Notes: generated by a model from the letters alone, not told the origin. Shown: positions 1 to 64,000, counted from the first letter of the stretch. The stretch: DNA of 64,000 nt from an uncultured Gemmataceae bacterium (GCA_963750165.1 CAVVPN010000003.1:1248001-1312000), one strand, 5' to 3'. Numbers and translations are program-made.

Positions 1-54
1 AGTCATTCGTTGGTGAACAAGGGCTCAGCGCTGGAACCTGTGCCCGATGGCTGA

Positions 55-88
55 CGACTAATGACTCATGACTAATGACTAATGACTA
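55..88. repeat. Heptamer tandem repeat (TGACTAA)n
   Basis: gactaat-gactcat-gactaat-gactaat-gactac; same unit as the arrays at 56824-56934; overlaps the ATG at 82. Confidence 0.8.
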
Positions 89-822
89 CTCCACTGATCC
101 ATGTCGAACAGTTGACGAAATCCTTCCGCGACCTGCGCCGCGGTCAGGTGCTGGCGGTCGATCACGTCAGCTTCGACGCCTACCCCGGCGAGGTCTTCGG
201 CCTGCTCGGCCCCAACGGCGCCGGCAAGACGACCACCATGCGCATCCTGTGTACCGTCCTGCGACCGACCGGCGGCACCGTCCGCCTGGCCGGCTACGAC
301 GTGGTGAGCCAGGCGACGCAGGTACGGCAGCACATCGGCTTTCTGTCCGCCAACACCGCCATCTACGACCGCATGTCCGCCTGGGAGTTGGTCGATTACT
401 TCGGCCGCCTTTACGGCATGGAGCCCGAACGCCTGCGGCAGCGCATGGAGGTGGTATTCGCGGACCTGCAAATGAACGACTTCCGCGACGTGCTCGGCGC
501 CAAGATGAGCACGGGCATGCGGCAAAAGGTGTCCATCGCGCGGGCCATCATTCACGACCCGCCCGTGCTCATCTTCGACGAACCGACCATCGGCCTGGAC
601 GTGCTCGTGGCCCGGGCGGTGCTGCAGAACATCGAACGGCTGCGCGGCATTGGCAAGTGCATCGTCTTCTCGACGCACATCATGCGCGAGGTGGAGAAAC
701 TGTGCGACCGGGTGGCCATTATCAGCCGGGGCCGTATTCAGGCGAGCGGCACGCTGACGGAGTTGCGCGAACGGCACGGCCAGAATGACCTGGAAGAACT
801 GTTCTTCAAACTGGTGTCCTGA
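82..822 (+). CDS. ABC transporter ATP-binding protein (NatA-like)
   Basis: Walker [10 protein letters not shown], variant signature MSTGM, Walker B LIFDEP, H-loop STH. Confidence 0.9.
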
Positions 823-830
823 AAAAAGCC

Positions 831-861
831 GCGAGCCCGCAACTTACTGCTGCGGGCTCGC
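831..861. terminator. Hairpin between convergent genes, probable terminator
   Basis: gcgagcccgca...tgcgggctcgc inverted repeat preceded by an A-run. Confidence 0.6.
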
Positions 862-894
862 TTCGTCCGGCCATGGGAGAACGCCGAAAACCAC

Positions 895-1764
895 TCAGAA
901 GCCGCCGCCGGTGAAGGGACTGCCAAACCCATTTACCCTACCGCCGCCGTAGCCGCTGCCGACGCCGCCGAAGGGGCTGCTGTAGCCGCTGCCGACGCCG
1001 CTAAGGGGGTTGCTGTAGCCGCTGCCGACGCCGCTGAAGGGGCTGCCGTAGCCGCTGCCGACGCCGCCGTAGGGGCTAAGGAAGGAACTGTTGTAGCCGC
1101 TGCCAAAGCCGCTGAAGGGGCTGCTGTAACCGCTGCCAAAGCTGCCGTAGGGGCTCGCGAAGGGACTGCCATACGCCCCACCGTAGCCGCTGCCAAAGCT
1201 GCCATAGCCCGTGCCGCCGAAGTAGTTCTGCATCGTCCCCTGGAAGCCGCCAATCTGGCCCACGCCACGGCCGTTCAGCGCCGGAAAGCCCGTGGTGCCG
1301 CCGCCGTAGGGGGTGCCGTAACCGCCCTGGTTGAAGCCGCCGTAGGGGTTGCCGTACGGGCTGCCGTACGAACTGCCGTAGGGGTAGCTGCCGTACAGGC
1401 TGCCCAGGTTGGTGGGGTAACCGTAGCTGCCGTAACCGTTGTTGCCCTGAACCAGCGGGCTGAGGTTGGTGCCGATGATGCCCGTGACCGTGTTCAGCTG
1501 GCGGTTGGCCTGGTTCTGATAGTACTGGTTGATGTTGTTGTTCAACCGGTTGGTCGAGCTGAGCGGGTTGCCCGGCACGGCCGCGTATGGGTAATAGTTG
1601 CTCAGCGTCCGGTTCTGCGGCGTGTAATGGGTGGCAACGGGCCGAACGCCGGTGTGCGGCTGGGTGTGATGCTGGGCGCCGACGGTTTGCTGGCCGACCA
1701 GGCTCAGGGTGAGTGCGACCACCCCGATTCCCCCGACCTTGAGTGTGGACCACGACAGCTTCAT
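895..1764 (-). CDS. Secreted Gly/Tyr/Ser/Asn-rich low-complexity repeat protein
   Basis: ATG at 1764 with AGAGGGG upstream; signal-peptide-like N-terminus; N/Q-rich segment then 11-aa repeats SPF(S/G)G(V/F)GSGY(S/G). Confidence 0.75.
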   Translation of the reverse strand: MKLSWSTLKVGGIGVVALTLSLVGQQTVGAQHHTQPHTGVRPVATHYTPQNRTLSNYYPYAAVPGNPLSSTNRLNNNINQYYQNQANRQLNTVTGIIGTNLSPLVQGNNGYGSYGYPTNLGSLYGSYPYGSSYGSPYGNPYGGFNQGGYGTPYGGGTTGFPALNGRGVGQIGGFQGTMQNYFGGTGYGSFGSGYGGAYGSPFASPYGSFGSGYSSPFSGFGSGYNSSFLSPYGGVGSGYGSPFSGVGSGYSNPLSGVGSGYSSPFGGVGSGYGGGRVNGFGSPFTGGGF

Positions 1765-1897
1765 GGGTACCCCTCTGCTGGTTTGAGAACCTTCCCGTTT
1801 ACCTGGTGCCAACTTCCCTACTTGCTGCTCAACCCTTCCATTGTACACCTGGGAGACGCGCTGGGAGGGAAAACTTGCGCTGATTTTCCTGGATTTG

Positions 1898-1966
1898 GGC
1901 GAGCGGCGCGGCGTCAGCTCGCCGGTAACGTACTACCACCGGCGAGCTGACGCCGCGCCGCTCGCC
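1898..1966. repeat. Palindromic REP-like repeat, family A copy 1
   Basis: ggcgagcggcgcggcgtcagctcgccggt...accggcgagctgacgccgcgccgctcgcc; related copies at 9745 and 41199. Confidence 0.9.
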
Positions 1967-2046
1967 TCGTTCCGGAGACGCACCGCCGCGCAACACCGGC
2001 TTGCGGCCCGGGCGGCGGCCGGGCTACAATGCCAGCGAGGAAACGG

Positions 2047-3285
2047 ATGACTCCAACCTCCAGGGCCGGACCTGTGCCACCAACGACCCCGACCGTGATC
2101 CAGTCTCGTTCCCCGCGGCGCGTCGTCGTCCTCGGCTCGACCGGCTCGGTCGGCGCCAACTGCCTCGACGTGATCGCCGCCCTGCCCGGCCGTCTGGAAG
2201 TCGTCGGCCTCAGCGCCCACAGCAGCGCCGACACCCTCGCCCGGCAAGCGCAGCAGTTCCGCCCGCGCTGGGTCGCTCTGACCGACCCCGACGCTGCATT
2301 ACCACGCGGCATCCGTCTGCCGCCGGGCATGCAAGTGCTCCGCGGCGTGGACGGCATCCGCACGATGGTCAGCGACCCCGACGTGGACGTGGTCGTCGTG
2401 GCCATCGTCGGCGCCGCCGGCCTGGCGGGGACGTGGGCCGCCCTGGAGGCGGGCAAGACGGTCGCCTTCGCCAACAAGGAAACGCTCGTCATGGCCGGAG
2501 CGCAGGTCATGGACCTGGCCCGCGCTCGCGGCGGCCGGTTGCTGCCCGTCGATAGCGAACACAGCGCCATCTTCCAGGCGCTGCACTGCGGCCGGGCCGG
2601 CGAGGTCGAGCGCGTCGTCCTGACCGGCAGCGGCGGCCCCTTCCGCGGCCGCAGCCGGGCCGAGCTGGAGGAGGTCAGCGTCGAGGACGCCCTCAAGCAT
2701 CCGACCTGGCGCATGGGGCCGAAGATCACCGTCGATTCCGCGACGCTGATGAACAAGGCGCTGGAGGTCATCGAGGCCCGCTGGCTGTTCGACCTGCGGC
2801 CCGAGCAGATCGAGGTCATCATCCACCCCGAATCGGTCATCCACTCGTTCGTGGAGTTCGTGGACGGCTCGGTGCTGGCCCAGCTGTCGCCGCCGGACAT
2901 GCGGCTGCCGATCCAGTACGCCCTGACGTTCCCGGAGCGCGTCGCCGGCCCCACGCACCGGCTGAACTGGCGCGAACTGGGGCTCTGGCATTTTGAACAG
3001 CCAGATTCCGAGACGTTTCCGGCCCTACAATTGGGGTACGAGGTTGCGCGCCGCGGCGGCACCTGTGGGGCGGTGCTCAATGCCGCCAACGAGGCCGCGG
3101 TGGAAAAATTCCTGCGCGGCGATCTGCGGTTCCTGGACATCACCACGGCCTGCCGGGCCGTGCTGGAGAATCATCATTACAGCCCGCGACCGGGGCTGGC
3201 CGAACTCGAGGCCGCCGACCGCTGGGCACGACAGGAGGTGTGTCGTTGGACAACCACGATCCCCAGTCCCGCCAGCCGGATTTGA
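2047..3285 (+). CDS. dxr: 1-deoxy-D-xylulose-5-phosphate reductoisomerase
   Basis: LGSTGSVG, ANKE, LPVDSEH, HPTWRMGPKITVDSATLMNK, NAANE motifs; upstream of rseP as is typical. Confidence 0.97.
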   Translation: MTPTSRAGPVPPTTPTVIQSRSPRRVVVLGSTGSVGANCLDVIAALPGRLEVVGLSAHSSADTLARQAQQFRPRWVALTDPDAALPRGIRLPPGMQVLRGVDGIRTMVSDPDVDVVVVAIVGAAGLAGTWAALEAGKTVAFANKETLVMAGAQVMDLARARGGRLLPVDSEHSAIFQALHCGRAGEVERVVLTGSGGPFRGRSRAELEEVSVEDALKHPTWRMGPKITVDSATLMNKALEVIEARWLFDLRPEQIEVIIHPESVIHSFVEFVDGSVLAQLSPPDMRLPIQYALTFPERVAGPTHRLNWRELGLWHFEQPDSETFPALQLGYEVARRGGTCGAVLNAANEAAVEKFLRGDLRFLDITTACRAVLENHHYSPRPGLAELEAADRWARQEVCRWTTTIPSPASRI

Positions 3286-5655
3286 AGCCCGACGCCATCG
3301 CGCCGGGCGCGTCCCCCGTCCGCTCCGCCCCGGGCGGACGAGGACGATCACACGCCCGCGGTGGACATGACGTTTTCGCAGTGGCTCAAGGCCAACCGCG
3401 TTATGCTCGTCATCCTCGCCGCCGTGGCGACGTTCCTGTTCATCAAGTTTGACGCCGAGGGCCTGTGGTCCATCGCCAAGGCGGCCCTGGGCCTGAGCTT
3501 TGTCGTCTTCGTCCACGAGCTGGGCCACTTCCTGGTCGCCAAGTGGTGCGACGTGCATGTGACGACGTTCAGCATCGGCTTCGGGCCGGCACTGCCGGGC
3601 TGCAAGTTCAAGTGGGGCGAAACCACGTACATGCTGGCGCTGTTCCCGCTGGGCGGCTACGTGCAGATGGTCGGCCAGGTCGATGGCGACGAGTCCAGCG
3701 ACGGCACCGAGGAGGATCCGCGCTCGTACAAGAACAAGACGGTCTGGCAGCGCATGGCGATCATCTCCGCCGGCGTCATCATGAACGTCCTCCTGGCGTT
3801 CATCTGCTTCATCATCGTGTTCGAGGGGCCCGGCAAGGACCGCAAGGCGGCGGTGATCGCGGCGACCGACACCGGCTCGCCGGCCTACCGCAAGGGCCTG
3901 CCCACCGGGGCGGTCATCGAGCAGATCGGCGACGTGAAGGAGCCGTATTTTGAGGATCTGCTGGTCACAGTGATGACCACGACCTATGGCGAGAAGCTCA
4001 AACTGGTCTACCAGCAACCGGACCAGGAGCCGGTCAGCACCGAGATTGAGCCGCGGCTGGGACCGGACGACAAACGGCCGGTGATCGGCATCCAGCCGGC
4101 GCCGTCGCTGGAGTTGATGCCGCAGCGCTACGTCGGTAAGTCGATGGAGCAGCCGGCGTACCCGAACAGTCCCGCGGCCCGTGCGGAACCGCCGTTCGAG
4201 TTCGGCGATCACATCGTCGCCACCACCGACCCGGACCAGGCCGGGCCGTATGACCCGAAGAAGATCAAGGAACTGCCGCTGGACCCGCGCAAGCATGACG
4301 GCCAGCAGCGCGACTATTTCGCGTTCACGAAGCGGCTGCGCGAGCTGGCCGGCAAGCCGATGGTCATGCGCGTGGAGCGCGGCAAGAACCGCGAGAAGGT
4401 GGACATCCTGGTGTCGCCGGCGTTCCATCAGACGCTCGGGGCGCGGATGAAGATGGGCCAGGTGACGGCGGCCCGCAACGGCAGCGCCGCGGCGGAGCTG
4501 TTGCAGCAGCGTGACACAAGCAACACCGTCACCCGCGAAGGGGACGTGCTCAAGGCGGTGGAGGTGCGTGAGCCGGACGGCAGCCCGACGCGCTACGTCG
4601 AGACGGTCGGCACGCCGGAACTGGCGGCGCAGCTGGCGAGCGCTGTGTTCCTGCCGCCCTGGGCGCAGCCGCTGGCCCTGGCGCGGACCCTGGAGGTCGA
4701 GAAGCCGCTCGACCCGACGCGGCTGCCCGATCAGTTGCGGGCCTGGGCGAAGCGCATGCGCGACCACGGCAAGAAGGATCTGACCGTGACGCTGCAGGTG
4801 AAGCGGCACCGCGCCGCGGCCGGCAACACCTACGAAATGAAGACGGTGACGCTGCCCTGGGACTTCCGCTGGGAGTTCGACAACGAGGTGCCCTTCGGCA
4901 TGAACTCGCCGCTGTCGATCCCGGAACTGGGCTTCGCCTACCGCATCCAGGCGACGGTGCTGGACGTGGGCCCGAGGCCAGCCGACGGCCTGAAGGCCGG
5001 CGACGTGGTCAAGCGCATCCGCTACCACGGCAAGAACGCCGAGGGCAAGGTCGAGGATTTGCCGTGGCTCGAACTCAAAGGCGATCAGTGGGCGCGGGTG
5101 TTCTGGACAATGCAGAGTCCGGAGATCGTCAAGGTGACGCTGGAGGTGGAGCGCAACGGCCAGACGAAAGAGCTGACGATTGAGCCGCTGGTGGATAAAC
5201 ACTGGCCGCGGGATGAGCGCGGCCTGCTGCTGGCGGCCGACGTGCGGTTGCAAAAGGCGAGTAATCTGATGGAGGCCATCGGCATGGGCCTCAAGGACAC
5301 GCTCAACAACATGGGGCAGGTGTATCAGAACCTGCGCGGCATGTTGACGGGGCGCATCAGCACGGACAACCTGGGCGGCCCGGTGATGATCGCAACGGTG
5401 GCGTACCGGATCGCGGGCATCGACTTCTGGGAGTTCCTGTTCTTCCTGGGCCTGATTAGCGTCAACCTGGCGGTGATTAACTTCCTGCCGATCCCGGTGC
5501 TGGATGGCGGCCACATGGTCTTCCTGATTTACGAGAAGATTCGCGGCAAGCCGGCTTCGGAGGCGGTGCGTGTCGGTGCCACCTACGCGGGGCTGCTGAT
5601 GCTGGCGTCGCTGATGCTGTTCGTGCTGTTCCTGGACATCAAGCGGCTGTTGTAG
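3240..5655 (+). CDS. rseP: RIP metalloprotease RseP (M50 site-2 protease with PDZ-like domains); probable indel near 3332
   Basis: HELGH, NFLPIPVLDGGH, FSIGFG motifs in ORF 3361-5655; AGGAGG before GTG 3240 suggests the real start is upstream in another frame. Confidence 0.9.
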
Positions 5656-5662
5656 CTTCCTG

Positions 5663-5690
5663 CCCCCTCGTCCGGAAGCGGACGAGGGGG
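5663..5690. terminator. Hairpin after rseP
   Basis: cccctcgtccg-gaag-cggacgagggg between convergent genes. Confidence 0.6.
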
Positions 5691-5727
5691 CTTCTTCATT
5701 CGTAGTGCCGCGGCCCACGCGCCCGGT

Positions 5728-7236
5728 TCACTGCAGCAACTCCTTGCGGATGCCCGTCTCCAGCCGCTGGATGCCCGTTTCCACCGCAGGCTCCGGCAGC
5801 CGCAGTCCGGCCTCCGGCTTCCACGCCAGGAACAGCGCCGCGCAGCCGGCCAGCGGCGCCAGGCCGACCAGGGCCAGCGCCAGCGAATAACTCTGCGTCT
5901 GCTGGACGACGTTGCCCACCAGGGCGTGCAGCAGCGCCATCGACAGCCAGCAAATGCAGCCCAGCGAGCCGGTCACCTTGCCCTGATGGCGAACCGTCAG
6001 TTCCTGGCTGAAGGCATAATAGACGGGGAAGACGCCGAGCGACCCCATGCCGATCACCAGCAGCAGCCCGATCAGCAGCGGCCCGGCCGGCAGCACGGCC
6101 AGCAGCCCGGTCAGCATGCCCAGCAGCGCACAGCCCAGAAACACCACCGACCGGCTGCCGTGGACCGAGAAGCCGAGCCGCACCAGGCCCAGCGCCACAA
6201 AGCCGGAGGTCAGCGAACCGGCGTCGGTGGCGAAGTTGTAGGCCATGATGATCCAGCCCATTTCCTCTTCCGTGTAGCCGACCTGCTTGACCAGGAACAG
6301 CGGCAGCCAGGCACGCAGGAAGTGCCAGAGTGTGTTGATGCTCACCACCAGCGTCACCAGCACCCAGAAGCGGCGCAGGAACAGCGGTCGCGGCAGCTTG
6401 TCGTCGTCGGCGGTGGCGCGGCGCAGCCAGCGGTAGACCACGACGATGCCCGCGGCGGTGACCAGCGCCTGCACCGCCAGGCCCGCCCAGGCCATTCCCA
6501 GGCGGACCTTCATATCGTGGGCGGCGAAGAACAGCACCCCCAGCGGCAGCAGCCAGCCGAGCACGCTCACCAGCGACGGCCCCGGAGCGGGCGGTGGCAG
6601 TTGCAAATCCGACGTGCGTACGCTGGGCAGCCAGCACGCCACCCAGACCAGGCCGAGACAGCCGACCACCAGGAACGGGATGCCCCACTGCTCCTTGCTG
6701 GGCGCCAGCCAGAAGACGAGCAGCGGCGTCAGAATGGCGCCGATGGCGGCGCCGCTCTGCAGGATGCTGTTGCCCAACGCGCGCTGGTGCGGCGGCAGGA
6801 TGCGCTGCGTGGTGCGCAGGGCGCTGGGCCAGTTGCCCGCCTCAAACAGACCCAGCGCGGCCCGGCACAACAGCAGCACCGCCAGGCCCTGTGCCAGGCC
6901 CGTCGCAAAGCCGGACGCCGACCACAACAGCACCGCCACGGCGTACAGCCAGCGCACGTTGATGCGATCCGCCAGCCAGCCGAACAGAATCGCCCCCAGC
7001 GCGAAGGCGTAGCCGAACGCCGACTCGATCAGACCGTATTCGAGTTCGCTGAAGCCGAGCACTTCCATGATGCGCTTGGCTTGCAGGTTGAGCGCCAGGC
7101 GGTCGATGTAGTTGAGCGAGGTCGCCAGCAGCAGCAGCACGCAAACATACCACTTCCAGAACTCGCCGCGTGCGGCCGGGGTCGGGGCGGACTGGGCGGC
7201 GAGCACCTTGGCGATTTCGGGGGTGGCAACGTGCAT
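5728..7236 (-). CDS. MFS transporter (ExuT/ACS-like) with an extra hydrophobic hairpin
   Basis: LNYIDR, GWLADRINVR (motif A), GLFEAGNWP; multiple TM segments. Confidence 0.9.
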   Translation of the reverse strand: MHVATPEIAKVLAAQSAPTPAARGEFWKWYVCVLLLLATSLNYIDRLALNLQAKRIMEVLGFSELEYGLIESAFGYAFALGAILFGWLADRINVRWLYAVAVLLWSASGFATGLAQGLAVLLLCRAALGLFEAGNWPSALRTTQRILPPHQRALGNSILQSGAAIGAILTPLLVFWLAPSKEQWGIPFLVVGCLGLVWVACWLPSVRTSDLQLPPPAPGPSLVSVLGWLLPLGVLFFAAHDMKVRLGMAWAGLAVQALVTAAGIVVVYRWLRRATADDDKLPRPLFLRRFWVLVTLVVSINTLWHFLRAWLPLFLVKQVGYTEEEMGWIIMAYNFATDAGSLTSGFVALGLVRLGFSVHGSRSVVFLGCALLGMLTGLLAVLPAGPLLIGLLLVIGMGSLGVFPVYYAFSQELTVRHQGKVTGSLGCICWLSMALLHALVGNVVQQTQSYSLALALVGLAPLAGCAALFLAWKPEAGLRLPEPAVETGIQRLETGIRKELLQ

Positions 7237-7409
7237 GGAGTCGGCTCGTGGTGGTCCGGGCGGTGGGTAGCGCTGCGGGTATGGGTCGAGTGTACCCGAC
7301 GCCGCGGCCGACAGCCAGCGGCTGCCGCAAAATTCCGCGCTGGCGATCCGGCGCCACCGCGACTACACTAACACCATTCCGATGACAAAAACTCTGAGGA
7401 GTCCCCGCC

Positions 7410-8402
7410 ATGATCCACCGACCCCGCCAGGCGGCGCTGCTGCTGACCGCGGCCCTCACCGCGCTGGCCGCGCCGCTCACCTTCGCGCAACAAGCCGGAG
7501 AGCCCATCCGCGACCGCACCAACTTCATCCCCTTTCGCAAGCACCAGCCGCTGCCGGGCAAGGTCGTCGGCGTCCTGCTCTACGACGGCCAGCCCGTCCT
7601 CCACGCCGAGGGCCGCTCCGGCCCGAACGACCAGCTCGTCCTGGGCCGCAACGGCGCCAGCTATCGCTGGGTCTACGTGCCGACGCCGAACGTCAAGCCG
7701 GTCATCAATAACTTGCAGGTGCCTGTCGGCGACAGGGGCGAGAAGAAAGTCTACCAGGCACTGGACATGGCCCGGCCCAAAAGCGTTCAGCACCTCGGCG
7801 TCACCGAGAAGTACACGCTGGTTGAGGTGAGCGTCAACGACGGCCTCGGCAGCCCACCGAACGACAGCTTCGTTGCCACCAATATCAAGGTGCTGGAGGG
7901 CACGCCGAATTTTCCCATCAAGACCGCCCAGGTCATCGAGGACCTGAAGCGGCGGCACGCCGACCACCTGCAGCGGCAGAATGCCGTCATCGAGCGGCAG
8001 CTGGCCGACGCGCTGAAGGCGGCGCTGAAGGACAAAAAGGTGACGGGGCCGCGGCAGAAGTCGGAGTTGATGTTCGTGACCTGGATGGAGGACAAGCAGC
8101 GGTTGCGCGTCCACTTCCGCACGACGATCAGCGACGGTGCCTATGAGATGGTCAAGGGCGGGCCTATGAAAATTCTGCCGCCGCAGAAGGGACCGCCGCA
8201 GAAGCGGCCGCGCGAGTTCCAGACGAAGGTCGGCACGACGGTCACGCTGGAGTTCGGTACGGCGTACGAGGTGGGCCGCGATGGCCGGCTGGTGGCGACG
8301 CACGAGCTGCCGTTCCAGGCAACCACTCAGCAGGTGAATCAGCGGATGATCGTCGGGCCGCGCAACCCGCCGGCGCTGCCGCTGCCGCCCGTGAAGCGGT
8401 GA
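7410..8402 (+). CDS. Secreted hypothetical protein
   Basis: GAGGAG RBS, signal peptide ending TFA-QQ, host-like codon usage; no family recognised. Confidence 0.8.
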   Translation: MIHRPRQAALLLTAALTALAAPLTFAQQAGEPIRDRTNFIPFRKHQPLPGKVVGVLLYDGQPVLHAEGRSGPNDQLVLGRNGASYRWVYVPTPNVKPVINNLQVPVGDRGEKKVYQALDMARPKSVQHLGVTEKYTLVEVSVNDGLGSPPNDSFVATNIKVLEGTPNFPIKTAQVIEDLKRRHADHLQRQNAVIERQLADALKAALKDKKVTGPRQKSELMFVTWMEDKQRLRVHFRTTISDGAYEMVKGGPMKILPPQKGPPQKRPREFQTKVGTTVTLEFGTAYEVGRDGRLVATHELPFQATTQQVNQRMIVGPRNPPALPLPPVKR

Positions 8403-8409
8403 TCGACTT

Positions 8410-8457
8410 CCGAGCCCGAGCGCCAGCGCGGGGCCCCTCGCTGGCGCTCGGGCTCGG
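8410..8457. repeat. Palindromic repeat or terminator
   Basis: ccgagcccgagcgccagcg...cgctggcgctcgggctcgg. Confidence 0.75.
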
Positions 8458-8543
8458 ACGCTCACTTCGGCGGCAAGCTCGCAAGAGTTTGCCGGGAATT
8501 CGGCGCCGCGCGCGAGCGCTTGCGGCAATCGCGGGGTTTTCAT

Positions 8544-8572
8544 TGGACAGAGGCGATTCGCCCGGCTATGTT
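8544..8572 (+). promoter_or_regulatory. Putative sigma70 promoter
   Basis: TGGACA-17 nt-TATGTT, 45 nt upstream of ATG 8618. Confidence 0.4.
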
Positions 8573-8617
8573 CACACCATCGCTGTTCACCAGTCTGGAA
8601 ACCCCAGGAGGTAGACG

Positions 8618-9715
8618 ATGAAGCGCATCCCGTTGCTGGGCGTTATGGCGCTGCTGGCCTTTGCGGCGCCGGCACTCGGCCAGACGTCCGTAATCAAGAG
8701 GGCGGCCCAGGGCAACCCCGGCATCAAGTCCATCCAGGCCATCGCCTTCGCGCCGGGCGGCGTCCTGCTGATCGGCGACGCCCAGGGCAGCCAGATCGTC
8801 GCCATCGAGACCGGCGACACCACCCCGAAGCGCTGGACCATCCCCGCCATCGCCAAGCTCGACGAGAAGCTGGCCGGCCGCCTCGGCACCACCGCCAAGG
8901 GCATCGAGATCACCAAGATGGCGGTCAACCCCGTGTCGCTGACGCCGTACTTCGCCGTCAAGAACCTGGGCGACAAGAAGAGCCTGATTCTGACGGTCGA
9001 TGCCGCCGGCAAGGTCAGCGAGTTCAGCCTGGATAATGTCAAGTATGCGCGCGTCAAGCTGGACACCGGCGCCGACAAGGTGAGCCTGATTACCGACCTC
9101 GCCTGGGCCGACGACCGCGTCCTGGCGGCGATTCAGGCCGGCAAGACCTTCGCCAGCCGCATCATCTCCGTGCCGGCGCCGCTGGTGAATGACGCCAAGG
9201 CCGCGGCCTTCAGCACCGAGACGTTCCACGTCGCCCACAACAAGTGGGAGACGATGGCCCCCATCCGCACCGTCATCCCGTACAAGGAAGGCAAGAACAG
9301 CTACCTGGTCGGCGCCTTCACCTGCACGCCGCTGGTCAAGTATTCGTTGAACGACCTGCAGCCGGGCGCCAGGGTCAAGGGCGAGTCGGTCATCGAGGTC
9401 GGCAACGGCAACGAGCCGCGCGACATGTTCGTCTACGAGAAGGGTGGCAAGAAGTACATCCTGATGACGACCGTCCGCAAGTTCGGCCAGCCGTTCGGCA
9501 CCAGCCCGTACTGGGTGGTCAAACTCGACTTCAACGTGCTGGCCGAGCGCGAGAAGATCAACCAGAAGGCCCAGCGCCGCAACGTCAAGGCGGGCGAGTT
9601 CATGGTCGGCGCGTATGACGGCGTGATGCTCATGGACAAGCTCGACAGCGAGCGGGCGATGGTGGTCCGCAACACCAAGGGCGCCATCTCCCTGGAAGCG
9701 GTGGCGCTGCCGTAA
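8618..9715 (+). CDS. Secreted hypothetical protein, beta-rich (possibly propeller)
   Basis: AGGAGG RBS, signal peptide, beta-strand pattern, motifs TETFHVAHNKWETMAP and FTCTPLV. Confidence 0.85.
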   Translation: MKRIPLLGVMALLAFAAPALGQTSVIKRAAQGNPGIKSIQAIAFAPGGVLLIGDAQGSQIVAIETGDTTPKRWTIPAIAKLDEKLAGRLGTTAKGIEITKMAVNPVSLTPYFAVKNLGDKKSLILTVDAAGKVSEFSLDNVKYARVKLDTGADKVSLITDLAWADDRVLAAIQAGKTFASRIISVPAPLVNDAKAAAFSTETFHVAHNKWETMAPIRTVIPYKEGKNSYLVGAFTCTPLVKYSLNDLQPGARVKGESVIEVGNGNEPRDMFVYEKGGKKYILMTTVRKFGQPFGTSPYWVVKLDFNVLAEREKINQKAQRRNVKAGEFMVGAYDGVMLMDKLDSERAMVVRNTKGAISLEAVALP

Positions 9716-9744
9716 TGCGGTCATCGATGCTTTGAAAACACTGC

Positions 9745-9812
9745 GGCGAGCGGCGCGGCGTCAGCCCGCCGGTGCTCCGAAGTACCGGCGGGCTGACGCC
9801 GCGCCGCTCGCC
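9745..9812. repeat. Palindromic REP-like repeat, family A copy 2
   Basis: Near-identical to 1898-1966 and 41199-41266. Confidence 0.9.
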
Positions 9813-9837
9813 TTCGCCGACTTCTGAGGGCTTTCGC

Positions 9838-10947
9838 ATGACCTCCCTGCTGCTGCTGGTCTGTCTGACCCTGCCGGCGCAACCGCCGCCGGTGCGTGTC
9901 GTGCCCGCGAAGAACCCGACGCAGGTGGAGGTCATCGCCGCGCTGCCCGCCAAAGCGCTGCCCAAGCTGCCGCAGGGCAAACTCACGCAGGACCAGGGCG
10001 AAACCGTTCTGCGGTTGGCTCTGCTGTCCGCGGGCGAAAAAGAACCTGGCGTCGCCATGCTCGGCAACTACGAGCGCCGCAAGGACGAGTTAATCTTTCG
10101 ACCGCGCTTCGCCCTGCAACACGGCCAGCGCTACCGGGTGTTTTTTGAGCCGGCGCCTGGCAAGGTCACCACCGCGGACTACATGGTGCCGGCGCGGAAG
10201 CCGACGCCACCGGCCATCGTGGAAAAAATCTACCCCACCGCCGACGTGCTGCCGGCCAACCATCTGCGCTTCCACATCCACTTCTCGAAGCCGATGCGCG
10301 GCGGCCCCGACCTGTTCGAGCACATCCAGCTGCTGGACGCGGACGGCAAGGTGATCGACGACCCGTGGCTGACCGACGAACTGTGGGACGCGGATGGCAA
10401 ACAGCTGGTGCTGTACATCCACCCCGGCCGCATCAAGTGGGGCCTCCTGTTGCGCATGCTGCTCGGCCCGGTGCTGGAGCCGGATCGGCGCTACACGCTG
10501 GTGATCGGCGGCGGCCTGCTCGACGCCAACGGGCAACCGCTCGGCAAGGACGTGCGCAAGCCATTCCGCACCAGCGCCGAGGATCGCGTGCGCATCGACC
10601 TGAAAGCGTGGAAGCTGTCGTCGCCGACGGCCGGCACGAAAACGCCCCTGGTGCTGACGCTGCCCAAGCCGGTGGACGTGGCCTCGCTGGAACAGTATGT
10701 GACCGTGACCGACATCAAGGGGGTCGCCATCAAGGGCCGCGTCACCGTCGGGGCGACGGAGAAGACGTGGACGTTTCAGCCGGAGCAGCCGTGGCGGGAG
10801 GGGAAATATCAGGTGAAGGTCAACGGCCGGCTGGAGGATCCGTGCGGCAACACGCCGTTGCGGCCGTTCGACCTTGACGTGGACACGCCGAGACTGCCCG
10901 ACCAGCCGCTGACGCTGCCGTTCCAGACGCTGAAAAGAACCAAATAA
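9838..10947 (+). CDS. Secreted hypothetical protein with Ig-like (SbsA/Big_5-like) domains
   Basis: Short signal peptide; repeated FRPRFAL/FQPEQPW and LLDANG/LEDPCGN Ig-like motifs; PANHLRFHIHFSKPM. Confidence 0.8.
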   Translation: MTSLLLLVCLTLPAQPPPVRVVPAKNPTQVEVIAALPAKALPKLPQGKLTQDQGETVLRLALLSAGEKEPGVAMLGNYERRKDELIFRPRFALQHGQRYRVFFEPAPGKVTTADYMVPARKPTPPAIVEKIYPTADVLPANHLRFHIHFSKPMRGGPDLFEHIQLLDADGKVIDDPWLTDELWDADGKQLVLYIHPGRIKWGLLLRMLLGPVLEPDRRYTLVIGGGLLDANGQPLGKDVRKPFRTSAEDRVRIDLKAWKLSSPTAGTKTPLVLTLPKPVDVASLEQYVTVTDIKGVAIKGRVTVGATEKTWTFQPEQPWREGKYQVKVNGRLEDPCGNTPLRPFDLDVDTPRLPDQPLTLPFQTLKRTK

Positions 10948-10984
10948 AGAAAGCTCACGCCTTTGCCTGAGCTTTTATCCTGAA

Positions 10985-12403
10985 TCAATCCACCTTCGGC
11001 CGCCGCGTGTGCCAGTCGGTCGCCTGCTGGTAGCGGTGCGCGATCGTCAGCAGCCGGGCCTCGCTCCAGACGCGGCCAGTGAACTGAATGCCCGTCGGCA
11101 GGTTGTTCTCGCCGAAGCCGTTCGGCACCGAAATCGCCGGCTGCCCGACAAGGTTGCCTGCCGGGATCAACGCCGGGCCGCCGCGGAACTTCGGATACGC
11201 CTTGTCGAAATCGACGCCGACCGGGTACGCCACGGTGCCGCGCAACGGCGCCACGAGCGCGTCAAACTTCGCATACAACTCGTCGAAGGTGCGCTTCATG
11301 ACCGTGCGCACGCGCAGCGCCTGGAGGTAATCGACGGCGAACACGGTCGTGCCGGCGTAGCCGCCCCAGCGGTCGTTGACGGCGCGCAGTTCACGCGGGC
11401 CGCCGCGGTCCAAAAACTCGCGGAAAGCGTTGGCCGCCTCAGCGCCGAGGATCGTGCTGACCACCGGCCCAAACGGCTGGCCCGGCAACTCCACCGTGTC
11501 AATGGTGCAGCCCTGCTTGCGCAGCACCGCCAGCGCCGCCTCGAAATTCTTGACCACCGCTTCCTGGCAGCCGGTCGTCGCATTCTTGACGACGCCGACG
11601 CGGAACTGCTTGCCCTTGTCCTTGGGCGGCTCCGGGTAGTGGAACGCCCGCGTCACACTGCTGGCGTCGCGCGCGTCGCGGCCGGCGATGGCGGCCAGCA
11701 CGATGCCGCAACAGTCGGCACTGCGGCACATCGGCCCCAGTTTGTCGAGCGTCCAGCTCAGGGCCATGGCGCCGTGGCGGCTGACGCGGCCGTAGGTCGG
11801 CCGCAGACCGCTGACGCCGCAGAACGCCGCCGGCGTCATGATCGAGCCGGACGTTTCCGAGCCGATGGTGAACGCACACAGCCCCGCCGCCATTGCCGCA
11901 CCAGGGCCGGACGACGAGCCGCCCGACCAGAACTTGGTGTTCCACGGTGTCCGGCACGGCCCGGTGAACGAGGCGTCCGCGTTGTTGTAGCCGAAGCCGC
12001 CAGCCAGCTCGACCATCGCCAGCTTGGCCACCAGCACCGCCCCGGCGTCGCGCAGCTTGCGCACCACCGTGGCGTCGTAATCGAAGACCTGCTTGCGATA
12101 CGGCTCGGCGCCCCAGGTGGTCGGAATGCCGGCGGTCGCCAGCAGGTCCTTGACGCCGTAGGGGACGCCGTGCAGCGGGCCGCGGTACTTGCCCGCCCGC
12201 ATCTCCTCGTCGGCGGCGCGGGCCTGCTTCAGCGCCAGGTCGCGCGTCACCGTCACGACGGCGCCGAGCTTGGGGCCGAGCTTTTCCAGGCGCCCAAGGT
12301 ACGCCTCGGTCAGCGCCACCGGCGACACCTTGCGCTGGCGGAGGCGGTTGCCCAGCTCGCGCAGCGGCAGGAAGAGCACGTCGTCCGAAATGTCCTGGGC
12401 CAT
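10985..12403 (-). CDS. Amidase signature family enzyme (GatA/AtzE-like)
   Basis: GPLHGVPYGVKDL, GGSSSG, GSETSGSI (Lys-cisSer-Ser triad), GLRPTYGRVS. Confidence 0.93.
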   Translation of the reverse strand: MAQDISDDVLFLPLRELGNRLRQRKVSPVALTEAYLGRLEKLGPKLGAVVTVTRDLALKQARAADEEMRAGKYRGPLHGVPYGVKDLLATAGIPTTWGAEPYRKQVFDYDATVVRKLRDAGAVLVAKLAMVELAGGFGYNNADASFTGPCRTPWNTKFWSGGSSSGPGAAMAAGLCAFTIGSETSGSIMTPAAFCGVSGLRPTYGRVSRHGAMALSWTLDKLGPMCRSADCCGIVLAAIAGRDARDASSVTRAFHYPEPPKDKGKQFRVGVVKNATTGCQEAVVKNFEAALAVLRKQGCTIDTVELPGQPFGPVVSTILGAEAANAFREFLDRGGPRELRAVNDRWGGYAGTTVFAVDYLQALRVRTVMKRTFDELYAKFDALVAPLRGTVAYPVGVDFDKAYPKFRGGPALIPAGNLVGQPAISVPNGFGENNLPTGIQFTGRVWSEARLLTIAHRYQQATDWHTRRPKVD

Positions 12404-12433
12404 GAGCGGCACTCCATCAAGCAGGGGTGGGCG

Positions 12434-12763
12434 TCAGCCGGGCACGTCCGCCGGGAAAACGGTGGCGGGCTCGTCGTGACTGGTCAGCGGGAAGTCGCGC
12501 AAGCGGCGGGCCATGGCCAGGCCGGCGCGGATGCGCTGCTGGATCCGTTTGAGTTGTTCGTCGGTAAGGAACTTGCCGTGCCGGCCGCGTACGATGCCGG
12601 CCAGCGACGCGGCCTGGGCGGTCAGGGTTTCGGCGGCGGCCGGTGGATCGCCGGCCTGCGGCACGGGCGCCGCGGCGGCGGGCGCGGCGGCGGTCAGCGG
12701 CGCGACGGCCACCAGCGCAGCCCGTTTGGCGAACTGGCGGCGCGTGGGTTTGGACTGACTCAT
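12434..12763 (-). CDS. Small Tat-signal protein upstream of the amidase
   Basis: GAGGAGG RBS; MSQSKPTRRQFAK twin-arginine motif; C-terminal LRDFPLTSHDEPATVF resembling GatC/AtzG-type tails. Confidence 0.75.
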   Translation of the reverse strand: MSQSKPTRRQFAKRAALVAVAPLTAAAPAAAAPVPQAGDPPAAAETLTAQAASLAGIVRGRHGKFLTDEQLKRIQQRIRAGLAMARRLRDFPLTSHDEPATVFPADVPG

Positions 12764-12799
12764 GACAGAACCTCCTCGAAGGGACCGGGCCCCTGTCTG

Positions 12800-12878
12800 T
12801 TCTGCCGCTTGCGGCTTAGCGCGCTGCACCCCTCCAGTGACAGGCATTTGTCAGAGCGCTAAGCCGCAAGCGGCAGAA
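12800..12878. repeat. Palindromic repeat family B (uninterrupted copy)
   Basis: ttctgccgcttgcggcttagcgc...gcgctaagccgcaagcggcagaa; relatives at 15793-16026, 42851-42870, 47178-47646, 54326-54397. Confidence 0.9.
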
Positions 12879-13091
12879 ATGCTGCGGACAGCGTACCGCA
12901 GCGGCGCCGCGGAGACAAGCGCGAACCATTTTGTGGCGGCGTGCCATTGCCCACGGCGGCCGGCTTCGAGTACGATCAACCGACGACAACCCCACTCCCA
13001 ATCCGAGGCGGGCACGTCCGGAAGAGCCTGGTGCCGGCCGCCGCCGCTGGGGCCGTAGCGTTCCTCTACCTTTCTCCAGCAAGGAGCCCGT

Positions 13092-15785
13092 ATGCGTACG
13101 CACACGCGCCGCCGACTCACGTTCGCGGTCCTGGCCGTCACCGCCGCCCTGACCGCCGCGGTCGTCTGGCACAACGCCTCGTCCAGCGCCAACCAGTTCG
13201 AGAAAGACAACCAGGCCGATCCGCTGGCCGACAAGCAGGCCGCCGCCGCGGCGCTGCCGATCACGCAGGTGGTGCTGTTCAATAGCGGCGTCGGCTACTA
13301 CCAGCGCGAGGGCGATGTGCAGGGCGACAACCACGTCGAATTGTCCTTCCCCGCCGGCGAGGTCAACGACCTGCTCAAGAGCCTGGTATTGCAGGATCAG
13401 GACAAGGGCAAGGTCGGCGTCATCACCTACGACAGCCACGATCCCGTGGACAAGACGCTGCGCAGTTTCGCCGTCAACCTGAACGGCAACCCCACCTTCG
13501 CCCAGATTCTCAACCAGGCCCGCGGCGAAAAGGTGGAAGTCGTCTACCGCCCACGCAAGGAAGCGGCGGTCGAGAAGCTCAGCGGTATCATCGTCGGCAT
13601 GGAAGCCCAGACCCAGCGGATCGACAAGGACCGCGTCGTCGAGGTCGAGTTGCTGAACCTGCTCAGCCGCGCAGGCTTGCAGAGCCTGGCGCTGGAGCGG
13701 GTGGAATCGGTGCGCTTTTTGAACCCGGCGCTGCAGACGGAGTTCGAGCGAGCGCTGCAGGTGGTGGCGTCGGCCCACGACACGCAGAAGAAGACGATTC
13801 GGCTGCAGTTCGTCGGCAACGGCAAGCGGCGCGTGAAGGTCGGCTACGTGGTGGAGCGGCCGATCTGGAAGACGAGCTATCGGCTACTGATTCAGGACGA
13901 TGGCAAGCTGTTCGTGCAGGGCTGGGCGCTGGTCGAGAACACCAGCGACGACGACTGGAAGGGCGTGCGCGTCGTCCTTGTCTCGGGTCGGCTCATCTCC
14001 TACCAGATGGATTTGTACACGCCGCTGTACGTGCCGCGGCCGGTGGTCGAGCCTGAGTTGTTCGCGTCGCTGCGGCCGCCGGTGTACTCCGGGGCGATGG
14101 GCGGCGATAAGGTGGATAGGTTGTCCCTGGAAGAAAAAATCAGACCGATGCAAGATAGCGTGGTGGGAGGGAAAGGCGGCCGATTCGGCAAGAAAGTGAA
14201 GGAGCAAGAGGAGGAGCGGGAACGGGAGCCGGCCACCGGGAGGCTGCTCAAGAGCCCTTACCTCAACCTGCTGCGGTCGGGCTCGGACCCGGCGATCAAC
14301 TACTACGGCATCGTCCGGCCCGAAATCGCGTTCCCGAAGAAACTGACCTACGAGGAATTGCAACAGCGCCGCGCCGAGCAGGAGAATAAGAAGGACGAGG
14401 CCAAAAAGATCGGCGCCTCAGTGACCGGGATGAACTTCAAGGAGGGCATCACCTCGGTGGCGACCGCGGAGGAACTGGGCGACTACCACCAGTACGTCAT
14501 CGACCAGAAGGTGACGCTGCTGCGGCAGAAGTCGGCCATGCTGCCCATCCTCAACCGCAACCTCGAGGGGCGCAAGGTCAGCATCTACAACGAGAGCGTT
14601 CACGCCAAATACCCGCTGCTGGGCCTGCGCCTGAAGAACACTTCAGGCCAACCGCTGACGCAGGGGCCGATCACCGTTTACGAGGATGGCGCTTATGCCG
14701 GCGACACGCGCATCCTCGACCTGCAACCCAACGAAGAACGGCTGCTCAGCTACGCGCTCGACCAGGGCACCGAGGTCAAGGTGACGAACAAGGTGACGCC
14801 GAGCCCGGACATGCACTTCAAGATCGGCGGCGACAACCTGACGGCCAATTACAAACTGCGGCAGACGCGCACCTACACCATCAAGAACCGTTCGCCACGC
14901 GACCGCCAGGTCATCCTCGAACACCCCATCCGCAGCGACTGGCAGCTGGTCTCGCCAGCGAAGCCGAAGGAACGCAGCCGCGATGTCTACCGCTTCCAGG
15001 TGTCTGTGCCAGCCGGCAAGACCGGCACCTTCGATGTGGTCGAGGACCAGAAGCGGATCGACGTGGTGGCGCTGACCACCACGAAGGACGTGCCGCCGTT
15101 CTACGCGGTCGCGGCCGGCGTCGAGGTCAAGCCGCTCGTCAAGGTCGAAGCGGATGAACTGCTGAGCCTGAAGATCGTCAAGGGCGTGCTGCTGCCGACG
15201 CACCGCACCCGCGAGTCAAAGACGTACTTCATCCAGAATACCAGCGACGAGGACCGCACGTTCACGGTCGATCACCTCGTCCGCAAGGACTACAAGCGTC
15301 TGAGCCCGGACGGCGACCAGACCGGCCCCGCCGCGTACCGCTTTGAGCTGAAGGTGCCGGCGCACAAGACCGGCCTGAAGGAAGTGACCGAGGAGTGCGT
15401 CCACCAGGCCCGCGCGGAGCACTTCAAGCGCGCGACCCTTGAGGATGTGCGGCCCGAGTATTTGACCAGTCCGGCGGTCAACGCCAGGGTCAAGAACGCG
15501 CTGAAGAAGTATCTCGACCTGAACGCCCAGGCGACCGAGACGAAGCGGAAACTGGACGAGCAGAAGGAGCAGCTCAAGATTTTGACGGAGGACCAGGCCC
15601 GGCTGCGCGAGAACCTCAAGATCATTCCGCAGACCGCCGACGAGTACAAGGGCTTCCTGCAGAAATTCGTGGCCCGCGAGGCGGAGATCGACGCTCACCA
15701 GAAGCAGGTCCGCCAGCTGGAGACGGCACTGCTCCAGCAACAGCGCGCGGTCGAGGCGTACCTGACGGCGCTGACCGCGGAGTGA
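13092..15785 (+). CDS. DUF4139/DUF4140-like exported protein
   Basis: LPITQVVLFNSGVGYY, NDLLKSL, PIWKTSYRL, QGWALVENTSDDDW; N-terminal TM or signal, C-terminal coiled coil. Confidence 0.85.
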   Translation: MRTHTRRRLTFAVLAVTAALTAAVVWHNASSSANQFEKDNQADPLADKQAAAAALPITQVVLFNSGVGYYQREGDVQGDNHVELSFPAGEVNDLLKSLVLQDQDKGKVGVITYDSHDPVDKTLRSFAVNLNGNPTFAQILNQARGEKVEVVYRPRKEAAVEKLSGIIVGMEAQTQRIDKDRVVEVELLNLLSRAGLQSLALERVESVRFLNPALQTEFERALQVVASAHDTQKKTIRLQFVGNGKRRVKVGYVVERPIWKTSYRLLIQDDGKLFVQGWALVENTSDDDWKGVRVVLVSGRLISYQMDLYTPLYVPRPVVEPELFASLRPPVYSGAMGGDKVDRLSLEEKIRPMQDSVVGGKGGRFGKKVKEQEEEREREPATGRLLKSPYLNLLRSGSDPAINYYGIVRPEIAFPKKLTYEELQQRRAEQENKKDEAKKIGASVTGMNFKEGITSVATAEELGDYHQYVIDQKVTLLRQKSAMLPILNRNLEGRKVSIYNESVHAKYPLLGLRLKNTSGQPLTQGPITVYEDGAYAGDTRILDLQPNEERLLSYALDQGTEVKVTNKVTPSPDMHFKIGGDNLTANYKLRQTRTYTIKNRSPRDRQVILEHPIRSDWQLVSPAKPKERSRDVYRFQVSVPAGKTGTFDVVEDQKRIDVVALTTTKDVPPFYAVAAGVEVKPLVKVEADELLSLKIVKGVLLPTHRTRESKTYFIQNTSDEDRTFTVDHLVRKDYKRLSPDGDQTGPAAYRFELKVPAHKTGLKEVTEECVHQARAEHFKRATLEDVRPEYLTSPAVNARVKNALKKYLDLNAQATETKRKLDEQKEQLKILTEDQARLRENLKIIPQTADEYKGFLQKFVAREAEIDAHQKQVRQLETALLQQQRAVEAYLTALTAE

Positions 15786-15856
15786 GGGTTTTTCTGCCGC
15801 TTGCGGCTTAGCGCGCTGCAACCCATCTAACGTGAGAAGGGTCGCAGCGCGCTAAG

Positions 15857-16007
15857 TGGTCCGTACCGCAATTAACTGGAGGGTTGGGGGTGACGGCCTG
15901 GGACCGTAGGACGGCTCTCCAGAGCCGTCCCGCTCACCCCGGGACGGCTCTGGAGAGCCGTCCTACGAACGATCCCGCAACCCTCCAGTTAATTGCGGTA
16001 CGAACCA
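15857..16007. mobile_element. 151-bp MITE copy 1, inserted in a family B palindrome
   Basis: ~30-bp terminal inverted repeats tggtccgtaccgcaattaactggagggttg / caaccctccagttaattgcggtacgaacca; CTAAG duplicated on both sides; internal REP doublet at 15905-15967. Confidence 0.9.
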
Positions 16008-16070
16008 CTAAGCCGCAAGCGGCAGACAAGATGATGGGCAGCGCCGGGCTGTACAGGGAGGCGCCAGACC

Positions 16071-16640
16071 GTGACCACACCGCAAAAACCCGGTGCGCCG
16101 TGCGACCTGCTCGGGCGCGTGCTGTGGCACGAGCCGGGAGCGTGGCCGCGCCTGGTGAGCCTGTGTGCGCCGCAGGTCTACGCCTGGCTGCGGCAGGGCG
16201 GACTGACGCCCGGCGAGGCCGTGGACGCCGGCCACACCGCCTTCGCCCGGCTGGCGCAGACGCTGCACACCTTCCGACCCGACCACGGCACCTTCTGTGC
16301 CTGGCTGCGCGGCCTGACCCGGCGGCAACTCCAGGAACACCGGTCCCGTCAGCAAACCCAGGACACCCCCGTGATCGGCGGCTCCAACGCGCCGCCCACC
16401 CCGAGCCCTACACCCGCCAACGGCCCGGTATGTCCGTTGCTGCTGGCCCGCGCCCTGGACCTGCTGCAGCCGGAATTCGAGGCGACCCACTGGCAAGCGT
16501 TCCAGCGCCTGGCGGTTGAGGGCCAGTCCGCCGCCGCCGCCGCCGCCGAACTGCGCCTGAGCGCCGCGGACGTGTACCTGGCCCAGGCCCGCATCCTGTG
16601 CCGGCTCCGCCAGGAGTTCGAGAATTTGATTGATTTGTGA
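16071..16640 (+). CDS. ECF sigma-70 factor, divergent (planctomycete kinase-associated type)
   Basis: AWPRLV...VYAWLRQGGL...GTFCAWLR (region 2); HWQAFQRLAVEG...AAELRLS...VYLAQARILCRLRQE (region 4); GGAGG RBS. Confidence 0.8.
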   Translation: MTTPQKPGAPCDLLGRVLWHEPGAWPRLVSLCAPQVYAWLRQGGLTPGEAVDAGHTAFARLAQTLHTFRPDHGTFCAWLRGLTRRQLQEHRSRQQTQDTPVIGGSNAPPTPSPTPANGPVCPLLLARALDLLQPEFEATHWQAFQRLAVEGQSAAAAAAELRLSAADVYLAQARILCRLRQEFENLIDL

Positions 16641-16734
16641 GCGCCGGTCGTTAAAGTGGGAGGCGTCACCCCGGGTGGGGTGGAGTTCTTCGTGCGCAGT
16701 TTCATCATCACTCCCAGGTCATTACCCAAGAGTC

Positions 16735-18778
16735 ATGCCCGTGGCCACCGCGACCCCACCGCCCGAGCCCGGCTGCTGTCCCGACGCCGATTCGCTGGGC
16801 GCGTTCCTGCTCGGCCGCGCCACCGCTGCCGCGCTGGAGGAAGTTGCCGGCCACCTGGCCGGCTGCGTCGCCTGCACCACCGTCGTGGGCCGGATGCAAG
16901 GAGCGCGACGGCGACTGCCGGCGCCCCTGGGCCGAATGCCGGTCGAGCAGTCGTACGCCCCCGAGCGCGAGCGCGACAAGCTGGAGGCCAGCGCCGCCGG
17001 CCTGCCGGTGGCGGACGGCCCGGCCCCGGATCACGGTCCGCGTCCGGCTGTCGTCGGACTGCGGCAAATCAACCAGTACGTGTTGCTGGAACTGCTCGGT
17101 CAGGGCGGCATGGGGGCGGTCTTCCTGGCCCGCAACGTCCACCTGAACAAGTCCGTGGCCCTGAAACTCTTGCGCGGAGCACTTCGACGGGCCGCAGGCG
17201 CTGGCGCGCTTCCGCCGCGAGATGCTGGCGGTCGGCGCCCTGAACCACCCCAACGTCATTCAGGCCCTGGACGGCGGCGAGGCAGACGGCCGGCCCTTCC
17301 TGGTGATGGAACTGGCCGACGGCCTGGACCTGCACCGCCTGTCTGTCCGCCGCGGCCCGCTGGCGGTGGCGGACGCCTGTGAGTTGATTCGCCAGGCGGC
17401 GCTGGGCCTGCAGCACGTCCACGAGGGCGGCCTGGTCCACCGCGACGTGAAGCCGAGCAACCTCTTCCTGACGGCGGACGGCGTGGTCAAGGTGCTCGAC
17501 CTGGGGCTGGCCCGGCCGCGCGCCGTTCCGCCCGACCCCGAGGCGGGACCGATCACCGCCCCGGGCCAGGTGATGGGCACGGCGGACTTCATGGCTCCCG
17601 AACAGGGGCAGGACGCGCAGGTCGCCGACCTCCGTTCGGACCTGTACAGCCTCGGCTGCGCTTTCTACAAACTGCTCGCCGGCCACGCCCCGTTCGAGCG
17701 TCCCGACCTGCCCACGCCCACCCACAAGCTCCGCGCCCACGCTGGCCAGGACGCGCCGCCCCTGGAGCGCACGGACCTGCCCGCCGAGGTGGGGGCGCTG
17801 CTGCGGTGCCTGCTGGCCCGCGACCCGGCGGAGCGGCCAGCCACCGCCGCAGAGGTCGCCACCGCCCTGGAACCGTTCGCCGCCGGCGCCGACCTGCCCG
17901 ACCTGGTGCGTCATGCTCGCCGTGTCCCTTCCGGCGGCACGACGGTGGCGACGCCGCGCCCCGCCGCGCCGTCCACGCGGATCGCCCCCCACCGCCGTCG
18001 GGTGCGGTGGGGGGTTGGCGCGGTGGTGCTGCTGGCGGTACTGGTGCCGCTCAGTTGGCTGGGCTGGCAGGCCGCCTTCCCGGTCAAGCAGGTCGATGCC
18101 GAACCACAAAACGTCAACCAGGAGTCACCCGTGCCCCGCCTTCGCGACCGCTGGGAGTTCGGCCGACAGAACCACCTGCTCCAGCATTCACCCTTCTCCG
18201 CCGACCGCGACCCCACCCTGCGCAACACCCACTTGCAGTTCCTGCCCGACCGGGAGGAACTCATCGTGAACACCGACAACGTGGTGCTGGTGCCGCTCGG
18301 CCGGGTGCAGCGGGTCGATTACCGCTTGCAGGTGAACATCCGCCAGAACACCTGGACCGGCGGCACGGGCGTCTACTTCGGCTACCGCGACGCCGTGGTG
18401 GACGGCAAGCCGGGCAAGCAGTTTTTCACGATCACCCTGGAGCGCTCCCCCTCCAATAAACTCCAGGCGTCGTTCCAGCTCCTCTGGAGCCGGCACCAGG
18501 AGCCGGACCGGTTGGGCAACTCGCGGATTGACCAGTTGCGCGCCGTGCCGTTGAGACTGCCACCCCCCGAGACCTCCCTGGAAATCAACGTCACCCAGAA
18601 CGGGGTGAAGGAGGTGCGCTGGGACGGCGCCCCCCTCCCCGACCTGGTGAAGTTGCACCCGAACGTCGGCCGCCTGGCCGCCGCCGACTTTGACGGCACC
18701 TTCGGCCTTTACAACGTCCATAGTTCCACCATGTACCGGAACGCGAACCTTCTGGTGTTTGAAAGGAACGTCCCCTGA
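16735..18778 (+). CDS. Membrane Ser/Thr protein kinase with N-terminal zinc-finger (ZAS-like) domain; frameshift near 17173
   Basis: C..HLAGCVAC, LGQGGMGAV, VALK in the first frame; HRDVKPSN, DLG, MAPEQ, TM helix and extracellular domain in the second frame. Confidence 0.88.
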
Positions 18779-19356
18779 TGGCCAAGAAAACCGCCCCCAA
18801 AAAGCCGGCTGCCTCCAAGCGGCCCGCCAAGAAGACCGCCGCCGCCCGCACGCAGGCGCCCAACAATGCCGTCAAGGCCCCGCTCAAAAAGGCACCGACC
18901 CGGCAGCAGACCTTGAAGAACCCGATCCCCAAGCCCGTGCCCGCCTCCTTGACGATCACCGTGCCGGTCGCCAACGGCCAGGCCCTGGTGCTGTGCCAGA
19001 AGGGGTCCACCACCGGGAGCATTTGCGCTCAGGGGAGTGTAGTGCCACCCGACGGGTTGAGTGTGGAGCAGGTCGTGGCCAAGATCTACCCCGGGGACTT
19101 CCCCCCGGCCAAGATCCCCAGTACCCCTGTGAATGTGCCCAACCTCACCACGGGTAACATCGATTCGCTGCCTAACTGGCAGTTCATCGCCGCCGACTGC
19201 AACCTGATCCCGGGCGCCGCGGCGGCCAGCGCCGCCCCGTACCCAAGCAACATCCTCGCGGTCTGGGCTGAGTGGAGTTCCGACCCGGCCACCTACCTCC
19301 TGGCGACCGAATACTTCGACGGCGTCGTCTCCAACCAGACCGACTGCGATTCCTGA
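18778..19356 (+). CDS. Hypothetical protein with Lys/Ala/Pro-rich basic N-terminus
   Basis: ATG overlaps the kinase stop (TGATG); MAKKTAPKKPAASKRPAKK then a beta-rich Cys-containing domain. Confidence 0.7.
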   Translation: MAKKTAPKKPAASKRPAKKTAAARTQAPNNAVKAPLKKAPTRQQTLKNPIPKPVPASLTITVPVANGQALVLCQKGSTTGSICAQGSVVPPDGLSVEQVVAKIYPGDFPPAKIPSTPVNVPNLTTGNIDSLPNWQFIAADCNLIPGAAAASAAPYPSNILAVWAEWSSDPATYLLATEYFDGVVSNQTDCDS

Positions 19357-19504
19357 TGCCGGATCGCCCTGCTGCGTTGTGGAGGAACGGAATGAGTTGG
19401 GTTGCGCGAAGACCTCGTGGCCCAGCACGAAGGGCGAGTCCAGGTCGTCCACCACCTGCACGTTGGACAGCGGCCGAAAGGTCTTCTCCTTGTCCAGGCC
19501 CAGC

Positions 19505-19590
19505 GCCGCCACCGAGCCGCGCACGCAGCGTACTTGCGGAGTACGCTGCGTGCGCGGCTCGGTGGCGCTCCTTGCTTCCGAACGCGCTTA
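19505..19590. repeat. Palindrome plus one MITE-like terminus (family F, truncated)
   Basis: gccaccgagccgcgcacgcagcgtact...agtacgctgcgtgcgcggctcggtggc followed by ttgcttccgaacgcgctta, matching the termini at 27030-27132. Confidence 0.7.
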
Positions 19591-21051
19591 TCCTTTGATG
19601 ACGCCGATGGGCCGCATGCGCGCCACCTTGGCGGACAACCCCGCGCGATGCACCACGTCCACCACGTCGTCCACGTCCTTGTACGCCCGCGGTTGCTCTT
19701 CCGCGAGGCCCTTGCGGCTCTGCGCCCGAGCGATGACGCCACGACTTTCCAGCTCCTTGTCGATGCGCCGGCCGGCGGCGTCCTTGACCGCGGCGGTGCG
19801 GCTCATGGCCCGGCCCGCGCCGTGACAGGTGGTGCCGAACGTCTTCTCCATGCTGCCCGGCTGGCCGACCAGAATCCAGCTGGCCCGACCCATATCGCCA
19901 GGGATGATGACCGGCTGGCCGACCGCTTGGTACATCCGCGGCACCTCCGGGTGGCCCGCCGGGAACGCCCGCGTGGCCCCCTTGCGGTGGACCCACACTG
20001 GCTTGCGCCGGTCGCCGACCGTGTGCTCTTCCAGCTTGGCGATGTTGTGGCAAACGTCGTACAGCAGGTTCATTTGCAGTTCCTGCCACGAGCGGCCAAA
20101 GAGGTCCGCGAACACCTCGCGCGCCTGCTGCATGAGCAGCTGACGGTTGCACCAGGCGTAGTTGGCCGCGGCGCGCATCGCCGCAATGTACTTGCGGCCC
20201 TCCGGGCTGTTCACTGGGGCGCACGCCAGCTGGCGATCCGGCAACGCGATGCCGTACTTCTGCGGCGCGTTGCGCAGGCTCGCCAGGGCATCGTCACACA
20301 CCTGGTAGCCCAGGCCGCGCGAGCCGCTGTGGATCATCACGCACACCTGGTCCTTCTCCAGGCCGAACACCTGCGCCACCGCCTCGTCGAAGACGTGATC
20401 GACGACCTGCACCTCCAAAAAGTGGTTGCCCGAACCGAGGGTGCCGCACTGCTCGGCGCCGCGCGTCTTGGCGTGGTCGCTGACTGCATCCGGTTCGGCC
20501 CCCTCCAGGAAGCCGTGGGCTTCCGTGTGCTCCAGATCGCTCGCCTCGCCGAAGTCGTGCTCGATGAGGTAACGCGAGCCCTGGGACAGCAGCCGCTCCA
20601 GGTCCTGGCCGCGGAAGCTGAACCGGCCCGACTTGCCGACGCCCGTCGGCACGCTCTTGAACAGCGCCTCAACCAGCTGCCGCAGGTGCGGCTTCACGTC
20701 ACGATAGAATAAGCTAGTTTTGCACAATCTAACTCCGCAATTGATGTCATACCCGACCCCGCCGGGAGAGATAACGCCGCCCTCGTTCGGATCCGTGGCG
20801 GCGACGCCGCCGATGCAGAAGCCGTAGCCCCAGTGGATGTCCGGCATCGCCAGGCTGGCGTGCTGGATGCCCGGCAAGAACGCGACGTTGGCGACCTGGT
20901 CGGGGGCCTGATCCTTCATGAGCTGGCCGAGTAATTTCTCACTGCTGAAGATGAGGCCGTCCACGCGCATGCCCGGCTTGTAGCTTTTCGGGATGCGCCA
21001 GCAACACTCGCCCGCCGGCTCTAGCGGCCCGTGATACGCTTCCTTTGCCAT
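19588..21051 (-). CDS. rtcB: RNA-splicing ligase RtcB (archease-associated type)
   Basis: MPDIHWGYGF, GVGYDINCGVR, GTLGSGNHF, HSGSRG, HNIAK, HRKGATRAF, HGAGR, AYKDV. Confidence 0.97.
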   Translation of the reverse strand: MAKEAYHGPLEPAGECCWRIPKSYKPGMRVDGLIFSSEKLLGQLMKDQAPDQVANVAFLPGIQHASLAMPDIHWGYGFCIGGVAATDPNEGGVISPGGVGYDINCGVRLCKTSLFYRDVKPHLRQLVEALFKSVPTGVGKSGRFSFRGQDLERLLSQGSRYLIEHDFGEASDLEHTEAHGFLEGAEPDAVSDHAKTRGAEQCGTLGSGNHFLEVQVVDHVFDEAVAQVFGLEKDQVCVMIHSGSRGLGYQVCDDALASLRNAPQKYGIALPDRQLACAPVNSPEGRKYIAAMRAAANYAWCNRQLLMQQAREVFADLFGRSWQELQMNLLYDVCHNIAKLEEHTVGDRRKPVWVHRKGATRAFPAGHPEVPRMYQAVGQPVIIPGDMGRASWILVGQPGSMEKTFGTTCHGAGRAMSRTAAVKDAAGRRIDKELESRGVIARAQSRKGLAEEQPRAYKDVDDVVDVVHRAGLSAKVARMRPIGVIKG

Positions 21052-21062
21052 GTTACTTTCTC

Positions 21063-21473
21063 TCAAATATCCACGATGACTTCCGCCCGCCAGCCGTCGT
21101 CGGTCTGCGCGACGGTCAGGCCGTGGTAGGTGATCGCCTTGACCTCGTGGTCCAGGATGTGCCGGTCGCGGTCGAGCGGTTCACCCCACGCGGTGCCGGC
21201 CAGCCCGTCGGCGCTGACGCGCACGGCGAACCGACTGAACAGCAGGTGCTCGCTGTCGAAATGGTACAGCAGCTCCTTGAGCCAGTCGAACAGCAAAAAC
21301 TCGCGGTCGGTGCCCTGCAAACGCACCTCGACCTGCCGGCGCGGCTCGACGGTGGACAGGTCCTCGCTGATGACGGAAAACAGGGCCTCGGCGGCCTCGG
21401 CGAACAGTGTGTCCAGGTCTGCCGCCCGGACGCGCAGGCCCAGGTCCGCCGTGTGGTCGAAGGTTTCGTACAT
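21063..21473 (-). CDS. Archease
   Basis: DHTADLG N-terminus, EVKAITYH, C-terminal VDI; directly upstream of rtcB. Confidence 0.95.
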   Translation of the reverse strand: MYETFDHTADLGLRVRAADLDTLFAEAAEALFSVISEDLSTVEPRRQVEVRLQGTDREFLLFDWLKELLYHFDSEHLLFSRFAVRVSADGLAGTAWGEPLDRDRHILDHEVKAITYHGLTVAQTDDGWRAEVIVDI

Positions 21474-21597
21474 AACACCCGCCGTTGAGCGAGTTGCCGA
21501 ACTATTGAAGGAAGACGCCCCCTGGCAGTCCCAGGTTCACTCCATTATCGTACGCAACGTCTGCGAACTTCCCTCCTGATGCCTGCCATTTGCGGCG

Positions 21598-22268
21598 TCA
21601 CCGGGAAAATTGATTGACGAAGTACGCCTGCCACTCCTGGATGTGCGCGACCATTGCCCGGCTTGCCTCCTTGCCGTCGCGCCGCTCCAGCGCCGCCAGG
21701 ATCTGGTAATGCTCCTCCAGGCCCTGCCGCAAACCATCGGGGTTGGTCGCCAGCTTGTTGATGGGGCGGTGCAGCAGCCGGTAGCGGGCGATGTCGTGCC
21801 ACAGCCGTGGACTGCCGGCGGCGCGGGCGATGGCGTTGTGAAACTCTTCGTCCATGTCGGCCCAGCGCGCCACCCAACCGACCCGGTCGCGGCAGTCGCG
21901 CAGTTCGTCCGCCCGGGTTCGCAACCGCGCCAGCGTCGGCCGGTCCACCCGCGCCGCCGCCCGCCGCGCCGCCTCGCCTTCGAGGAGTTCGCGCATTTCG
22001 TAAATGTCGTCCACATCCTCGCGCGTGAAGGTGGTGATGACCGCCCGGCGGTTGGCCCGCTGCTCGACCAGGCCGTCCCGGGCAAGCTGCCGCAGGGCGT
22101 CGTGGACAGGAGTGCGGCTCACGTCCAACTCCTGGGCCAGGGCCACCTCGCTGACCACGGAACCAGGCGCAGCTGGCCCGATTGGATGGCCACCAGAAGG
22201 GTTTCGTACACACTGTCCGACAGGCGCGTGCGGTCAAAGTTCGCCTGCAAATGCGGGGCGTCGCTCAT
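21598..22268 (-). CDS. GntR/FadR (FCD) family transcriptional regulator; frameshift near 22170
   Basis: LSDSVYETL..AIQSGQL in one frame continues as PGSVVSEVALAQELDVSRTPVHDAL in another; FCD motifs DEEFH and EEHYQIL. Confidence 0.88.
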
Positions 22269-22360
22269 GAGCGGATCCAGCTGGTGGGTGAGGCGATATC
22301 CCAGGGCCGATGGGCGTCGAGGGTTTATTCTAGGGACGGCGTGCATTTCCAGCAACCTTC

Positions 22361-22395
22361 CATGCAGAGTTTATACTTGCCAACTCTGCATGCAG
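22361..22395. promoter_or_regulatory. Putative operator in the divergent gntR intergenic region
   Basis: catgcagagtt-10 nt-aactctgcatg inverted repeat overlapping a ctgcatgcag palindrome. Confidence 0.5.
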
Positions 22396-22482
22396 TTCCT
22401 ATTATCGCCCTAAAGAGCCCTGTGGGCCAGCCGACGTGAACCGCGAACCGATCAATCGGGGCGCCAAGGGCGCCAGTTGCTC

Positions 22483-22510
22483 TTGACCGGGACAGGGGAA
22501 AAGTTATGGT
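22483..22510 (+). promoter_or_regulatory. Putative sigma70 promoter
   Basis: TTGACC-16 nt-TATGGT upstream of GTG 22574. Confidence 0.4.
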
Positions 22511-22573
22511 GCCGCGCCGTGGCGGACAGCATCGACCGCGCCGCCCTCACCCCTGGGCAGAACGGAGGGAGCC

Positions 22574-23338
22574 GTGTACGTCGCTTGTTCCACGCTATGT
22601 TTCGCGCGTCTGCCGCTGGAGCGTGCTCTGCGCCTCATCGGCGAACTGGAGTTCAGCAAGCTCGACGTGGCCATCCACGAGCAGGGGCCGCATCTGAAGC
22701 CGTCCGAGGTCGCCGCCGACGTGCCGCTGGCCGCCCAGCGCATCCGCATCGGTCCCAGCCTGACGCCAGCCGCCTTCGACGTACAAATCCTCACCGATAG
22801 CGACGCCGAGTGCCAGCGCCAACTCCGCGCCCTCTGCCGCCTGGCCCGCATCTCGACTGTCTCCACCATCACGCTGTCGGCAGCCGACAGCGGCACCGGC
22901 CTGGACGCGGAGGTAACGCGGTTGGCGCCGCTGGTGCAGCTGGCCGAGGCGGAGGGCATCGTGCTGACCGTGGCCACGCGCACCGGCACCCTGACCGAGA
23001 CGCCGGACACCGCGGTGGAATTGTGCCAGCGTGTGCCGGGCCTCGGTTTGACGCTGGACCCGAGTCACTTCATCGCCGGGCCGCATCAGGGTGAGCCGTT
23101 CGACCAGGTGTATCCGTTCGTGCGCCATGTGCATCTGCGCGACACGCGCCGCGGGGCCGACCAGTTCCAGGTGCGCATCGGCCAGGGTGAGGTCGAGTAT
23201 GGACGCATCGTCAACCAGCTGGCGCGGCAGGGCTACGACCGCCTGCTGACCGTCGCCGTCCACGACTTCGCCGACGCGCCCTACCCGATGGACACCGAGG
23301 TGCGCAAGCTGAAATATTTGCTGGAAAGTTTGGTGTAA
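22574..23338 (+). CDS. Sugar phosphate isomerase/epimerase family TIM-barrel protein
   Basis: LTLDPSHF, VRHVHLRD, IGQGEVEY; GGAGG RBS. Confidence 0.85.
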   Translation: MYVACSTLCFARLPLERALRLIGELEFSKLDVAIHEQGPHLKPSEVAADVPLAAQRIRIGPSLTPAAFDVQILTDSDAECQRQLRALCRLARISTVSTITLSAADSGTGLDAEVTRLAPLVQLAEAEGIVLTVATRTGTLTETPDTAVELCQRVPGLGLTLDPSHFIAGPHQGEPFDQVYPFVRHVHLRDTRRGADQFQVRIGQGEVEYGRIVNQLARQGYDRLLTVAVHDFADAPYPMDTEVRKLKYLLESLV

Positions 23339-23443
23339 AACCCCCATCACGAAACCACGAACGAACGAAACTACGAAAAAGATAAATCAATTCCTGGTCT
23401 TTTTCGTAGTTTCGTTCGTTCGTGGTTTCGTGATGGGGGTTTT
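23337..23443. repeat. 46-bp perfect inverted repeat between convergent genes (likely bidirectional terminator)
   Basis: aaaacccccatcacgaaaccacgaacgaacgaaactacgaaaaaga and its reverse complement, 15-nt loop; internal ACGAA repeats. Confidence 0.85.
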
Positions 23444-23460
23444 TCTTCTTGTGATTGACC

Positions 23461-25926
23461 TCACCGATACGCTGCCACCAACTCGACGCGGCCGCCCGCT
23501 CCCGGCACCTGCCAGAACGGTGTCCACGCCAGTCCGAAGTCCGTCACCAGCACGTCCTGCCGCCGCGGTGTCAGCGGGATGTCCGTATGCTCCTCGCCCA
23601 CCTGCCGCCATTTCTCCGCGATGCTCTGCTGCCTGGCGAACCATTCGGCGCGGAGCTTTTCGAGTTTGTCCTTCGTGGCCGCAGACGGCCGGCTCGAAAA
23701 CGCGAAGCTCACCCACGCCAGCGGGTTGACGACGTTCAGCAACGACGACTGTTGCTCGACCGGCCCTTCCGGCACCTTCGCGCCCAGCGCCGCGAACTTC
23801 GGCGCATACCGGTTTTTCTCCTGGGCCATTTCCACGTCCGCCTTCGCAGCGGCGGCGGCGCGGCAGCGCTGCTGGAACGCCTGCGCGTCCTCGCCCGGCT
23901 GGCTCAGCAGTTCCAGTTTGGCGTTCTCGCGCAACAGCAGCCGGGCGCTGTTGTAGAGGTAGTCGGAGAACACCTTCGCCAGCGCCTTGAGCTTGCGGGC
24001 CGTGTTCACCGCGTCCGACACTGGCGTCCACTGTGCCGGCGACAGCGGCCCGGGCGCGGGGTTGACCGTCATCCGCTCCGACGTGAACCAGTTCACCTGA
24101 CCGTTCTCGGGGATTTCTACAAGCAAACGGTGCGTCTGTTTTGGCGACAGGCCGCGCTTCTTGTCCACGAACAACACCTCTGCGACGCCGAGCAGCCGCA
24201 GCTGATACACCAGCGCCGCCCCCGTCGGCCAGGCGGGACTGCTCAGCGGCAGGAAAAACTGCTGCACGTCCACCGGCAGCGACGGCGCCGCGGTACTCGT
24301 CGTCTCGGGTGCCACCGGCGCCGCCTGGCCCTGCAACGTCTGCTTGAACTGCCGATCCTCCGTGCGCGGCGCGGCCGGCGTCGCCACCGGGAGCGCAACC
24401 GGCGGTATGTCGGCCGTGTCGGCGACCGGCGGCCTCGGCTCGGCGGCCTCGGCCTCCTTGAGCGGGTCCATGAGCACTGCGATCTGGTCGCGCGTCAGCG
24501 GGCCGCGCAGGAACGATAGTACGTGCCGGCTCTGGAACAGCAGCGGCTTGCCCTTGTGGATGTCGTGCAGCAGGAAAATACGATTGCCCAGAGCGGAAAT
24601 GACCGTCTCCAGATACGCCCGGCTGTTCAGCGTGCCACTCTCCGCCGCAACGCCCTCCAGACCTTCGATGAGGCGGGCCTTGTCGCGGTCGGTTTGCAGT
24701 TTGCCGATGAACCAGGTGCCGGCGTTGGACAGCGCCTTGTAGTCCAGGTCCACCGGGTTCTGCGTCGCCAGCAGCACGCCGACGCCGAACGCCCGCGCCT
24801 GCTTCAGCAGTGTCATCAGCGGCACCTTGGTCGGCGGGTTGGCCGGGTGCGGCGGCAGATAACCGTACACCTCGTCGAAGTACAGGATCGCTCGCAGGCT
24901 GGTCGTGCCCGGCTGCTTGCGTGTCCAGCTCAGCACCTCTTCCAGCAACAGCGTGATGAAGAACATCCGCTGCGCGTCGTCCAGGTGCGCGACGTAAAAG
25001 ATCAGGTGCCGCGGCTTCTCGCCCTTGCCGTAGAGCATCCGCGACAGGTCGAGCGCCTCGCCCTGGATCCAGGTCGAAAAACTCGGGGCGGCCAGCAGGT
25101 TGTTGAGCGCCACCGCCAGCTTGAGGCGGTCCTTCTCGGGGTAGAACGTGTCCACCTCGAAGGCGCCGATCTTGTTCATCGGCGGCACCTGAATCTGGCC
25201 GATGAGCGTGGGCAGGTCGAGGTCTTGCTGCTTGCTCCAGGAGTGCAGCAGCAGCTGGGCGATGAGGATGTGCTCGCGCGACTGCACCGGGTCGGCGCTG
25301 ATGCCGGTCAGGCCGAGCAGCGCCGTCGTGGTCGCGTCGATCTTCTGGTTCAGCGCCTCGCGCGACACCTTGCCCTTCGGCGCCTGGAACGTTTGCAGCA
25401 CCGACAACGGCATTCCCGCCTCGCTGCCCGGCGTGTAAATCCGCCACTCCGCCGACTCCTTCAGGCGCTGGATGCGCGCCGCCGACTGCCGCGACGACTC
25501 CAGCCCGGTGCGCCATTTGTCCGCGAGCTGCTTCGCGTAATTTTCGAGCGACATGCCCTTGAGCCGGGCATCGTCCGGGTTGAGCCACTTCTGGAAGTCC
25601 GCCGGCGCCAGGTCGGGGAACTGCAGCAGCAGATTCGTGAGATCGCCCTTGGGGTCGATGATGATGCACGGGATGCTGTCGATGGCGGCCTCTTCGAGCA
25701 GGCTGATGCACAGGCCGGTCTTGCCCGAGCCGGTCATGCCGACGACAACGCCGTGGGTCGTCAGGTCGCGGGCGTCGTACATGACCGGCTTGTTCAGAAC
25801 GGTCTTCGTGGCTAAATCGAACTCGTCGCCGAGGTAGAAGCACGCCGGCAGCTCGATGTCCGGCGCGGGCGCGGCGGGGGCGGTCGGTTCGGCGGCGGAC
25901 GGTGTGGGGGTCGTTGGTTCGCTCAC
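23461..25926 (-). CDS. HerA/FtsK-like (DUF87-type) ATPase
   Basis: HGVVVGMTGSGKT, IIDPKGD, LYFDEVYG, KQARAFGVGVLLATQNP. Confidence 0.88.
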   Translation of the reverse strand: MSEPTTPTPSAAEPTAPAAPAPDIELPACFYLGDEFDLATKTVLNKPVMYDARDLTTHGVVVGMTGSGKTGLCISLLEEAAIDSIPCIIIDPKGDLTNLLLQFPDLAPADFQKWLNPDDARLKGMSLENYAKQLADKWRTGLESSRQSAARIQRLKESAEWRIYTPGSEAGMPLSVLQTFQAPKGKVSREALNQKIDATTTALLGLTGISADPVQSREHILIAQLLLHSWSKQQDLDLPTLIGQIQVPPMNKIGAFEVDTFYPEKDRLKLAVALNNLLAAPSFSTWIQGEALDLSRMLYGKGEKPRHLIFYVAHLDDAQRMFFITLLLEEVLSWTRKQPGTTSLRAILYFDEVYGYLPPHPANPPTKVPLMTLLKQARAFGVGVLLATQNPVDLDYKALSNAGTWFIGKLQTDRDKARLIEGLEGVAAESGTLNSRAYLETVISALGNRIFLLHDIHKGKPLLFQSRHVLSFLRGPLTRDQIAVLMDPLKEAEAAEPRPPVADTADIPPVALPVATPAAPRTEDRQFKQTLQGQAAPVAPETTSTAAPSLPVDVQQFFLPLSSPAWPTGAALVYQLRLLGVAEVLFVDKKRGLSPKQTHRLLVEIPENGQVNWFTSERMTVNPAPGPLSPAQWTPVSDAVNTARKLKALAKVFSDYLYNSARLLLRENAKLELLSQPGEDAQAFQQRCRAAAAAKADVEMAQEKNRYAPKFAALGAKVPEGPVEQQSSLLNVVNPLAWVSFAFSSRPSAATKDKLEKLRAEWFARQQSIAEKWRQVGEEHTDIPLTPRRQDVLVTDFGLAWTPFWQVPGAGGRVELVAAYR

Positions 25927-26004
25927 GGTTCGCTCTCTGGGACATCAGGGGAAAAGTCCGGAGTATTATCGACGTTGCGGGGCGCTTTGCAAAGGGGACA
26001 CGCC

Positions 26005-26772
26005 ATGCACACGCAACCGGTAGCGCTGGTGACGGGCGGCAGTCGCGGCATCGGCCGCGGCGTCTGTGTGGAGCTGGCCCGGCAGGGCTACGCTGTGGCC
26101 ATCAACTACGCCGGCAACGAGGACGCCGCCCGGCAGACGCAGACCGACATCGCCAGCACCGCCGAGACGCTGCTGTGCCGCGCGGATGTCGGCGTTACGG
26201 CGGAGCGCGAGCGGCTGGTCGCGGACGTGCTGGCGAAGTGGGACCGCATTGACGTGCTCGTGAACAACGCCGGCATCACCTCCGTGGGCCGGCGCGACCT
26301 CCTCGAAGCGACCGAGGACAGCTGGGACCGCGTTCTGGCCGTCAATCTCAAGGGGCCGTTCTTCCTGACGCAGCGCATGGCGCAAACGATGCTCGAACGC
26401 CTGCCGCGCCTGACGCGGCCCACCATCGTCAACATCTCCAGCCTGTCCGCCTATGCACTGTCCACGAACCGCGGCGACTACTGCGTCTCGAAGGCGGCGC
26501 TGGGCATGGTGACGCAGCTGTTCGCGGCCCGGCTGGCGGAGCACGGCATCCGCGTTTTCGAGGTGCGGCCGGGTATCGTCGAAACGGACATGACCGCGGG
26601 CGGCCACGAGCGCTACACGCAACTGATCGCGGAGGGCCTGACGCCGATCCGCCGCTGGGGCAGTCCCACGGACGTGGGCAAGGCCGTGGCGCTGCTGGCC
26701 TCTGACGCGCTGCCGTTCAGCACCGGCGATGTGCTCAACATCGACGGCGGCTACCACCTGCGGCGGTTCTGA
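26005..26772 (+). CDS. Short-chain dehydrogenase/reductase
   Basis: TGGSRGIG, NNAG, NISS, YCVSK, IDGG. Confidence 0.93.
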   Translation: MHTQPVALVTGGSRGIGRGVCVELARQGYAVAINYAGNEDAARQTQTDIASTAETLLCRADVGVTAERERLVADVLAKWDRIDVLVNNAGITSVGRRDLLEATEDSWDRVLAVNLKGPFFLTQRMAQTMLERLPRLTRPTIVNISSLSAYALSTNRGDYCVSKAALGMVTQLFAARLAEHGIRVFEVRPGIVETDMTAGGHERYTQLIAEGLTPIRRWGSPTDVGKAVALLASDALPFSTGDVLNIDGGYHLRRF

Positions 26773-26782
26773 GGGGCGGCCG

Positions 26783-26905
26783 GTGGTGTTCGACGTGCTC
26801 GGGCAACTGACCTTCGAGGACCGGCCGCTACGCGAACTCCTGCTGGAGGCGATCCGCTACGGCGACCAGCCCACCGTCCGCTCACGGCTCTTCACGGTGG
26901 TGGAC
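26783..26905 (+). pseudogene. Orphan gene fragment resembling SNF2-type helicases of DUF3883/DUF1156/DUF499 defence operons
   Basis: Translates VFDVLGQLTFEDRPLRELLLEAIRYGDQPTVRSRLFTVVD with coding-like codons but no surrounding gene; family recalled from memory. Confidence 0.55.
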
Positions 26906-27029
26906 AGGCTCGAATCTCGACGTGTGAAAAAGTTGGCGTTCTTGGCGTTCTTGCTGTGGCAGCGCAGGCCGCTGGAGGTCAGCCCGTGCCCGCCGCCACT
27001 TGTGCGCAATCCGTGCGTGAACCGCGCGT

Positions 27030-27132
27030 AAGAACGTTCGGAAGCAATGAGCGCCTCCGAGGGCGCCTGTTTACTCCGCGAGTACGCTCCGTGCGCGGCT
27101 CGGGCGAATCGTCTTTGTTTCCGAACGCTCTT
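27030..27132. mobile_element. MITE-like element family F
   Basis: Imperfect 18-bp TIRs aagaacgttcggaagcaa / ttgtttccgaacgctctt enclosing a decayed copy of the 19505 palindrome. Confidence 0.6.
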
Positions 27133-27155
27133 GGCGGCAAGCCGTAGAAAAACCC

Positions 27156-30100
27156 TCACGTCGCCGCATGGGCGTGCTCGGGCGGCGCTGCCGGGTGGTG
27201 CCCGTCCGCCGACGGTTCGGGCTGCTCCAGGCCCTCCGCCTTCGCCCGGCGATCAACCAACCGCTGGATCACGTAGAAGAACACGGGCGTCAGGAAGATA
27301 CCGAACAGCGTCACACCCAGCATGCCGCTGAACACCGCCGTGCCCAGCGCCCGCCGCATTTCCGCACCGGCCCCCTCCGAAATCACCAGCGGCAACACTC
27401 CCAGGATGAACGCGAAGCTCGTCATCATGATCGGCCGCAGCCGCAGCTTGCACGCCTCCAGCGTCGCCTCGTAGGGCTGCACTCCCGACTCGCGCTGCGC
27501 CTGCGCATATTCGACAATCAGGATGGCGTTCTTGCACGCCAGGCCGACCAGCACCACGAAGCCGATCTGCGTGAAGATGTTCACGTCCATGCGCGCCAGG
27601 ATGACGCCGGCGATGGCGCACAGCAGACACATGGGCACGACGAGAATCACCGCCAGCGGCAGCGACCAGCTCTCGTACTGCGCCGCCAGCACCAGGAACA
27701 CCAGCACCACCGCCAGAATGAAGACGTACATGGCCGTGTTGCCGGTCATCAGTTGCAGCAGCGCCAGTTCGGTCCATTCCGTGCGCATGCCCGGCTCCAG
27801 GTGCTCTTCCGTCGTCTGCCGCAGCGCCGCGATGGCCTGGCCGGAACTGACGCCGGGCGCCACGTTGGCGTTGACGGTCGCTGACTGGTACATGTTGTAG
27901 CGGATGATGATCGACGGCCCGGTCACGATCTTGACGCGCATCAGCGTGCCCAGCGGCACCATCGAGCCCCTGGAGTTGCGCACCTCCAGCAGGCGGATGT
28001 CGGACGCCTGCTGGCGGAAGCCTGGCGCCGCCTGCGCCGTCACCTGCCAGGTGCGGCCGAACTTGTTGAAGTCGTTGACGTACAGCGAACCCAGATTGAC
28101 CTGCAGCGTGTTGAACACCTCCGCCATCGAAACGCCCAGCGTCTCCGCCTTCTCGCGGTCGATGTCCAGGTACAGCCAGGGCGTGTTGGCCCGGAAGCTG
28201 GTGAACAGGCCCTGCAACTGGTGGCCGGCGTTGCCGTCCTCCACCACCTGGTCCGCCACGCTTTGCAGCTCGCCCATGCCGATGTCGCCGCGATCTTCGA
28301 TGACGATCTTGAAGCCGCCCGACGTACCCAGGCCCTCCACCGGCGGCGCCCCGAAGAGATTGACCTGGCCGTCCGGCACCGCCTTGCGCAGCGCTTCCTC
28401 CAGCCGCGCCGCGATCTCGTCGCTGGACATGCCCGGCCCGGTGCGGTGGTGGAAGTCGTCCAGCATCACGTACATCGCCCCGTAATTGGGGCCGTTGGCG
28501 CCCAGCACGATCGACTGGCCCGAGACGGCGACCGTATGCTTGACTCCGGGCGTATGACGCGCCACCTCGTCAATCCGCTTCATCGCTTCCTGCGTGCGCT
28601 CCACCGAGGCGGCGTCCGGCAATTGCAAATTGACCAGCAAATAGCCGCGGTCCTGCGCCGGGATGAAGCCCGTCGGCGTCACGCGGAAGGCGCCGTAGGT
28701 CAGCGCCAGCAGACCGCCGTAGACCAGCAGCACCAGCACGCTGACGCGCAGCAGCCGGCCCACCGAACGCGCGTACCAGCCGGTCGCCATGTCGAAGCCC
28801 TGGTTGAAGACGCGGAATGCCCAGGCCAGGATCACCTTGAGCACGTTGCCGAACACCCAGCCGAGCACGGCGCCGATCAGCGCGCCCGCAATGCCCGCCG
28901 CCAGCGTCGCCTGGCGCGTCAATTCCGCCACCTCCGCGGCCTCTTCCGCGTCAGCGGGGACGTAGATGTCGAACAACGAATTGACGTGCGGTTGCAGCAG
29001 GGGGCCGCCGAACTGGTAGCCGACCCAGCCGAGAATCAGCACGAACGCGAAGCGCGGCAGCGGCTCGACCTTGTTCTTCGCCCGCGGCTTGAGCAGCAGG
29101 GCTGCGAGGGCGGGGCTGAGTGTCAGCGAGTTAAACGCGGAGATGACGGTCGAGACGGCGATGGTTAGCGCGAACTGCCGGAAGAACTGCCCCGTGATGC
29201 CGGTGATGAACGCACACGGCACGAACACCGCCGACAGCACCAGGCCGACCGCGATGACCGGGCCGGACACCTGCTCCATCGCCCGGATGGTCGCGTCGCG
29301 TGGGGCCATGCCGTGCTCGATGTGGTGCTCGACCGCCTCCACCACGACAATGGCGTCATCGACGACGATACCAATCGCCAGCACCAGGCCGAACAGCGTC
29401 AGGTTGTTCAGCGAAAAGCCGGCCGCGGACATGACCGCGAAGGTGCCGATGATCGCCACCGGCACCGCCACCAGCGGGATCACCGCCGACCGCCAGTTCT
29501 GCAGGAACAGCAGCACCACCACCGCCACCAGGATGACCGCGTCGCGCAGCGTATTGAAAACTTCGTTGATCGACTCCTGGATGAACGGTGTCGTGTCGTA
29601 AACGATGTCGTACTCGATGTCGTCGGGGAAGCGCTGCCGCAGGTCCTGCATGCGTTCGCGCACGGAGCGGGCCACGTCCAGAGCGTTGGAGCCGGGCAGC
29701 TGGTAGACCGACAGCGCCACCGAATCGCGGCCGTCCAGCCAGCACACCTGGTCGTAGGACTGAGCGCCCAGCTCGACGCCCTTGAGGTCCTTGGTGTCGC
29801 TGACGACCACGTCGCGCAGGCGGATGAGGCGGCCAACGTTCGTTTTCAGGATCATTTCCTGGAACTGCTCGGGGTCCGCCAGACGGCCGCGCGTTGTCAG
29901 GGTGAACTGAAACGCCTGGCCGCGCGGCACCGGTGGCTGACCAATCTGGCCAGCGGCTACCTGGGCGTTCTGCTGCTGCACCGCGTTGACCACATCGCTG
30001 GCGCTGATGTTGCGCGCGGCCATCTTCTGCGGGTCGAGCCAGATGCGCATGCTGTAATCGCGCTGGCCGAGATAGGTGATGTCGCCGATGCCCGGCAGCC

Positions 30101-30605
30101 GGGCCAGTTCGTCGCGTAGCTGGATGGTGGCGTAGTTGCTCAGGTCGAGGCTGTTGCGCGTGCCTTTGGGCGAATACAGGTTGACGATCATCAGCTGGCT
30201 GGGCGACTTCTTCTTGACGGTGATGCCGCGGCGCTTCACCAGGTCGGGCAGGATCGGCTGCGCCAGGGCGACGCGGTTCTGCACCAGCACCTGGGCGATG
30301 TTCAGGTCGGTGCCCAGCTTGAAGGTGATCGACAGCGTGTAGGTGCCGTCGTTGGTGCATTGCGACGACATGTACATCATGCCCTCGACGCCGTTGACCT
30401 GTTGCTCGACGGGAGCCGCGACGGTGTCGGCGACCACCTGGGCGTTGGCGCCGGGGTAGCTGGCGGACACCTCCACCGTCGGTGGCGTGATTTCGGGGTA
30501 CTGGGCGATCGGCAGGTTCAGCAGCGCAATGGCGCCCGCCAGGGTGACGACGATGGACAGCACCGAGGCGAAGATCGGTCGGTCGATGAAGAAGCGCGAG
30601 AACAC
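27156..30605 (-). CDS. RND efflux permease (HAE1 family), second subunit
   Basis: MFSRFFIDRPIFA, GIVVDDAIVVVE, LAAQYESW, KNAILIVE, RLRPIMMTS. Confidence 0.96.
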   Translation of the reverse strand: MFSRFFIDRPIFASVLSIVVTLAGAIALLNLPIAQYPEITPPTVEVSASYPGANAQVVADTVAAPVEQQVNGVEGMMYMSSQCTNDGTYTLSITFKLGTDLNIAQVLVQNRVALAQPILPDLVKRRGITVKKKSPSQLMIVNLYSPKGTRNSLDLSNYATIQLRDELARLPGIGDITYLGQRDYSMRIWLDPQKMAARNISASDVVNAVQQQNAQVAAGQIGQPPVPRGQAFQFTLTTRGRLADPEQFQEMILKTNVGRLIRLRDVVVSDTKDLKGVELGAQSYDQVCWLDGRDSVALSVYQLPGSNALDVARSVRERMQDLRQRFPDDIEYDIVYDTTPFIQESINEVFNTLRDAVILVAVVVLLFLQNWRSAVIPLVAVPVAIIGTFAVMSAAGFSLNNLTLFGLVLAIGIVVDDAIVVVEAVEHHIEHGMAPRDATIRAMEQVSGPVIAVGLVLSAVFVPCAFITGITGQFFRQFALTIAVSTVISAFNSLTLSPALAALLLKPRAKNKVEPLPRFAFVLILGWVGYQFGGPLLQPHVNSLFDIYVPADAEEAAEVAELTRQATLAAGIAGALIGAVLGWVFGNVLKVILAWAFRVFNQGFDMATGWYARSVGRLLRVSVLVLLVYGGLLALTYGAFRVTPTGFIPAQDRGYLLVNLQLPDAASVERTQEAMKRIDEVARHTPGVKHTVAVSGQSIVLGANGPNYGAMYVMLDDFHHRTGPGMSSDEIAARLEEALRKAVPDGQVNLFGAPPVEGLGTSGGFKIVIEDRGDIGMGELQSVADQVVEDGNAGHQLQGLFTSFRANTPWLYLDIDREKAETLGVSMAEVFNTLQVNLGSLYVNDFNKFGRTWQVTAQAAPGFRQQASDIRLLEVRNSRGSMVPLGTLMRVKIVTGPSIIIRYNMYQSATVNANVAPGVSSGQAIAALRQTTEEHLEPGMRTEWTELALLQLMTGNTAMYVFILAVVLVFLVLAAQYESWSLPLAVILVVPMCLLCAIAGVILARMDVNIFTQIGFVVLVGLACKNAILIVEYAQAQRESGVQPYEATLEACKLRLRPIMMTSFAFILGVLPLVISEGAGAEMRRALGTAVFSGMLGVTLFGIFLTPVFFYVIQRLVDRRAKAEGLEQPEPSADGHHPAAPPEHAHAAT

Positions 30606-30648
30606 GGATAGACCTCACATCACCTCGGGGGACTGAAACGCTGCTTTC

Positions 30649-30710
30649 GTGGGGCAGACATTTCTGTCTGCCGTCTTTAAAAGTTCGGCAGACAGGAATG
30701 TCTGCCCCAC
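30649..30710. repeat. REP doublet (GTGG-type), family G
   Basis: gtggggcagacatttctgtctgcc...ggcagacaggaatgtctgccccac. Confidence 0.85.
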
Positions 30711-30722
30711 GACCGGAGCCGC

Positions 30723-33700
30723 TCACCCGGCGCCGCCGTCCGGCCGCCACGGCGGACCCTCGGGGTGGCCGTTCGCCTGGGGCGGCGCTTCCGGCGGCGC
30801 AGGCGGCGGCCCGTCGGCCGGGGGCGGCAGGCGGTTCGCCGGCCCAGCCTGGATGCCCGTGTCCCGCGGCGCTGCCGGCGGTTTCGGCGGCCGCGGCGGC
30901 AGCAGTGCCAGGAGTTCGCGGCGGCGCAGCTCACGGAAGCCCCACAGCAGCAGCCAGGCCACGCCCAGCGTGCCCACCATCAGCAGGTAGAACAGCACGG
31001 TGCCGACCGTCCGCATCGGCAACGACGCGAACAGCCGCGAATGGCCCAGCCAGTCGATGACGTAGAAGAACACGGGCGTCAGGAAGATGCCGAACAGCGT
31101 CACGCCCAGCATGCCGCTGAACACCGCCGTGCCCAGCGTCTGCCGCATCTCCGCGCCGGCACCCTCGGACACCAGCAGCGGCACCACGCCGAGGATGAAC
31201 GCGAAGCTCGTCATCAGGATCGGCCGCAACCGCAGCCGGCACGCCTCTAGCGTCGCCCGGAAACGGTCCTCGCCCGCCTCGCGCTTGTGCTTGGCGAACT
31301 CGACGATCAAAATCGCGTTCTTGCTCGCCAGACCGACCAGCACCACGAAGCCGATCTGTGTAAATATGTTGATGTCCGACTTGGTGACGACGACGCCGAC
31401 CAGCGAACCGAGGATGCACATGGGCACAACGAGGATGACAGCCAGCGGCAGCGACCAGCTCTCGTACTGGGCCGCCAGTACCAGGAACACGAACAGCACT
31501 GACAGCCCGAAGATGACGCCGGCGGTGTTGCCCGAGGTCAGCTGGATGTACGAAATCTCAGTCCACTCGATGGCCATGTCGCGCGGCAGCGTGCGGTCGG
31601 CAACGCCCTGCACGAGGTTAATGCCGTCGCCGGAACTGACGCCCGGCGCCGCGGCGCCGTTGACGATGGCGGCCGGGTACATGTTGTAGCGCGTCACCAG
31701 CAGCGGGCCGTTGATCTCCTTGACCGTGGCCACGGCGCCCAGCGGCACCATGCCGCCTTTGGCGTTGCGCACCTTCAGGTTCTTGACATCCTCCACCTCG
31801 TTGCGGAACGGGGCGTCCGCCTGCACGATCACCTGCCAGGTGCGGCCGAATTTGTTGAAATCGTTGACGTACAGCGAGCCCAGGTACACCTGCAGCGTGT
31901 CGAACACGGCCTGCAACTCCACCTCCATCATGGAGCACTGCGCGCGGTTCACGTCCACGAACAGTTGCGGCGAGTTGGCGCGGAAGACCGTGAACTGGGG
32001 GAGCAGCCCCGGCGTGCGATTGCACTCGTCAATGACCTTGTTGGCCTGATTCTCCAGGGCGACCAGGCCCAGATCGCCGCGGTCCTCGACGACGTACTTG
32101 AAGCCGCCGCCGATGCCCAGGCCCTGCACCGGCGCCGGGCCGAACACGGCGCAATTCGCCTCGGGCACCTGCTCCGCCAACCTGGCGCGCAGCTTGCCCG
32201 CGATCACCTCGCTGTACAGCTCCGGCTCCCGCCGTTCGTGGAAATCGTTCAGCATCAGGAACATTTGCCCGAAATTGGAGCCGTTGGCTCCCAGCACGAA
32301 CGACTGACCGCTGATGGAAATGGTGCTCTCGACGCCCGGTTCCGCCTTGCAAATTTTGTCCACGCGCTCCACGACGCGGCGCGTCCGCTCCAGCGAGGCG
32401 GCGTCGGGCAGTTGCACGCTGATGAACAGCACGCCCTTGTCCTGCGACGGGATGTAACCGAGCGGCAGCCCGCTGGACGGGTCGAACGACCCCAGCCGTT
32501 TGCGGGCCAGGTCGAACGCGGCCGGCTTGCCGTCCGCCGGCGCCGCGCCGCCGTTGCCGACGTGGTTAATCAGCCCGATCAGTGGCTGCGGCAGGCCGCG
32601 AAAGCCCACCACGGTCAGGCCCACCAGGCCAACATATAGCACCAGCACGATCACACAGGTGCGCAGCGCCACCTTGACCATCCAGGTGTAAACGTTGGTC
32701 GTTTTGGTGAAGGCGAAGTTGAACAGGCGGAAGAAGCGCGCCAGCACGAAGTTGAGCGGCCGAGCGAAGACGCCGCCGAACAGTGCTCCGAGGAGGATGG
32801 CGGCGCCGCGGGCGTACCACTCGCTCTGCTGCAGCAGCGCCGCCGTGTTCTCCTCCCAATCCTTCAGGGACTCGATCGCGGCCTGCAGCGCCGGCACCAG
32901 CAGCAGCAGGCCGAGGCCGCCGCCCATGAGCGCGAGCACCCACCACGGCATACGTTCGGTCTGCCCGCGGGTGCGCGGCTTGAGCAGCAGGGCTGCCAGG
33001 GCGGGGCTGAGTGTCAGCGAGTTGAACGCGGAGATGACGGTCGAGACGGCGATGGTCAGCGCGAACTGACGGAAGAACTGCCCCGTGATGCCGGTGATGA
33101 ACGCACACGGCACGAACACCGCCGACAGTACCAGCGCCACCGCGACGACCGGGCCGGACACTTCCTGCATGGCCCGGATGGTCGCGTCGCGCGGAGTCAT
33201 GCCGTGCTCGATGTGATGTTCGACCGCCTCCACCACGACGATGGCGTCATCAACGACGATGCCGATCGCCAGCACCAGGCCGAACAGCGTCAGGTTGTTC
33301 AGCGAGAAGCCGATGGCCGCCATCGCCGCGAAGGTGCCGACGATGGCCACCGGCACCGCGCACAGCGGAATGATGGTGGACCGCCAGTTCTGCAGGAAGA
33401 GCAGCACCACCAGGGCGACGAGGATGGTCGCGTCGCGCAACGTCTTGACGACCTCGTTGACGGACTCCTTGATGAACGGCGTGGTGTCGTACTTGATGGC
33501 GTAATCGACGCCGGCCGGGAAATCTTTCTTGAGTTCCTCCATCTTGGCGCGGACGCGCTCGGCGGTGTCCAGGGCGTTGGCGTCCGGCAGCTGGAAGACG
33601 GCCAGGTTGGCGGTGGGCATACCGTTCAGCTTCGAGAGGATGTCCTGGCTCTTGGGCCCGACCTCGGCGCGGCCCACGTCCTTGACGCGGAGCATGCGGC

Positions 33701-34475
33701 CGTCTGGTGAGGTGCGGATGACAATGTGGTCGAACTGCTCCGGCGTGTCCAGGCGGCCGAGCGTGGACAGCGTGATCTGCTGGCGCTGACCGCGCGGGGC
33801 GGGCGGCTGGCCGGTCATGCCGACGGGGGCCTGGGTGTTCTGGCTGCGCACCGCCGCCGTCACGTCGCCGGCGCTGAGGCTGTGCGCTGCCATGCGATCC
33901 GGGTCGAGCCAGATCCGCATGCTGTAGTCGAGCTGGCCGAAGATAATCACGTCGCCGACGCCATCGACACGGGCCATCTCGTCCTTGACGTACAGCGTGG
34001 TGTAGTTGCTCAGATAGAGTTGATCGCGGCTCTTGTCGGGCGAGATCATGCTGACCAGCAGCAGAATGTCCGGCGAGCGCTTGCGGGTGAGTACGCCGGT
34101 CTGTTTGACCACCTCGGGCAACAGCGGCAGCGCCAGGTTGACGCGGTTCTGCACCAGCACCTGCGCGAAGTTCAGGTTGACGCCCGGCTTGAAGGTGACG
34201 GTCAGCGTGTAGGCGCCGTCGTTGGTCGATTGCGAGGACATGTAGAGCATGTTCTCGACGCCGTTGACCTGCTGCTCGATGGGGGCGGCGATGGTTTCGG
34301 AGACGACCTGGGCGCTGGCGCCGGGGTAGTTGCAATTGACGATGATGCTCGGCGGCGTGATCGGCGGGTACTGCGCCAGCGGCAGGTTCAACAGCGACAC
34401 GCCGCCCGCCAGGGTGATGACGATGGACAGCACCGTGGCGAAGATGGGCCGGTCGATGAAGAAGCGCGAGAACAT
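30723..34475 (-). CDS. RND efflux permease (HAE1 family), first subunit, with extra TM segments and Pro-rich tail
   Basis: Same RND motifs as the downstream paralogue. Confidence 0.96.
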   Translation of the reverse strand: MFSRFFIDRPIFATVLSIVITLAGGVSLLNLPLAQYPPITPPSIIVNCNYPGASAQVVSETIAAPIEQQVNGVENMLYMSSQSTNDGAYTLTVTFKPGVNLNFAQVLVQNRVNLALPLLPEVVKQTGVLTRKRSPDILLLVSMISPDKSRDQLYLSNYTTLYVKDEMARVDGVGDVIIFGQLDYSMRIWLDPDRMAAHSLSAGDVTAAVRSQNTQAPVGMTGQPPAPRGQRQQITLSTLGRLDTPEQFDHIVIRTSPDGRMLRVKDVGRAEVGPKSQDILSKLNGMPTANLAVFQLPDANALDTAERVRAKMEELKKDFPAGVDYAIKYDTTPFIKESVNEVVKTLRDATILVALVVLLFLQNWRSTIIPLCAVPVAIVGTFAAMAAIGFSLNNLTLFGLVLAIGIVVDDAIVVVEAVEHHIEHGMTPRDATIRAMQEVSGPVVAVALVLSAVFVPCAFITGITGQFFRQFALTIAVSTVISAFNSLTLSPALAALLLKPRTRGQTERMPWWVLALMGGGLGLLLLVPALQAAIESLKDWEENTAALLQQSEWYARGAAILLGALFGGVFARPLNFVLARFFRLFNFAFTKTTNVYTWMVKVALRTCVIVLVLYVGLVGLTVVGFRGLPQPLIGLINHVGNGGAAPADGKPAAFDLARKRLGSFDPSSGLPLGYIPSQDKGVLFISVQLPDAASLERTRRVVERVDKICKAEPGVESTISISGQSFVLGANGSNFGQMFLMLNDFHERREPELYSEVIAGKLRARLAEQVPEANCAVFGPAPVQGLGIGGGFKYVVEDRGDLGLVALENQANKVIDECNRTPGLLPQFTVFRANSPQLFVDVNRAQCSMMEVELQAVFDTLQVYLGSLYVNDFNKFGRTWQVIVQADAPFRNEVEDVKNLKVRNAKGGMVPLGAVATVKEINGPLLVTRYNMYPAAIVNGAAAPGVSSGDGINLVQGVADRTLPRDMAIEWTEISYIQLTSGNTAGVIFGLSVLFVFLVLAAQYESWSLPLAVILVVPMCILGSLVGVVVTKSDINIFTQIGFVVLVGLASKNAILIVEFAKHKREAGEDRFRATLEACRLRLRPILMTSFAFILGVVPLLVSEGAGAEMRQTLGTAVFSGMLGVTLFGIFLTPVFFYVIDWLGHSRLFASLPMRTVGTVLFYLLMVGTLGVAWLLLWGFRELRRRELLALLPPRPPKPPAAPRDTGIQAGPANRLPPPADGPPPAPPEAPPQANGHPEGPPWRPDGGAG

Positions 34476-34509
34476 GCCCGATCCCTTGATTGCAAATATT
34501 AGGTTCGCA

Positions 34510-34786
34510 GTACCGCCTTTAGGCGGAATCAGCGCGTCCGGTTCCGGCTAGAGCGGTTCGCGTTTGGGTAGCGCACAAGTCGTGGGACGGCTCTCCAGAG
34601 CCGTCAGCGTTCTCCCGACGGCTCTGGAGAGCCGTCCCACGACTTGTAGTCCACGCGACTGGGAACCGCTCTAGAGCGGTTCGCAGTTGGGTGTAGCGGA
34701 AGTCGCCAGACTTCCGTCCGGTGCTGCTCGGAAGTCTGGCGACTTCCGCTACACCCATTCGCAATCTGCAATAAAGCCGGTACTAC
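34510..34786. repeat. Nested REP/MITE cluster
   Basis: Outer gtaccgcctttaggcgg...taaagccggtactac arms; inner 119-bp element 34552-34670 flanked by CTAG with agcggttc/gaaccgct ends; second REP doublet at ~34689-34756. Confidence 0.8.
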
Positions 34787-34824
34787 GAACAGGGGTCTTT
34801 CAATTTGCAATCTGCAATTTGCAA

Positions 34825-36090
34825 TTATTTGGCGTTGGTGACGAGCGTCTTGCGGTTGCCGGTGTAGTCCTCCATCGGCACCGGGTTGCTCGGCTGCACC
34901 GGCATACCGGCGCGAATGCTTTGCAGCCGCGTCACCACGACGCGGTCCTCCCGGGTGACGCCTTCCTCGATGACGCGCATGCCGTCCGCTTGCAGCGCGC
35001 CGATCTTGACCGTCTTCTGCACCACCTTGTCATCCTTGCCCACGACGTAAACGACCTTGCGGCCCTGGTCGGTGCCCAGGGCGGCCTCGGCGACCAGCAG
35101 CACCTTGTGCGGCCGGCCGATCGGCACCTGCACGCGCACGAACATGCCCGGCGACAGCAACCGCGTCAGGTTTGGGAAGACGCCGCGCGCCCGCAGCGTA
35201 CCGGTCAGCGAATCGACCTGGTTATCGACGAAATTCACGGCGCCCTTGTGCGGGTAGCTGTCCTCATCCGCCAGCCCCATGTGGACCGTCACCCGGCTGA
35301 AGCCGTGCGCCCCGGCGATGAAGCCGGCGCCCGGCACCAGATGGCCCAGGCCCACCAGCGCCGGCACCCGCGGAATGCGGGCGCTGGACACCTTGCCCTC
35401 CTCGACGAGCCGGCGCACGCGCAGCATGGTGCGCTCGTCCACGAAGAAGGTGGCGTACATCGGCTCCAGCGAAACGAGGTTGGTCAGCACCGTCTCGTTG
35501 GCCTTGACGATGTTGCCCGGATCGACCTGGCGCTTGCTGATGCGGCCGCTGAGCGGAGCGCGGATTTCGGTGTAGGCGAAGGTCACGCGCGCCATGGCCA
35601 GGCTGGCCTCGGAGACCAGGACCTGGGCCCTGGCCACCTCGAAGTCGCGGATGGCCTTGTCCTTGTCCTGGGCACTGATGCCCTTCTCGGCCTTGGTGGC
35701 GCGGTTGTAGTCGCGTTCGGCGCCGCGCAGGTCCGCCCGGGCCCGCTCCAGATCGGCCTCCGCCTTGTCCAGGTCGGCCTTGAAGGGGGCCTGCTGGATC
35801 TTGAAGAGCAGCATGCCCTCCTCAACGTCCTGGCCCTCCTCGAAGTACGCCGCCTCCAGGTTACCGGTGACCTGCGGCTTGATGTCCACGTTGCGGTACG
35901 GCTCGGTGCGGCCGGTGAAGACCTCGTGGTCGGTGACGGTGCGCGTGATCGGGTAGCTGACGCGCACGTCGAGTGGCTTCAGGTGCTTCTTGGTGTCTGC
36001 TTCGCTGCAGCCCAGCACGGCGACGCCGGTACACAGCGTCAGCGCAAACAGACCGCCGCGCCAGGGGATGGTCCGCGCCGCGCGGCGCAC
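34825..36090 (-). CDS. RND membrane fusion protein (lipoprotein); true start may be ATG 36107 via a G-run indel
   Basis: Lipobox VLGC, IRAPLSGRIS, FVDNQVD..TGTLRARG, PGMFVRV. Confidence 0.92.
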   Translation of the reverse strand: MRRAARTIPWRGGLFALTLCTGVAVLGCSEADTKKHLKPLDVRVSYPITRTVTDHEVFTGRTEPYRNVDIKPQVTGNLEAAYFEEGQDVEEGMLLFKIQQAPFKADLDKAEADLERARADLRGAERDYNRATKAEKGISAQDKDKAIRDFEVARAQVLVSEASLAMARVTFAYTEIRAPLSGRISKRQVDPGNIVKANETVLTNLVSLEPMYATFFVDERTMLRVRRLVEEGKVSSARIPRVPALVGLGHLVPGAGFIAGAHGFSRVTVHMGLADEDSYPHKGAVNFVDNQVDSLTGTLRARGVFPNLTRLLSPGMFVRVQVPIGRPHKVLLVAEAALGTDQGRKVVYVVGKDDKVVQKTVKIGALQADGMRVIEEGVTREDRVVVTRLQSIRAGMPVQPSNPVPMEDYTGNRKTLVTNAK

Positions 36091-36230
36091 AGGGGGATGA
36101 AGGGCATGCTTTCGACTCCTGCTGCCGATAGGTCGTGGCCCGTGCCGCCGTCTTGCGGACTGACTGGTCAGTCAGATTAGTTATAGCCGAGGGGATCGCC
36201 AAAGGGAAGAGCTTCCGTGGTGCAGGCGGC

Positions 36231-37142
36231 TCATCTGCCCAGCAGTTCGCGGGCGCCGCTCGCCAGCAGTTGCTCGGCCAGCCGCTGGCCCAGTTCCTCC
36301 GCGGTCCCGATGCCGCCGGCGATGTCCGCCTCGATACGCCGCTTGCCGTCCGGGTCGATGACCACGCCGCGCAGCGTCAGCCGCTCGTCCGTCACCACCG
36401 TCGCGGCGCCGACCGGCACCTGACAGCCGCCGCCCAGGCCGCGCAGCAGCGCCCGCTCCGCCAGCACCGCGGCCCGCGTCGCCGCGTCGTTCAGCGGCCC
36501 CAGCAGCGCCCGCGTCCGCTCGTCGTCGGCCCGACACTCCAGCCCCAGCGCCCCCTGACCAACCGCCGGCAACATCCACATCGGGTCCAGGATTTCCGTG
36601 ATCGCGTCCTGCAACCCCAGCCGCTCCAGGCCCGCCTGCGCCAGCACGGTCGCGTCCAGCCCCTGCTCGTCCAGCTTGCGCAGCCGCGTCTCGACGTTGC
36701 CGCGGATGTTGACCAGGTGCAGGTCCGGCCGCCGGTGCAGCAGCTGCGCCCGCCGTCGCAGACTGCTGGTCGCCACCGTCGCGCCCGGCGGCAGCGCGGC
36801 GAAGGAGCGGTGGCGCTTCGAGACAAAGGCGTCACCGGTTGGGCCGCGGCGCGGCACCGCGGCCAGGATGAGCCCCTCGACCGCGAACGTCGGCAGGTCT
36901 TTCAGGCTGTGAACGGCCACGTCCACACTGCCGATCTGCAGAGAACGTTGAATCTCCTTGGTGAACAGACCGTCGCCGCCGAGCTGCGCCAGCGGCGCGT
37001 CGCGCACCTGGTCGCCGGTGGTCTCGATCTCCACCAGTTCGACGGGCTGCTGCGGCGCGACGGTGTGGAGTAGCGCGGTAACGTGATGGGCCTGCCACAG
37101 GGCCAGTGGGCTGCCACGGGTGCCGATGCGAAGAGGGGTCAT
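36231..37142 (-). CDS. hemC: Hydroxymethylbilane synthase (porphobilinogen deaminase)
   Basis: IGTRGSPLALWQA, GLFTKE, AVHSLKDLP, TSSLRR, RGNVETRL, GGCQVP. Confidence 0.98.
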   Translation of the reverse strand: MTPLRIGTRGSPLALWQAHHVTALLHTVAPQQPVELVEIETTGDQVRDAPLAQLGGDGLFTKEIQRSLQIGSVDVAVHSLKDLPTFAVEGLILAAVPRRGPTGDAFVSKRHRSFAALPPGATVATSSLRRRAQLLHRRPDLHLVNIRGNVETRLRKLDEQGLDATVLAQAGLERLGLQDAITEILDPMWMLPAVGQGALGLECRADDERTRALLGPLNDAATRAAVLAERALLRGLGGGCQVPVGAATVVTDERLTLRGVVIDPDGKRRIEADIAGGIGTAEELGQRLAEQLLASGARELLGR

Positions 37143-37170
37143 GGTGTTCTGCCGCCTGCGATCCAGCGAA

Positions 37171-37384
37171 TCTTTGCCCCGAAGGGGCCGAACAACTTAG
37201 CCCAGGGCAACGCCCTGGGAACCGGGAAGGACCCCCATCCGTTCTTTTACCCGCCCCGAAGGGGCACAACAACCATCGTTGTCCCGCCCCTTCAGGGCGG
37301 GGAAGAAAGAGGGGTTGGGGTTGGCCGTCGCGTCCCCAGGGCGTTGCCCTGGGCTAAGTTGTTCGGCCCCCTTCGGGGCAAAGA
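37171..37384. repeat. Large composite palindrome, family D (uninterrupted copy)
   Basis: gccccgaaggggccgaacaacttagcccagggcaacgccctggg...cccagggcgttgccctgggctaagttgttcggcccccttcggggc; second copy at 47226-47585. Confidence 0.9.
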
Positions 37385-37420
37385 AGAGAAGGGATCTGGT
37401 CCACTCCCAAGTTCCCAAGG

Positions 37421-37888
37421 TTATGAATGCGCTTCCCGAAGGTGTTGACGTAGCAGGGCGGTGGTTTCAGCGCGGCTCACGGGGCCGGTTTCGAGGCGGC
37501 GCCGCTCCGCGGGGTCGCGCTCGGCCCGGTCCAGGGCGAGCCAGACGGCCCGGAGCGTGTCCGGGTCGTCGTGGGCGCGCGGGAACAGGTGCCAGTGTGG
37601 GTGCGCCACCTGATTGCCGAGCAGTTCCCAATTGAGCTTGCGCGGCGCTACCGCCCGCTCGACCGCCCGGCCGAGCAGGCACAATTCCTCAAAAAAGCCG
37701 CGGCGTTCGCCGTCCGGCAGGTGGGTCAGCTCCGCGGCGTGACGGCGCGCGACGAGCACACAGTAGCCGTGATAGTACTGCCACGGCCCGAGGAAGGCGA
37801 CGGAATGCGGGAACTGCCAGACGACCTCCTCGTCCGGCAGTTCGTGCAGGGTCAGCAGTTTACGACAAAGCGGACAGTCCTCAGTCAT
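37421..37888 (-). CDS. HIT family protein
   Basis: CPLC N-terminus, LLGNQVAHPHWHLFPR histidine triad. Confidence 0.9.
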   Translation of the reverse strand: MTEDCPLCRKLLTLHELPDEEVVWQFPHSVAFLGPWQYYHGYCVLVARRHAAELTHLPDGERRGFFEELCLLGRAVERAVAPRKLNWELLGNQVAHPHWHLFPRAHDDPDTLRAVWLALDRAERDPAERRRLETGPVSRAETTALLRQHLREAHS

Positions 37889-37912
37889 GAATGGCCATCC
37901 GTGGTCCTGACG

Positions 37913-39082
37913 TTACCAATCGCCGCCCCCGCCGCCGCCACCGAAATCACCACCGCCACCACCCCCCCAATCGCCACCACCACCACCGCCGCCGCCAGCG
38001 TCACCGCCACCCCAGTCACCACCACCGCCGCCCCCAGTGTCACCACCGCCCCAGTCGCCACCGCCACCACCGCCGGCGTCTCCGCCGCCGCCCTGGTCGC
38101 CACCGCCGCCCTGGTCGCCGCCGCTCCAGTCGCCGCCCGCACCGGACGAGCCGGTGCCCACGTCACTGCCCTGGTCGATGCCGCCACCGCCACCGCCGCC
38201 GTAGTTGCTTGGCGGGGGCGACCCATAGGCGCTGGGACCGCCGCCGCCGAAGAAGTGGCTGTACATCCACATGCCGGCCGCCGCACCGAACAGGCCGCCC
38301 AGCAGGCTCGGGAAAAAGCCGCCGCCCCCACCGCCGCCGCCGCCGTAACCACCGCCACCGTAGCCGCCACCATAGCCCGCCGGCCGGCCAGCTCCCGACA
38401 GGGCCCGGAAGATCGCGATCACGACCCAGATCACGAGGAGCACCACCACACCGATGCAGATCCAGGGCAAGATGTACTCGTACCACGGGGTCGCCGTCGT
38501 GCCGCCGTCACCCCGCCGGGACGCAGCCGCGTTCTGGTTCATGGTGCGCCGGACGTAGTCGGCGCCTTCCAGCAACGCGGCGTCCCACTTCGCCTGGGCG
38601 GTGTTTTGGTCGCCTTTCTCCTGCGCGGTGGCGGCCTCCTTGATCCGGGTCAGCATCAGGTTCCGCAGTTCCCTGGCGTTCTCCGTCGTGAACAGGCCCT
38701 CGTTGCGCGTCCGATTGCCCACCTGGACGCGGAGCAGGTGCGGCTTCAGGCAGATCAGGACCATGACGCCGTTGACCTGGCGCTGGTCGAACAGGTCACT
38801 GGCCCATTGTCCCGCGAACGCCTCCGCCTTTTGATCCTTGTACTTTTCCGGGGCCGAGCCGAACGTCTCAATGTACAGATCCTTGTTGTGTTCCCGTTTG
38901 ATTGTTTTGATGGCAACAAACGCTTGCTCCTTGGCGGCAACGCTGAAGCGGTTGATGGGGTCTTCCACCGGTCGGGCCGACGTCGTTTGCTTGTTTTTCT
39001 GGGCCGCTGCCGGCCCGACCGCGACCAGCCAGCCGATCAGCACCAGGCCCATCGGCAAAATCCAGCGTCCCAGGAAGTGCAT
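37913..39082 (-). CDS. TPM-domain-like membrane protein with Gly-rich tail
   Basis: GAGGAG RBS before ATG 39082; signal peptide, alpha/beta periplasmic domain, TM helix, GGGD(W/F) repeat tail. Confidence 0.8.
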   Translation of the reverse strand: MHFLGRWILPMGLVLIGWLVAVGPAAAQKNKQTTSARPVEDPINRFSVAAKEQAFVAIKTIKREHNKDLYIETFGSAPEKYKDQKAEAFAGQWASDLFDQRQVNGVMVLICLKPHLLRVQVGNRTRNEGLFTTENARELRNLMLTRIKEAATAQEKGDQNTAQAKWDAALLEGADYVRRTMNQNAAASRRGDGGTTATPWYEYILPWICIGVVVLLVIWVVIAIFRALSGAGRPAGYGGGYGGGGYGGGGGGGGGFFPSLLGGLFGAAAGMWMYSHFFGGGGPSAYGSPPPSNYGGGGGGGIDQGSDVGTGSSGAGGDWSGGDQGGGGDQGGGGDAGGGGGGDWGGGDTGGGGGGDWGGGDAGGGGGGGGDWGGGGGGDFGGGGGGGDW

Positions 39083-39308
39083 GACATTCTCCTCTGCGAA
39101 GGGTGCGCCCATTTCCCCGTACTTCGTCAAAACGGCGGCAATCTTGCGCCGTCCGAGGCAGCGGTACGGTAACCCGGCGCTACATCTTATGATATACGGT
39201 AGGGTTTTGCAGCGGGCCGACACGAGGCCATCGCGGCGGCCCGTCCTATAACAAGCAAAGGCCGTGCCCGGCCGGCACGCCGTTCGCCTCGAACGAGAGG
39301 AGGTAGCC

Positions 39309-39842
39309 ATGAGCCCGTTTCGTTCCACCACCATCCTGGCCGTGCGCCACAATGACGCCGTGGCCATCGGCGGCGACGGCCAGGTGACGTTGGGCAACGT
39401 CGTCATGAAAAGCGACGCCCACAAGATTCGCCGCCTGCACGAGGGCAAGGTGGTCGTCGGCTTCGCCGGCGCCTCCGCGGACGCCTTCGCACTGCTGGAG
39501 CGCTTCGAGGCCAAACTCAAGGACGCCCAGGGCAGTGTGCCGCGCGCCGCCACCGAGCTGGCCAAGGAGTGGCGCACCGACCGTATGCTGCGCCGCCTCG
39601 AAGCCATGATGATCGCCGTGGACAACCAGCACCTTTTGCTGGTCAGCGGCACCGGCGACGTGATCCAGCCGACCGATGGCGTTTGCGCCATCGGCTCGGG
39701 CGGCTCCTACGCGCTGGCGGCGGCGCGGGCGCTGATGGCCCACTCGACGCTGACCGCCGCGCAGATCGTCCGCCACGCCCTGGAGATCGCCGGCGACATC
39801 TGCATTTACACGAACCGCAACATCGATGTGCAAGAAGTATAA
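39309..39842 (+). CDS. hslV: ATP-dependent protease peptidase subunit HslV
   Basis: [43 protein letters not shown]. Confidence 0.98.
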
Positions 39843-39857
39843 CCGGGAGAAGCACCC

Positions 39858-41192
<1,335 letters not shown>

Positions 41193-41198
41193 CCCAAA

Positions 41199-41266
41199 GG
41201 CGAGCGGCGCGGCGTCAGCCCGCCGGTAACTCGCAGTACCGGCGGGCTGACGCCGCGCCGCTCGCC
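41199..41266. repeat. Palindromic REP-like repeat, family A copy 3
   Basis: Near-identical to 9745-9812; lies between convergent genes. Confidence 0.9.
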
Positions 41267-41273
41267 TTACCGA

Positions 41274-41714
41274 TCACGACGTGTGATCGTGGATGATGCG
41301 CCACTGGCCCTTGACCTTGTGAAAGATCAGGGTAAAGAGCCCCTCGGCGGTCTCCTTCTTCAGCGTCAGCACGAAGCGGCCGCGCACGAACGCATGGTCG
41401 GCGCCGGCCATCTGAATGTCGAGGTCGCGAAAAGCCAGCTGGCCCATTTCCTTGCCGTCAGCCTGGTACGTCTTCTGATAGCGCTCCAGCGTCGCCGCCC
41501 AGCCGCGCGTCACCTTCTTGCCGGCGTAGAACGTCAGGTTCGGCGACTGCCAGTAGCCCTGCATGAAGCCCTTCAGATCGCCCTTGTTCCAGGCCGCCAC
41601 CTGGGCGTCGAGGACCGCGCGCACCGCCTGCTTGCCGTCCTGCGGCTGCGGCTGCGCGGCCGCCAGCGCCGCCAGCAGCGCCAGGCCGGTCAGGACCGTC
41701 AGCGGTCGCGTCAT
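41274..41714 (-). CDS. Secreted NTF2-like (DUF4440/SnoaL) protein
   Basis: Signal peptide; AWNKGDLKGFMQGYW, GLFTLIF, WRIIHDHTS. Confidence 0.88.
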   Translation of the reverse strand: MTRPLTVLTGLALLAALAAAQPQPQDGKQAVRAVLDAQVAAWNKGDLKGFMQGYWQSPNLTFYAGKKVTRGWAATLERYQKTYQADGKEMGQLAFRDLDIQMAGADHAFVRGRFVLTLKKETAEGLFTLIFHKVKGQWRIIHDHTS

Positions 41715-42835
41715 AGCGGGTTCTCCTTGTCGTCGGGAGTGAGGTCAATGTTCACGTCCAGCGGCTTGCCAGACAGATCCTGCAAGTCGAGTTCGATCCA
41801 CTCCTCCTCACCAGGAACCTTGGCGGGAGTTGGCGGCGCCGGCGGCGTCTGGGCGTGGGCGACCGGCGGCAGCGGCGCGGCCGCCGGGGGCGTGGGCGCG
41901 GCCGCGGTCGCGCCGGCCGGCGGCACGTGGGCCTGGTCGAACAGCCCCTGGTGGAAGCGCTGGCCGTTGACCTCCAGGGTGAAATAGTCAGCGTCGAGCG
42001 GCACCTCGAACTCCAGGTACGCGGGCAGGCCGCCCTTGCCATAGTCGCGCAGAACGCGGCCCTTCGAGTCGAGGAGGCGGCCGTGGTCCGCGACGCGGGC
42101 GTGCCTGTCCACGACTTCCGCGAAGATTTCCTGCACCACACGCATTTCCGCGGCGATCTTGTGGTCCCACAGGTCCACGTCGGTGCCGGTGTCCAGGTCG
42201 TCCAACTCGATCATCTGACTTTCGTTGATTTCCGGGCCGACGCCGATGAGCACGAACTTGACCGGGTTGCGCCGGCCCGCGGCGATGTCGCGGGCCAGGT
42301 TCGTGCTGTAGCGCTCGACGGCGTCCAGGTCGTGCAGTTCGCCGTCGGTGATGAAGACGAAGAAGCCCCACGGGGCGGAGCGGAAACGCTCGACGAAGTA
42401 GCGCACCGCCGGCAGCAGCTGCGTGCCGGTGCCAAAATCCTTCGGTGGCCCGAACGTGTGCTGTTCCGCCTCGTCGGCGCGGAAGTCGCCGACCACCTCG
42501 ATATGGCCGCCACCCTCGCCGGTGGCCCAGTAGATGCAGGTGGTGCCGCCGTCCGCGTCAATCTTGCGCGCCAGGTAGGCGCAGATGCGCTGGGCGATGG
42601 GCGTGATCTCGTTGACCGGCTTGTGTTTCTTGAACAACGGCGACACGACACCGCCGCCGTCGTCGATGCCGTAGAGCTTGTACATGGAGCCGGAGCCGTC
42701 GAGGGCGATGCCGGTCTGGGCGCCTGCGCGGTGCGGCTCCATCAGGATGGTGGCGACGACGCGCGTGCGGTCGTTGTCGGCCGGGTAGACGTTCACCTCG
42801 CCGAAGGGTTCGTTGACGTGTTTCAACTGGGTCAT
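41711..42835 (-). CDS. vWA domain protein, paralogue 2, with Pro/Ala linker and acidic tail
   Basis: MIDAS DGSGS...GT...FITDG; ATG 42835 aligns with the start of paralogue 1. Confidence 0.88.
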   Translation of the reverse strand: MTQLKHVNEPFGEVNVYPADNDRTRVVATILMEPHRAGAQTGIALDGSGSMYKLYGIDDGGGVVSPLFKKHKPVNEITPIAQRICAYLARKIDADGGTTCIYWATGEGGGHIEVVGDFRADEAEQHTFGPPKDFGTGTQLLPAVRYFVERFRSAPWGFFVFITDGELHDLDAVERYSTNLARDIAAGRRNPVKFVLIGVGPEINESQMIELDDLDTGTDVDLWDHKIAAEMRVVQEIFAEVVDRHARVADHGRLLDSKGRVLRDYGKGGLPAYLEFEVPLDADYFTLEVNGQRFHQGLFDQAHVPPAGATAAAPTPPAAAPLPPVAHAQTPPAPPTPAKVPGEEEWIELDLQDLSGKPLDVNIDLTPDDKENPL

Positions 42836-42876
42836 GGGGGATCCTCGTGGTTCTGCCGCTTGCGGCAGAAGAAACA

Positions 42877-43785
42877 TTACGTCTTCAATTCCTGCGTGAT
42901 CTGCTGACCTTCCACGTCGAGCACGAAATGCAGCGAGCCGGCGGGCAGCTCGAACTCCAGGAACGCGGGCACGCCGGTGTCGGAGTAATTCTTGACGACC
43001 TGGCCCTGGGCGTCCAGGATTTTCCCGCGGTCGCTGACGCGGGCGTTCTTGCTGACGACTTCCGCGAAGATTTCCTGCAGCACGCGCATGTGGGCGGCGA
43101 TCTTGTGGTCCCACAGATCGATCTCGGTGCCGGTGTCCAGGTCGTCCAGTTCTTCCATTTGCTGTTCGTTGATGTTGTCGCCGACGCCGATGAGCACGAA
43201 CTTGAGCGGCTTGCGCCGGCCGGTGGCCACAGCACGGGCCAACTCCGCGCTGTACTGCTTGACCGCGTTCAGGTCGTGCAGTTCGCCGTCGGTGATGAAG
43301 ATGTAAAAGCCCCACGGCGCGTCCTGGAAACGCTCGACGAAATACTTCACCGCGGGCAGCAGTTGCGTGCCGGTGCCGAAATCATCCGGCGGCCCGAAGA
43401 CGTGCTGCTCGGCCTGGTCCGCGGTGAGGTCGCCGACTTCCTGAATGCGGCTGCCGCCGGGGCCGGTGGCCCAGTAAATGCAGGTGGTGCCGCCGTCCGC
43501 GTCGAGCTTGCGCGCCAGGTAGGCGCACAGCTTCTGTGCTACCGGCGTCACCTGGTTAACGGGCTGCTGCTTCTTGCCGAACAGGCTCGCGAGGAATCCG
43601 CCGGTCTGTTCGCCGACGCCGTACAGCGCCGCCATCGAGCCGGAGCCGTCCAGGGCGATGCCGGTCTGCGTGCCCTCGCGGCGCGGCTCCATCAGGATGG
43701 TCGCCGTCACGCGGACCTTGCCGCTGGCCGCCGGATAGACATTCACTTCCCCGAAGGGATCAACGACGTGTTTGACCTGGGCCAT
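42877..43785 (-). CDS. vWA domain protein, paralogue 1
   Basis: IALDGSGSM, GTGTQLLPA, FITDGE, FVLIGVG; GGAGG RBS. Confidence 0.9.
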   Translation of the reverse strand: MAQVKHVVDPFGEVNVYPAASGKVRVTATILMEPRREGTQTGIALDGSGSMAALYGVGEQTGGFLASLFGKKQQPVNQVTPVAQKLCAYLARKLDADGGTTCIYWATGPGGSRIQEVGDLTADQAEQHVFGPPDDFGTGTQLLPAVKYFVERFQDAPWGFYIFITDGELHDLNAVKQYSAELARAVATGRRKPLKFVLIGVGDNINEQQMEELDDLDTGTEIDLWDHKIAAHMRVLQEIFAEVVSKNARVSDRGKILDAQGQVVKNYSDTGVPAFLEFELPAGSLHFVLDVEGQQITQELKT

Positions 43786-43915
43786 GAACGCAACCTCCCG
43801 GATTGGATGTCGGGCACGTTGCCCTGCCAGTAGTTCGTTCCCACCCGCGGATTATTAATATGAAACCCGAGGCTCCCCTGCGCTGGGACGGCCGCACCGC
43901 GCGTAAGATTCCGTT

Positions 43916-46335
43916 ATGAACGATCCCCCCCCACAAGGTCTGACTGCCGCCGAGGTCGCCGACCGCGTTCGCCGCGGCCTCGTCAACCGCCACCCCAGCT
44001 CCGCCTGGGCCGACTACGCCCAGATCGTCCGCCGCAATATTCTGACCCTGTTCAACGCCCTGGTGCTGCCGGCCGCGGTCGCCCTGTTCTACCTCGGCAA
44101 GCCCCAGGGCGGCATCGCCGTCAGCGGCATGGCCATCGTCAATTCCCTCATCGGGTTGGTCGAGGAAATCAAGGCTAAACGCCACCTCGACCGACTCACC
44201 ATTCTCGTCGAGACGCGCGTCCGTGTGCTGCGCGACGGCCAGTCGCAAGCAATCCCCGCCAGCGCGGTCGTCCGCGACGATTGCGTGTTGCTCGGCAGCG
44301 GCGAGGCCGTCGTCGCGGACGGCAGCGTCGTGCAGTCGCGCTTTCTGGAGATCGACGAGGCGCTGCTGACGGGCGAGTCCGATCCGGTGCGCCGCCACGT
44401 CGGTGAGCGCGTGCTGTCGGGCAGCGTCTGCGTCGCCGGGGAGGGGGCCTACCGAGCGGAGCGCGTCGGCGCCGCGGCGTTCGCACAGAGCACTGCCGTC
44501 CAGGCCCGCCGCGCGCACCACGCCCAGAGCCCCATGACCGCGACCATTAACCTGCTCATCCAGATTCTGACGTGGACGGCGGTCAGCCTGTGTGTGCTGT
44601 ACCTCGGCATCCACCTGGCCGGCCACGTGACGCAGGCGCGCATGGTCGAGATGATGGCGGCGACGATCACGTCGATGGTGCCGCAGGGCCTGGTGCTGAC
44701 GGCAACCATTTCGTTCGCACTGGGGGCTATCCACATGAGCATGCGCGGCGCCGTCGTGCAGCGCCTCAACGCCGTCGAGGCGATGGCCGCGGTGGACGTG
44801 GTGTGTACCGACAAGACCGGGACGCTGACCACCAACCTGCTCAAACTCGCTCAGCTACGGCAGCTGGCGTCGGCCGCCGGCGAAGACGAAGTGCGGCGGC
44901 GGCTGCGGCTGTTTGCGTCGGCGTCGGTCGATCAGAAGAACAAGAACATCCAGGCGCTCTGCGCCGCCCTTGGCACGGTCGAGGTCGAATTACTCGACCA
45001 GTTGCCGTTCAAGTCACAGAACCGCTACAGCGCGGTGCGCGTCCGTGATGGCGGCGGCGAGCGCGTCCTGGTGCTGGGCGCCTGCGAGGCGCTGCGCTCC
45101 CATCTCGGGAGCGACGGCGGTTGGGAGGCGGCCTGGCGCGAACTGCTGCCGACGGGACTGCGGCTGCTGCTGTTCGCGGAGGCGACGGAACCTCACCCGT
45201 TCGCGGACACGCTGGCGGACTTCACGCTGCAGCCGCTGGCGCTGGCAGCGCTCAGCGACGAACTGCGGCCCGAGGCGGCCCGGGTGCTGGAGGCGTTGAC
45301 CGCCCAGGGCATCGCCTTCAAGGTGCTCTCCGGCGACAACGCCGAGACGGTGCGCGCCACCGTCGCCACGCTTGACCTGCCGCTGGCGCGCGACGCGGTT
45401 GTCAGCGGCGACGAACTGGCCGCGGCAACGGATAAGGAGGCGTTGATCCGTGACCGCGGCGTCTTCGGCCGGGTGGCGCCGCAGCAGAAAGTGGAGATCG
45501 TCGAGACGCTACAGCGGCAGGGACGCTTCGTCGCCATGATTGGCGATGGCGTCAACGACGTGCTGCCGTTGAAGAAAGCGCACCTCGGCATTGCGATGGG
45601 CGCCGGCAGCCAGGCGAGCAAGACCGTTGCCGGCCTGATCCTGGAGAACAACAACTTCGCACTGCTGCCCGAAGCACTGGAAGAGGGCCGCACGATCATC
45701 CGCAACCTGCGCCGCTGCAGCAAGCTGTTCCTGACAAAGAATGTGTATTCGTTGATCCTGTTGCCGCTGGGGCGCTCGGCGTGTTCGGCCTGCCGTTCCC
45801 GTATGTGCCGCAGCAGGTGACGCTGCTGAACTGGCTGGTGATCGGCCTGCCGGCGCTGGTGATCGCCCTGAGCCGTGAGCGTTCGCAGGGGGCGACGCGG
45901 CCGCGGTTCCTGCGCGAGGTCGGCAGCTTCGCCGTGCGCAGCGGCGTCGTCTTCGCGCTGGCGGGGCTGACCATGCTGCTGCTGGCCGTCCACGTCTGGC
46001 GCTACGACGAGCGGACGCAGGTGACGCAGCTGCTGTCGATGCTGATCCTGCTGGGCATCACGGCACTGCTGCGGGCGCTGACCGACGGTGAGGCGCAGCC
46101 GCTGGTCGGCGACACGCGCTTCCGGCTGCTGGCGGCGGCGGCGCTGCCGGCGTACCTGCTGGCGATGTACTGGGACTTCTCGGCGCGCTTCTTCCAGCTG
46201 GCCGCGCTGGACTGGCTGCAATGGTTGCAGGTGGTCGCGGTGGCGCTGCCGGCGTACGGGTTGTCGCTGCTGAGCGACTGGCTGTTTGCCGGCTCCGTTT
46301 ACGTTTCGCGCAGGCAGAGTCCGCGCACAACGTAA
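43916..46335 (+). CDS. P-type cation-transporting ATPase (CtpE-like); frameshift near 45765
   Basis: LTGES, DKTGTLT, SGDN, MIGDGVND; C-terminal TM helices continue in ORF 45781-46335. Confidence 0.92.
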
Positions 46336-46341
46336 ACGGGG

Positions 46342-47157
46342 TCAGCTGGCGGGGGCCGCGGTCTGGGCGGCGTTCGTCTCCTGGGCGACGGCACCGGCCT
46401 GCGTCAGCAGCATCGGCACGATCAGCACGGTCATGACCAGCCACAGCACGACGGCCAAACCCAGCGCGTGGAACCACTCATAGCGCAGCCCCAGCCACAG
46501 GCCGGCGAACCACAGCGCGAGGTGGAACAGGTTCAGAAACAGCACCAGCAGCAGGCGGCCGAAGGTGCCGGCGCTTGGCAGACCGATGTTCTGATCGGGC
46601 TTCATGACCCAGCCGTCGGGGCTGACGAACTCGGTGTAACCGCTCTCCAGCTTGCGCCGCTCGAAGCGCACCTTCTCCTTCGCGCTGTCCCGGCTGGGGA
46701 TTTCGACCGCCTCGACGTTCGCGGGCGTCCACACCTCGCCGGGGGTTGGCGGCACCTCGCCCGGAACCGGCGTGAAGCTCGGCGGATGGGGGGGGATGCG
46801 GTACTCCCAGCGGCCGCCCGGCAGGGGAGCGTACTCGTACTCGGTCGCTTTTTTCGACTCGCCTTTCCTGTACGACCACAATTTCGCCGCGGGTTTCTTG
46901 GTGTAGTCCTCTTCGGTCCTGGCCCGGAACAACGCATCGTAGGGCACCTGGGCGGCGGTGGACTCGTCGGAGGAGGCGTTGAGCAGGCACCACAGCATCA
47001 GGAACACCGTCAGACCGCCGCCGACCGCCGGCGCCTGCCAGGCGATGCCCTCACTGGGCTCGGTGTAGAAGTAGCTCTGCAAAAACACACTGCCGGCCCA
47101 CAGCAGCACTGTGATGCCCAGCCCCACCACCAGCACCGTCAGCAGCAAGCCCAGCAC
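46342..47157 (-). CDS. Hypothetical membrane protein
   Basis: GGGAGG RBS before GTG 47157; two N-terminal and two C-terminal TM helices. Confidence 0.75.
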   Translation of the reverse strand: MLGLLLTVLVVGLGITVLLWAGSVFLQSYFYTEPSEGIAWQAPAVGGGLTVFLMLWCLLNASSDESTAAQVPYDALFRARTEEDYTKKPAAKLWSYRKGESKKATEYEYAPLPGGRWEYRIPPHPPSFTPVPGEVPPTPGEVWTPANVEAVEIPSRDSAKEKVRFERRKLESGYTEFVSPDGWVMKPDQNIGLPSAGTFGRLLLVLFLNLFHLALWFAGLWLGLRYEWFHALGLAVVLWLVMTVLIVPMLLTQAGAVAQETNAAQTAAPAS

Positions 47158-47225
47158 GTCGGCCTCCCGTTCTTCCTCTGCGGCTTGCGGCCTGGTGCCA
47201 GGACAGGAGTGCTGCTGTCGTGTTT

Positions 47226-47585
47226 TTGCCCCGAAGGGGTCCAACAACTTAGCGGTCCGTACCGCAATTAACTGGAGGGTTGGGGGTGACGGCCTGGGAC
47301 CGTAGGACGGCTCTCCAGAGCCGTCCCGCTCACCCCGGGACGGCTCTGGAGAGCCGTCCTACGAACGATCCCGCAACCCTCCAGTTACTTGCGGTACGAA
47401 CCACTTAGCCCAGGGCAACGCCCTGGGTCGCCAGGGCCGACCCCAACCCTTCTTTCTTCCCCGCCCTGAAGGGGCGGGACAACGATGGTTGTGCCCCTTC
47501 AGGGCGGGCAAAAGAAAGGCTGAGGGTTCCTCCCCGTTCCCAGGGCGTTGCCCTGGGCTAAGTTGTTCCGCCCCTTCGGGGCCAA
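47226..47585. repeat. Family D palindrome copy 2, interrupted by the MITE and enclosed by family B arms (47178-47646)
   Basis: Matches 37171-37384 once 47253-47408 is removed. Confidence 0.85.
47253..47403. mobile_element. 151-bp MITE copy 2
   Basis: Differs from 15857-16007 at 2 positions by eye; flanked by a CTTAG direct repeat. Confidence 0.92.
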
Positions 47586-47815
47586 GACACACAAGCAACA
47601 ACGCCCTGGTCTGGCATCAGCGTTTGCGCCAAGCCGCAAGCGGCAGCAAAGCAATGCCTGAACCTGCGTTATCCTGGGGGACCGATACCATTTCGTCAAT
47701 TCCCAAAAAGCGCTTGCCGGCCGACGGCGGCCGTGACTACGATGGGGCGCCGATTTTTTTGCCGACCCGCCAAACCAAATCCGGGCGGCCCTCGTCTTTT
47801 CTTCCCAGGGAGACC

Positions 47816-48370
47816 ATGACCAAACTCGACGAGTGCCTGACTTCCTCAGCGCCGTCGGTCGGCCAGGACGGCCGCGCCGACGCGGACGTGCTGGTGCAGA
47901 CATTCAACGCCCTGCGCAATGAACTCATCAGCACCCTGCTGTACGTGCTGGGCAACCGCGACGACGCCCTCGACGCCGCCCAGGAGGCGTTCGTCAAGTG
48001 CTGGGGCGCCCGCCAGCAACTGCACCAGGTGCAGAACCTGCGGGCGTGGATCTTCCGCGTCGCCTTCAACACCGCCAAGGACATGCAACGCAGTGCCTGG
48101 CACCGCCGGGCCAAACCGCTCCAGGGGGAGGAGTCCTTGATAATGACCAACCACCCCGGCCCCGCACTCACCGTCGAGCTGCAGGAGTCCGTCGAACGAC
48201 TCCGCAAGGCCATTTTGCAGCTGCGCGACGAGGAAAAGGAAGTCTTTCTGCTGCGGCAGAATGGCGAACTCACCTACGAACAGATCGCCGAGCTGCGCAG
48301 CTGCCCCGTCGGCACCGTCAAGACGCAGATGCGCAGCGCCCTGGAAAAATTACGCAAAATCCTGGTGTAG
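47816..48370 (+). CDS. ECF RNA polymerase sigma factor
   Basis: DDALDAAQEAF, LRAWIFRVAFNTAKD, LTYEQIAE...PVGTVKTQM. Confidence 0.93.
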   Translation: MTKLDECLTSSAPSVGQDGRADADVLVQTFNALRNELISTLLYVLGNRDDALDAAQEAFVKCWGARQQLHQVQNLRAWIFRVAFNTAKDMQRSAWHRRAKPLQGEESLIMTNHPGPALTVELQESVERLRKAILQLRDEEKEVFLLRQNGELTYEQIAELRSCPVGTVKTQMRSALEKLRKILV

Positions 48371-48476
48371 AGGACGCGCAGCCGTTTGCCAACCTCTCCG
48401 CACCGCAGCGACATTCACGACCATCGCTTTCGCCCCCAAGAAGCGCACGCCAGCGCGTGCCGTGTGAGGACATGCC

Positions 48477-51400
48477 ATGAACTGCGACCACGCACAACCC
48501 CGACTTCTCGACCAGCTGTTCGGCCTGCTCGACGACACCGAGCAACAGGAACTGCAAGCCCATCTCGCCGGCTGCCCCGCCTGCCAGGCCGCGCTGGAAC
48601 AGGCCAAACAGCAACAACTGGTCCTCGGCATCGCCGCCAAGGGCGATTTCAGCCAGGTGAGCTTTGAGCCGCCGGCGCTGCCGCTCCGCCATCCCGCGCC
48701 GGAGCCAACCTTGCAACTGAAGCGGCCGGCCGCCGTGCGCCGCAACTGGAGCCGCTGGGGCGCCGCCGCTGCGGTCCTGCTCGCCATCGGCGCCGGCGCC
48801 GCGCTGGTCGCATGGCCGTGGGCACGCCATGCTGAGGAGATCGCCGCCGCCGAGCGCCGCCAGCATGAGGCCCAGGCCGCCCGTAGCCGCCTCGACGCCG
48901 ACGAGACCGCCCGGCAGGCGAAGGCGGACGCCGAGCTGCGCGCCGTCCACGAGCAGATCAACGTTCTCCGTGAGCGCTGGGAGCGCGAGACCAACAAGGA
49001 CATGGAAATCAGCGTCACCGGCCCCGAAGACCTGCAGGCCGGCGCTCCCACCACTTACACCATCGAAACGCATCGGCTCCTCAAGGATCAGGCCGCGTAC
49101 AGGAAGGCCCCCGCCCGCATCGGCGTCCAGGTCCTCGAAGCCAGGTCGAACAAGGTGCTGTACGCCTCCAAACAGTTGGCGAGCAACGGCAAGGTCGATT
49201 TGCAACTGCCCGGCGACCTGGCCATTACGCCCGAGACCGAACTGCTGCTGCAGGTCAACGCCGAGAACACCGACGGCAAGAAGGTTGAGGTGACCGAACG
49301 GCTCAAGCTGACCGGGCCGCGTTACCTGACGCACCTGGCCACCGACCGGCCGCTGTACCGCCCCGGCGACACCGTCCGCGCCCGCTCGCTCACGTTGCAG
49401 CGCGTCAGCCTGAAACCGCCCGCCCAGGAGCTGGAACTGCGCTTCCGCCTGACCGACGGCCAGGGCAAGAAGCTGTTCGAGCATATTGGCAACGCCCGGG
49501 TGCGGCTCGACGCCAGGACGAAGGACCTGCTCAAGGACTCGGACGGCACGGTGCTGAACGGTTACGGCGTCGCCAACTTCGCGCTGCCGGAGGAGTTGCC
49601 CGAGGGCGTCTACACGCTCACCGTCAGCGAGGAGCGCAACCGCTTCCCCGCCGAGAAGCGCACGTTCCTGGTGCGCCGCTTCCAGACGCCGCGGCTCAAC
49701 AAGGAGGTCGAGTACCACCGCGCCTCTTACGGCCCCGGTGACGCGGTGCAGGCCAACTGCGTCGTCCGCCGCGTCGAGGGTGGCGCCGCCGTCGCCGGCC
49801 AGCCCGTCGAGGCCAGCGTGCGCGTCGATGGCCAGGACGTGCCGGTCGAGCACACCGGCAAGCTCGCCACCGACGCCGCCGGCCGTGTCACGGTGAAGTT
49901 CCGCCTGCCCGAAAAGCTGGTGGACGGCCGCGGCAGCCTGTCGGTCGTCTTCCACGACGGCAAGATCATTGAGACGCTCGACCGGCCGCTGCCGATCGCC
50001 CTCAATCGGCTGCACATCGAGTTCTTCCCCGAGGGCGGTGACCTCGTCGCCGGCGCCGCCAACCGCGTTTACTTCCAGGCCCGCACGCCCCTCGGCCGGC
50101 CCGCCGAGCTGCGCGGCCAGATCATCGACCTGGGCACGTTCGGCCTGTCCGGACTCGCGCCCGGTGATCCCGTCGCCGCGGTGCAGACGCTCAGCGACGA
50201 TAAGGAACCCGGCGTCAACCAGGGCCTGGGTGCCTTCCACTTCACGCCGCGGGCGGGCCACATCTACGCCCTCAAGATCGACACGCCGAAGGGCATGCCC
50301 GGCTTCTACCCGCTGCCGGCGGTGCGCCCCGCAGGCGTCGTGCTGCACACGCCACAGGGCGTCGTGACCGACGGCATCGAGGTCAAGCTGTACAACGCCG
50401 GCCGGCCGCGTCACCTGCTGGTCGGTGCCTACTGCCGCGGCCGGCTGGTGCATCAGCAGACCGTCGCTTGCCCCGCCGACGCCGAGCGTGCCGTGGCCCT
50501 GCGGCCGCCGACCGGCGTCAATGGCGTTTTCCGCGTCACCGTCTTCGAGATGCTGCCCGACCGCGTCCTGAAGCCGCTGGCCGAACGGCTCATCTACCGC
50601 CCGGCCCGCGAGCGCCTCGCCTTCAACGTCAAGACCGACCGCGACGAATACGCTCCCGGCCAGAAGGTCACCGTCCGCGTCAACGCCGACGACGAGCAGC
50701 AGAAGCCGGCGGCCGCGGTGGCGCTGCTGGCGGTGGTCGATCACAGCGTCCTGAAGCTGGCCGACGAGAAGACCTACCGCAGTCTGCCGACGCACTTCTA
50801 CCTGACCACGGAGGTCGGCAAGGCGGACGACCTGGAGCACGCCGACTTCCTGCTGACCGACCACCCGAAGGCCACCCAGACGCTCGACCTGCTGCTGGGC
50901 ACGCAGGGCTGGCGGCGCTTCGCCGAGCAGCCCCAGCAGGACGCCGAGCAGCAAAAGGAACTGTGGATCAAGCATAAGGCCGACGCCGACCGCCTGCTGT
51001 TCGCCTCCGCCGTCACCACGCGCCAGGGCGACGAGGAACTGTTCCAGAAATTGGCCGTCACGCTCGTGACTGAGGCGAAGGAGCTGAAGCGCAAGCACCA
51101 GCAAGTGGTGACGGATCGGCAAGCCCGCGTGGCGCAGGCCGCGGCCGAACGCAAGCGCCTGCAGTCGGAGGAATACACGGCCACGGTGGACATTGGCGAC
51201 GCCGAGGCGGGGTTGACCGGTTATCAAAACCAACTGGTCCACGTCGGCGGTAAACTGGCGGCGCTCGGGCTGCTGGTGCTGGGCTTCGTCGGCATCATCG
51301 TCGGCGCCATGCGCAGCAGCCATCATCAAAAGGAGGGCCGCCTGGCGCTGACGGCCGGTTTCGGCGCGTTCGTGCTGCTGGTGGTCGGCGGCTTCGCTGT

Positions 51401-54317
51401 CGTGCTGTACACCGCTGGCCAACAGGGGGGCTCGGAATCAAACGGCCGTTTGCTCGTGTTGTTTGATAAGTCCGAAGCGATGAAGGAAAAAGAAAAGGCC
51501 ATGGACAAGGCGGCAGCGAAGCAGTGGACGGAGGTTGACGGCAAGGAGGAAAAGGAGCTTCGAAACGCATTGCCGGAAATCTTACAAGCTCAGCGGAATG
51601 CACCCGTCATGTTGACGCGCGTCAAGGTGTTCGATGACGCAGGGCTGGGGGACGAAATCCGCCAACTCAACGAGTTGCTCCGCGAACAGAAGGGCATCAG
51701 GGGTCAGCTGGAAATCGGTCTCGATCCCAAGCAGGGCAAACAGAGACCCGCTGACAAGAAAGAACCGCCGGCCAAGCGCGACCCGGAAGGCCAAGGCAAA
51801 GCAGTGATGGGGAAGGATAAGATGCCTGAACCTGCCTTGGAGCTTATGGTCCCCGCCGGCATCGTCGCCAAGGATCTGCCTCTCGGAGCGAAACTCCGAC
51901 AATTGGCCCTGCAACAGGGGGAACAAGAGATCCTGCCATTGCTGGAACGCATGGACGACGGTAAGCGTGGTCAGAACTTCCAACTCAAGGCCCTTGTGGG
52001 GGAGTACCTCCAGGCCGGCGGCGAGAAACGCAAGAAGTTCTTCCGCGAGATGGAAGGGCTCGAACCGCATCTGCGGCGCAGGCTCGTCCAGCTGCTGGAA
52101 CAGGCGTATGAGCCCTGGGTGGTGCGGCAGTACGCTCACAAGCACACCGCGGCGGCCGACGCGCTCCGCACCGACTTCACCGACACCGTCTGCTGGCAGC
52201 CCGTGCTGGTGCTGCCCGCCGGCAAGACCACCGAGGTGCAGTTCGACCTCAACGACTCCGTGACGCGCTTCCAGATCCTCGTCGCCGGCTGCGACGCCGA
52301 CGGCCGGCTCGGCAGCGCCACGAAAGAATTCGCGGCGAAGCTGCCGTTCAGCCTGCACCCCAAACTGCCGGGCGAAATCAGCAGCGGCGACCGGCTCACG
52401 GTGCCGGTGACGCTCGCCAACGACACGAAGCAGCCGAGCCAGGTGACCGTCTCCGTCAAGGCCGACGGCCTCAAGGTGGCGGGCGCCGCCGCGGTGACCC
52501 GCAAGGTCGGCGGCCAGACGCGGACACGGACGCTGTTCGACCTGACGCCCACCACGGTGGACGGCGTCGCCACGCTGCGTTTCCTGGGCCGCGGCGACCC
52601 GTTCGGCCTCGACGCCATCCAGAAGAAGATTCGCATTGTCCCCGATGGCTATCCCGTGGAAAAATCGCTGAGCGACGTGCTCAGCGGCAACGTTGTCAAC
52701 ACGGTGACGCTGCCGGGGCGGCGCGACCAGTGGGTGGCGGGCACGCTGAAGCTGCAGGCCCAGGTGTTCCCGTCAACGCTATCCGAATTGCAGCAGAGCA
52801 TGGCGGGGATGCTGCGCGAGCCCTACGGCTGCTTCGAGCAGACCAGCAGCAGCAATTATCCGAACGCGCTCATCCTCAGCTACCTGAAGGAGCACGGCCA
52901 GGTGCAGCCGGACATCGAGAAGCGGGCGCAGGACCTGCTGACGCGCGGCTACGCCCGGCTGATCGGCTTCGAGTGCAACAACCCGAACCCGCAGCAGGGG
53001 CCGCCGAAGCGGGGCTTCGAGTGGTTCGGCGGCAATGCTCCGCCGCACGAGGCCCTGACCGCCTACGGCCTGCTGGAGTTCACCGACATGGCGAAGGTAT
53101 TCCCGGTGGACATGGACATGGTGGCGCGGACGAAGACATTCCTGCTGAAGCAGCGCGACGGCAACGGCGGTTTCAACAAGCGGCAGGGCGGCTTCGATGG
53201 CTTCGGCCGGGCGCCGGCGGAATTGACCGACGCTTACATCCTGTGGGCGCTGTCCGAGGCCGGCGCCGCCAATGAAATCCAGCGTGAACTGAACGCCCAG
53301 CACGCCGCGGCGAAGGTCAGCAAGGATTCGTACTTCATCGCGCTGATCGGCCTGAGCTTGCAGAACGCCGGCCGCACGGACGACGCGGTGGCGCTGCTGC
53401 GGCGGCTGCTGGCGGCGCAGCAAAAAGACGGCCACGTCGGCGGCGCCACGACGAGCATCACGCGCTCCGGTGGCCAGAATTTGCACCTGGAGACGACGGC
53501 GCTGGCGGTGCTGGGCTGGCAGAAGGCCAAACGGCCCGACTTCCAGGCGCCGATCCAGAAGGCGATTCGCTGGATTGGTCAGCAGCGCAACGGCGGCGGC
53601 TCGTTCGGCACGACACAGGCGACGGTGCTGTCGCTCAAGGCGCTGCTGACGCACGCCCGCGACAGCAAGCACATGGCGAAGGACGGCGAGGTGCGGCTGT
53701 ACGTCGGCACTGCGAAGGACCCGGTGGTGGTGCAGAAGTTCACGGCCGGCCAGCAGGGGGTGATCACGCTGCCGCTGGCGGACGTGGAGAAGTTGCTGCA
53801 ACCGGGCGACAATCAGGTGCGGCTGGAGCTGACGGGCGGCAACGTGCTGCCGTACACGCTGGCGTGGTCGTACCGGACGGTGACGCCGGTGTCGCACGCC
53901 GACGCGCCGCTGTCGCTGCTGACGAAGCTGGACCGTAACGCCGCGAAGGAGGGCGACACGGTGCGGCTGACGGTCGAGCTGAAGAGCGTCAAGAAGGCGG
54001 ACGGCATGGCGGTCGCGGTGATCGGCCTGCCCGCGGGGCTGATGCTGCCGGACAACCTGGAAGAGTTGAAGCAGCTGGTGAAGCTGCGCGACAACGGCAC
54101 GAAGCCGGGCGAGGTGGATCACTTCGAGGTGCAGGGCCGCGAGCTGGTGCTGTACTGGCGGCAGGCGCCGGCGGCGCGGACGGTGACGTTGTCGCTGATC
54201 TGTCAGAACCCGGGCACGTTCCGCGGGCCGGCGAGCCGGGCGTACCTGTATTATCAGCCGGAGCGCAAGGCGTGGGTCGAGCCGCTGGGCGTGACCGTGA
54301 CGCCAGCGGCAGAGTGA
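48477..54317 (+). CDS. Fusion of a zf-HC2 anti-sigma domain, a TM helix and an alpha-2-macroglobulin family thioester protein
   Basis: MNC...HLAGCPAC; TM; TDRPLYRPGD (MG2); TDRDEYAPGQKV..AVVDHSVL; RTDFTDTVCW; PYGCFEQTSS thioester; GFEWFG; ASRAYLYY C-terminus. Confidence 0.92.
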   Translation: MNCDHAQPRLLDQLFGLLDDTEQQELQAHLAGCPACQAALEQAKQQQLVLGIAAKGDFSQVSFEPPALPLRHPAPEPTLQLKRPAAVRRNWSRWGAAAAVLLAIGAGAALVAWPWARHAEEIAAAERRQHEAQAARSRLDADETARQAKADAELRAVHEQINVLRERWERETNKDMEISVTGPEDLQAGAPTTYTIETHRLLKDQAAYRKAPARIGVQVLEARSNKVLYASKQLASNGKVDLQLPGDLAITPETELLLQVNAENTDGKKVEVTERLKLTGPRYLTHLATDRPLYRPGDTVRARSLTLQRVSLKPPAQELELRFRLTDGQGKKLFEHIGNARVRLDARTKDLLKDSDGTVLNGYGVANFALPEELPEGVYTLTVSEERNRFPAEKRTFLVRRFQTPRLNKEVEYHRASYGPGDAVQANCVVRRVEGGAAVAGQPVEASVRVDGQDVPVEHTGKLATDAAGRVTVKFRLPEKLVDGRGSLSVVFHDGKIIETLDRPLPIALNRLHIEFFPEGGDLVAGAANRVYFQARTPLGRPAELRGQIIDLGTFGLSGLAPGDPVAAVQTLSDDKEPGVNQGLGAFHFTPRAGHIYALKIDTPKGMPGFYPLPAVRPAGVVLHTPQGVVTDGIEVKLYNAGRPRHLLVGAYCRGRLVHQQTVACPADAERAVALRPPTGVNGVFRVTVFEMLPDRVLKPLAERLIYRPARERLAFNVKTDRDEYAPGQKVTVRVNADDEQQKPAAAVALLAVVDHSVLKLADEKTYRSLPTHFYLTTEVGKADDLEHADFLLTDHPKATQTLDLLLGTQGWRRFAEQPQQDAEQQKELWIKHKADADRLLFASAVTTRQGDEELFQKLAVTLVTEAKELKRKHQQVVTDRQARVAQAAAERKRLQSEEYTATVDIGDAEAGLTGYQNQLVHVGGKLAALGLLVLGFVGIIVGAMRSSHHQKEGRLALTAGFGAFVLLVVGGFAVVLYTAGQQGGSESNGRLLVLFDKSEAMKEKEKAMDKAAAKQWTEVDGKEEKELRNALPEILQAQRNAPVMLTRVKVFDDAGLGDEIRQLNELLREQKGIRGQLEIGLDPKQGKQRPADKKEPPAKRDPEGQGKAVMGKDKMPEPALELMVPAGIVAKDLPLGAKLRQLALQQGEQEILPLLERMDDGKRGQNFQLKALVGEYLQAGGEKRKKFFREMEGLEPHLRRRLVQLLEQAYEPWVVRQYAHKHTAAADALRTDFTDTVCWQPVLVLPAGKTTEVQFDLNDSVTRFQILVAGCDADGRLGSATKEFAAKLPFSLHPKLPGEISSGDRLTVPVTLANDTKQPSQVTVSVKADGLKVAGAAAVTRKVGGQTRTRTLFDLTPTTVDGVATLRFLGRGDPFGLDAIQKKIRIVPDGYPVEKSLSDVLSGNVVNTVTLPGRRDQWVAGTLKLQAQVFPSTLSELQQSMAGMLREPYGCFEQTSSSNYPNALILSYLKEHGQVQPDIEKRAQDLLTRGYARLIGFECNNPNPQQGPPKRGFEWFGGNAPPHEALTAYGLLEFTDMAKVFPVDMDMVARTKTFLLKQRDGNGGFNKRQGGFDGFGRAPAELTDAYILWALSEAGAANEIQRELNAQHAAAKVSKDSYFIALIGLSLQNAGRTDDAVALLRRLLAAQQKDGHVGGATTSITRSGGQNLHLETTALAVLGWQKAKRPDFQAPIQKAIRWIGQQRNGGGSFGTTQATVLSLKALLTHARDSKHMAKDGEVRLYVGTAKDPVVVQKFTAGQQGVITLPLADVEKLLQPGDNQVRLELTGGNVLPYTLAWSYRTVTPVSHADAPLSLLTKLDRNAAKEGDTVRLTVELKSVKKADGMAVAVIGLPAGLMLPDNLEELKQLVKLRDNGTKPGEVDHFEVQGRELVLYWRQAPAARTVTLSLICQNPGTFRGPASRAYLYYQPERKAWVEPLGVTVTPAAE

Positions 54318-54325
54318 CGGGAAGA

Positions 54326-54397
54326 GCGCCAAGCCGCAAGCGGCAGAAAGCTGGGGTGACGCGTCATCCCTTCTTTCTGCCGCTTGCGGCTTGGTGC
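54326..54397. repeat. Family B palindrome (arms in reversed order) after the A2M stop
   Basis: gcgccaagccgcaagcggcagaaag...ctttctgccgcttgcggcttggtgc. Confidence 0.85.
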
Positions 54398-54658
54398 GGG
54401 GGCCAGGCACATCCTGGGCGAGGCGTCAGCCGGTGCCATTCTCGACGTGCGAAAATGTTGGCCCCCTTGGCCCCCTTGGCCCCCTTGCTCGGTCAGCCGG
54501 CGTCACCGTGCGACGCGCTGTGCCAGCAAGGCATCCGCATCTCGACGTATGAAAAAGTTGGCGTTCTTGGCGTTCTTGGCGTCCTTGCTATGCCGCCAAC
54601 CGTCACCCAGGGCCACGCTTGCACAGCATGCCTTTTGATCCTGAATTAGCGCTCCACC

Positions 54659-56802
54659 TCACGCCGGATAAAATCCCTTGCCCGCTGCCGCCAGCTTGCG
54701 CATCTGCTCCGTCGGCTGGAAGCGCAGCCCCAGCGCTTCGTAGCGGCTCAGCTTTTCCAGCACCGTCTTGAGCCCGAGCGTGTCCGCCCAGCGCAGGATG
54801 CCGCCGCGGAACGGCGGAAAGCCGATGCCCAGAATCAGGCCCATGTCCACGTCGCCCGGCTCGCGCACAATGCCCTCGGTCAGCACCCGGCTTGCCTCCA
54901 CCAGCATCGGCAGGAACAACCGATCCGTCAGTTCCTCCTGCGTGAACTGCTTCTGCCCGGTGCGCACGCGCTCCAGGATCGCCGCGAACGCCGGATCGTC
55001 CGCGCCCTTGCCGCCCTTCAGGTAGCTGTAAAAGCCGGCCCCGCTCTTCTGACCGAGCCGGCCCGCGGCGACCAGCTCGCCGAGGATGCGCGTCGGCTTC
55101 GCCCGGTCGGCGAACGCGGTGTTGACCACCTGCCCCGCATACAGCGACGTGTCCAGGCCCACCAGATCGTTGAGCGTCACCGGCCCCATCGGCATGCCGA
55201 ACGCCACCGCCGCTTTATCGATGTCGCGCGGGTTGGCCCCCTCCTCCAGCAGCACCAGCGACTCGTTGAGGTACGGGAACAGGATGCGATTCACCAGGAA
55301 CCCCGGACAGTCGCGCACGACAATCGGCGTCTTGCCGATGCGCCGCGCCAGCGCCACCAGCGTCGCCACCGCCTCGTCGCCGGTCTTTTCTCCGCGGATC
55401 ACCTCCACCAGCTGCATGCGATCCACCGGGTTGAAGAAGTGCATGCCCGCGAAGCGCTCCGGCCGAGACCACGCCTGGGCCATGCGCGTGATGGAAATCG
55501 TCGAGGTGTTCGACGCCAGAATCACGTCCTGCCGCAGAATCTGTCGCAGCTGGCCATACATCTCCGTCTTGGCCGCCTCATTCTCGACGATGGCCTCGAT
55601 GACCACGTCGCAGTCGCGCAGCAGTTCCAGGTTGCTGGTCGTGGTCAGGCGCATCATGGCCGTGATCATTTCCGCGGGCGTCATGCGGCCGATCTCAATA
55701 CGGCCCTGCATGCTCTTGGCGATGGCGGCGACGCCCTTCTCCAGCGCCGCGGGCACCTTGTCGATCATGACGGCAGGCAGACCGCGGCGGATGTGAGCGC
55801 CGGCGATGCCCGCGCCCATGATGCCGGCGCCGAGCACACCGACGCGCTGCACGTCGCGCGGTTTTACATTCGGATCGCTGACGCCGGGATCCTTCGCCAG
55901 CCGCTGCTGCTGGAAAAAGATGGCGATCAGGTTGCGCGAGATCGGGCTGCCGACCAGTGGCAGGAACGACTCCGTTTCGACCTGGAGGCCGTCCGTTAGC
56001 GGCAGGTTACAGCCCTTGATGATCGCGTCCAGCGCTGCCAGCGGCGCCGGCAGCTGGCCCCTGGTTTTCATCAGCACCTGCCCGCGCACCACCGCGGCGG
56101 TGAAGCTCAACTCCTCCTCGGTGAGACCGACCGGTTGCCGCTTGCGCCGGCGCAACTCCTGCCAGTCGCCGCTGTCGATGGACCAGTGGATGAGCCGCAC
56201 CGCCTCGTCCTGGAGGCGTTCGCTCGGCACCGCGTCGAAGACGATGTGCAGCTCGCGCGCCGCTGGGCGTTGACCGCGTCGCCGGGGCAGATCAGCTCCG
56301 CCGCCAGTGCCGGGCCGATGAGCCGCGTCAGCCGCTGCGTGCCGCCCCAACCGGGGATGATGCCGATTTTCGTCTCGGGCAAACCGATCTCCGTCTTCGG
56401 ATGCGAGCCGGCCAGGCGGTAGTCGAAGCCGAGCGCGAATTCCGTGCCGCCACCCATGCAGGCACCGTCGATCAGCGCCACCGTCGGGAACGGCAGTTCC
56501 TCGAACGCGGCGATGATGTTCAGGCCGCGGGCGGTTAGCTTGCGCATCATGTCCGGCGTCGCGTTGCTGGCGCCGAGTTCCTTCAGGTCGGCCCCGGCGA
56601 TGAACATGCCCGGCTTGCCGCTGCGCAGGATCAGGCCGCGCACGTCCGTGCGGCCCCGGAGTTCGGCGAGCACCTGCTCGAACTCCGCCTGGATGGGCTG
56701 GCCGAGCGTGTTGGCCCGGCTGCCGGGCAGGTCGAAGGTCAACACCGCGATGCCGTCCTCGCCGATGTGCAGGCCGAGGGCCGCCGAAGACGCCTGTGCC
56801 AT
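54659..56802 (-). CDS. fadB: Fatty acid oxidation complex alpha subunit (enoyl-CoA hydratase/3-hydroxyacyl-CoA dehydrogenase); frameshift near 56263
   Basis: FIAGADL, GGGTEFAL, GLPETKIG in the first frame; GAGIMGAG, EAIVE, SNTS, GMHFFNP, GFLVNR in the second; FadB vs FadJ not resolved. Confidence 0.9.
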
Positions 56803-56823
56803 TTCTTCATCCTCCTTCGGAGG

Positions 56824-56934
56824 AGTCATTAGCCATTAGTCATTAGTCATTAGTTATCTGGGTTGGGGAGCCGGGCGAGCGTCTCGGCTCCCCAACCCAG
56901 ATAACTAATGACTAATGACTGATGACTAATGACT
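56824..56934. repeat. Palindrome with heptamer (AGTCATT/AATGACT) tandem arms
   Basis: Four heptamers on each side of tatctgggttggggagccg...cggctccccaacccagata. Confidence 0.85.
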
Positions 56935-56937
56935 CTT

Positions 56938-57705
56938 TCAGTCCAGTTCCTTGATGTAGATGTTCTTGAACTGCACCAGGCTGGGCGGCCCACTCCACTG
57001 ATTCGTCCTGGCGTTCCAGCCGCCGTGATGCTGCAGCGCAATCGGCCCCTCCGCCGGAATGCCCGGCAGCTGCGCGTTCGTGATGACCTCCGCGCCGTTC
57101 AGCTTCACCCACAATCGGTCGCCCTTCAACGTGATCTCGAACGTGTTCCACTGACCGCGCGGCCGATCCATCTTCTTCTTTGGCGTCACGCCGGCGCGGA
57201 CCTCCTTCGGCATCTTCGCATCCATGCGGTAGCCGTACACCTCGCCCGAACCGACCGGCCACATCCAGATGTTCACCTGCGCCTTTGAACTGCCCCGCAG
57301 GTAGATGCCGGAGTCCACGTCTTCCAGTTCGACCTTGAGTTCCTTGCCGTTCGCGTCCTTCTTGTGGCTGCCGTCCGGCAGAATGACGGGCACCTTGTTC
57401 ATGTAGCCCTTGTCGGTCTTCAGCCGCCAATCAACACGCAGCACGAAGTTCTTGTAGGACTTCTGCGTCCACAGGTTCTTGTCCTTCTTGGCCTCGCTTT
57501 TGGCGTCGTAGTCGATGACACCGCCGTCGAGGATTTTCCAGTGACCGTTGTCGCCCGTGGGCACCTTCCAGCCGTCGAAGCTCTTGCCGTTGAACAGGAC
57601 CTTGAAGCCGGGCGGCGGTGTGTTGTCCGCCCCGGTCTGGCCTGGCGCCCCCAGCGCCAGCACCGCCACGACCAGCGGCGCCGGCAGCCAGCGCTTGTGC
57701 AGCAT
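56938..57705 (-). CDS. DUF1080 (3-keto-disaccharide hydrolase-like) secreted protein
   Basis: LFNGKSFDGW, DSGIYLRG, GQWNTFEI, GPIALQHHG, FKNIYIKEL. Confidence 0.92.
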   Translation of the reverse strand: MLHKRWLPAPLVVAVLALGAPGQTGADNTPPPGFKVLFNGKSFDGWKVPTGDNGHWKILDGGVIDYDAKSEAKKDKNLWTQKSYKNFVLRVDWRLKTDKGYMNKVPVILPDGSHKKDANGKELKVELEDVDSGIYLRGSSKAQVNIWMWPVGSGEVYGYRMDAKMPKEVRAGVTPKKKMDRPRGQWNTFEITLKGDRLWVKLNGAEVITNAQLPGIPAEGPIALQHHGGWNARTNQWSGPPSLVQFKNIYIKELD

Positions 57706-57883
57706 GATGAACCTCCTTTGCGCTTCAGATGGTGAATACGCTCAGTCACAAGCTACGCAAAACGCGGGCAAAAAGAAGGCCGCGGGGCCGCCTGGCTTTG
57801 CGCCGCGGCGCTTGTAAAATGAAGGAAGAACAGCCCGCATCCACCCCCGCCGGATCGTCCCGGCGCTAGAAGGAGATCCACTC

Positions 57884-58264
57884 ATGGCGAAGGGCGCCGG
57901 CAAGGCTCGCAAGAAGTTACCGAAGGAACTCGCCGTCGTGCGCGCCGACAACTGCACCGGCTGCGAGGCCTGCATCGAAGTCTGTCCCGTCGATTGCATT
58001 TACAAGGTGCCCGGCGAGGAGCTGCCAACGCTGCAAAGCTTCGTGGACATCGACCTGGAACGCTGCATCGGCTGCGAGCTGTGCGCCAAGTGGTGCCCGT
58101 GGGACGCCATCGACATGGTGCCGACCATGCAAATCGCGGTCGCCGTCGCCGAAAAGGGCGGGCCGCCGGAGTACGTCGAGAAGAACTGGGACAAGCTGGT
58201 CGGCGCCGCCCAGTCGCTGGTGGAGCTGGCCGCCGAACAGCAGGCCGCCGCAGTCAAGAAATGA
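57884..58264 (+). CDS. 2x[4Fe-4S] ferredoxin-like protein
   Basis: CTGCEACIEVCP and CIGCELCAKWCP; AAGGAG RBS. Confidence 0.92.
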   Translation: MAKGAGKARKKLPKELAVVRADNCTGCEACIEVCPVDCIYKVPGEELPTLQSFVDIDLERCIGCELCAKWCPWDAIDMVPTMQIAVAVAEKGGPPEYVEKNWDKLVGAAQSLVELAAEQQAAAVKK

Positions 58265-58290
58265 CGGCCCAGCCGTTGAGGGAGCGAACC

Positions 58291-59826
58291 ATGCGGCACC
58301 GACAATCTTCCTCCTTCCCCCCTGGTGGGGGAGGGCCGGGGTGGGGGGGAATACCCTGTTTAAGCCGGGTCGATCCCCCCCACCCCGGCCCTCCCCCACC
58401 AGGGGGGAGGGAGAAGCGCTGCGGAGCGCAGCTATTGCTGGGCCTGCTGCTGACGCTGGCGGTCGGCTGCCAGCCGGCCGCCCGCTACGCCATCGACAAG
58501 ACCAGCCCGCCGGAGAAGGACGGGGACCGCAAGCCGGATCAGGTGCCGGCCGAGTTTGGCTATCGGCCGGCCATCCCGCCGCAGGACGTGCCGCTGGAAT
58601 TCGTCGCTTCCACCAGCGACGAGTGGGCGTATCTCCCGGAATTCTGGAACCCGCAGCCCCGGCCGAGCGCCGGCGTCCGTGCCGTTGGTTTCGCGCTGAC
58701 GCCGCTGGGGGCCACGGCCGCGGTGCTGCTGACGCAGGAGCCGGAGGTCATCAAGATCAAGGTGCCGCTCGGCCTGCCCGACCCGACGCCACACCTCCCG
58801 CCGAGCAACCCGCCGACACTCGCCAAATGGCGGCTCGGCAAGAAGCTGTTTTACGCCGAGATTCTGCCGCAAACCCCGCACACCGCCAAATCCTGCGTGG
58901 CCTGCCACCTGCCCGCGGAGGGCTACACCGACCGGGCGGCCGTATTGCCGGACATGCGGGTGAACACGCTGAGCCTCATCAACGTCGTGTACAACCGTCG
59001 GCAGTTCTGGGACGGCCGCGTCGGGCCGCTGGAGCAGATGATTCAGCGCAGCCTGGACGACGAGGGCCGGGCTCCGGGCACCCGCTGGGAGTACCAGCAT
59101 GTCTGGGGCGGTGTGGTCAAGCGGTTGAACAGCAAGACGGAGTTCCGCGAGGAGTTCGAGCGCGTCTTCCGCACGGGCCCGAGCATTGACAACGTCGGCA
59201 AGGCGCTGGCGACCTACCTGCGCACCCTGCTGGTGGGCGGTTCGCTGTACGACTGGGCTGAGAAGACGCGGCGGGAGCGCAAGGCGGCGACGCTCACGGC
59301 GGAGCACTTCACCGAGCACCTGCCGCCCGACGTGCGGAAGAAACTCGGCCGCGAGAAGGAAGACGCCAAGGCAGTGGCGAAGGAGCTGGAGCAGGGCTAT
59401 CAACTGTTCGTGACGAAGGCGCGCTGCGTCCAGTGCCACTCGGGGCCGCTGTTCACCGACCAGGATTACCACAACATCGGCGTGGACCCGAACAACCACG
59501 ACGGCCGCAACACCACGGCCCCGCTGGGCCTGAAGGACCGTCGCTACATCGGCGCCTTCCGCACGCCGACGCTGCGCAACCTGCCGCGAACCAGGCCGTA
59601 CATGCACACTGGCGAACTGGAGACGCTGCGCGACGTGCTGAATCATTACAATAACGGCATCCCCAAACAGGTCGCGGACAAATACCTGGACCCGGTGCTT
59701 CAGGACGCCATCGGGGCCACCCGCACGCTCAATCTGTCCGTCGCCGAACTGGACGCCCTGGAATTGTTCCTGCGGGCGCTGGACGGCGGCGCGGTGCCGG
59801 CGGTGGTCGCGGACGAGAAGAAGTAG
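58291..59826 (+). CDS. Di-heme cytochrome c peroxidase/MauG family lipoprotein
   Basis: CVACH and CVQCH heme sites, QFWDGR, FRTPTLRN, PYMHTG; lipobox LAVGC. Confidence 0.9.
   Translation: MRHRQSSSFPPGGGGPGWGGIPCLSRVDPPHPGPPPPGGREKRCGAQLLLGLLLTLAVGCQPAARYAIDKTSPPEKDGDRKPDQVPAEFGYRPAIPPQDVPLEFVASTSDEWAYLPEFWNPQPRPSAGVRAVGFALTPLGATAAVLLTQEPEVIKIKVPLGLPDPTPHLPPSNPPTLAKWRLGKKLFYAEILPQTPHTAKSCVACHLPAEGYTDRAAVLPDMRVNTLSLINVVYNRRQFWDGRVGPLEQMIQRSLDDEGRAPGTRWEYQHVWGGVVKRLNSKTEFREEFERVFRTGPSIDNVGKALATYLRTLLVGGSLYDWAEKTRRERKAATLTAEHFTEHLPPDVRKKLGREKEDAKAVAKELEQGYQLFVTKARCVQCHSGPLFTDQDYHNIGVDPNNHDGRNTTAPLGLKDRRYIGAFRTPTLRNLPRTRPYMHTGELETLRDVLNHYNNGIPKQVADKYLDPVLQDAIGATRTLNLSVAELDALELFLRALDGGAVPAVVADEKK
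58311..58413. repeat. 40-bp-arm palindrome inside the peroxidase 5' coding region
   Basis: ctccttcccccctggtgggggagggccggggtggggggga...tcccccccaccccggccctcccccaccaggggggagggag. Confidence 0.85.
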
Positions 59827-59853
59827 CGAGTTTCTGACGCCTGGAGGCGACGG

Positions 59854-60750
59854 ATGGACAACAAGACGTTGTGGCGGGCGTACCTGATCGAGCTGGTCGG
59901 CACCTTCGCGCTGGTGTACTTCGGCGCCGGCATCGTCTGCGTCAACCACATGACGCTGCCGACGAAGTCGGCGCCGCCGATCCAGGGCACCTACGGCGAC
60001 TCGGCCGGCAAGGAACCGCTGACCCTGTACGGCCATCAGCCGGGCCTGGTCGGCATCGCGCTGGCGCAGGGCTTCATCCTGGCGGCGCTGCTGGCGGTGA
60101 CGCTGCCGCTCTCGGGCGGCTACCTCAACCCGGCCATCACGCTCATGCTCTGGGTCTTTAACCGCCTGGACAACCGGCGCACCTGGTGGTTCATCGGCGC
60201 CCAGGTGCTCGGCGGCGTCCTGGCGGGGCTGTGCCTGCGCTATACCTTCGACGTGAAACTGCTGCACGAAGTCCGCATGGGGGCGCCGCACCTCAACCCG
60301 CTGGTCTACACGGTGGGCGACCGTGGCAGCCTGATCGCGGGCACCGGCATTGAACTCGTCTTGACCTTTTTCCTTGTCTTCGCCATCTTCGGCGGCATGG
60401 CCGAGGCGTCGCGGGCGCGCTCGGCGGCGCTGGGGGCCGGGTTCACCCTGGTGGCCTGTGTGCTGTTCGCGTTCCCGCTGACCGGCGCCGCCACCAACCC
60501 CGCCCGCTGGTTTGGCCCCGTGCTGTGGGAAAATATGCTGCCCGACCGCACCGGCCCCAGCCCGTGGGCGGACCTGTTCGTCTACCTGGCCGGGCCGATC
60601 ATCGGCGCACTGCTGGCCGGCGCGTTTTACTTCAAGGTGATGCTGCCAGTGTTGAAGCCGGACGCCGACGACCTGAACGAACCGCTGCCGAAAGCCGACG
60701 GGGCCGCGGCCGCGAAGTCCGCCACCACCGCGGTGGTCAAGAAGAAATGA
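59854..60750 (+). CDS. MIP/aquaporin family channel
   Basis: ELVGTF, SGGYLNPA, ELVLTF, ATNPARWFGP, LAGPIIG. Confidence 0.93.
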   Translation: MDNKTLWRAYLIELVGTFALVYFGAGIVCVNHMTLPTKSAPPIQGTYGDSAGKEPLTLYGHQPGLVGIALAQGFILAALLAVTLPLSGGYLNPAITLMLWVFNRLDNRRTWWFIGAQVLGGVLAGLCLRYTFDVKLLHEVRMGAPHLNPLVYTVGDRGSLIAGTGIELVLTFFLVFAIFGGMAEASRARSAALGAGFTLVACVLFAFPLTGAATNPARWFGPVLWENMLPDRTGPSPWADLFVYLAGPIIGALLAGAFYFKVMLPVLKPDADDLNEPLPKADGAAAAKSATTAVVKKK

Positions 60751-60775
60751 CCCGTCCACTGACCAGGGATGGTCG

Positions 60776-61377
60776 ATGCAGCCGTTGACCCTCGACGACC
60801 TGCTGCCCCTCGCCGAGTACGGCCCGCGCCGCCGTGAGTTCTTCGAGTCGTTGTGCCGTTACCTCGACCGCTACCGCCGCGTCCGCCTCGGGCCGCGCGC
60901 CGCGCTGGTGTTCGAGAATCGGCAAACGCTCTGGTTCCGCGTTCAGGAGATCATCCGCATCGCCCGCCTCGCCGACCCCGTGCGGCTGCAACAGGAATTG
61001 AACCTCTACAACCGCCTGCTGCCCGGCCCCGGCCAGTTGCAGGCGTCGCTGCTCATCACCATCACCGACGAGAGCAAACTGACCGAGGAACTGGCCCCGT
61101 GGCAGGAACTGCACGGTGAACAGCTGGCGCTGTGCGTTGGCCCGGTGCGCATCGCGTCGGAGCTGGTGACGTGCCGGCCGGAGGACCACAGCATCGGCGC
61201 GGCACACTGGGTGCAGTTCACGCTGGACGCCGCCGCCCGGCGCAACTGGCGGACTTCCGCCAGTCCGCGGCGTTCGCGCTGGAGCTGCCGGCCTACCAGC
61301 ACCGCAGCGCGCCGCTGGGTGAAGAAGTGCGGCAGAGCTTGCTGGACGACCTGGCACTGTCCGACCGAGACGGGTGA
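60776..61377 (+). CDS. DUF3501 family protein; frameshift near 61240
   Basis: RRVRLGP...LVFENRQTLWFRVQEIIR...ELNLYNRLLP; C-terminus LPAYQHRSAPL..SLLDDL in a shifted frame. Confidence 0.8.
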
Positions 61378-63014
61378 TCGAAAAAGGATTTCAATTCCCC
61401 GCGCCGCCCCGCCGGCCGCACCAGATGCAGCGTGCCCTCCGGCACGCTCAGGTCCACCAGCTGCGGCTGCGTGGTCTGGGCCACGCCCTCATTGCCGGCG
61501 GTGTCGCGTGCCCGCAATCGCAGGAACACGTAGGCGGGAATCTGCGTCGGCAGCTTCCACTGATACGAGCCGCTGTTCGGCAGGTTCGGTGTGCCGATGA
61601 CGTGCCAGGGACCGTCCTGCTTCTCGGCATACTCCAGCGTGATGGGGGTGTCGGCAAGGTTCTTGTCCTCGGCGGTCCACTTGAGCAGCACCACGTTGCG
61701 CTGCCCCTCGACCGGCAGCGGCGCCCACAGATTGGCCACCGGCAGCGTCGTGTCCACCTCGATGAGCATCTCCGGCACGTCGCCCGACTTCGGGGCCGGC
61801 TTACCCAGACCGACGCTGTTGCGTACCACCATGTAGAGCCCGTAGACGCCGTCGCCCGGCAGCTCCAGCGTCCGCTGATACTTGTCGCCGCTGGTTGATT
61901 TCCGGGCCTCGTCGTCTACCGCGTAGGGCTGGCCGCCCCAGGTCTTGCCACCGTCGCGCGACAGCCACAGCTCCACCGTCTTGATACCGCTCGGCCCCAC
62001 CTTGGACAGTTCGTACTCCAGCAGGACTTCCCTGTCGTTGACGATTTGCAGCGCCGGCATCCTGCCGCTGGACGTTGGCCCTGCCGCGGCCGGGTTCTGG
62101 GGCACCTGGCCGTCCGAGCGCGCCACCACCTGGCCGACCGCCGAGCCGGCCATCCCCTGCGAACCCTGGCTCGCCGGGCCCTGCCACTGGTGCGGCGGCA
62201 CGTTCATCTTTTCCACGGTCGCCATCACCGGCTGCACGGGGGGCGGGGGCGGCGGCGTGACCTTGACGGGCTGCGGCGGGGGAGGTGGCACCTGGATTTT
62301 GCTGGTGTTCGGCACGACCGGCGGCACCGACGGCACGACTGGAGCAACGGCGTTGCCGCCTGACGACGTGTTGAAGGCAATCGGCATTACGCCGTTGACG
62401 CCCGCCACCGGCTTCTGGTCCACGGACTGGTTGCCCGCCAGGTCCTTGAACGTCAGCCGTACCGTCACCGGGCTGCCACTCGTCAGCCGCACGGTGGCGG
62501 AGCCGGCCGGGCCTGGGTTCGCCTGGATCGGCTGCCACAGGTCCGCTGGCTGGTCGTCGGCGTGGTACTCCAGTTTGAAGGCGTCCTTGTCGGGGTAGCT
62601 CTCCTGGATCTCCCATTTCACGACCAGGTCGCCGTTCACGCGCTCCGCCGACGCGATGCGCACCTGCGGCCAGACGGTGTCAATGACCATTTTCAACATG
62701 GGCGGTAGGTTGGTGATGTTCGCCGGCTCCTGTTTGCCCTCGCGGTTGAGGACGGCGCGCTGAAACCAGTAATAGCCGTCGGCCTCGGCGTTGAAGCGGA
62801 AGCCGTCCTGGTCCGGCCGGATGCGACCGGCCTCGTGCCAGCTTTTGCCCTGGTCGGTGGAGCGGTACAGAATGACCTGCTGGATCTCGGCCTGGCGGCC
62901 CGGCTCGATTTGCATGGGGATTTTGTGGCCGCGCTGATTGGTGAAGATGATGTCATCCGTCACCTGTCCGGAGACCAGCATCAGGCAGGTCATGGATATC
63001 GCTTGCAAGGACAT
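61293..63014 (-). CDS. Secreted multi-domain beta-sandwich hypothetical protein with Pro-rich linker
   Basis: GGGAGGAG RBS before ATG 63014; repeated STDQGKSW/SRDGGKTW and DLAGN/DTAGN motifs; true stop may be TGA at 61391 if there is an indel. Confidence 0.8.
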   Translation of the reverse strand: MSLQAISMTCLMLVSGQVTDDIIFTNQRGHKIPMQIEPGRQAEIQQVILYRSTDQGKSWHEAGRIRPDQDGFRFNAEADGYYWFQRAVLNREGKQEPANITNLPPMLKMVIDTVWPQVRIASAERVNGDLVVKWEIQESYPDKDAFKLEYHADDQPADLWQPIQANPGPAGSATVRLTSGSPVTVRLTFKDLAGNQSVDQKPVAGVNGVMPIAFNTSSGGNAVAPVVPSVPPVVPNTSKIQVPPPPPQPVKVTPPPPPPVQPVMATVEKMNVPPHQWQGPASQGSQGMAGSAVGQVVARSDGQVPQNPAAAGPTSSGRMPALQIVNDREVLLEYELSKVGPSGIKTVELWLSRDGGKTWGGQPYAVDDEARKSTSGDKYQRTLELPGDGVYGLYMVVRNSVGLGKPAPKSGDVPEMLIEVDTTLPVANLWAPLPVEGQRNVVLLKWTAEDKNLADTPITLEYAEKQDGPWHVIGTPNLPNSGSYQWKLPTQIPAYVFLRLRARDTAGNEGVAQTTQPQLVDLSVPEGTLHLVRPAGRRGELKSFFDHPSRSDSARSSSKLCRTSSPSGALRCW

Positions 63015-63272
63015 GACAGTCTCCTCCCTGACGACGGCACGGCCGCGCAGTAATCCCCTGGGGATCGCCTTTAACAAAAGTATCGGTTGCGCCGCCAGCG
63101 GACTTGAACAATTTTCAGTGGCGCGACGAAAAAGGTTCAAGTTTTCCCAGATGGTCGCGGGATGTGGTGGCCCGGCGACGGCCGCCCCGCTATCTTCCAC
63201 TACAGTTTACCGCGGGCGCCTCGGCCGACCGGCCGCCGCCACTCCCGCGGCCCCCCAGGCAAGGAGTCACCC

Positions 63273-64000
63273 ATGAAACTTCACCATTATGTACTGGCCC
63301 TGCTCGGCGGCCTGGCCGCCACCGCTGCCCGCGCGGACGACTGGGTCGTCTACGAAGGCAAGGACGGCCCCGGCAAGGGCAAGCACATCGTCCTGCTCAG
63401 CGGTGACGAGGAGTACCGCTCGGAAGAAGGGCTGCCGATGCTGGCCAAGATTCTCAGTCAGCGGCACGGTTTCAAATGCACCGTCCTGTTCGCCGTGGAC
63501 AAGAACGGGCTCATCAACCCCAACAACAAGGCCAGCCTGCCGGGCGCGCAGCGCTCTTCAGCGCCGACGCCATCATCATGGCGCTGCGCTTCCGCGACTA
63601 CCCGGATGAGACGATGAAGCACTTCGTGGACGCCTACGAGCGCGGCGTGCCGATCATCGCGCTGCGCACCAGCACGCACGCCTTCCAGCCGTCCAAGGGC
63701 AGCGCGTACAGGAGCTACGGCGACTTCGGCAAGCGCATGCTCGGCGAGCGCTGGGTGAACCACTGGGGCAAGCACAAGGTCGAGGCGACGCGCGGCGTGA
63801 TTGAACCGTCGGCCAAGGACGACCCGTTGCTGCGCGGCGTCAGGGACGTGTTCGGCAACACCGACGTGTACGAGGCGTACCCGCCGAAGGACGCGAAAAT
63901 TCTGCTGCGCGGCCTGGTGCTCAAGGGCATGAAGCCGGCCGACCCGGCGGCGGCGTACAAGAAGAAGCGCGCCTCCGACAAGCAGGAGCAGGACATCAAC
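63273..64000 (+). CDS. ThuA-like (class I glutamine amidotransferase fold) secreted protein, partial; frameshift near 63551
   Basis: KHIVLLSGDEEYRSEE, then in a shifted frame RFRDYPD, IALRTSTHAF, WVNHWG; runs off the window end. Confidence 0.8.

Follow-up and report, generated by a model that had tools for sequence, protein, structure and literature searches.

Organization of the locus

The window analyzed, a stretch of 64,000 nt from an uncultured Gemmataceae bacterium (GCA_963750165.1, CAVVPN010000003.1:1248001-1312000), carries on its plus strand a gene for a 184-aa ECF sigma factor with sigma regions 2 and 4 (47816..48370), followed after a gap of 106 nt by an ORF of 1946 aa without internal stop (48477..54317). 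The next gene lies on the opposite strand, so that sigma and fusion genes constitute a two-gene unit, in front of which a predicted autoregulated ECF promoter was observed on the plus strand (47771..47796; -35 CAAAC, 17-nt spacer, -10 CGTC; group consensus CAA(T/A)C-N17-CGTC). Pfam searches of the fusion protein matched zf-HC2 (aa 3-37, E 4e-7), MG2 (285-399), A2M (1237-1326), TED (1430-1723) and bMG10 (1822-1929), with A2M_BRD (716-761) scoring under its cut-off; the zinc ligands C3, H29, C33 and C36 are present, and the thioester CFEQ is found at aa 1452 (52830-52841). The layout of the original prediction, namely an ECF sigma gene followed after about 100 bp by a 1946-aa ORF that begins with a zinc anti-sigma motif (C3...H29xxxC33xxC36) and continues with MG, A2M, thioester and C-terminal domains, was thus recovered.

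That one protein unites a complete thioester protein with a TM helix and a zinc anti-sigma domain is confirmed, and the fusion is conserved. All of the best 42 database matches (42/42) are proteins of 1764-2025 aa with an anti-sigma-like N-terminus and PxGCFEQ, which makes misassembly very unlikely. Frameshifts in a few MAG copies might point to an assembly or annotation artefact merging two genes, but unbroken ORFs were observed in dozens of independent genomes, including the single-contig genomes G003 and G023, leaving this explanation a negligible probability; a misassembly between the ZAS and MG parts, which had been named beforehand as a possible refutation, is effectively refuted by these independent assemblies.

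Sigma factor and anti-sigma domain

The sigma factor belongs to a tight group with 52-76% identity across Gemmatales; among the 25 best NCBIfam models listed for it, the TIGR02937 superfamily alone scores over its cut-off, and no equivalog does. Their linkage to the ZAS-A2M gene, the conservation of which had been proposed as a check, holds in both directions. An orthologous sigma gene lies directly upstream of the fusion in 35/36 loci (L031-L066), the one miss beginning at a contig end, and the fusion lies downstream of 75 of the 80 sigma orthologues, the five misses having at most 285 nt of downstream DNA; as the genomes are related, these and the other counts given here are not statistically independent. 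Outside the order, the sigma group (E<=1e-40) was detected in 7 of 45 selected genomes, where all seven members (7/7) adjoin a macroglobulin match.

The N-terminal domain (aa 1-66, 48477..48674, probably cytoplasmic) has the features of class I (ZAS) anti-sigma factors, i.e., a three-helix ASD with the CHCC zinc motif (Hx3Cx2C) and a conserved +1 position after the cognate ECF gene, and its helices 3-14, 20-32 and 34-55 were modelled by AlphaFold with block pLDDT of 94-97. Binding of the sigma factor by this domain, as originally predicted, is supported in the modelled complex with residues 1-70, where an ipSAE of 0.81 was obtained against 0.01 for the best control (the ipSAE mark is reached by 116/157 solved complexes and 2/215 mismatched pairs); at least 96% of contacts recur between runs, the pLDDT of the partners does not fall below 87, and both sigma halves are contacted. 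Since sigma/ZAS complexes have already been solved, this pass may reflect likeness to them. The modelled interface comprises anti-sigma residues 11-17 and 46-66, which include the most conserved residues of the family (L11, L17, A53, F63 and P66).

The Hx3Cx2C motif is kept in 52 of 65 anti-sigma-fused relatives, and HxxxCxxC is absent from the other 13. This loss of zinc ligands would suit a domain that is a membrane anchor or relic, on a protein that is an ordinary co-transcribed protease trap, with the sigma factor controlled otherwise. Against this, the modelled interface persists in the Zn-less copies as an L-Y-x-L-L and A-A-x(4)-F-P pattern, the sigma factor is accompanied by no other anti-sigma candidate, and reduced forms keep the N-terminal domain even where the TED is gone, making an anchor or relic most improbable. 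An anti-sigma role for the N-terminal domain, holding the ECF sigma factor, is strongly supported and is considered very probable.

Membrane topology and bait region

Topology was assigned from hydropathy, charge and domain logic. Three hydrophobic helices were observed at about aa 94-114, 923-946 and 956-980 (Kyte-Doolittle 2.0-2.6), all modelled as helices by AlphaFold; the single TM helix that had been described is ruled out by hydropathy, relatives and AlphaFold, and the bait region appears to be membrane-anchored. TM1 (aa 94-114, 48756..48818) is Ala/Gly-rich, is preceded by a basic stretch and represents a candidate RseP substrate. It continues into helical stalk 1 (aa 115-172, 48819..48992), a candidate site-1 cleavage zone, the two being spanned by a modelled 78-residue helix (95-172), with low pLDDT in the TM1 stretch. 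The macroglobulin ring with its linker helices (MG1 to the first half of MG6, aa 177-841, 49005..50999) follows, as assigned by Pfam, AlphaFold and fold search, and leads to helical stalk 2 (aa 853-922) and the hairpin of TM2 (923-946) and TM3 (956-980), joined by a short basic loop (51033..51416) and supported by hydropathy, relatives and AlphaFold. Because MG6 is completed after the hairpin, both hairpin ends should lie on the same side of the membrane.

The hairpin (aa 923-980) interrupts the protein where the bait region begins and is modelled to pin the bait to the membrane. Among the 81 proteins examined of 120 listed, with the anti-sigma-like N-terminus judged by eye and motif, at least one helix at the bait position was found in 65/65 anti-sigma-fused proteins and two in 61/65, whereas 12/13 secreted proteins of the same clade that lack the anti-sigma domain have none. 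The bait-equivalent region itself (aa about 981-1212, 51417..52112) is charged, variable and poorly alignable, with a BLAST gap from about aa 1000 to 1190-1215 in nearly all relatives, and lies ahead of the R-x-x-F-x-E-T-x-x-W motif that opens MG6b, the position that the bait has in human A2M. Its place and its variable charged sequence mark it as a candidate cleavage region, although a TM hairpin precedes it. The bait-position loop is also kept in thioester-less forms and is long in the TED-less L048 and L059.

Macroglobulin body and thioester

The remaining part, MG6b-MG7-CUB-TED-CUB-MG8 (52113..54317), matches human A2M domain by domain in the same order, from position 11 to 716 of a 731-position profile, and the whole protein shows the thioester superfamily order of MG ring, CUB, TED and C-terminal MG. 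This half scores 254 bits to human A2M versus 54.7 to E. coli YfhM, and its model (pLDDT 87.5, pTM 0.79) resembles native A2ML1/CD109 (TM 0.74) more than activated C3b (TM 0.33). The best fold matches of the ring are the beta chains of complement C3/C5 (E about 1e-26, TM 0.5-0.58 by target length). The likening of the protein to lipoprotein A2Ms beside pbpC did not survive: it belongs to a different, animal-like clade, and in the genome, which is 93% complete, nothing matched BiPBP_C, used to look for a pbpC operon, above its cut-off. On similarity scores rather than a phylogeny, animal A2M/CD109/C3 might have their nearest prokaryotic kin in this clade.

C-F-E-Q (C1452-Q1455) is invariant in 22/22 aligned long forms, for which thioester bond formation is predicted from sequence. 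Similarly, Met1844 and Tyr1923/1925/1926 occupy the animal-type pocket positions, with M1844, Y1923 and Y1926 present in at least 90% of the 22 aligned forms and Y1925 invariant. Thioester specificity follows a His versus Asn/Asp rule, in which the Asp/Asn side goes with amine capture. Asp1574 (53196-53198) stands at the position of the A2M Asn, and this residue, together with a greater similarity to A2M/CD109 than to C3, favours amine capture.

Forms lacking the thioester domain

The true CxEQ form was found at 34/80 sigma loci, after two false regex matches and one Cys-less copy had been subtracted from 37 loci automatically classed as long. Full-length copies without the thioester Cys occur as well (L085 and P0044), and at least three TED-less architectures share the same sigma factor and promoter with the long forms. 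One stops once MG6b is complete (12 unambiguous cases in the set L071-L150, and the paralogue L059 of the genome studied here), another has MG6b joined directly to MG8 (L048-L050 and L053), and the third consists of forms of 793-871 aa (L062-L066). The TED was lost at domain boundaries in several lineages, with sigma, ring, hairpin and bait retained. The same anti-sigma/TM/hairpin layout recurs in a second macroglobulin lineage (L070 and P0065), whose ECF is a different one (27% identity).

Promoter and predicted regulon

The CAA(T/A)C-N17-CGTC promoter was observed just 5' of the sigma start in 75/78 orthologous loci (regex spacers 16-19), and in 108/114 upstream regions when a spacer of exactly 17 was required. 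The single site within the window is no more than chance (1 found, 1.3 expected), and the raw pattern shows no genome-wide enrichment, with 73 matches at spacer 17 versus 80 at spacer 20. When the motif was scanned on the same strand at most 350 nt upstream, it preceded VIT-vWA genes in 18/27 non-self loci having upstream DNA, DUF2330 genes in 10/26 non-self loci and secreted thioester protein genes in 7/22 loci (query locus included), against 0/30, 0/30 and 0/22, respectively, for a spacer-20 control. From the top 70 of 93 matrix matches, 20 were chosen, partly as intergenic-looking, and 17 of these were inspected (not L168-L170): 12/17 lie shortly 5' of an ORF with a signal-peptide-like start, as judged by eye, and 2/17 are doubtful, L156 lying about 340 nt upstream of its ORF and L167 preceding a ceramidase-family gene without evident signal. 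The other three (L161, L162 and L164) were rejected as promoters on inspection.

The best solved relative of the VIT-vWA regulon protein is human ITIH4 (E 4.6e-44, aa 37-576). VIT-vWA proteins are common across bacteria, and protease trapping has been demonstrated for human ITIH4 only. The regulon is rich in vWA proteins, and many of its members have no protease link (WD40, HEAT, di-haem, unknown). Promoter conservation predicts, with good confidence, a regulon composed of the sigma factor's own operon and exported proteins, which fits protease defence; other ECFs could read the same motif.

A protease-sensing model and its alternatives

The reading that we prefer, at a probability of roughly one half (0.52), is a one-protein protease-alarm receptor, in which the trap body senses a protease and frees the ECF sigma factor. 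The anti-sigma domain would hold sigma in the cytoplasm, and the macroglobulin body would stand outside the inner membrane on two long modelled helical stalks, one running from TM1 and the other into the hairpin that tethers the bait. By analogy with DdvA, the bulky ectodomain would keep RseP off TM1. A protease reaching the periplasm would cut the bait, whereupon ring and stalks may rearrange; as the bait cut alone leaves the ring attached to TM1, a second cut near stalk 1 must be assumed, by the caught and still active protease or by a host site-1 protease, which would shed the ectodomain. RseP would then cleave TM1 and free sigma. An RseP-like M50+PDZ gene, the protease invoked in the original prediction, is present in the genome, and release of this type is regarded as likely; bait cleavage as the natural cue is favoured by a narrower measure. 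In the long forms, the thioester would also capture the attacker covalently, probably via lysine. Freed sigma would transcribe its own operon, so that spent receptor is renewed, and would induce an exported set. Foremost in this set would be the ITIH4-like VIT-vWA protein and DUF2330 proteins, joined in some genomes by a soluble thioester protein.

The original prediction went further and took thioester activation, i.e., TED release and covalent capture, to be required for sigma release, in keeping with CFEQ and pocket residues that hardly vary, if at all, among long forms and with the true CxEQ at 34/80 sigma loci. The TED-less architectures, one of them a paralogue in the same genome, keep sigma, promoter, ring, hairpin and bait, so that thioester firing is not the general trigger; together with the Cys-less full-length copies, they render this requirement improbable, the thioester as obligatory trigger being largely rejected and its role more probably accessory than that of the switch. 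They also suggest that ring and flexible loop are sufficient, which fits non-protease cues too. Beside the protease alarm stands the same sigma switch with an ectodomain that monitors whether a partner is there, or how it is assembled, and is cut by a host site-1 protease. Candidate cues would be the vWA/DUF2330 proteins of the regulon, a surface-bound ligand or, via the two stalks, periplasm width, and the thioester would, much as in complement, fix either the whole protein or the ectodomain once shed to the envelope or to foreign surfaces. The TED-less forms with ring, hairpin and sigma are consistent with this, as are the vWA-rich regulon, vWA being the kind of domain by which animal proteins bind fragments of complement C3, and an N-terminal half that folds like the C3/C5 beta chain; partner sensing is plausible because P. 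aeruginosa MagD is described as working in a membrane complex with operon partners (PMC3735191). On the other hand, the long variable loop at the bait position has outlasted the TED and has even grown in forms without it, which is what a cleavage bait would be predicted to do, and the Asp at the A2M Asn position and the A2M/CD109-like sequence speak for amine capture. Partner sensing is therefore a possible, clearly less probable, reading than the protease alarm.

Significance

No literature was found on an anti-sigma/macroglobulin fusion or an ECF-linked macroglobulin in Planctomycetes, in a search that covered planctomycete ECF-group surveys in part, nor any publication on DUF2330; a protease-trap-type protein serving as membrane receptor for a sigma factor with a trap-like regulon was not met in the literature searched. 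If true, a signal-transducing receptor would for the first time be recognized in the thioester family, and foreign proteolysis in the envelope would be detected by a bacterium directly. A wider and rather doubtful proposal is that Planctomycetota possess a complement-like extracytoplasmic defence circuit, in which a thioester receptor of animal type answers proteolytic attack, be it by predators, phage or competitor enzymes, by having genes for soluble thioester proteins and ITIH4-like traps transcribed, the layout occurring in two macroglobulin lineages with different sigmas. An uncharacterised Planctomycetota ECF group gains a defined sigma factor, promoter and predicted regulon, and DUF2330 and bacterial VIT-vWA proteins gain a testable context. 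Moreover, a bacterial clade of animal-like macroglobulins bears on the origin of complement-type proteins and might reopen the question of the direction of transfer, and the natural domain-deletion series (long, MG8-only tail and ring-only) offers a ready dissection of the contribution of the thioester.

Comparison with known systems

With animal A2M, A2ML1, CD109, TEP1 and complement C3/C4, the fusion protein shares the collinear MG6b-MG7-CUB-TED-CUB-MG8 order, PxGCxEQ, the pocket Met and Tyr-x-Tyr-Tyr and a native-state fold (TM 0.70-0.74); it lacks a C345C domain, and its bait is partly replaced by stalk and hairpin. Animal thioester proteins are secreted or GPI-anchored, and we know of none with a cytoplasmic domain that binds a transcription factor. 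Human ITIH4, described as a cleavage-activated bait-type protease inhibitor (PMC7793589), provides the VIT and vWA core to which the bacterial regulon protein is likened by sequence.

The classical bacterial A2Ms, E. coli ECAM/YfhM and Salmonella SaA2M (PMC4498604) together with P. aeruginosa MagD (PMC3735191), have the same overall fold (TM 0.63-0.67) and are likewise described as periplasmic macroglobulins associated with the inner membrane and equipped with a bait region, ECAM also having a CxEQ thioester. They are more distant in sequence (55 and 48 bits) than the animal proteins (254 bits) and lack the anti-sigma fusion and the TM hairpin in the bait region. Unlike the YfhM type, the fusion has neither lipobox nor signal peptide, its N-terminus being an anti-sigma domain with an uncleaved TM helix, and no pbpC or mag operon; its pocket residues are contributed by the C-terminal MG domain, an arrangement described for A2Ms of eukaryotes. 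The MagD/YfaS type is thioester-less and encoded in a six-gene operon, whereas the fusion has CFEQ and a two-gene unit.

Among ECF systems, ECF226 and ECF289, with vWA-fused anti-sigma factors, and ECF276 may be likened to the present one (Casas-Pastor et al. 2021, PMC7826278); neither 'macroglobulin' nor 'A2M' was found in the main text and part of the supplement of that survey. DdvA-DdvS of Myxococcus xanthus (PMC11506125), in whose main text 'macroglobulin' is absent, is described there as a ZAS anti-sigma factor on which a bulky ectodomain blocks RseP. It resembles the fusion in that a CHCC zinc anti-sigma domain (about 70 aa) is followed by a TM helix and then, in the periplasm, by a very large domain with kinship to a proteolysis module of eukaryote type. 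The regulon is likewise autoregulated and of the defence type, and RseP cleaves DdvA after ectodomain removal, as it would the fusion protein. The DdvA ectodomain is a TPR-CHAT protease behind one TM helix, whereas the fusion combines a thioester-bearing fold of protease inhibitors with three TM helices, its bait being modelled as pinned to the membrane, and the DdvA-DdvS regulon comprises CRISPR/CBASS, in contrast to the exported proteins predicted for the planctomycete sigma factor.

Organization of the locus

The source genome is 9.6 Mb and 93% complete, with relatives labelled mostly Gemmataceae, Gemmatales or Planctomycetota. As the original prediction held, an ECF sigma gene (47816-48370) precedes an anti-sigma/macroglobulin fusion; the gap is 106 nt, the fusion ORF (48477-54317, forward strand) runs uninterrupted for 1946 aa and matches zf-HC2, MG2, A2M, TED and bMG10, and the thioester motif CFEQ is intact at 52830-52841. 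The single transmembrane helix first described gave way to three hydrophobic helices, TM1 to TM3, at about aa 94-114, 923-946 and 956-980. In the source genome the thioester domain (TED) was found in the fusion gene only, and PbpC gave no match at the cut-off.

About 42 kb upstream, an RseP-like M50 peptidase with a PDZ match (3481-5610, forward strand, inside a 789-aa open frame) is a candidate site-2 protease, with no evidence of specific linkage to the fusion. Nested REP-like inverted repeats, with arms of 28-42 nt and up to 100% complementarity, occur upstream of the promoter at 47248-47582, and a 36-nt hairpin directly after the fusion ORF (54326-54397) may terminate transcription. A tandem pair of paralogous vWA/TerF-like genes with weak Pfam matches was seen at 41711-43785 (reverse strand). 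A gene resembling, by eye, the fatty-acid oxidation complex (54659-56829, reverse strand) has two overlapping frames near 56107-56350, and a P-type ATPase (43916-46335) and an ORF near 63162-63617 also look frameshifted; all three are possibly long-read errors.

Conservation of the sigma-fusion pair

Homologues numbered 207 among 8000 scored candidates. Matches were present in all 24 family genomes and all 15 of the sister family, some being other macroglobulins, and, with many non-fusion proteins among them, in 54 of 201 genomes phylum-wide at E<=1e-12; family f4 had none in nine genomes. Examined as a check suggested with the original prediction, the neighbourhood is conserved: an orthologous sigma (52-76% identity) lies immediately upstream of the fusion at 35 of 36 loci, the fusion lies downstream of 75 of the best 80 sigma orthologues among 305 found, the five misses having no more than 285 nt of downstream DNA, and the sigma group, detected at E<=1e-40 in 7 of 45 selected genomes, adjoins a macroglobulin in all 7. 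In other families, each of three genomes inspected (G102, G107 and G182) encodes the sigma, a zinc-less anti-sigma domain, a TM helix, the ring, the TM2-TM3 hairpin and CFEQ. Among the 81 of 120 listed proteins examined for the hairpin, both helices were present in 61 of 65 anti-sigma-fused proteins and at least one in all 65, and 12 of 13 unfused clade members had no helix at that position; the hairpin goes together with the anti-sigma domain. The same layout recurs, at L070 and in P0065, in a second macroglobulin lineage, which has a different ECF upstream (loci L068 and L070) or a different zinc anti-sigma N-terminus (proteins P0065 and P0068) and may represent an independent fusion or an ancient duplication.

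Predicted fold, membrane topology and sigma complex

The AlphaFold model of aa 1-990 (50-row alignment, mean pLDDT 82.6, pTM 0.67, low confidence at residues 64-103 and 841-852) comprises an anti-sigma domain of three helices, a helix of 78 residues (95-172) that combines TM1 with a stalk, a beta-sandwich ring (aa 177-738) matched best in fold by complement C3/C5 beta chains, linker helices, and a 96-residue helix (853-948) terminating in TM2, with TM3 next. Since the second half of MG6 is located after TM3, the two helices TM2 and TM3 have to be paired as a hairpin with the entire macroglobulin on one membrane side, so that the bait region is membrane-tethered; that this side is the outside is suggested by basic residues preceding TM1 and within the hairpin loop. 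We know of no A2M with a membrane-tied bait region. The model of the C-terminal 745 aa (pLDDT 87.5, pTM 0.79) gave TM 0.74 to native A2ML1 and CD109 and 0.33 to activated C3b, and the thioester domain is thus packed on the last MG domain in the model.

The ESMFold2 complex of sigma with aa 1-70 (31-row alignment each) scored 0.81 against 0.01 for the best control, which reads as likeness, not binding, as similar complexes are already solved; contact agreement was at least 96% and partner pLDDT no lower than 87. Of 157 solved complexes, 116 attained the score mark, as did 2 of 215 mismatched pairs. The modelled interface comprises the family's most conserved residues, which zinc-less copies also retain.

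Thioester-less forms

The 80 fetched loci L071-L150 were classed by script as 37 long, 20 short, 18 contig-cut and 5 without match; by hand, 34 carry a true CxEQ, one full-length copy lacks the Cys, 12 terminate cleanly just past MG6b, and the remaining short copies are probably frameshifted or mis-started. The long form is present in the single-contig genomes G003 and G023, and a short form in Gemmata algarum JC673 (L122). A source-genome paralogue of 1165 aa, with its own sigma and promoter, stops exactly at the MG6/MG7 boundary, MG6b is joined directly to the last MG domain at four loci (L048-L050 and L053), and five loci (L062-L066) have shrunk to 793-871 aa. All TED-less forms keep the sigma, and those inspected keep the long flexible loop at the bait position. 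The conserved core is the anti-sigma domain, TM1, ring, hairpin and loop, and the thioester is dispensable.

Promoter and predicted regulon

The pattern CAA(T/A)C-N17-CGTC lies 10-20 nt before the sigma start at 75 of 78 loci, and in 108 of 114 upstream regions of a partly overlapping set; as the raw pattern is not rare, its positional conservation alone counts. In the source genome the top matrix matches sit before genes for exported-looking proteins, among them two vWA proteins, one of which is of the VIT-vWA type, a WD40 protein and several proteins of unknown kind; 3 of the 17 matches inspected were not promoters. The source genome holds 13 DUF2330 genes (8-11 in three other genomes) in six clusters, C3:2259254-2261643, C3:2583093-2586900, C3:3095259-3097618, C4:602279-607513, C4:3185-4015 and C4:339190-340008, and the predicted promoter precedes four of the six, which cover 11 of the 13 genes; DUF2330 was not mentioned in the literature searched. 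Among relatives it precedes 10 of 26 DUF2330 genes (five genomes), VIT-vWA orthologues at 18 of the 27 loci whose upstream DNA is available (19 of 30 if self and two truncated loci are included), and a secreted, animal-like thioester protein without anti-sigma domain at 7 of 22 loci including the query locus, plus L069; a wrong-spacer control (20 nt) gave 0 matches in the same VIT-vWA, DUF2330 and secreted-protein windows. The secreted protein (L067:4076-9448, relatives L236-L256; MG3 and A2M_recep matches) was not found in the source genome, and many relatives have a shorter open frame of about 1230-1435 aa. The best solved relative of the VIT-vWA protein is human ITIH4, which the available part of PMC7793589 describes as a cleavage-activated bait for proteases.

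Proposed mechanism and alternatives

The fusion, its linkage, fold and promoter are directly established or strongly supported, and the full proposal, in which bait cleavage leads to RseP-type sigma release and more traps, has a probability of roughly 0.5. The ectodomain would shield TM1 from RseP, by analogy with the Myxococcus anti-sigma factor DdvA, for which the available text of PMC11506125 demonstrates such shielding. A protease cutting the bait would rearrange ring and stalks; further cleavage close to stalk 1 would shed the ectodomain, after which RseP would free the sigma, and the sigma would renew the receptor and induce further traps. That the ectodomain instead senses a partner or the envelope state is a less likely but serious alternative. 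Thioester activation, the trigger originally proposed, was not upheld: obligatory firing for release is unlikely, because TED-less architectures retain the sigma and conserved core. That the anti-sigma domain is vestigial is very improbable.

Relation to known systems

No description of an anti-sigma/macroglobulin fusion was found in the literature searched, although survey supplements may list the domain pairing, and the accessible portion of the Casas-Pastor ECF-group text does not mention this context. Automated names ('anti-sigma factor RsiW', 'MG2 domain-containing protein') each describe one end only. The system is a real, widespread and apparently undescribed variant of ECF/anti-sigma signalling whose receptor is an animal-type thioester protein.

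The same macroglobulin clade is also fused to other modules, with an N-terminal FHA in P0056, an OmpA inserted near the bait position in P0072 and six TM helices at that position in P0071 (cluster labelled Anaerolineaceae); another member, P0070, is labelled Bacteroidota. Asp1574 of the fusion aligns with the first Asn of human A2M 'SLLNN', and Asn/Asp instead of His presumably favours reaction with amines. Met1844 and Tyr1923/1925/1926 align with C-terminal-domain pocket residues of human A2M. A pocket wholly within CTMG is the eukaryotic arrangement in the available text of PMC4498604. The single-sequence search returned 42 solved relatives at E<=0.001, with no bacterial A2M among them. Against the clade profile built from 22 family members, human A2M scored 254 bits, CD109 245, TEP1 189 and C3 186, whereas the classical bacterial A2Ms E. 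coli YfhM and Salmonella A2M scored 54.7 and 47.5; fold comparison narrows this gap, with TM 0.74 to animal proteins versus 0.63-0.67 to bacterial A2Ms.
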